Assembly (NCBI GenBank): GCA_947630195.1
Contig: CANRGQ010000002.1
Location: forward strand, 1-37,867
DNA from: an uncultured Bacilli bacterium
Lineage (GTDB): Bacteria > Bacillota_I > Bacilli_A > RF39 > UBA660
Length of the DNA stretch: 37,867 bases
Direction of reading: 5' to 3'
Made by a program: the position numbers and the translations under genes. The notes under the pieces are model-generated. The model did not search any database. It saw nothing but the letters and a program-made list of their open reading frames with translations, and was not told the DNA's origin. Shown here one piece after another: positions 1 through 37,867 of this stretch; position 1 is the stretch's first letter, and every line of letters starts with the position of its first letter.

Positions 1-77
1 TTATGGGGTAAGGGGTCTTTTTGGCTTTTTTACAAAATCTTGTTTTTATTTATGTTTTTTTACAAGCAATAGCATAC

Positions 78-105
78 TTGACAAAAAAGCAAAACATTGT
101 ATAAT
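78..105 (+). promoter_or_regulatory. sigma-A type promoter (TTGACA, 16 nt spacer, TATAAT) for the Cys-rich ORF
   Basis: TTGACA at 78-83 and TATAAT at 100-105, read directly. They lie about 30 nt upstream of the GAAAGGGG RBS. Confidence 0.6.
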
Positions 106-134
106 ATATATCGCTTTTGAAAGGGGATATTATT

Positions 135-737
135 ATGGCAACATTATGTTGTTCAAATTGTGATTGGTACGACCGAAACAGTACTCATTATATGAACTCT
201 GATATGCATAAATGTAAAAATAATGGGAGTTGGAGATGTCCAACTGATAGTTGTAAAGACCACTCGAGAGAAGAAGTTAAATCTACTTCTAGCAGTGGAG
301 AATTTAAACAATCAGGTTGTTATATTACTACTATGATATGTGATATTTTAGGATATAGTGATAACTGTGATATTTTACGTATCTTAAGATTATTTAGAGA
401 AAATATTTTAAAATGTGATTTTAAATACACTAATTTACTTTTACAATACGATATAGTTGGACCAGAAATTAGTAATCATTTAAAAAATATAGAAAATAAT
501 TATGATTATTCAAAAAAATTACTTGATAGTTTCTTAACTCCTTGTATTTATGCTATTAAAGAAGGCTATGTTGAAGAAGCGGTTAAAATTTATAAAAATA
601 TGGTCGAAACTTTATGTGAAACATTTAATATTGAACTTGTAAGCCCTAAAAGAGATATGGAATATGAGGCTCGTACTTTAGGTAGAGGAAGAAGATTAGT
701 AAGAAATTTTGGACCTTTAAAAAGTGCTCAAATTTAA
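135..737 (+). CDS. hypothetical Cys-rich protein (N-terminal CxxC/zinc-ribbon-like cluster plus helical C-terminal part)
   Basis: The ORF track starts at a TTG (117). The ATG at 135 follows the GAAAGGGG RBS. The N-terminus reads CCSNC..(18)..CK..(7)..C..(4)..C, followed by a GCYITTMICD motif. I do not recognise a family with confidence. Confidence 0.55.
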   Translation: MATLCCSNCDWYDRNSTHYMNSDMHKCKNNGSWRCPTDSCKDHSREEVKSTSSSGEFKQSGCYITTMICDILGYSDNCDILRILRLFRENILKCDFKYTNLLLQYDIVGPEISNHLKNIENNYDYSKKLLDSFLTPCIYAIKEGYVEEAVKIYKNMVETLCETFNIELVSPKRDMEYEARTLGRGRRLVRNFGPLKSAQI

Positions 738-1825
738 GCACTTTTTTTCATGTAATTTTCTTTTATATAATCAACTAGTAACTCACAAGAATTTTCTTTA
801 ATTAATTCTTTTTGTTTTGTTATCATTTTATTTTGTAATTTTTCATCTTTTAATAATTTTTTTAAGCAAGTTACAACTTCTTCAATATTTCTTGCTTTTA
901 AACTCATGCCATTTCTTTCAAAAAAGTTAGCATTGTAGTTTTCCACACCGGGAATGGGCATCATATGTATTAAAGGTTTATGAAGAGTTACGACTTCACT
1001 TGTCGTTAATCCTCCCGGTTTCGTAATAACCACTTTACTATGCTTCATATATTCACTCATATTTTTCGTAAACCCAACCACAATTAAATTAGGATTATCT
1101 ATTCTATCTAATATTCCTTTTAACTTTTCATTATTCCCACATATAACGACTAAATAATAGTCTTTGATTTCTTTTAAGATTTCATTAACTAAATTCTTCA
1201 TATTGCCAAACCCCATACTCCCAGAGGTAAGTAAAATATATTCTTTATCATGAGGAATATCAATTTTCTCATCCTTTAATCTAAAATTAGTGGATACCGG
1301 AATTCCAATTGGCAAAATAATATCTTTCGAAAATCCTTTTTTCACAAATTCACTCGTTAATTTCGCACTGGGAATTACAAAAGTATCGGGATTAGTTTCA
1401 TTCCAAAAAGGAATGCATTCATAATCAGTGGCTACATTGATAAATTTAACGTTTTCTTCTTTTTTTATTTCTGTTAATGCCATACTCGGAAATAAATGCG
1501 TACAAATTATTAAATCATAATCATTATCTTTAATATAATTACTTATTTTTTCTTTAGCCATTTTATTAAGTAAATACACGGGACTTATAATATTACTTTT
1601 ATTATAGATTTCCCCAATTTTATAAACGCCTTTAAAAATTGTCCCATTACCTTTCGTAGAGTCCAAATATAATTTTTCAATAATCCGGGCAATATTTTCA
1701 CCGACTAACTCTAAATAATTACACACATCAGCATGAATATCATTCATAATTAATTCTTCCGCAATATACTTAGCACAACTTGTATGACCCCCACCCGTAT
1801 TACATGTTAATATTAAAACTTTCAT
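734..1825 (-). CDS. MGDG-synthase / GT28-family diacylglycerol glycosyltransferase (UgtP-like glycolipid synthase)
   Basis: The N-terminus MKVLILTCNTGGGHTSCAKYIAEE matches the GGGH motif typical of the MGDG_synth N-domain. The length is 363 aa and the C-terminal part (KPGGLTTSE) looks like GT28. Confidence 0.75.
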   Translation of the reverse strand: MKVLILTCNTGGGHTSCAKYIAEELIMNDIHADVCNYLELVGENIARIIEKLYLDSTKGNGTIFKGVYKIGEIYNKSNIISPVYLLNKMAKEKISNYIKDNDYDLIICTHLFPSMALTEIKKEENVKFINVATDYECIPFWNETNPDTFVIPSAKLTSEFVKKGFSKDIILPIGIPVSTNFRLKDEKIDIPHDKEYILLTSGSMGFGNMKNLVNEILKEIKDYYLVVICGNNEKLKGILDRIDNPNLIVVGFTKNMSEYMKHSKVVITKPGGLTTSEVVTLHKPLIHMMPIPGVENYNANFFERNGMSLKARNIEEVVTCLKKLLKDEKLQNKMITKQKELIKENSCELLVDYIKENYMKKSA

Positions 1826-1828
1826 AAA

Positions 1829-2455
1829 CTACTCCCAATTGTTTCCATACATATTTTTTAAATAATCACGATTGAATGTTTTGTCTAAGAATTTTTCAAA
1901 ACTATTATGAGGTTCAATTCCTTTATCGAAAGAATGGGCCCGCATTACCGCAAAAGCAGTTAAAATAATATCAAAGATTAAGAATATTATTAAAATTTTC
2001 ATAATAATATTACCCCATTTGGGATTTATTTTAGCAATAAACTTTTGCAGTAAAGGAAAAATATATTTAATATAAACAACCCCCAAAACACCCCACATTA
2101 AAGAATATTGTAAACAAATTCGACCATTTAAATTCATAAAGAATTTCGAATAATTCCAAGCCGGAAAACCGATTACTAATTCCATCCCCCAACTCATAAA
2201 GTATTCAAGTAATGAACAGCCAATAACCGAGATTAAAAATATTTCTAAAACATTAGCTTTTTGTTTTTTATAAAGCATTAGAGTTAAAAAACATGCCCCA
2301 AAGCCATAAATCGCATTAATAGGTCCTAAAACTAAAGCGGAATGGTTAAGAAGTAAATGGTCAATTACAATTGAACCTATGCCTTCAAAAATCCAACCAA
2401 ACACACTTCCTATAATAAAGATATAAAAATAATCATAAAATCTTAATTCCTTCAT
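1829..2455 (-). CDS. polytopic membrane protein (DUF1113 / 'putative ABC-transporter type IV' CmpB-like family)
   Basis: There are six or more hydrophobic helices, and the FGWIFE motif near the N-terminus recalls that family. The ORF track begins at a TTG (2482), but the ATG at 2455 is more plausible. The gap to the glycosyltransferase gene is 3 nt. Confidence 0.5.
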   Translation of the reverse strand: MKELRFYDYFYIFIIGSVFGWIFEGIGSIVIDHLLLNHSALVLGPINAIYGFGACFLTLMLYKKQKANVLEIFLISVIGCSLLEYFMSWGMELVIGFPAWNYSKFFMNLNGRICLQYSLMWGVLGVVYIKYIFPLLQKFIAKINPKWGNIIMKILIIFLIFDIILTAFAVMRAHSFDKGIEPHNSFEKFLDKTFNRDYLKNMYGNNWE

Positions 2456-2560
2456 ATAACTCACTATTATAAAGTATAACAATTATTAAAATAAATTACA
2501 ATTAAATATTTAAATTTAGCCAAAATGTGATATAATATCTAGCACTAGGGGGAAATTAAA

Positions 2561-4261
2561 ATGGAACATGATTATGAAGGATGTAGTAATTATATTCAAA
2601 GAGTAACAGATATATATGTCGCAATTAAAGATAAAATCATTAAAAAAACCTATACTTCACTAAAAATTCCTTATACTTTAACGGATAAGGATAAAGTAGC
2701 GGTAGCCTTTTTCTTAGGGGGTTTCTTTACTAACAGTAAAATTAAAGACTATTTATATGAAGCCAATGATGTTAATTTAAATAGACTAATGTCTTTTGCT
2801 TGTTTAGAACAACAAGAACTTAAAAAATTACCAAGTAAAGAAGATTATGATGTCGTTTATGCAAGTAGTAGTATGGTCTCTTTTTTTAGAGAAATGATTG
2901 TTAATATAGGCTCACAATATCGCATTAATAAAATTTGTCCGGAATTACTTTACTTATCTTTAAGTTTTACTAATTTTAGTGAAGCTAATTTCTATAATTT
3001 ACTTGCTCAAAAATGTGGCTTAAATTGTTTAACTTTTAGTAAACATTCCATATTTCGAAAATTAGAAGATTACTTAATAAAAAATGAATTTGTTATACCT
3101 TTAAGTGAACAAGAAAAAGAAAGATTTAAAGGCATACCGGAAAAGTTAATTGAAAAAACTAGTATACAACAACGAAGATATGATAAATATTTGAAAAAAA
3201 CAGTTGAAGATTTACCAGACCCAGAACTTTTACCTGTCAGTTTTTTAAGTAAAGATAAAAGTCATTTATGGCAAATCTTAGATGATATTTTAAAGAAATT
3301 TATTGGCCAAGAAGAAACAGTGGAAAATTTATTTTATAATATTGTTAATAATCAACAATTATCTACTTTATCCGAAATATCTGATGGGGAAAGATCAATT
3401 ATCTTCTTAGATGGCCCAACAGGTACAGGAAAAACAGCAATTACAAGAGAAATAACCCAAAAGTTAAATATTCCTTTTACTTCTACTTCCATTGTTAATT
3501 ATTCTTCAACCGGTTATGTCGGCGGAGATATTACCGATACTTTAGTCGATTTATATCATAAAGCAGGGGACAATGTCAGTTTAGCCCAAAGAGGTATTAT
3601 TGTTTTAGATGAACTTGATAAACTAGCTACTGGTAGTGATGGCTTAGAAATGAAAAAAGCAGTGCAACAACAACTTTTAGACTTCCTTGGGGGCGGTAAA
3701 TATATAGTTGATGTCGGAGAAAACTTATTTGATAAGAAAAAAATAGAATTTGATACCTCTAAAATTACTTTTGTCTGTCTTGGAGCTTTATCTACTTTAA
3801 GAGAAGAAAAACAAGATACCAAAAGAAGTTTAGGTTTTAGTACCGAATCAAAAGATGAAGATAAAACAAATTATAGTATTACTCCTGATGATTTAATTGG
3901 TATCGGCTTAGAAAGAGAATTAGTAGGAAGATTTAATACATACTTACATACTAATGACTATTCTAAAGAAGACTTAGTAAGAATTTTAAAGGAATCCTCA
4001 ATTAGTCCATTAATAGGATTAGAAAAATGGATTAAGATGAATGGTAAAACTTTAGAAATAGATGAAGATGCTTATGACGCTATTGCGGAACATGCTTATA
4101 ATTTAAATACAGGAGCTAGAAGCTTACAAACAGTTATAAATAATATTAGAACTTACTACATGAAAGAAGTTTTAAGAGGAGATAGTCCAATTGTGCATTT
4201 AAATAAAGATACCATTAATAAAATTAATGAAAACTCTATTAACAGAAGAGTTAGAGGCTAA
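2561..4261 (+). CDS. ClpX-family AAA+ ATPase paralog with a non-canonical about 230-aa N-terminal domain
   Basis: An AGGGGGA RBS precedes the start. Residues from about 235 to 566 align by eye with ClpX: FIGQE, Walker A GPTGTGKT, pore loop GYVG, Walker B IIVLDELDK, VQQQLLDFLGG, FVCLGA, an LGF (IGF-like) loop, GRFN and sensor-2 GARSLQ. The Cys4 zinc-finger N-domain is absent. Confidence 0.75.
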   Translation: MEHDYEGCSNYIQRVTDIYVAIKDKIIKKTYTSLKIPYTLTDKDKVAVAFFLGGFFTNSKIKDYLYEANDVNLNRLMSFACLEQQELKKLPSKEDYDVVYASSSMVSFFREMIVNIGSQYRINKICPELLYLSLSFTNFSEANFYNLLAQKCGLNCLTFSKHSIFRKLEDYLIKNEFVIPLSEQEKERFKGIPEKLIEKTSIQQRRYDKYLKKTVEDLPDPELLPVSFLSKDKSHLWQILDDILKKFIGQEETVENLFYNIVNNQQLSTLSEISDGERSIIFLDGPTGTGKTAITREITQKLNIPFTSTSIVNYSSTGYVGGDITDTLVDLYHKAGDNVSLAQRGIIVLDELDKLATGSDGLEMKKAVQQQLLDFLGGGKYIVDVGENLFDKKKIEFDTSKITFVCLGALSTLREEKQDTKRSLGFSTESKDEDKTNYSITPDDLIGIGLERELVGRFNTYLHTNDYSKEDLVRILKESSISPLIGLEKWIKMNGKTLEIDEDAYDAIAEHAYNLNTGARSLQTVINNIRTYYMKEVLRGDSPIVHLNKDTINKINENSINRRVRG

Positions 4262-4263
4262 TT

Positions 4264-4608
4264 ATGAATTATGAATATAATGGTAATTTAGAAGAAAATG
4301 AAAGAATTAACCAAGTAGCTAAAGAAATAATTTCAAAATATCCTTTTATTAGTTTAAATAACGCCATTAAAGCCTCATCATTAGAAGGTAAAATAGATAA
4401 AGAAGTATCAATTACTGATAAATTAAATAGACTATATAATATTATGTTAGTTAGTAGTAATAATAAAGATATAGTTATGCTTATTTTTAAAGATTATTTA
4501 AATTTATTAAAAAATAATAATATTGATAATAAATATTATTATTTATCTCAAAGTATTAATGAATATCTATATAATTATAGTGATTTCCCTATAATTAGTG
4601 ATTTTTAA
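4264..4608 (+). CDS. hypothetical 114-aa protein, translationally coupled to the ClpX-like gene
   Basis: The ATG lies 2 nt after the upstream stop, and a strong terminator follows immediately. I found no recognisable motif. Confidence 0.5.
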   Translation: MNYEYNGNLEENERINQVAKEIISKYPFISLNNAIKASSLEGKIDKEVSITDKLNRLYNIMLVSSNNKDIVMLIFKDYLNLLKNNNIDNKYYYLSQSINEYLYNYSDFPIISDF

Positions 4609-4634
4609 AAGAAGATAGTGTTTATCTTCTTTTT
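4609..4634 (+). terminator. rho-independent terminator
   Basis: A 9-bp stem (AAGAAGATA / TATCTTCTT) with loop GTGTT is followed by a T-run. Confidence 0.75.
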
Positions 4635-4673
4635 AGTTTAATACTCTATCCATATTATACATCAATTAATCAT

Positions 4674-4958
4674 TTATTTATTAAATAATTCACTATGACT
4701 ACCAGTAGCCACTAATAAAAGATTATTCATGCTTTCTTCATATTGATAAATTAATAACCAATCAGATTCTATATGACACTCCCGACAATTCTTATAATAT
4801 CTATCATCTATTAACTTATGGTCTTTATAATTTGGTTCTAATATTTTTTTATCTGCTAATTTATCAATAACTTTTTTTAATTTATCTAGATTTTTGCCTT
4901 GTCTTCCAACTTTCTTATATTGTTTTTTAAAATTAGAAGATAATACAATTTTTAACAT
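4674..4958 (-). CDS. yafQ: type II toxin, YafQ/RelE-family mRNA interferase
   Basis: The 94-aa product contains YKDHKL...CHIESDWLLIY...TGSHSELF, which matches the YafQ catalytic His/Asp/Phe pattern. It overlaps the upstream antitoxin gene by 1 nt. Confidence 0.85.
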   Translation of the reverse strand: MLKIVLSSNFKKQYKKVGRQGKNLDKLKKVIDKLADKKILEPNYKDHKLIDDRYYKNCRECHIESDWLLIYQYEESMNNLLLVATGSHSELFNK

Positions 4959-5248
4959 TAGTTATCTAAATAATCAAATAACTCCTTAGTTGTTTCAAAA
5001 CTAGGAAGTTCTTTCTTTCCATTTTTGTAATCTTCCATTTCTCGTAAAGATTCTAATAATTCTTTACTAGGTTTTGGAGCCATAGTTGGCTTAAATGCCA
5101 AACCTTGTTCTCTCTCGCATTGTCTTAAAAACATATTAATTGCAGAGTTAGTAGTAGTTCCAAGTTTTTTAAATAATTCATCAACGCTTTTCTTTAAATC
5201 TTTATCAATTCTAATAGTCATATTAGTAGTATTAGATATCGTACTCAT
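4958..5248 (-). CDS. dinJ: type II antitoxin, RelB/DinJ family
   Basis: NMTIRIDKDLKKSVDELFKKLGTTTNSAINMFLRQ is a typical DinJ ribbon-helix-helix N-terminus. The start is taken at the internal ATG (5248), which is preceded by an AAGGGAAG RBS. Confidence 0.8.
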   Translation of the reverse strand: MSTISNTTNMTIRIDKDLKKSVDELFKKLGTTTNSAINMFLRQCEREQGLAFKPTMAPKPSKELLESLREMEDYKNGKKELPSFETTKELFDYLDN

Positions 5249-5297
5249 AAATATCACTTCCCTTTTAATAATACTATATTTGTTACTATAAATCAAG

Positions 5298-5325
5298 TGC
5301 AATGTATTTGCAATATATTTGCAAT
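5298..5325 (-). promoter_or_regulatory. three 11-bp-phased TTGCA(A/C) repeats, candidate DinJ-YafQ operator overlapping the -35 region
   Basis: On the minus strand the sequence reads ATTGCAAATAT ATTGCAAATAC ATTGCAC. The hexamer TGCAAT occurs at 5298, 5309 and 5320 on the plus strand. The repeats lie 50-77 nt upstream of the dinJ start. Confidence 0.45.
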
Positions 5326-5593
5326 TATATTGTATGTAGTATTTTTAAAATTATACATTATTAATAAACAAAGTGTTGGATAAATAATTAAATTTTATAT
5401 AATATAGATAGGAAACACAGAAATTACTTCCTGTGTTAGTCATTTATTTTAAACTAACATTTAACAAAAAGTCCATAGGAAATTTTGACAAGTTTTGTCG
5501 TATTTTATCAAATACTATTATATATTTTACCAATTTTAATTATTTGGAAATTAAACTAAAAAAAGTATAATTATTTAACTATACCTTTTTGTT

Positions 5594-6484
5594 TTAATTA
5601 TTAATTTTTATAATATTACTTACAGCATTTATGGCATCACTCGCGGCCGTTACTAATTGGTAAATATCTTTTTTAATAACATCACCAATAGCATATATTC
5701 CATCTATTTCGGTCATAAAGTGTTCATCTACTTTAACATAACCTTGTTCATCTAAAATATTTAAACTTTGTAAGTAATCTGTATTAGGTTTATATCCAAT
5801 ATAAATGAATACTCCAGATACTTCTAATGTTTTTTCATTATCTAAAGTAATACTTTCTATTTTACCATCATTTTCATGATATTCTTTAATATTAACATTA
5901 TAGATAATTTCCATATTATCTTTTTCTTTGACTTTTTTCTCAAGTATCTTTTCCCCTTTAAATTTATCTTTTCTATTTAATAGATATACTTTATGACAAA
6001 CATTGGCAAGATACAATGATTCTTGTAAAGCACTACTACCAGATCCTACTACAGCAACATCTTTATCTTTATAGAAGGCTCCATCACAAGTAGCACAGGT
6101 ACTTATTCCCCTTCCAAGTAAATCTTTTTCATTATCTAGTCCTAAATATTTAGGCTTAGTACCTGTGGCAATAATTACTTTTTGAGCCTCATATTCACCC
6201 TTATCCGTAACTACTATTTTTTTATCATTTTCCACTCTTATTTCACTTACAGTTTCAAACTTATAAGGAATTTCTAAATCTTTAACTTGATCAAATAAAA
6301 GATTAGCAAATTCTCCTCCTTTAATATTTATAAGTCCTGGATAATTACTAACTTTTTCAATATTATTAAGCATACCTCCTGGCATACCTTTATCTAATAT
6401 TAAAACATTTAAATTACCTCTTTTAGCATAGATACCAGCAGTAACACCCCCAATACCCATTCCTACTATTATTAAATCGTACAT
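5594..6484 (-). CDS. trxB: thioredoxin-disulfide reductase
   Basis: FAD motif IIVGMGIGG, redox-active CATCDG, NAD(P)H motif VVGSGSSA, and a length of 296 aa. Confidence 0.85.
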   Translation of the reverse strand: MYDLIIVGMGIGGVTAGIYAKRGNLNVLILDKGMPGGMLNNIEKVSNYPGLINIKGGEFANLLFDQVKDLEIPYKFETVSEIRVENDKKIVVTDKGEYEAQKVIIATGTKPKYLGLDNEKDLLGRGISTCATCDGAFYKDKDVAVVGSGSSALQESLYLANVCHKVYLLNRKDKFKGEKILEKKVKEKDNMEIIYNVNIKEYHENDGKIESITLDNEKTLEVSGVFIYIGYKPNTDYLQSLNILDEQGYVKVDEHFMTEIDGIYAIGDVIKKDIYQLVTAASDAINAVSNIIKINN

Positions 6485-6495
6485 AAAATCCTCCT

Positions 6496-7308
6496 TTAAA
6501 ACATTATAGGTTTATTTTCCCCTTCATTATATAAATCTTCAAACTTACCTTTTCTTGATAACACAATAAATATTATTAACCCTACTAAGAATAAAATAAT
6601 CGAAACTATTTGGGCTGCTCTAAAACCGCCAAGCATTAAAGAATCTGTTCTTAAAGCCTCAATAAAGAAACGCCCTACTGAATAATACATCATATAGATA
6701 CAAGTAAGTTGTCCTCTTTTTAAATATTTTATTCTTCTTACAAAAAGTAAAATAATAAAACCTATTAAACAATAAATACTTTCATATAAAAAGGTAGGAT
6801 GATAATAAACATTACCAATTTTCATACCTTCAATTATCTTTTCCGGAATATGTAATTCTTTTAAATGATAATAAGTCGTAGCTACTCCATGGGCTTCTCC
6901 ATTAAAGAAGTTACCCCATCTTCCTATAGCTTGGGCTAAAAGTAAAGGAACAACTGTCATATCTGTTACTTTAAAAGGATTAATATTATATCTCTTACAA
7001 TAAATGATAAGAGTAATAAGTCCTCCAATTAAACCACCATGAATAGCAAGTCCACCTTCCCATATTTTAAAGACATCGAGTAGATTATCTTTATATAAAG
7101 AGAAATTAAAGACACAATAATAAATTCTTGCCGAAATTAACCCAAAGATAATAACCCAAAAAGCTAAATTAAATAAAAAGTCTTTAGGAATATTAAATCT
7201 TCTACCCTCTTTTATTAAAAGTAATATGGCTACAAGCATGGCTACTAATAATAAAAGAGAATACCATCTAACTTCAAAACTACCAATTGTAAATGCCACT
7301 GGGTTCAT
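6496..7308 (-). CDS. lgt: prolipoprotein diacylglyceryl transferase
   Basis: It carries the GRWGNFFNGEAHG signature and has a polytopic profile. The start is taken at the ATG at 7308, behind a GGAGAGTGGAG RBS. The upstream part of the ORF track runs into the uvrA terminator. Confidence 0.85.
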   Translation of the reverse strand: MNPVAFTIGSFEVRWYSLLLLVAMLVAILLLIKEGRRFNIPKDFLFNLAFWVIIFGLISARIYYCVFNFSLYKDNLLDVFKIWEGGLAIHGGLIGGLITLIIYCKRYNINPFKVTDMTVVPLLLAQAIGRWGNFFNGEAHGVATTYYHLKELHIPEKIIEGMKIGNVYYHPTFLYESIYCLIGFIILLFVRRIKYLKRGQLTCIYMMYYSVGRFFIEALRTDSLMLGGFRAAQIVSIILFLVGLIIFIVLSRKGKFEDLYNEGENKPIMF

Positions 7309-7366
7309 ATCTCCACTCTCCAATATTAATTTTATCATAAAAAAGATTCTATTACTAGAAATCTTT

Positions 7367-7417
7367 TTAAAAAACACAATGTACCACATAAGTTAAGTTT
7401 GTGTGGTACATTGTGTT
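7367..7417 (-). terminator. strong rho-independent terminator after uvrA
   Basis: A perfect 16-bp inverted repeat (AACACAATGTACCACA ... TGTGGTACATTGTGTT) is followed by a T-run on the minus strand. Confidence 0.85.
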
Positions 7418-7441
7418 AAAATTTTTTTTACAATTAGCTTT

Positions 7442-10258
7442 CTATTTATTAGCGTCAAATATCTTCTTTAAGAATTCTCCCGTAAATGAACCTTTTATTT
7501 TACTTACTTCTTCAGGAGTACCAGTAGCAATTACATTACCACCAAATTTACCACCTTCAGGTCCTAAATCAATAACATAATCGGCTTGTTTAATAACATC
7601 TAAGTTATGTTCAATAACAATTACAGTATCGCCATTATCGACAATCCGATTTAAAACTTCCAGAAGTTTTTTTATGTCGGCAGAATGAAGTCCCGTTGTT
7701 GGTTCATCTAAAATAAATACGGATTTACCTGTCGCTTTCTTTTGAAGTTCTTTCGCTAGTTTTACTCTTCCAGCTTCGCCACCAGATAATGTTGGAGCTC
7801 CTTGACCTAATTTAATATAAGAAAGTCCTACTTCATTCATAACTTTTAATTTATCATAAACTTTCGGTATGTTTTCAAAGAATGGTAGGGCTTCACTTAC
7901 CCGCATATCTAAGACATCCGCAATACTTTTACCTTTAAATTTAACATCCAAAGTTTCTTTATTATATCTTTTACCCCCACAAACATCACAAGGAACGTAT
8001 ACATCTGGTAAGAAGTGCATTTCAATTTTCTTAACACCATCTCCCCAACAGGCTTCACATCTTCCACCCTTAACATTGAAGGAGAATCTTCCTTTATCAT
8101 ATCCTCGCATTTTAGATTCTTTCATGTTAGCAAAGACATCTCTAATATCATCAAAGACACCAACATACGTAGCGGGGTTACTTCTTGGAGTTCTACCAAT
8201 GGCATCTTGACTAATATTAACTACTTTATCAACATTTTCAATTCCTTTAACACCCTTACATTTACCAGGAATATCTTTCGAACGATATATTTCTTTATGT
8301 AAGGTCTTATAAAGTATTTCATTAACTAAAGTTGATTTACCACTTCCGGAAACACCTGTTACCACAATGAACTTATTTAAAGGAAATTTAACATTAATTT
8401 TATTTAAATTGTTTTCTTCAGCTCCTCTTACTTCTAAGAATAAGCCATTACCTTTTCGATGTTTCTTAGGAATTTCAATTTTTTCTTTGCCACTTAAATA
8501 ACGACCGGTAATACTTTTATCATTTTGCATTACTTCTTCTGGAGTACCAGCCGCCACAACATAACCACCAGCATCTCCGGCTCCAGGACCAATATCAACC
8601 AAATAATCGGCAGCGAGCATTGTATCCGTATCATGTTCAACAACAATTAAAGTATTCCCTAAATCGCGCATTTCTTTTAAAGAATTAATTAATTTTTCAT
8701 TATCTCTTTGATGAAGGCCAATGGATGGTTCATCTAAAACATATAAGACACCCGAAAGTTTACTGCCAATTTGAGTTGCTAGTCTTATTCTTTGGGCTTC
8801 TCCTCCTGATAAGGTTGCCGCACTTCTTGCTAAAGTTAAATAACTTAAACCAACATTCATTAAGAATTCTAATCTCGCTAAAATCTCTTTAATAAGGAGG
8901 CCACTAATCTCTTTTTCTTCATTAGTAAGTTTTAAATTTTCTAAAAATCCTTTTAATTCATCAATAGCCATTTCCGTAAGTTCATAAATATTTTTCTTGT
9001 TAATTTTAACGGCTAAAATCTCGTCTTTTAATCTAGTTCCATGACATTCATTACAAACGGATTCCACCATAAAACCTTCAATCCATTCTCTAATCCAAGA
9101 AGAATTGGTCTCTAAATAACGTCTTTCTAAGTTATTAACAATACCTTCATATTTACTTTTAGTATCTCTGGTACTACCATTCTTCGCTACATAATGAAAA
9201 TCCATTATATCATTGGTTCCATATAAAATAATATCTAAATCTTTTTTAGGCATATCTTTAACTGGAATATCTAAATTGATATGGTAATGTTCGGATACCG
9301 TATATAAACTGCTCATATACATATTGTTATCTAAGTTGATAGCCACAATGGCTCCTTTATTAATGCTTTTATTTTTATCGGGAATTAATAAATCTTCACT
9401 AATTTTAAGCTTCGTACCAAGTCCCTTACATTCATCACACGCTCCATATGGCGAGTTAAATGAAAACATTCTGGGTTCTAACTCACTTAATGAGAAATTA
9501 CAATAAGGACAAGCATAATTTTCACTCATTAAAAGTTCCTCTTCATCATTTATCTTAATAAGAACTAATCCATGAGCCATTTTAGCACTTACTTCTAAGG
9601 CTTCAAAAATCCTGCTTCGCTCATCACTACTAACTCTTAATTTATCAATTAAAACATAAATATCATCTTTAATATTTTTTTCTAAAGTAATTTCATCCGT
9701 ACTATTATATAAAGTTCCATTAACTAATATTCTTGTGAATCCCTTACTACGTAAGTCCTCAATTAAATCTTTATGAGTTCCTTTTTCCCCTCTTACAATT
9801 GGCGAATATATTTCAATCTTCGTTCCTTCTTCAAAATTTAAAACTTTATTTGTCATTTCTTCTATACTTTGACTTTTTATTGGTATTTTATGCGTAGGAC
9901 AATAAGGTACCCCAATTCTCGCAAATAAAAGTCTTAAATAATCGTATAATTCGGTGATAGTTCCCACAGTTGAACGGGGATTTTTATTGGTGGTTTTTTG
10001 GTCAATCGAAATACTTGGCGAAAGTCCTTCAATGGAATCCACATCCGGTTTATCACCCGAACCAATAAATTGGCGGGCATAAGCTGACAGGCTTTCCACA
10101 TATCTTCTTTCTCCTTCAGCGTAGATAGTATCAAAAGCCAAACTACTTTTACCACTTCCGGAAACTCCCGTCATGACAATTAATTTGTTTTTAGGTAGTT
10201 CCAAATCAACATTTTTTAAATTATTTTCTCTTGCTCCTCTTATAACAATTTTATCCAT
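7442..10258 (-). CDS. uvrA: excinuclease ABC subunit A
   Basis: The 938-aa product has two ABC modules (GVSGSGKSSLAFDT and GVSGSGKSTLV), LSGGE signatures, and zinc-finger Cys pairs (CPYC, CDEC, CEAC, CDVC). Confidence 0.97.
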   Translation of the reverse strand: MDKIVIRGARENNLKNVDLELPKNKLIVMTGVSGSGKSSLAFDTIYAEGERRYVESLSAYARQFIGSGDKPDVDSIEGLSPSISIDQKTTNKNPRSTVGTITELYDYLRLLFARIGVPYCPTHKIPIKSQSIEEMTNKVLNFEEGTKIEIYSPIVRGEKGTHKDLIEDLRSKGFTRILVNGTLYNSTDEITLEKNIKDDIYVLIDKLRVSSDERSRIFEALEVSAKMAHGLVLIKINDEEELLMSENYACPYCNFSLSELEPRMFSFNSPYGACDECKGLGTKLKISEDLLIPDKNKSINKGAIVAINLDNNMYMSSLYTVSEHYHINLDIPVKDMPKKDLDIILYGTNDIMDFHYVAKNGSTRDTKSKYEGIVNNLERRYLETNSSWIREWIEGFMVESVCNECHGTRLKDEILAVKINKKNIYELTEMAIDELKGFLENLKLTNEEKEISGLLIKEILARLEFLMNVGLSYLTLARSAATLSGGEAQRIRLATQIGSKLSGVLYVLDEPSIGLHQRDNEKLINSLKEMRDLGNTLIVVEHDTDTMLAADYLVDIGPGAGDAGGYVVAAGTPEEVMQNDKSITGRYLSGKEKIEIPKKHRKGNGLFLEVRGAEENNLNKINVKFPLNKFIVVTGVSGSGKSTLVNEILYKTLHKEIYRSKDIPGKCKGVKGIENVDKVVNISQDAIGRTPRSNPATYVGVFDDIRDVFANMKESKMRGYDKGRFSFNVKGGRCEACWGDGVKKIEMHFLPDVYVPCDVCGGKRYNKETLDVKFKGKSIADVLDMRVSEALPFFENIPKVYDKLKVMNEVGLSYIKLGQGAPTLSGGEAGRVKLAKELQKKATGKSVFILDEPTTGLHSADIKKLLEVLNRIVDNGDTVIVIEHNLDVIKQADYVIDLGPEGGKFGGNVIATGTPEEVSKIKGSFTGEFLKKIFDANK

Positions 10259-10373
10259 TTTCCATCACCACAATATTCCCTATATATTTTAAACTTTTTC
10301 TAATAATTTTCAAGCATAATTAATATATCAAACAATTGTATTATTTGCAAGTCTAAATTAACAATTTTATACG

Positions 10374-10402
10374 AAAAAGGCACCATTACCCAAGTGCCTT
10401 TT
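10374..10402 (-). terminator. rho-independent terminator ending the Dcd-like operon
   Basis: On the minus strand the sequence AAGGCAC-(10)-GTGCCTT is followed by TTTTT. A second hairpin (GTAGAG..CTCTAC) precedes it. Confidence 0.7.
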
Positions 10403-10458
10403 ATGGTAGAGATAACTCCTCTACAGTAGTATTATGACCAAATTAATTTATTTTATAC

Positions 10459-11481
10459 TCATTTTTTTAATAATTTATAAGACATACTTCCTAATTTATC
10501 ATCACATTTATTTTGCATACTGCCATTATAAGTATTTTCTATTTCTCCTTCCGGCGTAAAATAGTATATTTGACAAGTAAGCATATCTTTATAAACCCGA
10601 ATCGGAAGAGTTGTTCTTATTCCTAAATGAAAGTATCCTTTATAACCAATTGAGCCCATTCCTCCCGAACAATGCACGTGATACCCAAGTCTACCTAAAG
10701 AACTTCTTCCACTAATCATGGGAATTAAATTATTAGTTTCGGTCCACTCATTAGTTCTTCCTAAATAAGTTTTATCGGGATACAAAATAGTTCCTTCTTC
10801 GCCAATATTAAAATATTCTACTTTATTCTCTTTTTTGATATCTAAAATGGGATCTGTATAATAACCCATCTTCGGATTTAAACTTAAATTAACGGAATTA
10901 GGATTAATTAATATTTTATTACCCGGATTAATAATGATATCACCCGTAGTCATTCTTTTCTTTATTTCATCACCACTAAGCATGCCAATTTCTTGGCTAG
11001 TCTCATCTAAACTTTTAAAAAATGTTAGATTACCCACTTCAATATTGGGATAAATTATTGTGGGTTTCGTACAAATTATACTAAGTAAAAATGGTCCATC
11101 ATAATTATCCGTACCATAACCACTCGTAAGTTCAATACTAAGTCCTAGCAAGGATAAAGAAGTTCTTCCATGCATAACCGGAATATAACCTTTAGTTTTA
11201 ATATTCTCATTAGTCTTAGCTAAATAAACTTTATGAGGCTCTAAAAGCATACCACTCTTAGGTATTCTTGTTTTTCTTAATTTATTAATAACACCTTTAA
11301 ATACTTCTTCTTGGTATTCATAACTTTCTTTAGTATCTACCACCATATAATCATAAAAATATAATTCATCACTTAAGGTAATGCGACAACTATTGGGTTT
11401 ATCTAAAGCATTATCTAGCATATTATCTATTTGAACATTTCCTAAATCTATTTGTTTTTTTATTTCTTTATTTGTGAGCAT
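10459..11481 (-). CDS. tandem (two-module) dCTP deaminase/dUTPase-fold protein
   Basis: There are two internal repeats. Each begins L(T/S)xxEIKK and contains a Dcd-like core: HGRTSLSLLG...LLSIIC in the first and SGRSSLGRLG...HLGIRT in the second. The canonical catalytic Glu of the Dcd 'LE' motif is replaced in both modules. Confidence 0.7.
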   Translation of the reverse strand: MLTNKEIKKQIDLGNVQIDNMLDNALDKPNSCRITLSDELYFYDYMVVDTKESYEYQEEVFKGVINKLRKTRIPKSGMLLEPHKVYLAKTNENIKTKGYIPVMHGRTSLSLLGLSIELTSGYGTDNYDGPFLLSIICTKPTIIYPNIEVGNLTFFKSLDETSQEIGMLSGDEIKKRMTTGDIIINPGNKILINPNSVNLSLNPKMGYYTDPILDIKKENKVEYFNIGEEGTILYPDKTYLGRTNEWTETNNLIPMISGRSSLGRLGYHVHCSGGMGSIGYKGYFHLGIRTTLPIRVYKDMLTCQIYYFTPEGEIENTYNGSMQNKCDDKLGSMSYKLLKK

Positions 11482-12022
11482 GATGATCTTCCTTTTCTAA
11501 CACTTTTACCCTTTTATATTCTTTAGCCATCCTTGATTCCGTAGCTTCAACTTGCCCAAAGTATTTCCCCCGATAAACATTTTCGCTATTACCTATTAAA
11601 GGATAATAATAAATTCTTCCGATTGGAATATTAGGATATACTATCGTCGGATTAGCACATATAATTTCCAAAGTCCAAGTTCCTTCAAAACCATTATCGC
11701 CAAAACCAGCGGTAATGTGAATTTCCACACCTAAACTAGCCAGTTCGGTAATTCCCGATAAAAGGGGCACAAAACCATAAGTTTTGGTGTATTCATTAGT
11801 TCTTCCTAAATATAGTTTATTAGGTTCTAACATAAGACCTTCAGGAGGTATCTTAATAACTTTAGTAGGACTTGGATTTTGTACATCTAAAAAAGGTGTA
11901 TCATAGACTTTTAAAGTATCCCCTAAAGTTACTTCAATATAATTTTCACCCAGTTTGTCTTCCCAATTAGATACATAGATATTATTTGGTATTTCTTTTT
12001 TTAAACCTTCTTTATTTAACAT
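11468..12022 (-). CDS. single-module dCTP deaminase-fold protein (degenerate Ser/Arg motif, Glu retained)
   Basis: The sequence reads LEPNKLYLGRTNE...SGITELASLGVEIHITAGFGDNGFEGTWTLEIIC...YRGKYFGQ, which resembles the Dcd core and the C-terminal GKYxGQ. It overlaps the downstream tandem gene by 14 nt. Confidence 0.7.
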   Translation of the reverse strand: MLNKEGLKKEIPNNIYVSNWEDKLGENYIEVTLGDTLKVYDTPFLDVQNPSPTKVIKIPPEGLMLEPNKLYLGRTNEYTKTYGFVPLLSGITELASLGVEIHITAGFGDNGFEGTWTLEIICANPTIVYPNIPIGRIYYYPLIGNSENVYRGKYFGQVEATESRMAKEYKRVKVLEKEDHHAHK

Positions 12023-12031
12023 AAAACCTCC

Positions 12032-13558
12032 TTACTTTTCTTTAATTAATTTTTTATCTTTTTCGATAAAATCACTATAATCATTATTATAAATTACTTT
12101 TTTGACTTTTTTACCTATTTCTGTATTTTGATATTTAGTTATAATTCTATCTATAACAATATCTTTAGTTAATAAATAATAAGTAGAAATGTACATTAAT
12201 TTCTTTAAGATATCTACTTCTGCATATCCTTTTAAGATTTCTATTAAAAATACTCTTGCTACCATGTAGAAATCCTCAAAATCATCTTTGGTAAATTTAT
12301 CTAAAGGAACACTTTCTAATACTTTAAGAAAATTCTTTTCTTCCGTTAAACTTTCGCCATAGTTATCTAATAAAAATAGTAACCGAGATTTAACATTTTC
12401 TAATTCTTCATTATTTCCATATTTATTTATAAGATAATGCGCTAAAATGATATATCTTAAATAAAAGGCGCGAGTAATATTTTGATTATCTAAATAAAAC
12501 TTAAATAATTCGATGACCTCTTCTATTTCACTAATTTCTTCCTCTTCATCATCTTCGTCTTCTTTGTCATCATCTTCTACTTCATCTTCAAAATCATCAT
12601 GATAAGCCGCCATTTTTTCTTCTATTTCTTCCCTTTCTTCTAAAAATTCATCAGGGAAAATTGGTTCTGCTAAACAAGAGCCATAATCTTCTTCGGATAA
12701 TTCTTCATCATCATTACTGTTTTTGGCTTTGGCAAATTTTTTATATTCAAATAAGCCTTGTATATCCATAAGTAACTTATCACAAGCAATTGATTTAGTA
12801 CCAAAAATAGCATCATAAAAACTATTCTCTAATAAATACTCTAATTTTTTCTCATGTAACTCACAAAATTTATCTTTTATAATATCTTCACTAAGTAAGT
12901 CATAATCGTCATCATCATTTAACAATCCTAAACATCTAATGATAGTATCATAACATCTAATTTTCGCATAAGAAGAATTTCCTATTTTAGTTAAAGTGTT
13001 AACAATAAACTTAGAAATAGTTTCTATATTAGGACTATTCTTAATAATTTTATATTCATAGTAATATTTTTCTAATATTTTTTCTACTTCTATAAGTTTT
13101 AAAACTTCATTCTTAATTTTCGTAGCATGCAAAGCATCCATAGGTTTTAAATGTTTACTAAAACCTATTAATTCGCCACATATTAACTGATTATAAGGAT
13201 TTTCATAAAAAGGAAGATCAAATTTCACATCCCCAAATGATTCCATATCAACATCTTCTTTTATATAAATTCTTTCATTATCATAAGTAAAATATTCGTC
13301 ATAATTAATTAAAAAATTTTCAAAGTTTTTTCTTTCTTCTTCTAAAGATATATTAAGTCCATAATTATGAAATTCTTTAAGTAATTCTGGGAAATATTCA
13401 TCATCATATTCCTTAAAACGACTGTGATAATCAATATGTTCTTGAATTAGAGCAAGACGATAATTATGTAATTCTTCAAAAGTTAAAGACCTTTTATCTT
13501 CATAATCGTAATATCTTTCAAAGGCTAAAAAGATTATAAAATCAAAATAATTCTCCAT
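12032..13558 (-). CDS. hypothetical highly acidic 508-aa protein with a poly-Asp/Glu tract
   Basis: This is a long ORF with no TM segment. It contains the tract DDFEDEVEDDDKEDEDDEEEE and many other D/E/Y/F-rich stretches. It lies 9 nt upstream of the Dcd-like genes. I do not recognise a family. Confidence 0.6.
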   Translation of the reverse strand: MENYFDFIIFLAFERYYDYEDKRSLTFEELHNYRLALIQEHIDYHSRFKEYDDEYFPELLKEFHNYGLNISLEEERKNFENFLINYDEYFTYDNERIYIKEDVDMESFGDVKFDLPFYENPYNQLICGELIGFSKHLKPMDALHATKIKNEVLKLIEVEKILEKYYYEYKIIKNSPNIETISKFIVNTLTKIGNSSYAKIRCYDTIIRCLGLLNDDDDYDLLSEDIIKDKFCELHEKKLEYLLENSFYDAIFGTKSIACDKLLMDIQGLFEYKKFAKAKNSNDDEELSEEDYGSCLAEPIFPDEFLEEREEIEEKMAAYHDDFEDEVEDDDKEDEDDEEEEISEIEEVIELFKFYLDNQNITRAFYLRYIILAHYLINKYGNNEELENVKSRLLFLLDNYGESLTEEKNFLKVLESVPLDKFTKDDFEDFYMVARVFLIEILKGYAEVDILKKLMYISTYYLLTKDIVIDRIITKYQNTEIGKKVKKVIYNNDYSDFIEKDKKLIKEK

Positions 13559-13577
13559 AAAACCTCCTAATTATTTT

Positions 13578-14195
13578 TTATTTTTCAATATTTACAAAAC
13601 GCATTGTTTTAATACTTTGGGTAACAATTGGTTTATCATAATCATCAGTTCTTACTTTAGATATTTCTAAGATATTTTTATATCCGGCGATTACTTTACC
13701 AAAAGCGGCATAAGCCCCGTCTAAATAACCGAGACTATCATTATCATTAACACAAATAAAGAATTGACTAGAAGCACTGTTAAAATCTTTTTCTTGTCTC
13801 GCCATTGATAGAATTCCTTCTTCATGTTTTAAGTTGTTTTCAAAACCATTTTGAGCAAATTCCCCTTTAATAGAATCTTCACTTCCACCAGTACCATTCC
13901 CAAGAGGGTCTCCAGTTTGCACCATAAAATCGGCAATTACGCGATGGAAAGTTAAACCATCATAGAATTTTTCTTTGACTAGTTTTTGAAAATTAGCCAC
14001 CGTTCCCGGAGCAATATCCGGATATAATTCCATAATTACTACCTTATCTTTATTAGTAACCATTTTTACATAATTAGTTACCTCATCAGTTTCTGTATAT
14101 TTAATATTTTCTATTTTCCCATTTGTTAAATCTTTTTTAGAACATCCAAAAGTAAATATCGTCAAAAATAAAAATAGATAGATTAATTTTTTCAT
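13578..14195 (-). CDS. cyclophilin-type peptidyl-prolyl isomerase, probable lipoprotein
   Basis: It contains PGTVANFQKLVKEKFYDGLTFHRVIADFMVQTGDP and SMAR...SQFFI. The N-terminus MKKLIYLFLFLTIFTFGC looks like a lipoprotein signal. The start is taken at the ATG at 14195. Confidence 0.88.
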   Translation of the reverse strand: MKKLIYLFLFLTIFTFGCSKKDLTNGKIENIKYTETDEVTNYVKMVTNKDKVVIMELYPDIAPGTVANFQKLVKEKFYDGLTFHRVIADFMVQTGDPLGNGTGGSEDSIKGEFAQNGFENNLKHEEGILSMARQEKDFNSASSQFFICVNDNDSLGYLDGAYAAFGKVIAGYKNILEISKVRTDDYDKPIVTQSIKTMRFVNIEK

Positions 14196-14246
14196 GTTAT
14201 CACCTATAACCATTATAATCTATCTATTTAAATTTATAAAGTCTTT

Positions 14247-14567
14247 TTATTTCTTTTTTAATTTAACGGCTGTACCATAAACAATAATTTCGGCAGCGCC
14301 ACCCATAACAGCGGAAGAACCATACCTAATATTAATAACGGCATCAGCCCCCAAACTTTCGGCTTCATCAACCATTCTTTTGGTAGCCATTTTTCTTGCT
14401 AAACTAATCATATCGGTATAGCTCGCAATTTCACCACCGACAATAGTTTTAAGCCCAGCCATAAAATCCCGACCGATGTTTTTGGATTGGACAATTTGCC
14501 CTTTAACAAGTCCTAAAACTTCCTCTATTTCTTCTCCTGGTAAGTAATCAATATTTACTAGCTTCAT
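14247..14567 (-). CDS. YbjQ/UPF0145 family protein
   Basis: VLGLVKGQIVQSKNIGRDFMAGLKTIVGGEI...AESLGADAVINIRY is typical of YbjQ. The ATG at 14567 lies 9 nt after AGGAGG. The GTG in the ORF track directly abuts the SD sequence. Confidence 0.8.
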   Translation of the reverse strand: MKLVNIDYLPGEEIEEVLGLVKGQIVQSKNIGRDFMAGLKTIVGGEIASYTDMISLARKMATKRMVDEAESLGADAVINIRYGSSAVMGGAAEIIVYGTAVKLKKK

Positions 14568-15192
14568 CTTCTTCACCTCCTAAAATTTCTTTAATTCTTT
14601 TAATTAAATTTATTAAAACTGCTCCAACTGGTAAACCAAGAATTAACATTAAAAACCAAAATAATGGCCATGGACACTTTTCAACTTCCGTAATTTGAAA
14701 ATAACAAATAAGACCAATCAAAAAGATAAAAATACCACTAAAAATTAAACTAGCCAGAATGGCTCCGCCAATTCTTTTTCCTTTACTAGGTAACTCCCTA
14801 TTCATTGTAAATCTCTCCTTTTTATTTAATATATTTATTTCTTTAAAATATTTTTCAATATTTAAATTTTCATAAGTAACATCATCTTTAATTATTTCTT
14901 GGCACATTTCTTTTACTTTATCAAAATTTAATTTTAAACTATCAATTTTTTGAATCCGATTATTTAAACAATCTTTTAAAGATAATTTTCCTTCATTTAA
15001 TTCTCTTAATTCTTTAATGGGTACATCTAGTTCTCTTAAAAACTTAATAATTTTTAATTTCTTAATATCTTCTTCATCATAATACCGATAATCATTATCT
15101 TTTCTTTTCGGATTTAGTAAATGATTATCTTCATAAAACCGAATACTTTTTTTGGATAATCCCACAATATTTTCAACTTCATTAATAAGCAT
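14548..15192 (-). CDS. MerR-family transcriptional regulator with two C-terminal transmembrane helices
   Basis: The N-terminal HTH reads VGLSKKSIRFYEDNHLLNPKRKDNDYRYYDEEDIKKLKIIKFLRELDVPIKEL and is followed by a coiled-coil region. The C-terminal hydrophobic segments are GGAILASLIFSGIFIFLIGLICYF and WPLFWFLMLILGLPVGAVLINL. Confidence 0.8.
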   Translation of the reverse strand: MLINEVENIVGLSKKSIRFYEDNHLLNPKRKDNDYRYYDEEDIKKLKIIKFLRELDVPIKELRELNEGKLSLKDCLNNRIQKIDSLKLNFDKVKEMCQEIIKDDVTYENLNIEKYFKEINILNKKERFTMNRELPSKGKRIGGAILASLIFSGIFIFLIGLICYFQITEVEKCPWPLFWFLMLILGLPVGAVLINLIKRIKEILGGEEDEASKY

Positions 15193-15212
15193 ATTATCTC
15201 CTTTCTAACCTA

Positions 15213-15243
15213 AATATAAACTATTCCCTAAGGTTAAAGTCAA
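15213..15243 (-). promoter_or_regulatory. promoter with 19-bp spacer (TTGACT-19-TATATT) upstream of the MerR-family gene
   Basis: The -35 TTGACT (15238-15243) and -10 TATATT (15213-15218) are read directly. The spacer contains the small dyad CCTTAGG. Over-long spacers are the hallmark of MerR-controlled promoters. Confidence 0.5.
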
Positions 15244-15271
15244 GAAAAAAAGAAATATTCTGCATATTTCT
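15244..15271 (-). terminator. rho-independent terminator after the activase operon
   Basis: A stem (AGAAATA / TATTTCT, 7 bp) is followed by a T-run of six or more on the minus strand. It overlaps the stop codon. Confidence 0.65.
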
Positions 15272-16229
15272 AAACTTTTGCTTTAACTTTAATAGCTCCT
15301 TTATCACATTTATTACCCCAAGCATCAATAAGTTCCCCATCTTTATAAACGCAAATTCTCTCACAATTATTGGCACATCCTTTGCATTCAATACCTTTAG
15401 TTTCAAAAGTAACATCTTCAATATTAAAATCAAAACTTACCTCCGGAGCTTTTTTAGATAAAATGGCTACGCCTAAGGCCCCCATTAAATGGGAATTAGG
15501 GTCCACAATAATCTTTTCGCCAGTGGCTTCTTCAAAGGCTTTAATAACTCCGACATTCTTAGATACTCCGCCTTGAAATACTATCGGAGCACTAATCTTT
15601 TTACCTTTACCAACATTATTTAAATAGTTATTAACAACAGCCTTACAAAGACCTGCGACTATATCTTCTTTTTTATGACCAATTTGGGCTTTATGAACTA
15701 AATCACTTTCGGCAAAAACGGTACAACGAGCCGCAATATTAGTGGGATTCTTGCTTCTTAAAGCCATTTCCCCAAATTCTTCGACTTCTAAACCTAATCT
15801 TTTTGATTGACTAGATAAGAAAGAACCAGTCCCCGCTGCACATAAAGTATTCATGGCATAATCTGTTACAATACCATGGTCAATAATAATTATTTTAGAG
15901 TCTTGGCCTCCAATTTCAAAAATGGTATGGACATCAGGATATAATGATAAAGTTCCAATCGCATGAGCCGTTATTTCATTTTTAACAATATTGGCTCCTA
16001 AGATAACCCCAATTAATTTACGAGCGGAACCGGTCGTTCCTACTCCCACTACTTTATATTTTTTCTCATTAAATTGTCCTTTTAAAATACTTATTAATCT
16101 TTTAACGGCCCCAATGGGGTCTCCCTCAGTCCAGATATATTCACTAGCTAGTATTTTATTATCTTCATCTATTATTATTCCCTTGGTAGATATTGAACCA
16201 ATATCTACACCCATATAGGCTTTTTTCAT
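15270..16229 (-). CDS. BcrAD/BadFG-family ATPase (2-hydroxyacyl-CoA dehydratase activase-like)
   Basis: It has the actin-fold ATPase motif MGVDIGSISTKG, then GVGTTGSA and EIGGQDSK, and a C-terminal Cys cluster (CKGCANNCERIC...C). Confidence 0.8.
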   Translation of the reverse strand: MKKAYMGVDIGSISTKGIIIDEDNKILASEYIWTEGDPIGAVKRLISILKGQFNEKKYKVVGVGTTGSARKLIGVILGANIVKNEITAHAIGTLSLYPDVHTIFEIGGQDSKIIIIDHGIVTDYAMNTLCAAGTGSFLSSQSKRLGLEVEEFGEMALRSKNPTNIAARCTVFAESDLVHKAQIGHKKEDIVAGLCKAVVNNYLNNVGKGKKISAPIVFQGGVSKNVGVIKAFEEATGEKIIVDPNSHLMGALGVAILSKKAPEVSFDFNIEDVTFETKGIECKGCANNCERICVYKDGELIDAWGNKCDKGAIKVKAKV

Positions 16230-17305
16230 TTTATCTTTTTTTCCTTTCTCATCATAATCATATCGTAGAAGGCCTCAATTCTCGTATTAATACCCACATC
16301 ACTAGTTTGGGTATCAAAACTAAAATAAATAATTGGTATTTTATAGTCTTCACTAATTCTTTCTAAAACCGGCATTGTATCAATCTCGGGAGTACACCCA
16401 AAACTTTTAACATGAATGATGCCATCAAAATTATCTTTGGCATAATCTAAAGCTTTTTTAATCGTATACATGGAAGTGGCTCCCATATCATATTTTGCAT
16501 AATTTTTAATACTTTGTTTAATTTCTTTCACATAATTATGAAAAATACTATTGGATACATTCATCCACCTTTCAATAATAATCCCTTTTTTAGCGAGTTC
16601 CTTCTCCATATAATGATTGCTGTATTCATCCATTATCGTGTAGTATTCGCCAACAATACCGACTCTTAAAGGATTTTTTGGTTTATTAGTTTCCACTCTT
16701 TTTAGTTTACTCATATAAAGTTTAGCTATTAAATTTAATTCTTTTTTATCATTAACTTCTTTTAAGTCCTCTAAAAATTCTTTATGTAATTTTTCAAAAC
16801 TACCGTCAACGACTTCAAAGCCAACATTTTCTCTAATATAGTCTTCGACTTTATCAATAACTTCCACCATTTTAACAGCCAGTAAAACAGCACTTGTTAT
16901 CTTTTTTAAATTAACACTTGGTTTAATCTTTTTAAATTCTTCATAAAAAGTTAAAGGTTTGGAAAAATCAGCATTAGCCATATTGACAAATCGGACCTCA
17001 TAACCTAAATCTTTTAATATTTGCTCATGTAATTCTCCGTAGTAATTTAAACGACAAGCTCCCCCTACTTGAATTAAGGTATTGGCTCCGGCTTCAATGG
17101 CTTCAATGTAACCTCCTAATTGATATTTAAAAGGTGTACATACAAAATCTGGAGAATACTTAGCCCCAATTTCTAAAGTCTTCTTTGTAATGGGTGGAGC
17201 ATCCACATAATCTACCCCAAGACCATTTACAATAATATGTCTTACGGCTACATTATAAGAACCAAAACGGGGAAAATTAACTTTTACTTTACTCATGAAT
17301 GCCAC
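16226..17305 (-). CDS. acyl-CoA dehydratase activase-related protein, C-terminal (DUF2229/HgdB-like) part
   Basis: By eye it resembles the non-ATPase portion of large 'CoA-substrate-specific enzyme activase' fusion proteins (SPDFVCTPFKYQLGG, GIVGEYYT). It overlaps the activase gene at an ATGA junction. Confidence 0.55.
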   Translation of the reverse strand: MAFMSKVKVNFPRFGSYNVAVRHIIVNGLGVDYVDAPPITKKTLEIGAKYSPDFVCTPFKYQLGGYIEAIEAGANTLIQVGGACRLNYYGELHEQILKDLGYEVRFVNMANADFSKPLTFYEEFKKIKPSVNLKKITSAVLLAVKMVEVIDKVEDYIRENVGFEVVDGSFEKLHKEFLEDLKEVNDKKELNLIAKLYMSKLKRVETNKPKNPLRVGIVGEYYTIMDEYSNHYMEKELAKKGIIIERWMNVSNSIFHNYVKEIKQSIKNYAKYDMGATSMYTIKKALDYAKDNFDGIIHVKSFGCTPEIDTMPVLERISEDYKIPIIYFSFDTQTSDVGINTRIEAFYDMIMMRKEKKIK

Positions 17306-18215
17306 CTTCTTTTTGTAAATTTAAAATATCCACAAAACTTTCTAGTCTTGTTTCTAGTCCTGCTGTTCCTTCTTGACCATCTAAAACTAAATTAATAATG
17401 GGTTTTCCTTTAATCTTTCTGACAATCATTTCATTAACTAAAGAATCCGGTCCACAAGGAAAAGAGGAAGCTAAAATAATTCCATCAACTTGATCAAAGT
17501 ATAGGGAAATAGCTCCGACGAGTTCTTTGTTAAAAGTCCAAGGTAAAGTCGCACTAATCTTTTTCGCTTTTTCTCTAGCTTTCTTTTCATCAACCACACA
17601 GGCTAATATAGGTTCACTACCTAAATCTTTTAAAGTATCAGTAATAGGTTTTCCGACATATTCATCATAAATATTATAAGGATGGGATACAATTAATATT
17701 TTTAATTTATCATTTTTAAGTAAATTATTTTGATTATTAATTTCAATCATCTTGGCGGTCTTCTCCGCTTGTTTGGCTATATAATAAGCTTTTAATACTT
17801 GCACCTTTTTCTTACCTAAAAACTTACCCATCTTAAGGAAAGCTTTAAGTTCCGTATCTTTATTTAAAATATCAATACTATAATATAATATTTTTAAATT
17901 CTTTTCTCTATAAATATTATTAATAACATCATAAATGGCTTGAAACTTTGAACAAACAATATCTTTATTAGACCCTAGGGATGCTACTCTCGGAATAAAA
18001 ATATAATCACATTTATCTATTAAATAATCAACATGCCCTGTAAAAATCTTACTAGATAAACAAGATTCATCCATCGCATGCATTTCGCCTCTTTTAATAA
18101 TATCTTTATTCGTTTTGGGACTTACAACATATTCAATTCCTAGTTCATCAAAAAATGTTTCCCATAAAACATGATATTTATAATATAAAAAAGCTCTTGG
18201 TATCCCAATTTTCAT
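17289..18215 (-). CDS. acyl-CoA dehydratase activase-related protein, N-terminal DUF2229-like part
   Basis: MKIGIPRAFLYYKYHVLWETFFDELGIEYVVSPKTNKDII...DESCLSSKIFTGHVDYL is typical of the DUF2229 start. It overlaps the next gene by 17 nt. Confidence 0.6.
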   Translation of the reverse strand: MKIGIPRAFLYYKYHVLWETFFDELGIEYVVSPKTNKDIIKRGEMHAMDESCLSSKIFTGHVDYLIDKCDYIFIPRVASLGSNKDIVCSKFQAIYDVINNIYREKNLKILYYSIDILNKDTELKAFLKMGKFLGKKKVQVLKAYYIAKQAEKTAKMIEINNQNNLLKNDKLKILIVSHPYNIYDEYVGKPITDTLKDLGSEPILACVVDEKKAREKAKKISATLPWTFNKELVGAISLYFDQVDGIILASSFPCGPDSLVNEMIVRKIKGKPIINLVLDGQEGTAGLETRLESFVDILNLQKEGGIHE

Positions 18216-18252
18216 GACTAATCATCACCAACTTCTATAATAACACAAATTT

Positions 18253-18822
18253 CTATAACTTTAAATCACCTTTTTCAGTATAAAGGCTAATTCTTTCTAA
18301 CTCCGCTAATACTCTTTTTCGGGATTTTGCATCAGTAAACCAATTATCTTTGCCAAAATCTTTTTCGACACCAATGATATCCATATTTTCAACGGGATAA
18401 TCTAAATTATAAGCACACATAAAAGCTCTTCTTGCTAAAAATGATTTACAAATTAATAATATTTTACGATAAGACTTTATATCTTCTAAATATTTTAAAC
18501 TAAATAATAAATTTTCTTTCGTATTGGTGGCTTCTCTTTCTAAAAGACAAGGAACATTTAAATTGTATTTTAAAAATTCTTGATAAATAATTTCCGCTTC
18601 TGTTCCTTCTAAATCTTTATTTAATCTTCCTTTTTTACCAGAAATAATTATCGTGGAAGTAGCATCAATTTTATTTAAACTCACTAAATCTTTTAAACAC
18701 TCAGCTGTTTCTTTATATAAATTATTTCCTAAAACAATAGCTAAATTATAAAAATCTAATTCTTCTATATTTTTACCCATAAAAAGAAAATCCGTAATTT
18801 TTTCAATTGTATCATTTTGCAT
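18253..18822 (-). CDS. DUF218/YdcF-like (SanA/ElyC superfamily) protein
   Basis: The size is right, and LAIVLGN...SGKKG...EAE...TNTKENL...ILLICKSFLARRA resembles the DUF218 pattern. Confidence 0.55.
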   Translation of the reverse strand: MQNDTIEKITDFLFMGKNIEELDFYNLAIVLGNNLYKETAECLKDLVSLNKIDATSTIIISGKKGRLNKDLEGTEAEIIYQEFLKYNLNVPCLLEREATNTKENLLFSLKYLEDIKSYRKILLICKSFLARRAFMCAYNLDYPVENMDIIGVEKDFGKDNWFTDAKSRKRVLAELERISLYTEKGDLKL

Positions 18823-18871
18823 ATTTCACCACGGCTTATATAATAACATAAAATTATACTAATTTACATAT

Positions 18872-20737
18872 TTAATCATTCATTTTAGTTAATAATTCTT
18901 CCCAAGTTTTATTTAAATTTTTAAGATTTTTTTCTAAATCTTCAATTTTTTTGTTTACTTCTTTTAACTTCTCATAATCCGAATACACATCTTCTTTATA
19001 AACACTTTCCTTTAATTCTTTTAATTCTTTTTCCCCTTTAGTTATTTCTTTTTCAATTTGTTTTATCTCTTTATTTAGATTATAAGTGTTTACTTTTATC
19101 TTTTCTTTTTGAGGTTTTACTTCTTCTTTCACATCTTTCCTTTTTTCTAAGTATTCTTCATAACCATAATGGTAATATTTTACTTCGTTATTTTCAAAGG
19201 CCAAAATACTAGAGGCTACTTTTTTGACTAAATACCGATCATGAGTGACAAAGATTAAAGTTCCCGTATATTCTTTTAAAATATCTTCTAAATGTTCTTT
19301 TCCTACAATATCCATATGATTAGTGGGTTCATCTAATATTAAAACATTCGGTTTATGATAGAAAATTTTACATAATTGTAAGCGAACTTTTTCTCCCCCA
19401 CTTAAAACATTTATCTTTTTATCCACATCATCATCTTTAAAGAGAAAAGACCCTAAAGCTTTTCTCGCTTCTTCATAAGATAAATCAGGTAGTTCGCATC
19501 GAAACTCTTCAATAACCGTATTATCATTATTTTGCATAGCCAGATTTTGGTCAAAATAGCCAATTTTTAAATTAGTGCCATACAAAATATCACCCTTTAA
19601 AGGTTTTATTAATCCCGCCAATGTTTTAATTAAAGTGGATTTACCAATGCCATTTTCCCCGATGATACCGAGTTTTTCCCCTCTTAAGATTTCTAAATTT
19701 AAAGTAGCAAGACTTCTATCATAACCAATACTTAAATCTTTTAAATTCATAACCATTTGACTAGATTTAGTTATTTCTTTTAAATTAGTTTGAAAAGTTT
19801 TTAAATCTTCTTTCCTTGGTTTTTCTATTAAATCCATTCTTTCAATTTGTTTTAATTTACTTAAGGCCATCTTCGCTTTGGTGGGTTTAAATCTAAATCT
19901 TTCATAAATACTTCTTAATCTTTTAATTTCTTTTTGTTGAAATTCATAATCTTTTAAAGTTTTTTCATATCTTAACTTTTTCTCTTTTTCATAATTACTA
20001 TAATTACCTTTATATTTATAAGTTTTTCCATAATCTATTTCATAAACTGTATCCACGATATTATCTAAAAACATCCGGTCATGCGAAACAATAATTAAAG
20101 TCTTAGGATAATCTTTTAGGTAATCTTCTAGGGCTTCAATAGTTTTGATATCTAAATGGTTAGTGGGTTCATCAAGTATTAATAAATCAGGTTTTGATAA
20201 CAATAATTTAATAAAGGTAATTTTAGTTCTTTCTCCACCCGAAAACTCTTTTAACATTTTGTTCTTATCTAAATCATTAAAACCAAATTTCTTTAATAAT
20301 GACTCATATTCTTTTTGATAAGAATAACCACCTTGTAATTTATAGTTTTCAAGTAGTTCTGTATATTCTTCAATAACTTTGGGAGAATTATTTGTATTCA
20401 TCTCTGCGACTAAATTATTAATTCTACTTTCCAAACTTATTAAATCACTAAATACTTTTTTTACTTCTTCAATTAAGGTTATACTATCTGACGAAAAAGT
20501 AATTTGTTCTAAATAACCAATTTTAAATTTACCCATAATAGTAACATTAAAATCATCTTCGCCAAGGCCTTTTTCAAACATCGAAGGATTAATGATGGCT
20601 CTTAAAAGAGTTGTTTTTCCCGCCCCATTTCTTCCGACAATGGCTATTTTATCATGGTCATTTATATCAATATTTACTTCTTCTAAAACGGTATTAATTC
20701 CTAAAGTTACCGCCCCATTTTTAATATTTATCTTCAT
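18872..20737 (-). CDS. ABC-F family ATPase (Uup/YfmR-like translation factor) with a C-terminal coiled coil
   Basis: It has two ABC modules (GRNGAGKTTLL and GENGIGKSTLI), two LSGGE signatures, no TM domain, an inter-domain linker and a Lys/Glu-rich C-terminal extension. Confidence 0.9.
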   Translation of the reverse strand: MKINIKNGAVTLGINTVLEEVNIDINDHDKIAIVGRNGAGKTTLLRAIINPSMFEKGLGEDDFNVTIMGKFKIGYLEQITFSSDSITLIEEVKKVFSDLISLESRINNLVAEMNTNNSPKVIEEYTELLENYKLQGGYSYQKEYESLLKKFGFNDLDKNKMLKEFSGGERTKITFIKLLLSKPDLLILDEPTNHLDIKTIEALEDYLKDYPKTLIIVSHDRMFLDNIVDTVYEIDYGKTYKYKGNYSNYEKEKKLRYEKTLKDYEFQQKEIKRLRSIYERFRFKPTKAKMALSKLKQIERMDLIEKPRKEDLKTFQTNLKEITKSSQMVMNLKDLSIGYDRSLATLNLEILRGEKLGIIGENGIGKSTLIKTLAGLIKPLKGDILYGTNLKIGYFDQNLAMQNNDNTVIEEFRCELPDLSYEEARKALGSFLFKDDDVDKKINVLSGGEKVRLQLCKIFYHKPNVLILDEPTNHMDIVGKEHLEDILKEYTGTLIFVTHDRYLVKKVASSILAFENNEVKYYHYGYEEYLEKRKDVKEEVKPQKEKIKVNTYNLNKEIKQIEKEITKGEKELKELKESVYKEDVYSDYEKLKEVNKKIEDLEKNLKNLNKTWEELLTKMND

Positions 20738-20898
20738 AACTACCTCAGAACATAAAGCAAAATTTATTTCATTTCACTTATGATAAGCCTCACGGTTTAT
20801 CTTTCCTGCTTCATGGGATTTCGCTCCTCCACAGGCCATATTTCCGACAGTCGCTGCCGTACTTGTTTTTTATTTTATTGTTTTCTTTTCCCTAGGTA
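20738..20898 (-). promoter_or_regulatory. about 160-nt 5' leader of the ABC-F gene containing a GC-rich structured core
   Basis: It lies between a consensus promoter and the GAGGT RBS. The core (about 20786-20872) is roughly 50% GC in a roughly 25% GC context. The hairpin CGGCAG-CGA-CUGUCG pairs fully only on the minus strand (one G.U pair). Confidence 0.45.
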
Positions 20899-20905
20899 CA
20901 TCTTA

Positions 20906-20934
20906 ATTATACGATACAAACTAATGATTGTCAA
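20906..20934 (-). promoter_or_regulatory. consensus sigma-A promoter (TTGACA-17-TATAAT)
   Basis: On the minus strand TTGACA (20929-20934) and TATAAT (20906-20911) are separated by exactly 17 nt. Confidence 0.8.
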
Positions 20935-21017
20935 CATAAAATTTCACTTTTTAGGGATAACTTTTTTATTATACAATGAAAAAAAATAATTAACTACTAA
21001 AAGTTAACTATTTAATT

Positions 21018-21545
21018 TTATCTTGTTTTTTCTTTTTCTAATAATTCCGTAACAAAGGATTCAAGCATTAATAAATTTTTAAGATATAATACATTATTTT
21101 CCATAGTATTAACACCATTCACTAAAACACTTTGTAAATATATTGCTATATCTAAATAATCTAAATCTTCTAATTTTGCCATATAAGAAATTTTTAATAA
21201 ATTAACATAATAATTATATTTTTCAAAAGATAAACTTTGTGTTTCATTTCTTTGTTTCATATCTTCAAAAACTTTGGATACTCTAACTTTCCTATCTTCT
21301 ATATATTTTCGGGTTATTTCCCCCACTATTATTTCAATTCTTCTTTTATATTCTTCATATTTATCTTTTATGTCAAATGAATCTACAACACAAGCATTAT
21401 ATAAAGTATACCCTAAATCACAAGCATCTTTAGCATAACCTTTTATTAATAAAGATAGCATTGTATTATAATATTTCTCAAATTGATTAAAACTTAAATC
21501 TTTTGTTTCAATTTCTTTTAATATATCATCTAATTTATTTTCCAT
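21018..21545 (-). CDS. hypothetical 175-aa helical protein, last gene of the radical-SAM cluster
   Basis: The ORF has an AAGGAG RBS, and a candidate promoter (TTGTTA-17-TAAAAT) lies in the 80-nt gap upstream. I do not recognise a family. Confidence 0.55.
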   Translation of the reverse strand: MENKLDDILKEIETKDLSFNQFEKYYNTMLSLLIKGYAKDACDLGYTLYNACVVDSFDIKDKYEEYKRRIEIIVGEITRKYIEDRKVRVSKVFEDMKQRNETQSLSFEKYNYYVNLLKISYMAKLEDLDYLDIAIYLQSVLVNGVNTMENNVLYLKNLLMLESFVTELLEKEKTR

Positions 21546-21625
21546 TTGCCACTCCTTAGGAAAGTATTTTACTATATAAAGTTCTGATTAACAAGCGAAA
21601 AATGACAATAAATCTAAATTTAAAA

Positions 21626-22570
21626 TTATTTTATTTCTATCTGCCACTTTGGTGGATACACATAATCTATTTTATCATCTTTTGGTATATATTTCTTTTT
21701 AATTTTAACGCGATTAGACTTTAAATCCGGTAACTTTACTCGACAATATTTATCTAGTTCACAAAAAATATTTTGGCAATCGATAAGTTCTAAAGGACGA
21801 TTTCCGATTCTTTTAAAATCAAGTCCTAATCTTTTAAATTCTTGCTCTTGATTTTCATACATATAACGAATAATATCCTCATAACTTAAACCATCTCTAT
21901 CTATAAAACACTTTCTTATTCCTCTTATAGAACCAGGACCCGCAATGGTAAATTCATCTTCTCTAAAGTCTACTACTTCACTATAGTTAATATCAGTTAC
22001 TAATTGATAAGCCATAAAATTACCTATTAAAGGATAACTTCTTAAGATATTAAAAGCCTCTTCCATACTTTTACTTTTAATTATTTTATCTTGCACTAAA
22101 TCTTCCAAAAACATTTTATGAAGTAAGGCTAAATGATTATCGTGTTTATAGTCATAACCAAAGGCTTTAGTGGCACAACTAATGTAGGCATCATTATATA
22201 GTTTTATTCCTTCATTTTTAGCCTTAGTTAAAACTTTAGAATATTCTTCCATATTAAAACCTTCTAAAGTTATATCTTTAAAATTATTTATTAATAATTC
22301 CCAAGTACTTTCTTTATTAAATAATTTAAATAAAATAATCCGAAATAACATATCTTCTTTTGAATATTTCTTCCCATTATAAATAACATTTTTAAGAAGA
22401 TATTGACTAACCCGGTCATTAACCCTGTAACTATTACAAAATTTGTATTCTCTTAAAATGGGGTCATCGGTCCAAGGGGACGCCTCACCTTTTAATTTCT
22501 TCCAAAAGATATTTTGTCTTTCCCAAGCAAAATACCAATATAAATTGTAAACTTCCTCTCTTACTTTCAT
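21626..22570 (-). CDS. protein resembling the helical domain of 5-hmdU DNA kinase / aGPT-pyrophosphorylase-type base-hypermodification enzymes (no P-loop)
   Basis: The N-terminal pattern is W..ERQNIFWKKL.G..SPWTDDPILREYKFCNSYRVNDRVSQYL, with FMAYQLVTDINYS later. I recall both from 'nucleotide kinase domain'/HMUDK-helical family proteins. No GxxxxGK[ST] motif is present. This assignment is from memory only. Confidence 0.4.
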   Translation of the reverse strand: MKVREEVYNLYWYFAWERQNIFWKKLKGEASPWTDDPILREYKFCNSYRVNDRVSQYLLKNVIYNGKKYSKEDMLFRIILFKLFNKESTWELLINNFKDITLEGFNMEEYSKVLTKAKNEGIKLYNDAYISCATKAFGYDYKHDNHLALLHKMFLEDLVQDKIIKSKSMEEAFNILRSYPLIGNFMAYQLVTDINYSEVVDFREDEFTIAGPGSIRGIRKCFIDRDGLSYEDIIRYMYENQEQEFKRLGLDFKRIGNRPLELIDCQNIFCELDKYCRVKLPDLKSNRVKIKKKYIPKDDKIDYVYPPKWQIEIK

Positions 22571-22571
22571 T

Positions 22572-23558
22572 TTACCTCATACACTTTGGGTCTTTTTCCC
22601 TTAATATTCTTTTAAATGATTTATCACTACTTGCTATAATTTTTTGCCCTAAACAACCACTTTTACAAATGTCATAATTTTCACATCCACTGCAACTAGA
22701 CTCCTTTTGAATCTCTCTTAAATTTTTAAAATAAGAAGAATTATATAGTTCTAATAAACTATTATCTTTAATGTTACCACTTACTCCTAAAACATGAAAA
22801 TATTTAACCGAATCACAAGGATAAGCTACCCCATCAAAGCCAATAATCATTATTTCATCCCCAATAACACAAGGACTATTTTGGATACCTAAAATATTCC
22901 AAGGTGAACCTAGTCTTATTTTATCTTGAAATAAACTATTTAAGTAAAATTTCTTTAACTCTAAAAGTTCTTTCTTACTTAAATCCATATCAATAGTGCC
23001 TTTTTCATGGGGAACAAATCTTAAAATACTAACCTTTTCAAAATAAGGTTTATCTTTAAAAGTGTCTATTGTATAATTTATAACTCTTGCAAAATTCTTA
23101 AAAGAATCTTTGCTTAAGGCATAATGAAAACCTAACTCTCCCTTATTATCTTTAAAAACTTTATCAAAAAATTCTTCATTAGTATATTCTGATAAGTCAT
23201 CTTCTAAAGAAAGAGTATCCGCTAGAGAATAAATAATTTTATCTAAACCAGAATTTATTAAATGTCTATATTTTCTTAGATTTTCTTTAGTTTTATAAGC
23301 AAAAGTATAAATGGTTGTTTTTAAATCTAAACCACTTGCTAAACTTATAAGCAAATCTAAATTTTTATACATTAAAGGTTCGCCACCGGTAAAAACAATA
23401 CTTTGGGCACCCATTTCTTTGGCTTCTAAAATAATTCTAGCGACATCATCAAAAGAAAGTTCCTCTAGGTATTTTTTATCATTCGTTGCTCTACTAGAAC
23501 AATGAAGGCAATTACGCATACATCTGTTAGTTAATTCAATTTTGACTTCCTTTAACAT
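22572..23558 (-). CDS. radical SAM enzyme with C-terminal SPASM/twitch-type auxiliary cluster domain
   Basis: It has C13-x3-C17-x2-C20 (CMRNCLHC), an FTGGEPL SAM-binding motif, and the C-terminal cluster PCD...CSGCENYDICKSGCLG. A GGGAGGG RBS precedes the start. Confidence 0.85.
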   Translation of the reverse strand: MLKEVKIELTNRCMRNCLHCSSRATNDKKYLEELSFDDVARIILEAKEMGAQSIVFTGGEPLMYKNLDLLISLASGLDLKTTIYTFAYKTKENLRKYRHLINSGLDKIIYSLADTLSLEDDLSEYTNEEFFDKVFKDNKGELGFHYALSKDSFKNFARVINYTIDTFKDKPYFEKVSILRFVPHEKGTIDMDLSKKELLELKKFYLNSLFQDKIRLGSPWNILGIQNSPCVIGDEIMIIGFDGVAYPCDSVKYFHVLGVSGNIKDNSLLELYNSSYFKNLREIQKESSCSGCENYDICKSGCLGQKIIASSDKSFKRILREKDPKCMR

Positions 23559-23589
23559 AAAACCCTCCCAAAGAATTCTTTCTAAAATT

Positions 23590-23598
23590 ATTATAACA
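23590..23598 (-). promoter_or_regulatory. extended -10 promoter element (TGtTATAAT) for the radical-SAM operon
   Basis: Read directly on the minus strand, about 30 nt upstream of the RBS. Confidence 0.55.
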
Positions 23599-23667
23599 CA
23601 CCTTCTTCTTTTTGTTTATTTATTTTCCATTATTTGATAAAATAAATATGAAAAGTAGGGATTAATT

Positions 23668-25389
23668 ATGAAGAAGTTAAAAGGGTTTAAAACAATATTA
23701 AATGTGGCTAAAGAATATAAAAATAAAATTATTATATCTTCTTTAGGTATTGTTGTTTGTAGTTTTTCTTCCATGCTAGTAGGTATTTTAAATGGTAAAG
23801 CCCTAGAAGAAATTACCAAACTTAATCTTAAAAATGCCATTTTAATTTTACTTATCTATTTATTTTCCGAATTATTCTTTAATTCTTTAAATAAACTTTC
23901 GACTTCTAAACTATCCAAAACCGAAGTCCAAATATCAAGAAAAGTTGCTTACCTTACTTATGAAAAAACATTATCTTTACCAGCTTATGCTTTTGAAAAG
24001 AAATCAAGTGGCGAATTTATCAATCGTATTACGAGTGATAGTCAAGTTATCATTAATTCTTTTGATCAACTTTTATTTCTTACCTCAAATTTTCTAGCTT
24101 CATTTATCATTTTAATTTATATCTTTTTTAATTCTTATATCGTGGCTTTCGAAATTATTATTTTCATCATTATTTTTGGAATCTTTGTTAAAATTTTTCA
24201 TCCCTTACTGGAAAAAGTTAATAAAGAAAAGAAACAATTAAATGATATCGCCATTACCCAAATTAATGAATCCGTAAGAGGTATTCGCGAAATTAAAACT
24301 TTAGGTATTAAAAATAATTTATTTAAAAATTTAACTACTTTAATTACCAAACAATTAGAAAAATCTAATAAAGAAATTGATTTATATATGATTTATGATT
24401 TAATTAGTAATTCTTTAAAAAGTATTTTAGAAGTTGGAGTTTTTATCACCTGTGCTGTTTTACTTTATAAGGGTTCTGTTAGTCTTACTTTCTTTGTGGC
24501 TATGACTTATTACATTTATCGTTATACGTGGATTATTGAAAACATCACTTCATTTACAAGAACTTATAATGAAACCAAAGTATCTGTTAAAAGAATTAAT
24601 GAAATTTTAGAAAATGAATTATTTAGTGATGTTCATTTTGGTAATGTTACTTTAGATAATCCTAAGGGAATTATTAAATTTAATAATGTTACATTTAGTT
24701 ATCCCAATGAAAAGGATACTTTAAAACATTTTAGTATTACTTTTGAACCCAATAAAAAAATTGGTATTGTGGGAAGAAGTGGTCAAGGTAAAACAACTAT
24801 TTTTAATCTTTTAACAAGAGTATTTGATGTAAGCATTGGTTCTATTACAATTGATGGCGTAAATATTGAAGAATTAACCGAAGAAAGTCTAAGGCAAAAT
24901 ATTTCTATTATTAGACAAGATCCTTTCTTATTTAATAATACGATTAAAGAAAACTTTAAACTTTTAGATGAAAATATTACCCTTAAAGAAATAAGAAAGT
25001 ATTGCCAAATGGCCTACATTGATGATTATATAATGACTCTACCGAAAAAATATAACACTGTTTTAGGAGAAGGTGGCGTTAACTTATCGGGAGGTCAAAA
25101 ACAAAGATTAGCTATAGCCAGAGCCCTTGCTAAAAAGAGTAAAATCATACTATTTGATGAAGCCACTTCCGCTTTAGATAATGAATCCCAAGACTACATA
25201 AAAAAAGTTATTAATGACTTAGTTAAAGACCATACCGTTATTATTGTCGCTCATCGTTTATCCACCATTAAAGATGCCGATGTTATCTATGTTATTTTAG
25301 ATGGTAAAGTTAATGATATGGGTACTCATAAAGAATTAATGCAAAAATCTAGTATTTATAAAAAATTATATCAAAGTGAAGAAAAGTAG
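23668..25389 (+). CDS. ABC exporter, fused permease/ATPase (type I exporter, MsbA/bacteriocin-exporter-like)
   Basis: The N-terminal half has six TM helices. The C-terminal NBD has Walker A GRSGQGKTT, signature LSGGQKQRLAIARAL and Walker B ILFDEATSALD. There is no C39 peptidase domain. Confidence 0.9.
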   Translation: MKKLKGFKTILNVAKEYKNKIIISSLGIVVCSFSSMLVGILNGKALEEITKLNLKNAILILLIYLFSELFFNSLNKLSTSKLSKTEVQISRKVAYLTYEKTLSLPAYAFEKKSSGEFINRITSDSQVIINSFDQLLFLTSNFLASFIILIYIFFNSYIVAFEIIIFIIIFGIFVKIFHPLLEKVNKEKKQLNDIAITQINESVRGIREIKTLGIKNNLFKNLTTLITKQLEKSNKEIDLYMIYDLISNSLKSILEVGVFITCAVLLYKGSVSLTFFVAMTYYIYRYTWIIENITSFTRTYNETKVSVKRINEILENELFSDVHFGNVTLDNPKGIIKFNNVTFSYPNEKDTLKHFSITFEPNKKIGIVGRSGQGKTTIFNLLTRVFDVSIGSITIDGVNIEELTEESLRQNISIIRQDPFLFNNTIKENFKLLDENITLKEIRKYCQMAYIDDYIMTLPKKYNTVLGEGGVNLSGGQKQRLAIARALAKKSKIILFDEATSALDNESQDYIKKVINDLVKDHTVIIVAHRLSTIKDADVIYVILDGKVNDMGTHKELMQKSSIYKKLYQSEEK

Positions 25390-25412
25390 GAATAAAATAA
25401 ATCCTACTTTTT
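25385..25412 (+). terminator. rho-independent terminator
   Basis: AGTAGGA-(10)-TCCTACT is followed by TTTTT. It overlaps the stop codon. Confidence 0.7.
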
Positions 25413-25448
25413 AAATTATTAACAATTAGGTATAATAAACCATTTATA

Positions 25449-26595
25449 TTATTCTACATTGATTATAAATGGATCACTTTCAGTTCCTCCACCTGATAGT
25501 TTAACCTCGGATGTTAGATAGAAGACTGGGCGAACCGCATACTTTAGGGTCCCAAAGCCATTCGAACTGTCTAAGAGTCCCCCCAAGCGGTCGCTCGAAT
25601 TGGTCACAAGCCACTCATAGTAAGAGCTGCCGAAGTACTTCTGGCCATACCTAGTCATGGTCCATTCGTTACTATAACTATATGTTGAACTACTACTTAA
25701 TCCATGTGTTATATGTAACCAACTATTAGTATTTTTTGCATATGTCCATGAATTGTAATAATCTCCCGCATACATTAATCCTACTCGATATTTTCCACTT
25801 GTTTTTGGCTTTGCTTCTACTCCACTTGATGTTGCGTTTGTTCTATCTCCTTTCCACCAATTTACTTCTGCTATATATGGTTTTATTCTTGCATCTATTG
25901 TACTTCCTGTATAAAATGTACTATTTAAGTATGTTCTCACTGTATTACTTCCATTATCCCAATCTATATTTGAAAATTGATCTGTCGACCATGCTTGACT
26001 TGTATTTGATGGTGTGGCCTTTATTACTTTTAACATTCCTGCTTTTAATCCTAGTGTACTTTCTTCTTTTCCGTCGGTTACTCCGATTATGCGATACATA
26101 TTATCAGTATTTGTTTTACATACATCTGGATTTTCATCTCCTAGGCATATGTAATTATTTGTTACTTCTTCATATGTTCCTTTATATCTATATAATCCGT
26201 CTACTACTGTTGTATGGTCTCCTCCTCCCGCAAATGTATCTCCCCCTGTTTCTTTTAACATATCTAATACTGGTTTGGACTCTTGTTTAACAAAGTTTCC
26301 AACTTTACCTGTAAATATTGGAACTGCTCCAGAATCATAACTATAATAAGCATGGGTATTTTTAATTACCACATTAATTAATACCATAACAAAAACCACT
26401 AATACAGATATTCCTAATATTAGTTCTCCTTTAGTTAGTTTTTCTTTTATATTATTAAGTTTATCTTTTAAATTATTAGGTATGAATGCTAAAGATATTA
26501 GGGTGTTACAATAACCCCCCCCCGATTTGGGTATTTAAAACTACTAATGCAATTATTGCTACATATAAAACTATTCTTTTAATTTTTTTCTTCAT
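25449..26595 (-). pseudogene. secreted/surface protein gene interrupted by a frameshift at a G9 tract (phase-variable or OFF-state gene)
   Basis: Promoter TTGACT-17-TATTAT, RBS AAAGAGGT and the ATG at 26595 open a 24-codon signal-like ORF. It enters G9 (26515-26523) and stops 3 codons later. The -1 frame is open from the tract into the 316-aa ORF. The C-terminal domain ends with a W...AVRPVFYL motif. Confidence 0.65.
26515..26523 (-). repeat. homopolymeric G9 (C9 on the plus strand) tract inside the coding sequence
   Basis: Counted directly: 26515-26523 are all C on the plus strand. This is the only G/C run of this length that I noticed in the window. Confidence 0.95.
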
Positions 26596-26705
26596 ATACA
26601 TACCTCTTTTATATTATTAATTATTTATCTTCTTTTTATACTAATGTTGTAAATACCGAATGTTAATTACAAAATAAAAATAATATTCTTCTACCTTACA
26701 TTTAA

Positions 26706-26734
26706 ATAATATCTCAAAATATGCCACAAGTCAA
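26706..26734 (-). promoter_or_regulatory. sigma-A promoter (TTGACT-17-TATTAT) of the G9-tract gene
   Basis: Read directly on the minus strand: -35 at 26729-26734 and -10 at 26706-26711. Confidence 0.6.
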
Positions 26735-26768
26735 TATCTCATAGAGTAAATTTTAAAAATATAACATT

Positions 26769-26795
26769 AAAAAAAGAATGAAATCTCTTTCACTC
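26769..26795 (-). terminator. rho-independent terminator after the 690-aa membrane protein gene
   Basis: GAGUGAAA-GAGA-UUUCAUUC (8 bp including one G.U pair) is followed by U7 on the minus strand. Confidence 0.75.
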
Positions 26796-26812
26796 AATTT
26801 ATTAAATTTTAA

Positions 26813-28885
26813 TTATAACCAAAACATAAATAAATAATACATCTTATAGTATATTAGATTAATTAAACTATTATTGAATGATTCTTTATCTAAGAAGATG
26901 GTAAAGAAATTAAAGATTAAACTAATCACAATAAAGGTAACAATTAATTTTTTATAATCTATTTTGAAATTTCTACTATTAACTAGAGATAAGATAACAA
27001 TTATGGTACTCAAGGATATTAACCAACCAAAGTCCGATAAATATCTTGGTAAAATCCCCGCCATTTGGGTATCCGCTAAAACAACAAGTAAGGCACTTAT
27101 AATTAAAGTTAAACAAATATTATATAATACTTTATTATTAATAACTTTCTTAAATTTGAAAAAGCATAACCCAAGCAAAGTAATTAAATTAATAAAGAAG
27201 AATCCCCCATACATATCCTCGAATATTGTTACTCCCACATAAGAAGTTAAAACCTCATCACTCATGACAAATGGGAATACTAAAGATATTCTTCCTGGGG
27301 CAAATAAGAAATAATATAATCCTAAGAATATTCTATCAAATCTAAATCCTCTTTTAGTCATATCATTAGTGGTTAAATTATAATTAGCTCCAAAATCAAA
27401 GATACTTCCAAACCTCGCATAATTATAATACATGATAAATAAAGCCACAATGACAAAAGGAAGACATAAACATAAAGTTTCTTTTAGACTACTTTTCGAA
27501 AATAATTCTCTTTTTTTAAAGACATAATCCCAGAATATTGGTAGTCCTAAGAAAGACCCAACGAGTAACTGTGGACGACAACCCGCTACCAAAGCCATAC
27601 ATAAACTACCTAAAGCTAAATATTTTTTATTTAATTTTTTATCATTGGTACTTTTAAACCAAAAAGACAGTCCTAAATAAGAAAAACTTAACCCAAAAAT
27701 AATTGGCAAATTATAGAATGTTGGTTCCGCACTAAAAACAAATAATCCCGATGTCACCAGTAAAAATAAACTTAGTAACTGATACCAAATAAAACTTGTT
27801 TTCGGAAAGTATTTTTTAATTAACGTATACATAAATTTATAAACCGCAATTAGTAAGAATATTAAAGAAATAGACATCGCTATATAATTAGGTAAATCAC
27901 TATGGGTAATTAATCTAAATGGTAAATAAATAAGTAGACATGGAATAATCCCAAAATAAGAATAATATTTTTGATTATAATAAGCATAATCCCAATAATA
28001 ATCTTTATAAGGTTTTAAATAATTATCTCGATAACTTATATCATAAGGATTTTCTAATTCTTTTAATTTATCACTTACTTTTAAATCTAAATAAAAGTGT
28101 CCTTTACTTAAAGCTTTAGCTAAATTTTTATATTGCGAATATTGACTAGTTTCGTTATCATTATAGCTTTTAGCGCACAACAATGTATTCGAACATAACA
28201 CTAAACCTAAGATACTTATAATAACCACTGTTATTACTTTAACCTTTTTAAAATCAAATTTTAATTCATATAAAATACTTTTTGGATTAATAATAAAAAT
28301 TAATAAACTAAAAATAAAGGTTAATAATAATCTTAAATTATTAATAAACATTGGTACTTCTTTATTTATTTTAATTTCATTAATGGTAAAGTTATTATTA
28401 TCCTCTAGAATAGTTAATCTTAAAACTTCACTCTTACCAGAAGTATGCATTCTTATATAATGGCTTTCTTCGATATTATTAACATAATATCTACTACCAC
28501 CATAAGCATAAAGTTTATTGGCTTCATCCGTAAAATCAATCTTATATTTTAAATATAAGTTATCCTTACTTTGAATATCTAAATATAAATTATGAATCTT
28601 TCTATCAATATTAAATATTTCAATATAAGCATTCTCTTTATCCGTAACATGACAAACACTATCACAAGTAATTCCAAATAAATTATAACTTACAAGTTCT
28701 TTCTCATCTTTAAAAATTAAAGACTCATAATGCCGATAATTAAATATAGTAACTTCTAATAATGAAGATATAATTAAAGAATATATTACATAACGAAAAA
28801 AAGTCTTTAAATATTTATTCTTATAAACATTAAATCTATCTAAAAATATTAAAATAATTATTCCAATAATAAAAACTAGTAACAT
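26813..28885 (-). CDS. large polytopic membrane protein, possibly a GT-C-fold (ArnT/PMT-like) glycosyltransferase with an inserted extracytoplasmic domain
   Basis: The 690-aa product has 12 or more hydrophobic helices. A soluble insert of about 130 aa follows TM2. The loop ENPYDISYRDNYL...YWDYAYYNQKYYSYFG is reminiscent of carrier-lipid-dependent glycosyltransferases. The family call is tentative. Confidence 0.4.
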   Translation of the reverse strand: MLLVFIIGIIILIFLDRFNVYKNKYLKTFFRYVIYSLIISSLLEVTIFNYRHYESLIFKDEKELVSYNLFGITCDSVCHVTDKENAYIEIFNIDRKIHNLYLDIQSKDNLYLKYKIDFTDEANKLYAYGGSRYYVNNIEESHYIRMHTSGKSEVLRLTILEDNNNFTINEIKINKEVPMFINNLRLLLTFIFSLLIFIINPKSILYELKFDFKKVKVITVVIISILGLVLCSNTLLCAKSYNDNETSQYSQYKNLAKALSKGHFYLDLKVSDKLKELENPYDISYRDNYLKPYKDYYWDYAYYNQKYYSYFGIIPCLLIYLPFRLITHSDLPNYIAMSISLIFLLIAVYKFMYTLIKKYFPKTSFIWYQLLSLFLLVTSGLFVFSAEPTFYNLPIIFGLSFSYLGLSFWFKSTNDKKLNKKYLALGSLCMALVAGCRPQLLVGSFLGLPIFWDYVFKKRELFSKSSLKETLCLCLPFVIVALFIMYYNYARFGSIFDFGANYNLTTNDMTKRGFRFDRIFLGLYYFLFAPGRISLVFPFVMSDEVLTSYVGVTIFEDMYGGFFFINLITLLGLCFFKFKKVINNKVLYNICLTLIISALLVVLADTQMAGILPRYLSDFGWLISLSTIIVILSLVNSRNFKIDYKKLIVTFIVISLIFNFFTIFLDKESFNNSLINLIYYKMYYLFMFWL

Positions 28886-28945
28886 TTAAATCACCCATTA
28901 AATTATTTCTCTTTAATTATAGTTTATCTTAATTATAATTACAAC

Positions 28946-28971
28946 TAAAAAAAGTGAAATTAAATTCACTT
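28946..28971 (-). terminator. rho-independent terminator
   Basis: AGTGAA-(6)-TTCACT is followed by a T-run on the minus strand. Confidence 0.6.
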
Positions 28972-29847
28972 TTAAATCTCAATAAGTTCGTAATCTCTAG
29001 TGCCAATTCCAAGTTCTTCCGCAGCCTCAATGGTATGTAGTCCATGTCTAGAATTAATTCTTTCCATTAAATGGTCCCGACCTGGGTCATTAGAATTTTT
29101 AACTAAATCAATACAAGCTTCATCGATTGCTACAGGATCTGTTGAGGCCAAAATTCCAATATCCTTCATACAAGGGTCCTCTGCTACATTACAGCAATCA
29201 CAATCAACTGACATATTAGCCATTACATTAATATAAACAATATTATCTTTAAAATGATTAACTACAGAAGATGCGGCATCAGCCATAGATTCTAAGAATT
29301 TAATTTGGTCGGCCGTAAACATATCTTCATAACTAGCCCCTTCTTTACCATGGCAATGAATATATCTCTTACCTTTAGAAGATGCGATACCAATTGATAA
29401 TTGTTTTAAAGCTCCACCAAAGCCACCCATAGGATGTCCTTTAAAATGGGATAGAACTAACATTGAATCGTAATTAAGTAAATTCTTACCAACGTAATTC
29501 TTCTTGATAACCTTACCATTTGGAATATCTAAAGTAATGTCTTCTTCACTATCCATAATATCAACATTAAAATATTTACTCCATTCGTGTTCTTTCATTA
29601 ATTCTAAATGTTTTTCAGTCGTGTCTCTGGCTCCATCATAAGCGGTATTACATTCCACAACTGTTCCATTTACGTGTTCAATCATTGGTTTCATAAATTC
29701 TGGTCTTAAATAATTTTGATTACCTCTTTCACCAGAATGAACTTTAACTGCTACTTTTCCTTCTAATTTTCTTCCTAAAGCCTCATACATTCTTACGACA
29801 GCCTCAGGAGTTAATTCTTTTGTAAAATATACTTTTGCTTTTTCCAT
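28972..29847 (-). CDS. DUF362-family protein (putative Fe-S associated)
   Basis: KVYFTKELTPEAVVRMYEALG...VAVKVHSGERGN...VECNTAY and a C-terminal CDCC..C cluster resemble DUF362 as I recall it. Confidence 0.5.
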   Translation of the reverse strand: MEKAKVYFTKELTPEAVVRMYEALGRKLEGKVAVKVHSGERGNQNYLRPEFMKPMIEHVNGTVVECNTAYDGARDTTEKHLELMKEHEWSKYFNVDIMDSEEDITLDIPNGKVIKKNYVGKNLLNYDSMLVLSHFKGHPMGGFGGALKQLSIGIASSKGKRYIHCHGKEGASYEDMFTADQIKFLESMADAASSVVNHFKDNIVYINVMANMSVDCDCCNVAEDPCMKDIGILASTDPVAIDEACIDLVKNSNDPGRDHLMERINSRHGLHTIEAAEELGIGTRDYELIEI

Positions 29848-29851
29848 AAAT

Positions 29852-30658
29852 TTATTCCTTTCTATTTTTTACTTCTAAATAATCTCCTGGTACCGAAATA
29901 CCCTCACTATCATAACCTTCTTTTAAATATTCCATAAATTTTCGGTTAATATTAAATTGACTTTCCGGTGCACATTCAATTAATACTTTATAATAATATT
30001 TATTTCCATCCATTCTTTCAATACCTAAAAGTTCCATATCTTTAGTTACTTCTTTAATATTTTGCATTTTTTTATTTACTTTATGTAAAATACTTTCTAA
30101 GGTTTTTAAAGATACTTCTTTTTGAACAGGAAACTCAATATAAAGTAAATTATTATACATACTATGATTAATAACACTTGTAATAAGCGAATTATTAATA
30201 ATCATAACTTCACCACTGTAGGATTTTAACTTTGTGGTTTGAAGTCCTAGCTCAATAACTTCACCTCTAAAACCATTAATGGTAACCACATCACCTTGCA
30301 TATAATGATTATCAAAGATTATGGCAATTCCCGATAATAAATTTTTAATGGTATCTTGAAACGCTAAACCAATGATAGCTCCCGCTATACCTAAAGATGC
30401 AATAATACTCGTTGTTTCAATCCCATAAACTCCTAAAATAGCTAAAATTGTAAATATGGCTATAATGTATTTGACAATACTTTTAATTAAATTAACAATA
30501 GTTGCTTCTCTTTTTTGATGTAAACTAGAGGTTTTAACTTTCCTCTTAACTTTTAAGGCCTTCGTAATTATCTTATTAATTATAAAATAAATTAAGAAAG
30601 CAATTCCCAAATAAATAATGGGCAAATAGACCTTGGGTACTAATATCTTTTTTAACAT
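29852..30658 (-). CDS. small-conductance mechanosensitive channel (MscS family)
   Basis: Three TM helices are followed by LGIAGAIIGLAFQDTIKNLLSGIAIIFDNHYMQGDVVTING..GEV, which is the MscS pore/beta-domain signature. Confidence 0.85.
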   Translation of the reverse strand: MLKKILVPKVYLPIIYLGIAFLIYFIINKIITKALKVKRKVKTSSLHQKREATIVNLIKSIVKYIIAIFTILAILGVYGIETTSIIASLGIAGAIIGLAFQDTIKNLLSGIAIIFDNHYMQGDVVTINGFRGEVIELGLQTTKLKSYSGEVMIINNSLITSVINHSMYNNLLYIEFPVQKEVSLKTLESILHKVNKKMQNIKEVTKDMELLGIERMDGNKYYYKVLIECAPESQFNINRKFMEYLKEGYDSEGISVPGDYLEVKNRKE

Positions 30659-30695
30659 TTCTCACCTTTAATAAAATAAGCCATATTACTACAGC

Positions 30696-31358
30696 CTATT
30701 TATTTTCTTTCTTTTTAGTACTACTCTTTTTACTTTTTTTACTCTTAGTTTTTTCGAAATCTTCGATATCTTCTTTTATTTCGCTAACTTCGCCTTCAAT
30801 TATATCAGATGCCGTATCAATTGCTTCATTTACTTCTTTTTGGAACTTATCTTCTTCATAACCTAATATGCCATAACTTACTAAATCAATTAAAGCATAG
30901 ATAATCATAAATAAGCCCATAATAGCAAGTGGCATGTTAGATACTAATATAGTATATAAACCAATTCCTATTAAGATAACTCCTAAAACAAGAAGGGTAT
31001 AAAATCTTGTTCCTCGATCATTAGTATAGAATGTTTGCATAATCTTACCAAGACCAGCTCCAATTACCCAAATACCCACAATAATTCTTAGTAAGAACTC
31101 AATGGTACTTGCTAGGAATATTAAAAGGATACCTAAAACCATTGCCGTAATGCCAAATGCTAGTTCATTACGGTTAACTACTTGTGTTCTTTTATTTTGA
31201 ACATAATAACTTAATGTTCTATAAGCTCCAATAGCAAGCATTATACCTCCAAATAAATAAGATACAAATTTAATAACGGCATCAGGTTTAATAAATAACA
31301 TAATACCCACAATTAAAAATACTATGGAACTAAAAATTGATGTTCTATATTTTTTCAT
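30696..31358 (-). CDS. HdeD/DUF308-like membrane protein with a Lys-rich tail
   Basis: It has six hydrophobic helices with a repeated GxxxxxxG(I)xxI pattern typical of DUF308, and a C-terminal KSKKSKKSSTKKKENK tail. Confidence 0.55.
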   Translation of the reverse strand: MKKYRTSIFSSIVFLIVGIMLFIKPDAVIKFVSYLFGGIMLAIGAYRTLSYYVQNKRTQVVNRNELAFGITAMVLGILLIFLASTIEFLLRIIVGIWVIGAGLGKIMQTFYTNDRGTRFYTLLVLGVILIGIGLYTILVSNMPLAIMGLFMIIYALIDLVSYGILGYEEDKFQKEVNEAIDTASDIIEGEVSEIKEDIEDFEKTKSKKSKKSSTKKKENK

Positions 31359-31446
31359 TTAATTCACCTCTAATTTAATTATACAATTAAATGTATTTTA
31401 CAGCAATTAAAAAATTGAGAAAACCCCAATTTTTCATTATTATTTA

Positions 31447-31851
31447 TTATTTAATTTTTTTATTAATCTCAGTTGTATTTTTCCAAATCATAATATTTAC
31501 TAAAATGCTTTCAAAGACAACTCTTAAAACTAAGTTACCAAAAATTAATGTAAAGATAAAGCCAAAGAAACTAGTTGTAATTAATTCAAATGAAATTAAA
31601 GTAATAAAAATGGCTAAAACAATATATATAATTTTTAGTAAATCTTCAATTAACATTTTCTTAAATGATAAGAAGTTTTTACAAGCATCTAAGAACTTAT
31701 TATTTACTTTTTTGTTAGTATTAACAAATAAATAATATAAAACAATTCCTCCGATTATGGCTATTACTAAAGCCACAATGCCCCAAACTCCTATAGAAGG
31801 AATAGATGGTGTCGAAGTAACTGTTTCTTCATATCCTGGATAATAATACAT
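31447..31851 (-). CDS. small membrane protein (function unknown)
   Basis: The start is taken at the ATG at 31851, 8 nt after an AAAGGAGA RBS. There are three predicted TM helices. Confidence 0.5.
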   Translation of the reverse strand: MYYYPGYEETVTSTPSIPSIGVWGIVALVIAIIGGIVLYYLFVNTNKKVNNKFLDACKNFLSFKKMLIEDLLKIIYIVLAIFITLISFELITTSFFGFIFTLIFGNLVLRVVFESILVNIMIWKNTTEINKKIK

Positions 31852-31957
31852 AAGATAATCTCCTTTCATTTTCATTATACAATTAAATGCCTTTTTATTC
31901 AATTTAAAATTAATGAAAATAAATTAAAAATTTTTGTGTAAAAAAGTGTAAAAAAAG

Positions 31958-31986
31958 ATTGACAAATTGCCATAAATCGATTAAGA
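31958..31986 (+). promoter_or_regulatory. sigma-A promoter (TTGACA-17-TAAGAT) driving the candidate sRNA
   Basis: Read directly. An A-rich UP-like region with a duplicated GTGTAAAAAA lies just upstream. Confidence 0.6.
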
Positions 31987-31992
31987 TAGCAA

Positions 31993-32084
31993 GTACCAAT
32001 TCGGAAAAATCCGTTTTGGTGCTAGTATCACACTAGTCAACCCCTTTTTATTCTTTGAGGCTATGCAAATAGCCTCGTTTTTTT
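31993..32084 (+). ncRNA. candidate about 90-nt small RNA / uvrB leader (promoter to intrinsic terminator, no ORF)
   Basis: Hairpin 1 is AGUACCAAUUCGGA-AAAA-UCCGUUUUGGUGCU and contains a U.G pair, so it favours the plus strand. Hairpin 2 is CUAGU-AUCAC-ACUAG. An unpaired CAACCCCUUUUU segment follows, and then the terminator. Confidence 0.4.
32057..32084 (+). terminator. rho-independent terminator
   Basis: GAGGCTAT-GCAA-ATAGCCTC (8 bp with a GNRA-like loop) is followed by G plus T7. Confidence 0.85.
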
Positions 32085-32177
32085 GAAATTTTTTATTAAT
32101 TATTACGAAATATATATAAAAGACAGTTTTTGTTGTATAATATAAATGTTTAAAAAGCGTTAAAGAAGGTGTTATTT

Positions 32178-34133
32178 ATGTTTGAACTTGTATCGAAATA
32201 TAAACCTAGTGGGGACCAACCGGAAGCTATTAAAGAACTCGTTGAAGGCATCAAAGAAAACAAAAAACATCAAGTTTTACTCGGAGCCACTGGTACTGGT
32301 AAAACTTTTACGATTGCGAATGTCATAAAAGAAGTAAATAAACCTACTTTAGTTTTAGCGCATAATAAAACTTTAGCGGGACAACTTTATTCCGAGTTTA
32401 AAGAGTTATTTCCTAATAATCATGTGGAATATTTTGTCTCTTACTATGACTATTATCAACCCGAAGCCTATGTGCCTTCAAGTGATACTTATATTGAAAA
32501 AGACGCCTCCATTAATGATGAAATAGATGAACTTAGACATAGAGCCACTAGTGCTTTAATTAACCATCGGGATGTAATTGTCGTAGCCTCAGTTTCTTGT
32601 ATTTATGGTATTGGGGAAAAAGATGAATACGAAAAAAATATGCTAGTTTTAAATCTTGGAGATACTATCAACCGCAATACCATTATTACAAAACTTGTCG
32701 ATATGACTTATGAGCGAAGTGATTTAGATTTCCACCGGGGGACCTTTAGAGTAAGAGGTAATTCTATTGATATCGTTCCGGTCAATGAAAAAGAGTCAGG
32801 GATTAGAATTGAATTATTTGATGATGTGGTGGATGCTATAACGGTATTTGATCCATTAACCGGTGTTGTTAAAGAAAGTAAAAAATCAATTGCGATATCT
32901 CCGGCATCCCACTTTGTAACTAGTCCTGAAAAATTAGAAGAAGCCATTAGAAGAATTGAAAAAGAAAAAGAAGAAAGACTAAAATATTTTCATGAAAACG
33001 GTAAATTTATTGAAGAACAAAGACTAAGAGAAAGAGTTAATTATGATTTAGAAATGTTAAGAGAAACAGGTTATTGTAATGGCGTGGAAAACTATTCAAG
33101 ACACCTTGCCTTAAGAGGAGAAGGCGTAACTCCAACCTGCTTAATTGACTTTATGCCGGATGATTTTTTAATGGTTATTGATGAATCGCATGTAACCATT
33201 CCCCAAGTAAGAGGAATGTATAATGGAGACAGAATGCGGAAACAAACCCTAGTGGATTATGGCTTTCGTCTTCCAAGTGCCCTTGATAATAGACCACTTA
33301 AATTTCCGGAATTTGAAAGTAAAATTAAAAATGCTATTTATGTATCAGCTACTCCTGGTGATTATGAACTGGAAAAAGTTAATCATGAGGTAGTGGAACA
33401 AATCATTAGACCAACAGGTCTTTTAGACCCAATTATTGAAGTCAGAGAAACCAAAGGGCAAATTGATGATATTATCGGGGAAATTAATAAAAGAAAAGCC
33501 GTTAATGAAAGAGTTTTAATTACCACTTTAACCATTAGAATGAGTGAAGAATTAACGAACTACTTAAAAGAAATGAATATCAAAGTAGCTTATCTTCATA
33601 ATGAAATAAAAACTTTAGAAAGATTAAAAATTATTCATGATTTAAGAATGGGTATTTATGATGTTGTAGTTGGAATTAACTTATTACGGGAAGGTATCGA
33701 TATACCTGAAGTTAGTCTAATATGTATCCTTGATGCCGATAAACAAGGTTTCTTAAGAAGTGACCGCAGTTTAATTCAAACAATTGGAAGATGCGCAAGA
33801 AACGAAAACGGAAAAGTTATTATGTATGCGGATACCATAAGTGAAGCTATGAATATTGCGATTACGGAAACCGAAAGAAGAAGAAAAGTTCAAGAAGAAT
33901 ATAATAAAGAGCATGGTATAACTCCTAAAACAATTATTAAAGAAATTAAAGAAGTAATTTCAAATAATATTGAAACACCAGATAAAAAGAAGAAAATGAG
34001 TAAGAAAGATGCTATTAATGCTATTCAAAGAATTGAAGAAGAAATGAGAGAAGCTGCTAAAGCCTTAGACTTTGAAAGAGCTATGGAACTTAGAGATATA
34101 TTATTTGAATTAAAAGGAGAAATGAAACTATGA
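32178..34133 (+). CDS. uvrB: excinuclease ABC subunit B
   Basis: [17 protein letters not shown], Walker [23 protein letters not shown] and the C-terminal UVR domain ([12 protein letters not shown]). The start is taken at the ATG at 32178, 8 nt after AAGAAGG. Confidence 0.97.
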
Positions 34134-34882
34134 AAGCCCTTATAACTGGAGCTACTTCCGGTATTGGTCTTGATATGGCTAGATACTTAGATACTCTAGG
34201 AATAGATTTAATCTTAACCGGAAGAAGAGAAGAAAGACTAAAAAAGATTCAAAAAGAATTGCATAAGAAACCGAAAATTATTTCTTTAGATTTAAATAAA
34301 GAAGAAGATGTTTATAAATTATATGATAAAGTTAAAAAGGAAAATATTGATATTTTAATTAATAATGCTGGTTTTGGTTTATTCGGAGACTTCAATGAAA
34401 CTAATTTAGATAGGGAACTGGAAATGATTAATGTTAATATTAAAGCTCCGCATATTTTAACGAAATTATTTTTAAAAGATTTCCTTACAAAAGATAAAGG
34501 TTATATTTTAAATGTGGCTTCTTCTGCTGGTTTTATGGCAGGGCCTAATCTAAGTACATATTATGCTACGAAAAACTATTTAGCTAAACTTACCATGGCC
34601 ATAAATGAAGAATTAAGATGCCAAAAAGCAAATGTTAGTATTTCTTGTTTATGTCCCGGTCCGGTTAATACGGAATTTAATAAAGTTGCTAAAGGTAAAT
34701 TTTTGGTTAAAGGTGTTAGTAGTGAATATGTCGCTAAACTTGCTATAGATAAAATGTTTAAAAGAAAAATGCTTATTATTCCGACTTTAAAAATGAAATT
34801 AGCTTTATTTGGGATAAGATTTATTCCTTATCGTTTACAACTTATTATTACGCATCATATTCAGTTAAAGAAAAACAAATAA
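34130..34882 (+). CDS. short-chain dehydrogenase/reductase (SDR) family oxidoreductase
   Basis: It has [12 protein letters not shown] and YxxxK (YYATK) motifs. Its start overlaps the uvrB stop at an ATGA junction. Confidence 0.9.
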
Positions 34883-34946
34883 TTGGACATTTTGTTCAAT
34901 TATTTTATTTCCCTGACATCGTTCGACAAATTTTTTATATTTCATC

Positions 34947-34955
34947 TGTTATAAT
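34947..34955 (+). promoter_or_regulatory. extended -10 element (TGtTATAAT) upstream of the YhcG-like gene
   Basis: Read directly, about 30 nt upstream of the ATG at 34985. Confidence 0.5.
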
Positions 34956-34984
34956 ATCTTCTTGTTTTTGAACGGAGATTTATA

Positions 34985-35914
34985 ATGCAAAGAAAATTTT
35001 ATAATGAAATAACCAAAATTATTGAAAATTATGAAGTAAATAAAAAGGTAAGAGAAAGACAAAATAATAGAGAGGAATTATTATCTAAATGGAAAATTGG
35101 GAAACTTCTAGTTGAAGCCCAAGGTGGAGAGCAAAGAGCTAAATATGGAAATAAATTAATCAACGAATGGTCGAAAGAGTTTTCATTAATTTATGGAAAT
35201 GGTTATAGTGCTAGAAATTTAAGAAAAATGCGCCAATTTTATCAAACATTTCCAATTTGGCCGCCAGTGGTGGCCAAATTATCATGGTCACATATTATGG
35301 AACTTTTATCAATAAAAAATGAAAATGAGAGAAATTATTATATTAATCAGGTTATCTTGAATAATTTATCAAAAAGAGAATTAAGAAAAGAAATAAAAAA
35401 TAAATCTTTTGATAGATTATCTTATGCTGATAAAAATAATATAAAGTTAATTGATAATAACAAGAATTTACCAATATCAATTAGGGATATGATTAAAGAT
35501 CCAATAATACTAGAAACTAATAAAAATATTTCTAACTTAAATGAAAAGATAATTCATAAAGAATTAATTAATTTACTCGAAAATAAATTTTTAGAATTAG
35601 GTACGGGCTTTACTCTTGCTGGTCATGAATACAAAATAACCCTTGATAATAAAACTTATAAAATAGATTTACTTTTCTTTAATGTCGAAATTAATGCCTA
35701 CGTTGTTGTGGAAGTTAAAAATAGAGAATTTAAACCAAGTGATATAGGGCAAATTGATTTCTATATGAAACTTATAGATGATAAACTTAGAAAGAATTAT
35801 CATAACAAAACTGAAGGTATCTTAATAGTTAAAGAAAAAAATAAATATATTGTTAAATATATGACTAATGATAATATTTATATTACAAATTTTAGTTTAG
35901 AGCAAATATCTTAA
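34985..35914 (+). CDS. YhcG/DUF1016-family PDDEXK nuclease-domain protein
   Basis: The N-terminus has the YhcG pattern (WKIGKLL...YG..LI...S......GYS.RNL..MRQFY..F......LSWSH...L). The C-terminus has a PD-(D/E)xK-like core (IDLLFFN...VVVEVK). Confidence 0.8.
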   Translation: MQRKFYNEITKIIENYEVNKKVRERQNNREELLSKWKIGKLLVEAQGGEQRAKYGNKLINEWSKEFSLIYGNGYSARNLRKMRQFYQTFPIWPPVVAKLSWSHIMELLSIKNENERNYYINQVILNNLSKRELRKEIKNKSFDRLSYADKNNIKLIDNNKNLPISIRDMIKDPIILETNKNISNLNEKIIHKELINLLENKFLELGTGFTLAGHEYKITLDNKTYKIDLLFFNVEINAYVVVEVKNREFKPSDIGQIDFYMKLIDDKLRKNYHNKTEGILIVKEKNKYIVKYMTNDNIYITNFSLEQIS

Positions 35915-35918
35915 AAAA

Positions 35919-35945
35919 ATAAAGAAATTTAATTCTTTATTTTTG
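35919..35945. terminator. bidirectional hairpin terminator between convergent genes
   Basis: ATAAAGAA-(6)-TTCTTTAT is flanked by A-run and T-run sequences on both sides. Confidence 0.6.
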
Positions 35946-37634
35946 GTTTTCTTTTATATAATTATTAACATAATCAATAACATCAATGGCATTCATATCA
36001 GTTGAGACTTCTTCACATCTTTTTTTAACTTCCACAAGTTCTTCCTCTATTTTTTTACCAATAGTTATTCTTAATGGGATACCTATTAAATCCATATCTT
36101 TAAATTTAACGCCTGGTCTTTCATCTCTATCATCTAGTAAGACCTCTATTCCTAAATTTTTTAAACTAGCATAGATTTTATTTGCCCATTCTACTTGTCT
36201 TTCATTTTTATTATCAATTAAGACAATACATACTTGATAAGGGGCTACATTTACAGGTAAAATCATTCCATGTTCATCATTATTTTGTTCAATTAAAGCC
36301 GCCATTACTCGACCTGGACCAATTCCATAACAACCCATAACTACTGGATGCGATTTATTACATTCATCTAAATAAGTTAAATTTAATTTCTCCGAATACT
36401 TCGTTCCTAATTTAAAGATATTGCCAATTTCAATACCTTTTTTGAAATATAGTTTACCCCCACATACAGGACAAGTATCGCCTTCTTTAACACTTACGAT
36501 ATCTCCTACAATATCATATTTAAAATCTTTTACATTCACATTTAGATAATGATATCCTTCTTTATTAGCTCCACAACAGAAGTTATGCATTGTAAGTATT
36601 TCTTTGTCAATAACTATCTTTGCCTTCAAATCAATTGGGCCTGTATAACCTGGTACGGCATTGGAAGTTGCAATTAACTCATCATCCGCAAAATTTATTT
36701 CGGATACCCCAAGTAGTTTAGAAGCTTTAACTAAATTTAATTCTCTATCTCCTCTTACAAAGAAGATTACTAATTCCTCATCAGCTTTCATAAGTAAAGC
36801 TTTAACAGATTTTTTAATATCTAAATTTAAGTATTCGCATACTTCTTCAATAGTTTCTTTATTTTTAGTTTCCACTAATTCTAATTTTTTATCTTCTTCT
36901 TTATTTTCCTCATTACTTACAACTTCGGATACTTCTAAGTTAGAAGCATAATCACAATTATCACATAAAACTAAAACATCTTCGCCAATATCCGTAACGG
37001 CTTGGTATTCTTCGGATAAAGAACCACCCATAACACCCGTATCAGCTTTAACTATTTTATAGTCAATTCCCAGTCTATCATAAATATTATTATAAGCATT
37101 ACGCATATTTAAATAAGATTTATCTAATCCTTCTTCATCTTTATCAAAAGAATAAGCATCTTTCATAATAAATTCTCTTACTCTGATAAGTCCATATCTT
37201 GGTCTTGGTTCATCTCTAAATTTATCGGCTTGTTGATAAATTGTAAATGGTAAATCCTTATAACTATTAATAACAGAAGAAGCCGCAATAGTAAATAACT
37301 CTTCATGCGTAGGACCTAAAGCATAAGGCTTACCATATCTATCTTCCATTTTAAACATACTATCCCCTAAGGATGCTACTCTTCCACATTTCTCATAATA
37401 TTCTAAAGGGATTAAACTAGGCATTAAAACCTCTTCTGCTCCTGCTTTATCCATTTCTTCTTTAATTATCTTTTTAATATTTTCTAAAACTCTTAACCCC
37501 ATCGGCAAATACATATAAATTCCGGCGCCAACTTTTTTAATCATTCCGGAACGAACAAGTAAATTTCCACTTCTACTTTCTTCATCTTTGGCATCTTCTC
37601 TTAAAGTATAAAAATAACTTCCTTTTAATTTCAT
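35937..37634 (-). CDS. proS: proline--tRNA ligase (bacterial type with editing insertion)
   Basis: The 565-aa product contains YFYTLRE, SGMIKKVGAGIYMYLPMGLRVLENI, PTHEE, a class II core, an INS-sized insertion and a C-terminal anticodon-binding domain. Confidence 0.95.
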   Translation of the reverse strand: MKLKGSYFYTLREDAKDEESRSGNLLVRSGMIKKVGAGIYMYLPMGLRVLENIKKIIKEEMDKAGAEEVLMPSLIPLEYYEKCGRVASLGDSMFKMEDRYGKPYALGPTHEELFTIAASSVINSYKDLPFTIYQQADKFRDEPRPRYGLIRVREFIMKDAYSFDKDEEGLDKSYLNMRNAYNNIYDRLGIDYKIVKADTGVMGGSLSEEYQAVTDIGEDVLVLCDNCDYASNLEVSEVVSNEENKEEDKKLELVETKNKETIEEVCEYLNLDIKKSVKALLMKADEELVIFFVRGDRELNLVKASKLLGVSEINFADDELIATSNAVPGYTGPIDLKAKIVIDKEILTMHNFCCGANKEGYHYLNVNVKDFKYDIVGDIVSVKEGDTCPVCGGKLYFKKGIEIGNIFKLGTKYSEKLNLTYLDECNKSHPVVMGCYGIGPGRVMAALIEQNNDEHGMILPVNVAPYQVCIVLIDNKNERQVEWANKIYASLKNLGIEVLLDDRDERPGVKFKDMDLIGIPLRITIGKKIEEELVEVKKRCEEVSTDMNAIDVIDYVNNYIKENQK

Positions 37635-37658
37635 AATTTGCCTTCTTTCATATGTTTA

Positions 37659-37687
37659 ATTATAATAGAATAAGGCTAATATTTCAA
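37659..37687 (-). promoter_or_regulatory. sigma-A promoter (TTGAAA-17-TATAAT) of proS
   Basis: Read directly on the minus strand. It is only about 25 nt from the RBS, which leaves no room for a T-box leader. Confidence 0.65.
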
Positions 37688-37707
37688 TAAAATGTTTTAA
37701 TTTAGAC

Positions 37708-37733
37708 AGCAAAAAAGCCCGAATATTCAGGCC
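37708..37733 (-). terminator. rho-independent terminator after rpsI
   Basis: GCCUG-AAUAUU-CGGGC is followed by U6 on the minus strand. Confidence 0.75.
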
Positions 37734-37758
37734 TTTTGAAACACATTGAAATATAATC

Positions 37759-37867
37759 TTAACGTTTTGAGAATTGTGGAGCACGACGAGCTTTCTTTAA
37801 ACCATATTTCTTACGTTCTTTAACTCGTGCATCTCTTGTAACAAAACCTTGAGTTTTTAAAATATGT
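37759..37867 (-). CDS. rpsI: 30S ribosomal protein S9, C-terminal fragment (gene continues beyond the window)
   Basis: The translation is ...[29 protein letters not shown], matching the conserved S9 C-terminus. Confidence 0.85.

Follow-up and report, generated by a model that had tools for sequence, protein, structure and literature searches.

A putative pseudo-heterotrimeric dCTP deaminase with a single composite active site encoded by paired genes in gut Bacilli

Active sites shared between subunits in the dUTPase/Dcd superfamily

The dUTPase/Dcd superfamily is a standard example of active sites formed across identical subunits. Each active site of the superfamily lies between two subunits. 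One of them provides motif III, with the base pocket, the Asp, and (in Dcd) the catalytic Glu; the neighboring subunit provides the triphosphate-binding motifs I, II, and IV, of which motif II also bears the essential Arg115 in Dcd. The three sites of Dcd communicate, with all-or-none feedback by dTTP. In canonical Dcd and DCD-DUT enzymes every subunit carries the full motif set, and the result is a homotrimer with three equivalent sites.

Several dUTPases and one deaminase with duplicated folds are of interest for comparison. To our knowledge, no third-module partner is known for the family of the Agrobacterium two-domain 2'-deoxycytidine 5'-triphosphate deaminase (PDB 2R9Q; DCD_N PF06559 and DCD_C PF22569), and no description of a heteromeric or tandem dCTP deaminase was found in the literature. 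In trimeric dUTPases, a site combines motif III of one subunit with motifs I, II, and IV from its neighbor; in the variants with two-subunit sites, the C-terminal motif acts together with the motif III that lies in the same subunit (PMC12524310). The monomeric dUTPases of herpesviruses form their site from motif III in domain 1 and motifs I, II, and IV in domain 2, and their remaining faces decay (PMC12524310). Drosophila virilis has a single-chain pseudo-heterotrimeric dUTPase, and covalent human dUTPase trimers have been engineered in which single sites were inactivated on purpose (PMC12524310; PMC4827122). Inhibition of DCDs by dTTP is cooperative over three sites (PMC4827122).

A conserved gene pair with three DCD-fold modules

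The locus described here lies in a window of 37,867 nucleotides, i.e., the whole stretch of DNA that was analyzed, from an uncultured Bacilli bacterium. Three open reading frames follow one another on the minus strand: an acidic ORF of 508 aa (12032..13558), a gene for a 184-aa protein with one DCD-fold module (module A; 11468..12022), and a gene for a 340-aa protein with two such modules (modules B and C; 10459..11481). The stop codon of the 508-aa ORF is separated from the start of the 184-aa gene by 9 nt, and the end of the A gene overlaps the start of the B-C gene by 14 nt (11468..11481, minus strand). The coordinates were rechecked, and the sizes, overlap, and gap are as a preliminary description of this DNA had given them. 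A strong Shine-Dalgarno sequence, AAGGAGG, precedes the module A gene, and a Shine-Dalgarno-like sequence, AAGGAAG, lies about 7 nt 5' of the ATG of the B-C gene; the overlap is consistent with translational coupling.

The same description had counted three beta-barrel modules, distributed as one plus two, and this count is borne out by Pfam: PF22769 (DCD) matches the 184-aa protein once (E = 2.8e-20) and the 340-aa protein twice (E = 4.7e-47). Together with the Foldseek results given below, these matches place the modules in the DCD-type beta-barrel fold of Dcd and DCD-DUT, and the sequence matches of the two proteins in the PDB are to Dcd or DCD-DUT only. With the NCBIfam model TIGR02274 (cut-off 92.8 bits), the 340-aa protein scores 115.6 bits, a sum across its two modules, and the 184-aa protein scores 57.3 bits, under the cut-off.

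The preliminary description had called for a phylogenetic survey of the 2+1 architecture. Among 44 related genomes or loci carrying the DCD pair, the module A gene lies directly 5' of the B-C gene in 43, and the pairing is found clade-wide. The spacing between stop and start in the 39 unfused loci ranges from -23 to +1 nt, with the genes overlapping in 37 loci and 1 nt apart in the other two; the 14-nt overlap is the commonest arrangement (20 of 39). In-frame A-B-C fusions occur in four loci (L018, L034, L038, and L039). The fused proteins form five clusters (P0021, P0040, P0086, P0087, and P0096), whose linkers are unrelated to one another both in sequence and in length.

The structure of a fused protein was modeled with AF2. 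Since MAFFT placed the single modules onto module C beside the tandem proteins (alignments A2, A4, and A5), the input alignment (A6) was built from fusions and tandems; it is deep for modules B and C and represents module A by the five fusion sequences. The fusion P0021 was predicted as one compact body (pTM 0.86, pLDDT 83.8). When this model was searched with Foldseek, two consecutive modules aligned to the tandem DCD 2R9Q (TM 0.73) and single modules aligned to Dcd and DCD-DUT structures (TM 0.7-0.84), and the similarity to the Epstein-Barr virus (EBV) dUTPase was weak (TM of about 0.34, rmsd of 8-9 A).

Division of the catalytic motifs among the modules

Conservation was measured among 107-119 homologs per module, and that of each face was taken as the mean frequency of the commonest residue. 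The complete Dcd motif set is absent from modules A, B, and C alike. The positions that make up the motif pattern are conserved at 95-100% each, which at the level of sequence far exceeds chance.

Module A retains motif III and the catalytic Glu in the segment HITAGFGDNGFEGTWTLE (11666..11719, minus strand), which corresponds to residues 102-119, the base-pocket/allosteric loop, and includes Asp109 and Glu119. This segment is 99-100% conserved in 119 homologs (Asp 99%, Glu 100%; face value 0.97), and its signature HxTAGFGDxGF...TLE, shared with the closest canonical Dcd relatives, is kept to the same degree. The C-terminal lid, YRGKYFGQ (residues 150-157; 11552..11575, minus strand), is likewise intact, with its Tyr, Lys, Tyr, and Gln each at 100%. 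Motifs I, II, and IV of module A have decayed (GENYIEVTL, GITELASLG, and IGRI), and the face that they form has a conservation of 0.74, equal to background.

Module C, which comprises residues 167-340 of the 340-aa protein and the stop codon (10459..10983, minus strand), has invariant motifs I (NPNSVNLSL), II (GRSSLGRLG, residues 258-266; 10684..10710, minus strand), and IV (TCQI, with Gln304). The Gly, Arg, both Ser, and the second Arg of motif II are each at 100% in 107 homologs, as is the Gln, and the face value is 0.93. The pocket of module C, HCSGGMGSIGYKGYFHLG, is non-catalytic by sequence, as its Asp is replaced by Ser, its Thr by His, and its Glu by Gly, and despite these replacements it is conserved at 0.90; its lid is partial (YNGSMQ). 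Module B (residues 1-166; 10984..11481, minus strand) has a degenerate pocket, ELTSGYGTDNYDGPFLLS, without the Asp and without the Glu, and the lid is absent. Its pocket value is 0.63, with none of 18 positions reaching at least 95%, whereas it has kept part of motifs I, II, and IV (KPNS, G(R/K)xSLSLLG, and GNL; 0.78).

Every motif that had been quoted for the three modules was found again (GITELASLG, TWTLE, and GKYFGQ in A; GRTSLSLLG and LLSII in B; GRSSLGRLG and HLGIRT in C). The accompanying claim that each module misses a different catalytic element does not describe the losses, which follow a clean split: A keeps motif III, the Asp/Glu, and the lid, C keeps motifs I, II, and IV, and B keeps neither pocket nor lid. 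In E. coli numbering, positions 110, 111, and 115 are Leu, Glu, and Ala in module A and Arg, Ser, and Arg in module C, and positions 128 and 138 are Asp and Glu in module A and Ser and Gly in module C; module B has neither set, and the pattern extends over the 107-119 homologs of each module. Module A would contribute Asp109 and Glu119, the HITA loop, and Lys153, Tyr154, and Gln157 of the lid; module C would contribute Arg259, Ser260, Ser261, Arg264, and Gln304. Every Dcd catalytic residue is thereby represented in the putative assembly.

We consider it probable that the 184-aa and 340-aa proteins form an obligate 1:1 pseudo-heterotrimer, a housekeeping dCTP deaminase with a single composite site between A and C. 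A and B-C would assemble into a three-barrel architecture like that of the homotrimeric enzymes. Motif III, the Glu, and the lid of A would form the base-binding, deaminating half of the sole active site, and motif II of C its phosphate-binding half with the Arg115 equivalent, so that the catalytic residues of A and C would meet at one interface and make it the complete site. By analogy with the motif geometry of dUTPases, Arg115 and Glu138 would also come from different subunits in canonical Dcd. Only the ring in which motif III of A faces motifs I, II, and IV of C, motif III of C faces those of B, and motif III of B faces those of A pairs the conservation values of the faces sensibly; this order and its handedness are thus suggested by concordant conservation and by analogy. 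At the C:B interface the pocket would then be strongly conserved yet unable to catalyze, and B:A would be wholly degenerate, module B acting as a structural third subunit and as donor to the non-catalytic pocket. The dN/dS values, 0.03-0.23 over the three modules, indicate purifying selection on all of them, including the seemingly "dead" module B (0.07-0.23). The obligate assembly with a reduced number of active sites, as first suggested, is favored by the adjacency, the overlap, the natural fusions, the fusion model, and the complementary motifs.

Homotrimeric Dcd and DCD-DUT (TIGR02274; PDB 1XS1, 1OGH, 2QXX, and 4XJC) share the fold and the motif set with this system but not its composition, which is of three non-identical modules on two polypeptides. 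Since no more than one of the three sites between modules can be catalytic, three-site cooperative inhibition by dTTP would be impossible in the manner of Dcd. The herpesvirus monomeric dUTPases (EBV, PDB 2BSY) likewise have a duplicated dUTPase fold with one active site, and the split in conservation is of the same type (0.97 for the motif III face of A and 0.93 for the motif I/II/IV face of C, vs. 0.63 and 0.74 for their counterparts in B and A). They are, however, viral, belong to the dUTPase branch, and consist of a single two-domain chain that leaves the third position empty. The DCD proteins of the window have no significant match to PF00692 (E = 0.16), and the likeness to herpesvirus dUTPases is analogous and of independent origin, with no homology at the family level. 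The D. virilis enzyme has three dUTPase-fold modules in a trimer-like body, as proposed here, but its modules and those of the engineered trimers are near-identical, whereas A, B, and C share 31-36% identity and show complementary losses. Those trimers are also single chains, unlike the present system, which is mostly of two chains (1+2) with a single-chain minority.

Of the solved structures, 2R9Q matches the fusion model best and gives the tandem packing a crystal precedent, as two consecutive barrels superpose on it. The similarity is structural only, at 14% identity. The window proteins have no match to PF06559 or PF22569 at E<=1, some of their homologs have weak ones (1e-5 to 1e-7), and the family profile does not match the 2R9Q sequence at E<=10. 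Plasmid-borne candidates for the 2R9Q family from tblastn, where checked, were ordinary one-module Dcd genes. A complementary split was also found in a metagenomic tandem DCD of 347 aa (P0338), whose upstream module has motifs I, II, and IV and no lid and whose downstream module has motif III, the lid, and the Glu; a short linker connects the two modules. P0338 differs in having two modules only, with no single-module gene adjoining, and is from a different lineage (36% identical); its catalytic module is downstream, whereas in the present system it is a separate upstream protein. By analogy, the split in P0338 suggests which faces meet over a short lid-less linker such as that from B to C.

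The complex might assemble as proposed and yet serve another role, acting on another nucleotide, as a pure dUTPase, or mainly as a nucleotide-binding or regulatory protein. The high conservation of the remodeled module C pocket, which suggests that ligand binding has been retained without catalysis, speaks for such a role, as does the score of the 184-aa protein below the equivalog cut-off of NCBIfam. Yet module A keeps its signature nearly invariant, including the deaminase-specific Glu that dUTPases lack, module C keeps GRSSxGR with the Arg115 equivalent, and the closest solved relatives are dCTP deaminases and bifunctional DCD-DUTs (modules A and C are 41-49% identical to their closest canonical Dcd relatives), which together make this reading unlikely. 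There is still less to be said for A and B-C working apart, as a homotrimer of A and an oligomer of B-C (a regulator or an inactive paralog) whose adjacency is a remnant of duplication. Canonical Dcd family members are homotrimers, but a homotrimer of A would miss the motif II Arg/Ser and the Arg115 equivalent at all of its interfaces and an oligomer of B-C would miss the catalytic Asp/Glu throughout. Moreover, both genes are under purifying selection, were never found apart in the loci surveyed, have been fused into one chain several times, and in fused form are modeled as one compact body.

Function and genomic context

Under the preferred reading of a composite A:C deaminase, the reaction would be the conversion of dCTP to dUTP, or straight to dUMP if the enzyme is bifunctional, and the product would feed thymidylate synthesis. 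From distribution and context, a housekeeping role in dUMP/dTTP supply in this reduced-genome clade of gut Bacilli is most likely. The neighbors of the pair (UvrA, cyclophilin, YbjQ, MerR, Lgt, and tRNA synthetases) differ by lineage. Such a role, which had been named as an outcome that would refute the more speculative part of the preliminary description, is now the likeliest function.

A more tentative idea, which we regard as possible but not probable, is that the C:B pocket is a dedicated regulatory nucleotide site, e.g., for dTTP, signaling to the A:C site via loops of the central channel. The putative pocket would consist of HCSAGMGSxGY...H(M/L)G and the partial lid on the C side, and of KPNS, G(K/R)xS, and the Asn on the B side. 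If so, a homotropic, three-site cooperative enzyme would have become heterotropic, its modules dividing catalysis, regulation, and structure among them, a natural counterpart of the asymmetric trimers that enzymologists had to engineer.

If the composite site is confirmed, the A/B-C enzyme would be a clade-wide combination of a catalytic donor, a phosphate-site donor, and a scaffold. It would be a clear case of subfunctionalization inside a homo-oligomer, with split, fused, and independent two-module forms as intermediates, and a ready asymmetric trimer in which to probe residues acting in trans and regulation that needs three sites. Both genes are now annotated "dCTP deaminase" and neither product is expected to be active alone, so metabolic reconstructions of uncultured gut Bacilli would be affected.

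It had also been speculated that the acidic protein belongs to the system and that the three genes act in antiphage defense. Deamination of dCTP is an established defense strategy in other protein families, and the defense dCTP deaminases known so far have the unrelated zinc cytidine-deaminase fold. A nucleotide-depletion defense or regulatory operon including the acidic protein is very improbable and was dropped on distribution and context: in the window, all three genes lie close together on the same strand, but PADLOC gives no match for the DCD proteins and for the acidic protein only SIR2 at chance level (E = 0.008), and the pair is found clade-wide in changing housekeeping contexts, not in islands.

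The acidic protein itself (pI 4.5, Asp+Glu 23%; tract DDFEDEVEDDDKEDEDDEEEE from residue 321) has no family in Pfam, NCBIfam, or PHROG, in agreement with the first impression from its sequence. All of its matches among PDB sequences are above E = 0.1, and a Foldseek search with its AF2 model (pLDDT 55, pTM 0.40) returned nothing under E = 0.4. Three homologs were found among 5.8 billion proteins. Among the 44 surveyed loci, the gene is confined to those of three closely related genomes (L001-L003), and in L002 a membrane-protein gene is inserted between it and the DCD pair; one distant homolog has no DCD gene adjoining. With a dN/dS of 0.13-0.38, the 508-aa ORF is a real gene, a genus-restricted orphan neighbor that lies outside the conserved unit.

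Three modules encoded by two adjacent genes

The ORF calls place three consecutive genes on the minus strand of the window, which has a GC content of ~28% and carries nearly every gene on that strand. They encode an acidic protein of 508 aa (12032-13558), a 184-aa protein (module A, 11468-12022), and a 340-aa tandem protein (10459-11481) consisting of module B (residues 1-166) and module C (residues 167-340). The 508-aa and 184-aa genes are separated by 9 nt, and the 184-aa and 340-aa genes overlap by 14 nt. This layout is exactly that of the preliminary description, and all the motifs quoted there for the three modules were found in the sequences. The Pfam DCD family (PF22769) matches the 184-aa protein once and the 340-aa protein twice; the NCBIfam dCTP-deaminase equivalog matches both, with the cut-off passed by the tandem protein only. 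All significant PDB sequence matches are dCTP deaminases (Dcd) or bifunctional DCD-DUT enzymes, and the public annotation of both genes is “dCTP deaminase.”

The 2+1 arrangement is a real, conserved unit. The tandem protein has ~130 cluster-level homologs at identities of at least 49%, and scanning a single genome for each species recovered it in 44 genomes of uncultured gut Bacilli/“Tenericutes” from rabbit, chicken, mouse, and human, Candidatus Onthousia, Faecenecus, and Ventrenecus among them. The architecture persists across related genomes: the module A gene lies directly upstream of B-C on the same strand in 43 of the 44 loci, and the sole remaining locus begins at a contig end. Where the genes are unfused (39 loci), the distance from the A stop to the B-C start ranges from -23 to +1 nt, and 20 loci share the value -14 nt; in four genomes (L018, L034, L038, and L039) A and B-C form a single in-frame ORF. 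Five protein clusters of 484-550 aa (P0021, P0040, P0086, P0087, and P0096) are likewise A-B-C fusions, whose linkers are unrelated in sequence and in length, which suggests that the fusion arose repeatedly. Clustering at 50% identity leaves the tandem family with a handful of library representatives, all others being single-module proteins; the architecture is thus limited to a narrow clade. Comparison with three relatives gave dN/dS values of 0.03-0.23 for modules A, B, and C; purifying selection acts on all three, including the “dead” module B.

The Bacilli-type pair was also found in metagenome-assembled genomes deposited as “uncultured Muribaculaceae” (L007, L008, L011, L012, L038, L039, L042, and L045), and the labels of these co-assembly bins appear to be wrong.

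Complementary half-sites and a proposed ring

Modules A, B, and C were aligned with the Dcd of E. coli and with their nearest canonical relatives (Dcds of Ruminococcus, Megasphaera, and Planctomycetes), which are 41-49% identical to modules A and C. Conservation was then tabulated over 119 sequences of A and 107 each of B and C. In module A, the segment H-x-T-A-G-F-G-D-N-G-F...T-L-E, containing the equivalents of Asp128 and Glu138 (E. coli numbering) and the “HxTA” allosteric loop, is 99-100% conserved, and the Tyr/Lys/Tyr/Gln residues of the C-terminal lid are 100% conserved. Its motifs I, II, and IV are conserved at background level, with Leu/Thr standing at the Arg110 position, Glu/Asp at Ser111, Ala/Thr at Arg115, and Arg/Lys at the motif IV Gln. 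Module C is the mirror image of module A: PNSVNL, G-R-S-S-L-G-R, and C-Q are 97-100% conserved, and the pocket HCSAGMGSIGY...H(M/L)G has Ser in place of the Asp and Gly in place of the Glu. The pocket of module B is drifting (0 of 18 positions at least 95% conserved) and there is no lid; the module still has KPNS, G(K/R)xSLSLLG, and, in the place of motif IV, an Asn that does not vary. The mean conservation of the motif III face and the motif I/II/IV face, respectively, is 0.97 and 0.74 in module A, 0.63 and 0.78 in module B, and 0.90 and 0.93 in module C.

AlphaFold2 modeling of P0021, a naturally fused protein with 60% identity to B-C of the window, gave a mean pLDDT of 83.8 and a pTM of 0.86, and disorder was limited to the A lid/linker and the extreme C-terminus. 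Such confidence would be expected of three barrels packed into a compact body. The best Foldseek PDB match of the model is the two-domain Agrobacterium DCD 2R9Q (TM 0.73 over ~355 columns), therefore a crystal structure offers a precedent for how consecutive barrels pack; taken singly, the modules match chains of Dcd and DCD-DUT at TM 0.7-0.84.

Sequence, synteny, gene fusion, selection, and model confidence were observed directly; the assembly, the ring handedness, and the activity are inferred. In family members with two-subunit sites, the C-terminal motif acts together with the motif III carried by the same subunit (PMC12524310). On dUTPase-type geometry, the sole route to a complete site would be module A, contributing pocket, Asp, Glu, and lid, set against module C, contributing motifs I, II, and IV. 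A ring of A-C, C-B, and B-A contacts is favored because face conservation pairs sensibly in no other ring: it would join A(III) at 0.97 to C(I/II/IV) at 0.93, C(III) at 0.90 to B(I/II/IV) at 0.78, and B(III) at 0.63 to A(I/II/IV) at 0.74. In such a ring, A:C would be the single catalytic site, C:B a conserved pocket without catalytic function, and B:A a dead interface. The opposite handedness would set the invariant GRSSLGR of module C against the decayed pocket of module B.

A separate lineage bears on the handedness. P0338 is a stand-alone two-module DCD of 347 aa found at four loci (L068-L071; gene at 5001-6044 in L068), and no gene for a partner or third module was found in its neighborhoods. 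The lid is absent from its upstream module, which retains motifs I/II/IV, and the downstream one has motif III, Glu, and lid; the linker between them is short, like that between B and C. Since only one interface exists between two barrels, P0338 can be active only if motif II of the upstream module lies opposite the downstream pocket. Transferred to the B-to-C linkage, this geometry would give C(III):B(II), and ring closure would then give A(III):C(II). P0338 itself appears to form an independent family of “monomer-like” dCTP deaminases.

The 2+1 pair is predicted to work like Dcd and DCD-DUT enzymes, but it lacks the full motif set per subunit that defines that family. Parallels exist in Drosophila virilis, which has a single-chain pseudo-heterotrimeric dUTPase, and in human dUTPase trimers engineered to be asymmetric (PMC12524310, PMC4827122), although by sequence the pair is a member of neither group. 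No account of a dCTP deaminase that is heteromeric or tandem emerged from full-text literature searches. The enzyme should be of moderate interest to enzymologists and for the annotation of uncultured gut bacteria.

Predicted function and the acidic protein

The deaminase-specific Glu and the Dcd-type signature of module A point to dCTP deamination as the likely reaction, with either dUTP or dUMP as the product compatible with the sequence. The pair is clade-wide and lies in ordinary neighborhoods that change: in the window its neighbors are UvrA, cyclophilin, YbjQ, MerR, and Lgt, and in other lineages they are either ValRS, an HD protein, and desulfoferrodoxin or ABC transporters. These neighborhoods, together with no defense-system match for either DCD protein in PADLOC, argue against the defense role that had been raised as a speculation. 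Housekeeping dUMP/dTTP supply is the most economical reading.

The acidic ORF is a real gene (dN/dS 0.13-0.38), and its product has a pI of 4.5 and 23% Asp+Glu. It matched no known family, solved structure, or fold, and its predicted model is poor. Its inclusion in the system, as first envisaged, did not hold up. Only three homologs were found in 5.8 billion proteins, and among related loci the gene is restricted to L001-L003. The tandem protein of L002 shares 97% identity with that of the window, yet in that locus a gene for a 416-aa membrane protein separates the acidic gene from module A. The single distant homolog of the acidic protein, P0243, is flanked by unrelated genes. The acidic protein is outside the conserved unit. 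The product of the L002 insert is a multi-pass membrane protein, and the insert is preceded by a ~26-residue duplicated stub of the module A N-terminus, a footprint of local rearrangement (region 4016-5346). In L001 the acidic gene is tandemly duplicated, with a partial copy at the contig start (3-458, matching residues 357-508) and a full 505-aa copy (471-1988).

Other features of the window and relatives

In the representative library, P0371 (361 aa) naturally joins a complete DCD module (residues 3-142) to a classical dUTPase domain (PF00692, residues 213-343), a fusion that would put the two reactions leading from dCTP to dUMP on a single polypeptide.

A 314-aa protein encoded on the minus strand, some 10 kb away from the DCD pair and probably unrelated to it, is a full-length match to Pfam HMUDK_hel, the 5-hmdU DNA kinase helical domain (E = 1.8e-106), and has no NCBIfam name. 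A radical SAM/SPASM gene lies immediately upstream, the two together spanning 21626-23558, and is adjoined by a divergent ABC exporter (23668-25389, plus strand). This pairing is unusual on a bacterial chromosome.

The window also holds both uvrA (7442-10258, minus strand) and uvrB (32169-34133, plus strand), ~22 kb apart, a RelB-antitoxin-like ORF (4958-5302, minus strand), and a YhcG/DUF1016 PDDEXK nuclease gene (34985-35914, plus strand). A three-gene cluster at 15270-18215 on the minus strand encodes a BadF/BcrA-type ATPase, an HGD-D-like protein, and a DUF2229 protein (“CoA enzyme activase”), a combination typical of 2-hydroxyacyl-CoA-dehydratase-like systems.

Follow-up and report, generated by a model that had tools for sequence, protein, structure and literature searches.

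A radical SAM/SPASM enzyme paired with a stand-alone PPlase1 protein in uncultured gut Bacilli: a possible pyrimidine nucleobase-acting module

Gene organization of the locus

The window analysed here is a 37,867-nt stretch of DNA from an uncultured Bacilli bacterium. It carries a radical SAM/SPASM gene (rSAM) directly followed by a gene of the PPlase1 family, and the pair is surrounded by housekeeping genes. The relevant features are as follows.

21018..21545, minus strand: 175-aa ORF, an ORFan, after an 80-nt gap behind the PPlase1 gene
21626..22570, minus strand: PPlase1 gene, 314 aa, Pfam PF18723 (HMUDK_hel)
22572..23558, minus strand: rSAM gene, 328 aa, Pfam Radical_SAM, SPASM and Fer4_12
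23563..23569, minus strand: Shine-Dalgarno sequence GGGAGGG, read from the sequence, 4 nt 5' of the rSAM ATG
23590..23618, minus strand: promoter-like site TAAACA-17-(TG)TATAAT with an extended -10, a consensus match only, upstream of rSAM

The TAA stop of rSAM (22572-22574) and the ATG of the PPlase1 gene (22568-22570) are spaced by 1 nt, and the translational coupling claimed in the original prediction was thus confirmed. The extended -10 promoter, the GGGAGGG ribosome-binding site and the 175-aa ORF after its 80-nt gap were likewise located where that prediction had placed them. Since promoter-like sites in general showed no enrichment over shuffles, the rSAM promoter, with 10 of 12 consensus matches and the TG present, is plausible but unproven. 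An ABC exporter gene (ABC_membrane+ABC_tran, 23668-25389) lies 109 nt upstream of the pair on the opposite strand and points away from it. According to the ORF annotation, neither phage genes nor an integrase are present in the whole window, and the absence of phage context noted earlier therefore holds throughout. An Rfam scan of the window gave no match.

The radical SAM/SPASM enzyme

The SAM-cluster motif of rSAM is C13x3C17x2C20, and the protein matches the Pfam families Radical_SAM (7.5e-16) and SPASM (1.4e-9). Its 7-Cys SPASM pattern is complete, comprising C230-x12-G-x4-C248, C289x2C292x5C298x3C302 (CSGCENYDICKSGC) and C326, and three [4Fe-4S] sites are predicted. The earlier description of a 328-aa enzyme with a C-terminal auxiliary-cluster motif is borne out by these features. 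No N-terminal RRE is possible because the CxxxCxxC motif begins at residue 13, which agrees with the earlier remark that the enzyme is too short for one; searches of Pfam and NCBIfam also gave no match to a PqqD/RRE domain.

With its partial TIM-barrel core, C-terminal auxiliary-cluster domain, length of about 330 aa and lack of an RRE, rSAM resembles the SPASM/twitch enzymes of small molecules and nucleotides, such as MoaA, BlsE, BtrN, DesII and anSME. MoaA and BlsE are among its best sequence and structure matches. It differs from these enzymes in that no NCBIfam equivalog model comes near or reaches its cutoff. The structural neighbours of its AF2 model are generic SPASM, MoaA and anSME proteins in which peptide, sugar and nucleotide enzymes are mixed, a result that counts against the nucleobase-directed role proposed below. 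The structure search gave no information on the substrate. Among 445 homologues, the close ones adjoin PF18723 genes, and rSAM belongs to an orphan subfamily whose defining trait is the PPlase1 gene beside it. The best 150 representatives of 50% clusters include no fusion of rSAM with PPlase1. The dN/dS of rSAM is 0.18.

The PPlase1 protein

The 314-aa protein matches PF18723 over residues 6-284, corresponding to profile positions 2-280 of 281 (E=1.8e-106; 356 bits, where the cutoff is 25), and it also matches phrog_2396. PF18723 (HMUDK_hel) is the former aGPT-Pplase clade 1, or "PPlase1"; the aGPT-Pplase families were reportedly defined by Iyer et al. in 2013. The protein is a stand-alone PPlase1 that consists of the helical domain only, with no P-loop kinase. 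The original prediction was therefore correct on both the family and the lack of a kinase. Among the profiles that had been suggested for checking, Radical_SAM, SPASM and HMUDK_hel were matched; PF18724 gave no match. In other proteins, PF18723 is fused to Thymidylate_kin-like P-loop, MazG+MazG_C, GT1 or NADAR+DNA methylase domains, which favours a role in nucleobase or nucleotide chemistry.

The protein carries the conserved motifs PWTxDP..FCNxYRxxDRVSQ, AGPGxxRG and D264..C270-E271-x-D-K-Y-x-R. Pairwise alignment shows PWTxDP...FCNxxR, AGPGxxRG and CExDKYxR to be common to the window protein and YuA gp14 of phage, and a 75-sequence alignment has invariant columns in these motifs. The cysteines C45, C132, C221, C265 and C270 are invariant, as are 150 of the 314 columns. 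PPlase1 is under very strong purifying selection (dN/dS 0.10) and is conserved more strongly than most neighbouring genes. The protein is basic (pI 8.6).

The AF2 model of PPlase1 has a pLDDT of 95.6. A Foldseek search of BFVD matched it to the SP10 5-hmdU DNA kinase (TM 0.81) as well as to phiRSL1, PhiW-14 and 'Pplase1' entries; SP10 gp186 and PhiW-14 gp72 came first and ADDT proteins next, so the suggested structural check also led to phage members of the family. Against the PDB, the Foldseek matches were weak (E 0.5-5, TM 0.35-0.5) and almost all HhH glycosylases, including AlkA, OGG and AGOG, while a PDB sequence search gave no matches. The catalytic Asp, with or without Lys, that canonically follows the hairpin in HhH-GPD glycosylases could not be mapped on PPlase1. 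On its predicted fold, PPlase1 is a divergent, HhH-glycosylase-like, all-helical protein.

Conservation of the pair

The conserved unit is the rSAM-PPlase1 pair and not a trio. Of the 76 species-level loci from uncultured gut Bacilli that could be scored, 40 have rSAM directly upstream of PPlase1 with a gap of 1-4 nt, an arrangement beyond chance. The pairwise identities of the two proteins are correlated (r=0.81) and, by this measure, rSAM and PPlase1 co-evolve. At least 281 species carry PPlase1 of the gut-Bacilli type, at 73-93% identity. In about 45% of the related loci, rSAM is missing or decayed, and PPlase1 is intact and equally conserved there. Moreover, no PPlase1 residue covaries with the presence of rSAM (maximum total-variation distance 0.44). 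PPlase1 therefore has a function independent of rSAM, which counts against a two-enzyme module.

The original prediction had grouped the 175-aa gene with the other two as a trio, and this trio is not conserved. The ORF has only 3 homologues among 5.8 billion proteins; its occurrence is limited to the nearest relatives plus L024, and it is missing from the close relatives L010 and L011. Its dN/dS is about 0.7, indicating fast evolution under weak constraint, and its product has no family match and no PDB match. By these sequence comparisons, it is a lineage-restricted ORFan outside the conserved module.

Relation to phage thymidine hypermodification

Thymidine-hypermodification cassettes of phages (M6/YuA, ViI, SP10, PhiW-14) encode a dUMP hydroxymethylase, a 5-HMUDK kinase, PPlase1 and ADDT/PPlase2 (PF18724), with or without a PLP enzyme and a radical SAM isomerase. 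The window PPlase1 shares its membership of PF18723 with YuA gp14, the ViI-type proteins, the C-terminal domain of SP10 gp186 and PhiW-14 gp72, and has motifs and predicted fold in common with them at an identity of only 25-31%. However, its setting is a bacterial chromosome and not a phage, and the window has no PLP enzyme and no Nmad5. Further absences count against a nucleobase-modifying pair. Among the annotated ORFs of the window, there is no dUMP hydroxymethylase or TET/JBP enzyme as a source of 5-hmdU. A 5-HMUDK P-loop kinase (PF18748 or Thymidylate_kin-like), whether fused or adjacent, is absent from the window, and ADDT/PPlase2 was found neither in the three proteins nor in their window neighbours. 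The same reading is weakened by the phage PPlase1 itself, which has no assigned activity and is dispensable in vitro (PMC8989533).

A radical SAM enzyme does act on DNA in the phage M6 cassette (PMC8989533), and the original prediction had drawn a parallel to such enzymes. This parallel goes no further than the superfamily: rSAM was rejected as a homologue of the M6 gp53/YuA gp12 isomerase, being a 328-aa SPASM protein as against 480 aa, and BLASTP with YuA gp12 gave no significant alignment. A phage or prophage origin of the pair was also rejected; the window holds no phage genes, and scans of viral contigs, in which close relatives are all but missing, gave one PPlase1 match, at a contig edge, and zero rSAM matches.

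ADDT (aGPT-Pplase clade 2, with solved structures from YuA and PaMx11) is a sister family of PPlase1, and its metal-dependent fold, which contains HhH, is a related one (BFVD TM about 0.5, prob 1.0). In both families, a conserved Cys and an acidic residue close to it lie in corresponding C-terminal helices, although the alignment is weak. A profile-profile alignment of the two families puts Cys on Cys with an insignificant score, which again counts against the nucleobase reading. ADDT attacks C6 of 5-substituted uracil via a Cys/Glu pair (PMC8989533) and needs kinase-made 5-phosphomethyl-dU, whereas the kinase is missing in the window. The kinship of PPlase1 with ADDT is better seen in structure than in profiles.

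Distant environmental relatives

Distant environmental relatives of PPlase1 lie in operons composed of an HTH gene, an M78 peptidase gene, a gene for an unknown protein of about 267 aa (u267) and PPlase1. The metagenome scan used a 10-sequence alignment as query. By tblastn, M78 and u267 stand upstream of PPlase1 in about 27 environmental loci and are absent from the window and from every gut-Bacilli-type locus. In the environmental operons, PPlase1 is fused to or lies beside a P-loop kinase and MazG/MazG_C, with or without a DCD/dUTPase-like gene. Its core is 48-54% identical to the window protein. The window type, in contrast, lacks HTH, M78, u267, kinase and MazG, has the reverse order with rSAM first, is surrounded by housekeeping genes and shows far higher conservation.

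The link between rSAM and PPlase1 that had been proposed for the window recurs both in gut Bacilli and in distant lineages. L150, L154 and L178 each have a homologous SPASM enzyme beside their distant PPlase1 gene, with 28-31% identity over its full length and the same C-terminal motifs, and two further distant loci have weaker SPASM matches. The operons of L150, L154 and L178 also encode kinase, MazG/MazG_C and DCD/dUTPase-like genes, which favours a nucleotide-directed module. In these distant systems, rSAM lies downstream of, or apart from, PPlase1, among nucleotide enzymes.

Proposed function and alternative explanations

We propose, at roughly even chances, that rSAM and PPlase1 form a two-enzyme module acting on a pyrimidine nucleobase, either as part of DNA or within a free (deoxy)nucleotide, and probably modifying it by an undescribed route. 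The substrate and the chemistry of the pair are inferred, and so is whether it yields a self-mark, serves repair or produces an antiviral nucleotide. PPlase1 would supply substrate recognition, as its HhH-glycosylase-like fold and the fold and motifs shared with the 5-hmdU-kinase-associated phage proteins suggest. Its D264...C270-E271 residues would probably add covalent or acid-base catalysis, by analogy with the Cys/Glu of ADDT. In the place taken by kinase or MazG partners in other lineages, rSAM may attack the C5 substituent by SAM-dependent radical chemistry, with H-atom abstraction followed by oxidation via the auxiliary clusters. Such a route would allow oxygen-independent activation or alteration of the base in strict gut anaerobes. 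In a bolder and unlikely form of the proposal, gut Bacilli make a C5-modified pyrimidine in their own DNA or nucleotides with rSAM and PPlase1, dispensing with oxygen, kinase, ADDT and hydroxymethylase.

A role in anti-phage defence is unlikely. Here, PPlase1 would sense or process either modified pyrimidines of the phage type (5-hmdU, 5-hmdC and their derivatives) or the dNTP pool, and rSAM would make or destroy a nucleotide in a viperin-like manner; the chemistry overlaps that of the nucleobase module and the biological role differs. The pairing of HTH and M78 peptidase genes is typical of regulated defence operons, and the cassette of HTH, M78 and unknown protein precedes nearly all environmental relatives. 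The surroundings of relatives with 48-53% identity resemble defence islands (type I R-M, AAA_15+Metallophos, TIR/SLATT), two MAGs hold the pair in two copies, and CHAT, Mob_Pre and resolvase genes adjoin one locus. Furthermore, aGPT-Pplase, MazG, MazG_C and dUTPase are among the defence domains predicted, though not validated, by DefensePredictor, and operons of the HTH-M78-u267-PPlase1 type are likewise predicted and unvalidated as defence (PMC13092281). However, the cassette genes are missing from the gut-Bacilli type, and in the window the pair lies among housekeeping genes. No PADLOC model matches PPlase1, and rSAM obtains only generic viperin-core matches. In addition, the species range, identity and dN/dS of PPlase1 are unlike those of typical patchy, fast-evolving defence genes.

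DNA repair is distinctly unlikely. PPlase1 would then be a base-flipping, HhH-glycosylase-like enzyme for a damaged or aberrant pyrimidine in reduced genomes, with rSAM as an optional anaerobic repair partner of a logic comparable to spore photoproduct lyase. This fits the nearly exclusive HhH-glycosylase matches in the PDB, the basic pI, the housekeeping level of PPlase1 conservation and its persistence without rSAM; in L042, moreover, a gene of the AP-endonuclease-2 family and the start of PPlase1 overlap by 4 nt. Yet the fold matches are weak (E at least 0.5), the canonical catalytic residues are not identifiable, the AP-endonuclease link is limited to one lineage, and the fusion partners of PF18723 are kinases and MazG and not base excision repair enzymes.

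Still less probable is a maturase role, in which rSAM modifies PPlase1 post-translationally, for example by Cys oxidation or cross-linking, as anSME does on sulfatases. SPASM enzymes usually act on peptides or proteins, with SuiB, PqqE and anSME among the top structural neighbours; rSAM is translationally coupled to its presumed target, and that target has five invariant Cys. Against this role, PPlase1 is equally conserved after rSAM loss without any covarying position, and the distant enzymes stand downstream of or apart from PPlase1, among nucleotide enzymes.

The RiPP explanation, in which rSAM would mature a ribosomal peptide exported by the divergent ABC exporter, is largely refuted and very improbable: SPASM enzymes are common RiPP maturases and the exporter is close by, but rSAM has no RRE, PPlase1 is the sole conserved partner, the exporter adjoins the pair only in a few closer relatives (cluster c5), and 37 rSAM-positive loci show no conserved small ORF near the pair, such as the precursor peptide named beforehand as contrary evidence. 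The evidence favours a nucleobase or nucleotide module far more than a RiPP cluster because there is no kinase, no room for an RRE, no conserved precursor and no phage context. The original preference for such a module over a RiPP cluster is thus upheld for the pair and not for the trio.

Significance

PPlase1 is present in all classes of thymidine-hypermodifying phages and among thousands of bacterial proteins, yet it still lacks an assigned activity. If gut Bacilli do make a C5-modified pyrimidine in their own DNA, this would be a cellular thymidine-type hypermodification; in that case, and equally if the product is a modified nucleotide, the long-missing activity of the PPlase1 family would also be uncovered. 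Should a nucleobase be the target of rSAM, abundant uncultured bacteria of human and animal guts would have a new anaerobic pathway to modified DNA or nucleotides. This would matter for phage-host conflict, for how metagenomic DNA is read (biases of sequencing and restriction) and for the toolbox of DNA-labelling enzymes. Hundreds of gut species have the PPlase1 family at its simplest, on its own or with a single partner and under housekeeping-level constraint, and these bacteria therefore offer a clean system for learning its role. In about half of the related species, rSAM is dispensable and PPlase1 stands alone.

Gene organisation of the locus

The original prediction proposed a unit of three genes, and all three ORFs are present as described, on the minus strand, by sequence reading:

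23618 to 23590, minus strand: promoter-like site TAAACA-17-TG-TATAAT, a consensus match only
4 nt ahead of the rSAM ATG, minus strand: GGGAGGG
22572-23558, minus strand: 328-aa radical SAM/SPASM protein gene (rSAM; ORF reading)
21626-22570, minus strand: 314-aa protein gene (PPlase1; ORF reading)
21018-21545, minus strand: 175-aa protein gene (ORF reading)

The rSAM TAA and the PPlase1 ATG are separated by 1 nt, and an 80-nt gap follows PPlase1 before the 175-aa ORF. Promoter-like sites show no enrichment in this AT-rich region. At ~27% GC, the window is chromosomal DNA, with genes including uvrA, uvrB, lgt, a trxB-like gene, proS, and an ABC-F gene. Phage and integrase genes are absent among its annotated genes, and the claimed lack of phage context thus holds.

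Distribution and conservation in gut Bacilli

With one genome scanned per species, 281 species proved to have a PPlase1 relative, the best 80 being 73-93% identical. The closest loci belong to gut MAGs (rabbit, human, mouse, chicken, and ruminant) that carry the labels uncultured Bacilli, Tenericutes or 'Clostridium sp. CAG' and probably belong to GTDB order RF39 and its relatives. An rSAM homologue (60-93% identity) lies immediately upstream of PPlase1 on the same strand in 40 of the 76 scorable loci, usually with a gap of 1-4 nt, and is absent within 8 kb of PPlase1 in the other 36. As rSAM-positive and rSAM-negative loci are interspersed on the PPlase1 tree and decayed rSAM remnants occur (loci L027, L039, L037, and L038), the rSAM has been lost repeatedly while PPlase1 was retained. 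No further conserved neighbours of PPlase1 were found among the gut-Bacilli loci compared. The 175-aa gene is confined to the nearest relatives and L024, its protein has 3 homologues among 5.8 billion proteins, and its dN/dS is ~0.7. The proposed trio is therefore not kept; the conserved unit is the pair of rSAM and PPlase1.

Pairwise identities of the two proteins correlate (r=0.81), showing that their genes have a common history. In an alignment of 81 sequences, 150 of the 314 PPlase1 columns are invariant, and no residue tracks rSAM presence. The PPlase1 proteins of rSAM-positive loci have a mean pairwise identity of 0.85 and those of rSAM-negative loci one of 0.81; for most neighbouring gene families, identity across the same genome pairs is 0.34-0.75. 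Comparison with the nearest relative gives dN/dS values of 0.10 for PPlase1, 0.18 for the rSAM, and 0.11 for the adjacent ABC-F gene. Constraint on the pair is at housekeeping level.

In each of two MAGs the pair occurs twice, on different contigs (L035 and L061 in CANQDM01; L047 and L054 in CALXCA01). The PPlase1 copies are 79% identical in one MAG and 91% in the other, and could stem from paralogy, from horizontal transfer or from a binning artefact. In a human-gut lineage (L089, 8939-13005), the pair adjoins CHAT protease, Mob_Pre relaxase, and serine recombinase genes, a mobile-element-like flank. The sole close PPlase1 relative in IMG/VR (L102, 6-815; 77% identity) is truncated by the extreme edge of a 19-kb viral contig and may be the host flank of a predicted prophage.

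Identity of the two proteins

Both family assignments of the original prediction proved right. The rSAM carries the SAM-cluster motif C13x3C17x2C20 and all seven cysteines of the SPASM pattern, and matches Pfam Radical_SAM, Fer4_12, and SPASM. None of the NCBIfam equivalogs approaches its cutoff, and the enzyme is thus placed in an orphan SPASM subfamily. The 314-aa protein covers the whole PF18723 (HMUDK_hel) profile (E=1.8e-106) and also matches phrog_2396. Confidence in its AF2 model is very high (pLDDT 95.6). The best BFVD matches of the model are the SP10 5-hmdU DNA kinase (TM 0.81), phiRSL1, PhiW-14, and 'Pplase1'-named entries, followed by proteins with the ADDT domain (PPlase2, PF18724; TM ~0.5). 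PDB matches are weak only, nearly all being HhH DNA glycosylases. An HhH-like fold is predicted, together with an AGPGxxRG hairpin and a basic pI, and D264...C270-E271 is kept from phage to bacteria in sequence alignments.

Phage and environmental relatives

In the phage literature, PF18723 is known as aGPT-Pplase clade 1, or PPlase1. In the M6-like cassette the genes run Nmad5 – PPlase1 – kinase – rSAM – PLP – PPlase2 (PMC9476957), with which the gene order of phage YuA agrees:

gp10: ADDT (PF18724)
gp11: PLP enzyme
gp12: rSAM
gp13: 5-hmdU DNA kinase (HMUDK)
gp14: PF18723 (PPlase1)
gp15: Nmad5

In SP10, kinase and PPlase1 form one fused protein (PMC5889632), hence the Pfam name HMUDK_hel. Kinase and PPlase2 sufficed for reconstitution of the M6 pathway (PMC8989533).

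An exhaustive search gave 4,487 PPlase1-family clusters (50% identity, E<=1e-3), with these fusions to PPlase1:

N-terminal P-loop Thymidylate_kin-like kinase
C-terminal MazG+MazG_C
GT1 glycosyltransferase
NADAR + N6/N4 DNA methylase

Relatives from environmental metagenomes (~50% identity) almost always lie in an operon of HTH(XRE), M78 peptidase, u267, and PPlase1, found in ~27 loci among L145-L180, e.g. L178 (2839-7008), L150 (2797-9494), and L097 (4372-8570). The u267 protein (~267 aa) is conserved across these operons and has no Pfam match. The kinase or MazG-MazG_C fusion may be present or not, and a DCD/dUTPase-like gene and a SPASM rSAM are optional. HTH, M78, and u267 are all missing from the gut-Bacilli type.

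Three environmental operons (L150, L154, and L178) encode a SPASM rSAM, 28-31% identical to that of the window over its full length and sharing the C-terminal motifs PCDxxK, CxSGCxxQK, and DPxC. It accompanies a PPlase1–MazG–MazG_C fusion and a DCD/dUTPase-like gene in L150, and a kinase–PPlase1 fusion and a class II aaRS-like fragment in L154. More distant SPASM rSAMs (21-24% identity) occur within ~1.5 kb downstream of PPlase1 in L168 and L175, in the latter on the opposite strand. The presence of SPASM rSAMs in such distant operons indicates that the rSAM–PPlase1 link is old and recurrent, and it is set within nucleotide-centred enzyme sets. The L154 fragment (7087-7692; 201 aa; tRNA-synt_2, E=3.5e-45) is a class II aminoacyl-tRNA-synthetase catalytic domain whose gene overlaps the rSAM gene end, and it may serve to activate an amino acid that is then transferred. 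In lineages that lack the rSAM, PPlase1 is closely linked to other genes: in L002, L059, L060, and L081, a tRNA_bind (PF01588) gene is found on one side of it and an overlapping SAM-dependent methyltransferase gene on the other (7594-9606 in L002/L060).

Proposed function

The gene pair is real and well supported, and its chemistry is predicted. The pair is best read as a two-enzyme module whose target is a pyrimidine base, either within DNA or as free nucleotide. Recognition and holding of the base would fall to PPlase1, with its HhH-like fold, basic pI, and hairpin. It might also catalyse via D264...C270-E271, which resembles the Cys/Glu pair with which ADDT attacks C6 of 5-substituted uracil (PMC8989533). 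The rSAM would take the place of the kinase or MazG of other lineages and perform radical chemistry on the C5 substituent. The chief difficulty lies in the half of the species where PPlase1 works with no rSAM beside it; where present, the rSAM must therefore extend or feed PPlase1's own function.

Among rival explanations, a defence role draws on the sometimes defence-island-like surroundings of environmental operons, and DefensePredictor lists aGPT-Pplase, MazG, MazG_C, and dUTPase domains as predicted, unvalidated defence components (PMC13092281); however, housekeeping-level constraint is unusual for a defence gene. A glycosylase-like role of PPlase1 in DNA repair is favoured by one rSAM-less lineage (L042, 7198-8004), where an AP_endonuc_2 (xylose-isomerase-like TIM barrel) gene overlaps PPlase1 by 4 nt. 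Alternatively, the rSAM may be a maturase of PPlase1. A RiPP cluster is essentially excluded, as no small ORF recurs beside the pair across the 37 rSAM-positive loci compared.

Both protein families are known, and cellular PPlase1 homologues with nucleotide-enzyme partners were previously noted. Neither a SPASM rSAM partner of PPlase1 nor the minimal, highly conserved gut-Bacilli pair is described in the searchable literature, outside which Iyer et al. 2013 might mention one. With this pair, the unsolved function of PPlase1 becomes tractable, and a new kind of anaerobic nucleobase modification might come to light.

Other features of the window

The ABC-F gene (18872-20737) is preceded by a perfect sigma-70 consensus (TTGACA-17-TATAAT; 20934 to 20906, minus strand) and a partly GC-richer leader of ~170 nt (region 20738-20934). 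The leader looks like the attenuator type known for antibiotic-resistance ABC-F genes, and the window scan gave no Rfam match for it. On the minus strand at 10459-13558, the gene of a 508-aa protein without a Pfam match is followed by two dCTP-deaminase-like (DCD) genes side by side, whose products are 340 aa long, with two DCD stretches, and 184 aa long. DCD/dUTPase-like genes also occur in the distant operons L150 and L097, with no close relation to those of the window by tblastn. Additionally, a YhcG-type PDDEXK nuclease gene with a DUF1016 N-terminal domain (34985-35914) lies directly downstream of uvrB and an SDR gene.

Follow-up and report, generated by a model that had tools for sequence, protein, structure and literature searches.

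A nine-G tract in a reusable leader cassette is a candidate slipped-strand phase-variation switch of DUF6273 lectin-like genes in uncultured gut Bacilli

Homopolymeric contingency loci are textbook features of Campylobacter, Helicobacter, Haemophilus, Neisseria and the mycoplasmas. Neisseria opa extends repeat-based switching to a multigene family: 11-12 paralogues, each with its own promoter, have CTCTT repeats where the leader peptide is encoded, switch frame independently and reshuffle their variable parts by recombining with one another. For the polyG contingency loci of Campylobacter jejuni, the modal tract length is nine and the majority are OFF (PMC3401435). Our literature searches yielded no similar case among uncultured gut Bacilli of low GC content.

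Here we describe a G9 homopolymer in a 37,867-bp stretch of DNA (the whole of which is hereafter called the window; 27.9% GC) from such a bacterium of the rabbit gut. We propose, with a probability of roughly 0.7, that a slipped-strand phase-variation switch, i.e. a contingency locus, is built around this tract as its hypermutable element; the locus would be OFF in the window. The likeness to the polyG/polyC loci of C. jejuni (cj1139, cj0031; capsule, LOS and flagellar modification genes) extends to low GC content, intragenic G tracts, a frame toggled by a one-repeat change and many loci per genome. However, the C. jejuni tracts sit in unrelated native ORFs, mostly those of surface-glycan-modifying enzymes, whereas an identical cassette is shared here by a paralogous secreted-protein family, the host belongs to the uncultured Gram-positive-type gut Bacilli, and switching is a prediction from assembled sequences. 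With opa the locus has in common a multigene family and a repeat in the signal/leader coding region of each paralogue. The opa repeat, though, is a pentamer within the native signal peptide of an outer-membrane beta-barrel protein, while ours is a homopolymer in an extra leader, which stands before a complete second signal-like segment and a DUF6273 cargo. The features of the locus, from promoter to cargo, are as follows.

26706..26734 (read 26734-26706), minus strand: sigma-70-type promoter-like site, TTGACT-17 nt-TATTAT, 10/12 match
26645..26661, minus strand: 5'UTR motif ATTCGGTATTTACAACA, near-invariant across all module copies
26602..26609, minus strand: Shine-Dalgarno AAAGAGGT, 7 nt 5' of ATG 26595-26593, kept in paralogues
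26506..26595, minus strand: leader ORF1, 29 codons plus TAA, MKKKIKRIVLYVAIIALVVLNTQIGGGLL*, the product made from a G9 (OFF) tract
26515..26523, minus strand: G9 homopolymer, putative slippage-prone frame switch (G9 x13, G8 x3 and G11 x1 in a census of homologous modules)
26479..26514, minus strand: conserved post-tract block TTATTGTAACACCCTAATATCTTTAGCATTCATACC, which contains the 0-frame stop and whose downstream frame encodes YCNTLISLAFIP
26400..26522, minus strand: 5' part of ORF2, in the +1 frame with respect to ORF1, stop-free and without a usable start
26364..26423, minus strand: hydrophobic segment LILGISVLVVFVMVLINVVI, with KNTHAYY next, probably the cargo's native signal peptide or signal anchor
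25449..26399, minus strand: annotated 316-aa ORF, DUF6273-family lectin-like cargo (the gene caller's P0001 has 312 aa from ATG 26387)
25518..25667, minus strand: hypervariable segment between EWTMTR and AVRPVFY, 51% GC, A-poor, rich in NNC codons, holding a G6 run

An initial sequence-only reading had pointed to a near-consensus promoter, a strong RBS and an ATG at 26595, and all three were recovered. TTGACT and the block that follows it (TATTATTTAAATGTAAGGTA) are kept in most paralogous modules, and a related form of the 5'UTR motif (ATCGGTAAATGCAACA) is present in a leader-less paralogue (L016). An earlier ATG, at 26601, adjoins the RBS. An Rfam search of positions 26300-26850, covering both the 5'UTR motif and the tract, returned no match. 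The tract lies within the leader coding region and, as had been read, closes a short ORF: with nine G the leader frame terminates at TAA 26508-26506 after 29 amino acids. The claim that eight or eleven G would restore the frame also held in silico, where the leader is joined to the downstream 316-aa ORF to give 381 aa (8 G) or 382 aa (11 G), with IGGGYCNTLISLAFIPNNLK as the predicted ON junction peptide; both lengths occur in natural copies. Tracts of 7, 9, 10 or 12 G give truncated products of 29-32 aa. The sequence GGAGGTGGC is an interrupted version of G9.

A run of nine G was said to be highly improbable at this base composition, and the counts agree. The tract is the only G/C run of at least 7 nt in the window, where two overlapping G8 matches are observed against 0.15 in dinucleotide-preserving shuffles (3 of the 100 shuffles reach two). 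Across 163 kb from related genomes, there are 16 G/C runs of at least 7 nt against 0.29 expected (about 56-fold), all of which are this tract, and no A/T run of at least 9 nt against 22 +/- 4 expected. Apart from the tract, this DNA thus avoids long homopolymers. A second run, G6, had been noted in the same gene and does exist (25579-25584), but it falls inside the GC-rich hypervariable 3' segment; as this segment is not conserved among homologues, the run is most likely incidental.

What follows the tract is an intact coding sequence that lacks a start. Between the tract and GTG 26399, the ORF2 frame runs for 39 codons without a stop (p about 0.018 under local composition), and a syntenic orthologue (93.6% identical overall) has 86 codons without a stop or any ATG, GTG or TTG (p about 3.5e-4), which upholds the earlier view that such a stop-free stretch is unlikely by chance. 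The +1-frame ORF that starts at the tract (250-668 codons) is kept in all 10 complete copies, and ORF2 remains intact between orthologues that are ~94% identical, even through an in-frame 3-nt indel. Its start-less 5' part codes for a K-rich n-region and then for the first residues of the hydrophobic segment. The succession K-rich, hydrophobic, (K/D)THAYYN is common to about 80 relatives, and those without the cassette start with an ordinary ATG exactly at the K-rich n-region (P0042, P0024, P0046, P0110, P0122-P0204). When 1.84 billion proteins were searched, the full-length sequences among 52 representative homologues aligned from query residues about 42-73, near their own N-termini, and the leader is missing from all of them save a stand-alone ORF of 29 aa. 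To judge from these sequences, the ATG-started architecture of cassette-less relatives is evidently ancestral. The hydrophobic N-terminus had initially been read as the signal peptide, but it belongs to the added leader, and the real signal-like segment is the second hydrophobic stretch (26364-26423). A SipW/TasA-type signal peptide, whose GTYAYF motif THAYYN presumably resembles, was considered and dropped, as no NCBIfam signal-peptide model matched.

The cassette and its tract stand before no fewer than 10 paralogues, which are distributed over three related genomes, MAGs of uncultured Bacilli from the rabbit gut. The sequences compared come from rabbit ('Lapin') metagenome assemblies (ERZ27249050, ERZ27249129, ERZ27249546, ERZ27249555 and ERZ27249588) and from MAGs GCA_947589435.1 and GCA_947628485.1; some of the short-read assemblies used have 2-7x coverage. 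As a putatively portable unit, the cassette comprises the promoter, the conserved 5'UTR, the strong RBS, the ATG, a hydrophobic leader of ~24 codons, the G-tract and ~36 conserved nt. ATC, the codon just ahead of the tract, and the ~36 nt after it are almost invariant among paralogues, synonymous sites included. Since 21 of the 36 nt of the post-tract block served as the search pattern, identity in copies L005-L014 exists by construction; in the independently found copies (L015, L018-L023) the block differs at 1-2 positions. At the nucleotide level, the tract's flanks are unusually conserved, beyond what simple slippage requires. An invertase or shufflon role for the conserved flank was rejected, as every copy points the same way with respect to its gene, has its own promoter and lacks an inverted partner nearby. 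The same 29-aa leader ORF is called in the orthologue, and the only match to the leader among 1.84 billion representative proteins is P0273, a stand-alone ORF of 29 aa. Neither JGI metagenome contigs nor IMG/VR contain the flank pattern.

Comparison with related genomes, suggested at the outset as a check, revealed that the tract is not uniformly nine G. Seventeen contigs have a readable tract, which is G9 and out of frame in 13, G8 and in frame in three, and G11 and in frame in one. The G8 carriers are L018 (from MAG Lapin-017__bin11), L021 and L022, for which gene callers give the in-frame fused P0150 and P0205 (270 aa); for the G11 carrier, L019, the call is an in-frame protein of 278 aa (P0219) with the junction IGGGGYCNT. 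A protein search with the fused N-terminus returned no matches, a false negative given that P0150, P0205 and P0219 carry that sequence. The G8, G9 and G11 alleles have near-identical flanks, and the variation lies between paralogues or possibly recombinant copies: in MAG Lapin-017__bin11, for example, four copies are G9 and one is G8, and comparisons of the same locus between assemblies gave equal lengths (G9 in the window and L004, G9 in L015 and L020, G8 in L018, L021 and L022). L018, L021 and L022 represent essentially one strain. Two pairs combine the same cargo in ON and OFF versions (L021 and L020, L019 and L023), and within each pair the sequences differ upstream of the tract. L020 consists of an L015-type leader and the L021 cargo (99.94% identical downstream), and L023 of a window-type leader and the L019 cargo; both may have arisen by recombination, or by chimeric assembly, at the ~55 nt of module sequence that the contigs share. 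OFF lengths other than G9 (G7, G10, G12) were found in none of the 17 assembled tracts. Together with the 13 tracts of exactly nine G, this hints at a restoring force toward nine, either a mutational bias or, if G9 is functional, selection.

Both predicted ON lengths are therefore found in near-identical modules, and the region behind the tract is an intact start-less coding sequence, which supports the slipped-strand contingency locus first proposed from the sequence. Such a switch would work as follows. The cassette would have been placed before many paralogous secreted-protein genes in this uncultured gut Bacilli lineage, and these genes would have lost their own start codons. When OFF (nine G, as in the window), ribosomes starting at ATG 26595 would stop at TAA 26506 after 29 codons, and the cargo would not be made because it has neither a start codon nor an RBS of its own. 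If replication removed one G (G8) or added two (G11), the gene would be turned ON by producing a leader-cargo fusion, which would be exported via the cargo's own signal segment and presumably processed at NTHA/YY. We infer that length changes arise by replication slippage and are frequent and reversible. Each genome would have ~10 or more of these genes; if they switch independently of one another, the subset of lectin-like surface or secreted proteins shown by a population would keep changing.

The most serious competitor, which we nevertheless regard as unlikely, takes G9 to be the selected functional state. Programmed +1 recoding, through a +1 shift at GGG_GGG_GGG_U or UUG_UAA_C or through RNA polymerase slippage on the 9-nt run that yields G8 transcripts, would ensure low or regulated expression, and G8 and G11 would be secondary locked-on mutants. 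This idea was favoured while the first 12 copies were all G9 and was demoted by the in-frame G8 and G11 alleles: as they are the assembly consensus, the DNA tract does vary and restoration of the frame is tolerated or selected. The preponderance of tracts of exactly nine G (13/17) and the lack of any other assembled out-of-frame length are what recoding would predict, but mutational bias alone also yields a modal length of nine in C. jejuni (PMC3401435). Recoding would also fit the near-invariance of the ATC and of the ~36 nt after the tract, including synonymous sites, and the locally rare codons at the site (GGG makes up 13% of Gly codons, and TTG occurs 40 times vs 772 for TTA); on the other hand, frame disruption is not universal, many family members having no leader altogether, and the RNA fold around the tract is no better than that of shuffles (z = 0.45). 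A further argument is the conserved geometry G-run (SD-like)-UUA-UUG-UAA-C, which parallels the prfB cassette, AGGGGG-UAU-CUU-UGA-C: in both, a 3-nt spacer separates an SD-like G-run from a Leu codon, a stop and a C follow, and the long ORF would be reached by a +1 shift. The SD-like GG_GGG of RF2 is mentioned in PMC5009743. The locus departs from prfB by its in-frame alleles, by a Leu codon, UUG, whose re-pairing to UGU would be poor, by the absence of release-factor autoregulatory logic and by a frameshift that is not family-wide. As for transcription, the tract length equals that of the RNA:DNA hybrid (9 nt), although transcriptional slippage is known mainly from A/T runs; A9 runs in a Firmicutes IS element show about 16% slippage in each direction (PMC6211511). 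A scan for an unusual tRNA-Gly (quadruplet decoding) was uninformative, the analysed sequences containing no tRNA genes. Low-level recoding could coexist with DNA switching, and the two readings are not exclusive. A more speculative, and in our opinion improbable, combination is a portable two-layer 'expression gate', in which the conserved core of ~55-60 nt, G-run included, would serve as a joint for recombination that swaps cargo behind promoters and leaders, while G9 would be kept for basal +1 recoding, with low expression from G9 and high expression from G8 or G11. If true, the gate and DGR-like hypervariability would stack three diversification mechanisms on one lectin-like family in a gut commensal.

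Two other explanations dispense with frame switching, and we give them little credence. ORF1 and the cargo may be independent cistrons, the former encoding a 29-aa membrane peptide or regulatory uORF, the latter being translated by non-canonical initiation (e.g. at ATA) or termination-reinitiation, and the G-run playing another role, e.g. as an SD-like or structural element. The 29-aa ORF does have a strong RBS and a conserved length and hydrophobicity, and ATA codons are found in frame downstream of the tract in both orthologues. However, no SD is suitably spaced from any near-cognate start, the open frame of ORF2 starts right at the tract in all copies, fused in-frame alleles exist and relatives have a plain ATG at the n-region, which makes this arrangement very unlikely. 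Least probable of all, to the point of being almost negligible, is that the tract length is a sequencing or assembly error, or that the gene is a frameshifted pseudogene which does not switch. The assemblies are short-read metagenomic ones, some at 2-7x, and homopolymers are error-prone in some chemistries, but several independent assemblies show G9, in 13 contigs altogether, and three contigs show G8. Decay is at odds with an ORF2 that is intact in 10/10 copies and in orthologues ~94% identical, and random damage would not strike the same position in every paralogue.

The cargo is probably a secreted or membrane-anchored DUF6273 lectin-like protein, and perhaps the 'surface antigen' evoked by the sequence-only reading. 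PF19789 is matched by 14 of the 29 aligned family members, the window protein itself falling below threshold. The AF2 model of the cargo (pLDDT 84) has a single significant PDB match, 9qa6 (E = 1.6e-4), a secreted IgA peptidase whose N-terminal domain is DUF6273; matches to C-type lectins are non-significant. Toward the C-terminus, the alignment with the 93.6% orthologue breaks exactly at the hypervariable segment, which resembles the variable region (VR) of a DGR; a cognate template repeat would be A-rich and match GAATGGACNATGAC...GCGGTTCGCCCAGTCTTCTAT. With its probable DUF6273 scaffold and its C-terminal hypervariable, GC-rich, A-poor, NNC-rich stretch between the conserved EWTMTR and AVRPVFY, the cargo may be akin to DGR variable proteins that have DUF6273/C-type-lectin-like domains, such as phage tentaclins and Faecalibacterium prophage targets. 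Unlike DGR variable proteins, the genes described here are chromosomal and outside a phage tail module, and the searched loci contain neither a reverse transcriptase nor a template repeat. A repeat search and a blastn of the VR detected no second VR copy in the window, and all VRs compared with about 170 kb of related loci gave no non-VR match and hence no template repeat. A motif scan of the window and about 170 kb of related loci found no RT-like ORF, and no RVT family is listed in the precomputed Pfam context of neighbouring genes. VR-like lengths also vary between paralogues (111-150 nt), which is not what a single template would give.

If the phase-variation reading is correct, a reusable leader cassette would put on/off control on a whole family of DUF6273 lectin-like proteins. 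These genes are all currently mis-annotated, each as an N-terminally truncated protein and a 29-aa orphan ORF. Were the hypervariable 3' segment also the target of a DGR, the same proteins would be subject both to on/off switching and to hypermutation. As to ecology, the family may serve variable adhesion or host/phage interaction in the rabbit gut.

Each element of the switch region claimed by the sequence-only reading (promoter, RBS, ATG 26595, G9 tract and early stop) was located on the minus strand of the window, with a 5'UTR of ~95 nt between the promoter-like site and AAAGAGGT.

Features of the window locus
26734-26706, minus strand: promoter-like TTGACT-17 nt-TATTAT
26645-26661, minus strand: 5'UTR motif ATTCGGTATTTACAACA, nearly invariant in all module copies (L005-L023)
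26609-26602, minus strand: RBS AAAGAGGT
26595, minus strand: leader start ATG
26523-26515, minus strand: G9 tract
26508-26506, minus strand: leader-ORF stop TAA
25518-25667, minus strand: hypervariable segment forming the final ~150 nt of the DUF6273 domain, flanked by EWTMTR and AVRPVFY

After the ATG, the leader ORF consists of 24 codons (MKKKIKRIVLYVAIIALVVLNTQI), the G9, TTA TTG and TAA. When the tract was edited in silico, 8 G yielded 381 aa and 11 G yielded 382 aa, as expected if these lengths restore the frame with the downstream 316-aa ORF; 7, 9, 10 and 12 G yielded 29-32 aa. No other G/C run of at least 7 occurs in the window (27.9% GC). The stop-free stretch between tract and GTG, previously put at ~38 codons, amounts to 39 open codons up to this first canonical start, GTG 26399 (p ~0.018). 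A second G6 run, at 25579-25584, is indeed present, but it lies in the GC-rich hypervariable segment and is without conservation in homologues. The window comprises a whole contig of 37,867 bp and is chromosomal, with UvrA, UvrB, ProRS and thioredoxin-reductase-like genes.

The same arrangement recurs as a cassette. Scanning one genome per species with the 21 nt 3' of the tract as pattern returned 10 loci, namely seven contigs of Lapin-002__bin32 and three of Lapin-017__bin11, two uncultured rabbit-gut Bacilli MAGs (hereafter bin32 and bin11). All 10 share a promoter-like TTGACT, the 5'UTR motif, AAAGAGGT, the ATG, a leader reading MKK(E/D)NKNLVLYV...LVVLISSI, the G-tract, TTATTGTAAYACCCTAATATC(W)(K)TAGTATTCATACC, a K-rich stretch, a second hydrophobic segment and (K/D)THAYYN. 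The cargo behind the cassette is of at least two kinds, DUF6273-type proteins (357-668 codons) and ~250-aa proteins with a ...TCYAYF end, and is in every case an intact +1-frame ORF. The 5'UTR motif, which has no Rfam match, could be an operator or RNA element shared family-wide; a related form occurs at L016:5960-5980, in a paralogue with neither leader nor tract. DUF6273 genes commonly have a ~235-270-aa '...TCYAYF'-type gene 14 nt upstream (L001:7465-8178, L002:9256-9987, L016:8281-8988 and L018:749-1561). In L018, L019 and L021 this first gene bears the G-tract leader, and there an operon of two genes is probably under the control of the switch. Long homopolymers appear to be avoided genome-wide, the G-tract modules being the sole exception: in 163 kb (the window and related loci), A/T runs of at least 9 number 0, where an AT content of 72% predicts 22 +/- 4, and those of at least 8 are ~4-fold depleted, whereas 16 G/C runs of at least 7 are observed versus 0.29 expected, all 16 being this tract.

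Many relatives begin at the K-rich n-region itself, with an ordinary ATG there, for example P0042 (MNKEKIKEIFNKQKLKVNKIKEIIKSKEGITLVG...KDTHAYYNS) and dozens of others (MIKEKL...KDTHAYYNY). At the P0042 locus (bin11), a similar promoter and 5'UTR are joined straight to the n-region ATG. With P0150, a cargo protein that starts with the leader, as query, HMMER was run exhaustively against 1.84 billion representatives and recovered 52 homologues; full-length ones align from query residue ~42-73, near their own N-termini, the others are partial matches farther downstream, and the sole leader match is a stand-alone 29-aa ORF. As relatives start at the n-region, without a leader, the second hydrophobic segment (26364-26423, minus strand) is predicted to be the cargo's native export signal. 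The description of the locus as a secreted-protein gene thus stands for this signal-like segment, but the first hydrophobic N-terminus, taken for the signal peptide by the sequence-only reading, would be an added leader, absent in ATG-started relatives, with the evident role of carrying the start codon and the switch.

The orthologue retains this arrangement: in bin32 (MAG title 'uncultured Bacilli bacterium Lapin-002__bin32'), the syntenic locus (L004 = L005; 93-94.5% identity over ~21 kb) has the same 29-aa ORF, exactly G9 and the same stop. Its post-tract frame is open for 86 codons (p ~3.5e-4) and differs from that of the window by a 3-nt indel that keeps the frame, which argues that the post-tract sequence is maintained as coding. 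As this frame contains no ATG, GTG or TTG before the end of the hydrophobic segment, translation would enter it solely by starting at the ATG upstream and then changing frame. In view of the fused in-frame alleles described below, we consider it improbable that the leader ORF and the 316-aa ORF are independent cistrons; an artefact or pseudogene, with G9 recurring in 13 contigs, is more improbable still.

The first 12 copies, including L015, which was found independently of the search pattern, were all exactly G9. This, together with an empty search for the fused N-terminus (word-indexed, 103-aa query, 5.8 billion proteins, 0 matches), led us to lean early on towards programmed +1 recoding. 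Such recoding, like slippage during transcription of a G9 template, would account for the strict nine and the conserved, near-invariant flanks. The geometry of the site (G-run, 3 nt, UUG, UAA, C) is also RF2-like: in prfB, the +1 frameshift cassette is AGGGGG-UAU-CUU-UGA-C, and window 26506-26523 (minus strand) reads, with equal geometry, GGGGGGGGG-UUA-UUG-UAA-C, with locally rare codons at the site (ATC, GGG and TTG; 40 TTG vs 772 TTA). The lean was reversed by P0150 (270 aa), a homologue recovered with the ~250-aa cargo as query, which reads straight through from the leader start (...LISQIGGGYCNTLISLVFIP...) and whose DNA (L018, bin11) carries G8. The empty search was a false negative, as P0150, P0205 and P0219 carry a near-identical 40-residue stretch of its query; searches of this type are unreliable for short hydrophobic queries. 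The 90% cluster of P0150 includes P0205 (270 aa; L021 and L022, G8) and a truncated P0206 (205 aa; L020, G9), and a separate cluster holds P0219 (278 aa, ...SSIGGGGYCNT...; L019, G11) together with truncated forms, such as P0212 (L023, G9).

Among assembled contigs with a readable tract, i.e. consensus sequences, we counted 13 with G9, one with G11 and three with G8, which count as one strain because L021 is 100% identical to L022 and near-identical to L018. The two lengths other than nine are exactly the frame-restoring ones, so that both predicted ON lengths exist in related contigs. Within a single MAG, bin11, four copies are G9 and one is G8. Any one locus, where cleanly comparable between assemblies, has the same tract length. 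Recoding or transcriptional slippage is unnecessary for explaining these data, and in-frame alleles, whose absence would define it, do occur; we regard it as unlikely, and it could coexist with DNA switching. The reading best supported, with a probability of about 0.7, is the slipped-strand one originally proposed: the tract would be a classical contingency switch, currently OFF (out of frame) in the window, within a leader cassette common to a paralogous family. That most tracts are G9 agrees with polyG loci of C. jejuni, whose reported modal length of nine is attributed to a length-dependent insertion/deletion bias (PMC3401435).

The copies also differ around the tract. L018 differs from L021/L022 in one 53-nt patch, which suggests gene conversion; all 9 differences between the two 2.9-kb contigs fall in L018:1366-1418 vs L021:1097-1149, inside the ~250-aa cargo gene. 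L020 (G9) and L021 (G8) are 99.94% identical over 1,760 nt 3' of the tract and ~78% identical upstream, where L020 matches L015 (Ku/LigD context). Similarly, L023 (2x coverage) joins a window-like promoter and leader (compared with window 26291-26759) to the L019 cargo. L020 and L023 may be either genuine recombinants that broke within the shared ~55-60-nt module, or chimeras of the assembly, since this repeat has about the length of the k-mer used by the assembler. A 29-aa representative, P0273, ends in ...IGGGVL and stop versus the usual ...IGGGLL and stop, implying a T-to-G change right after the tract (ten G, frame unchanged), which may be one more variant of the tract or an error of sequencing.

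The window protein shares 44-71% identity with a family of ~390-aa proteins; PF19789 (DUF6273) is matched by 14 of 29 aligned members, the window protein itself being below threshold. Its AlphaFold2 model (pLDDT 84, pTM 0.86) has one significant PDB match, 9qa6, the Thomasclavelia ramosa IgA peptidase (E = 1.6e-4), whose N-terminal domain is annotated DUF6273 (PMC12402451). Such domains are described in the literature as resembling C-type lectins and as being targeted by diversity-generating retroelements, or DGRs (PMC10743442). Consistent with this, the segment at the end of the domain resembles a DGR variable region (VR): its GC content is 51%, against 28% for the genome, A is about half as frequent as usual (12 A per 60 nt vs about 27), NNC codons are abundant, and it is hypervariable between paralogues and orthologues, the 93.6% orthologue alignment breaking exactly there. 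VR-like segments differ in length (111-150 nt), and the window and ~170 kb of related loci yielded neither a DGR template repeat nor a reverse transcriptase. DGR targeting is thus a lead, not a finding.

Several neighbouring genes deserve mention. Immediately upstream of the switch gene, and kept in the orthologous locus, is a 690-aa polytopic membrane protein (26813-28885, minus strand) with no Pfam match; in NCBIfam it resembles the LA_3751/LA_3752 putative glycosyltransferases only weakly (E = 1e-4, far below cutoff). At 21626-23558 (minus strand), a 5-hmdU DNA kinase helical-domain protein (PF18723, E = 1.8e-106) adjoins a radical-SAM/SPASM protein, and a two-repeat dCTP-deaminase-like protein (10459-11481, minus strand) lies ~10 kb away. 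These genes are of the phage DNA hypermodification type, here in a conserved chromosomal context, syntenic in L004.

The mechanism itself is well known. What is new is its occurrence in a lineage of uncultured low-GC gut Bacilli, the cassette-like leader upstream of a predicted signal peptide that is intact but start-less, and its family-wide deployment, with DUF6273 lectin-like cargo bearing a DGR-like hypervariable tip.
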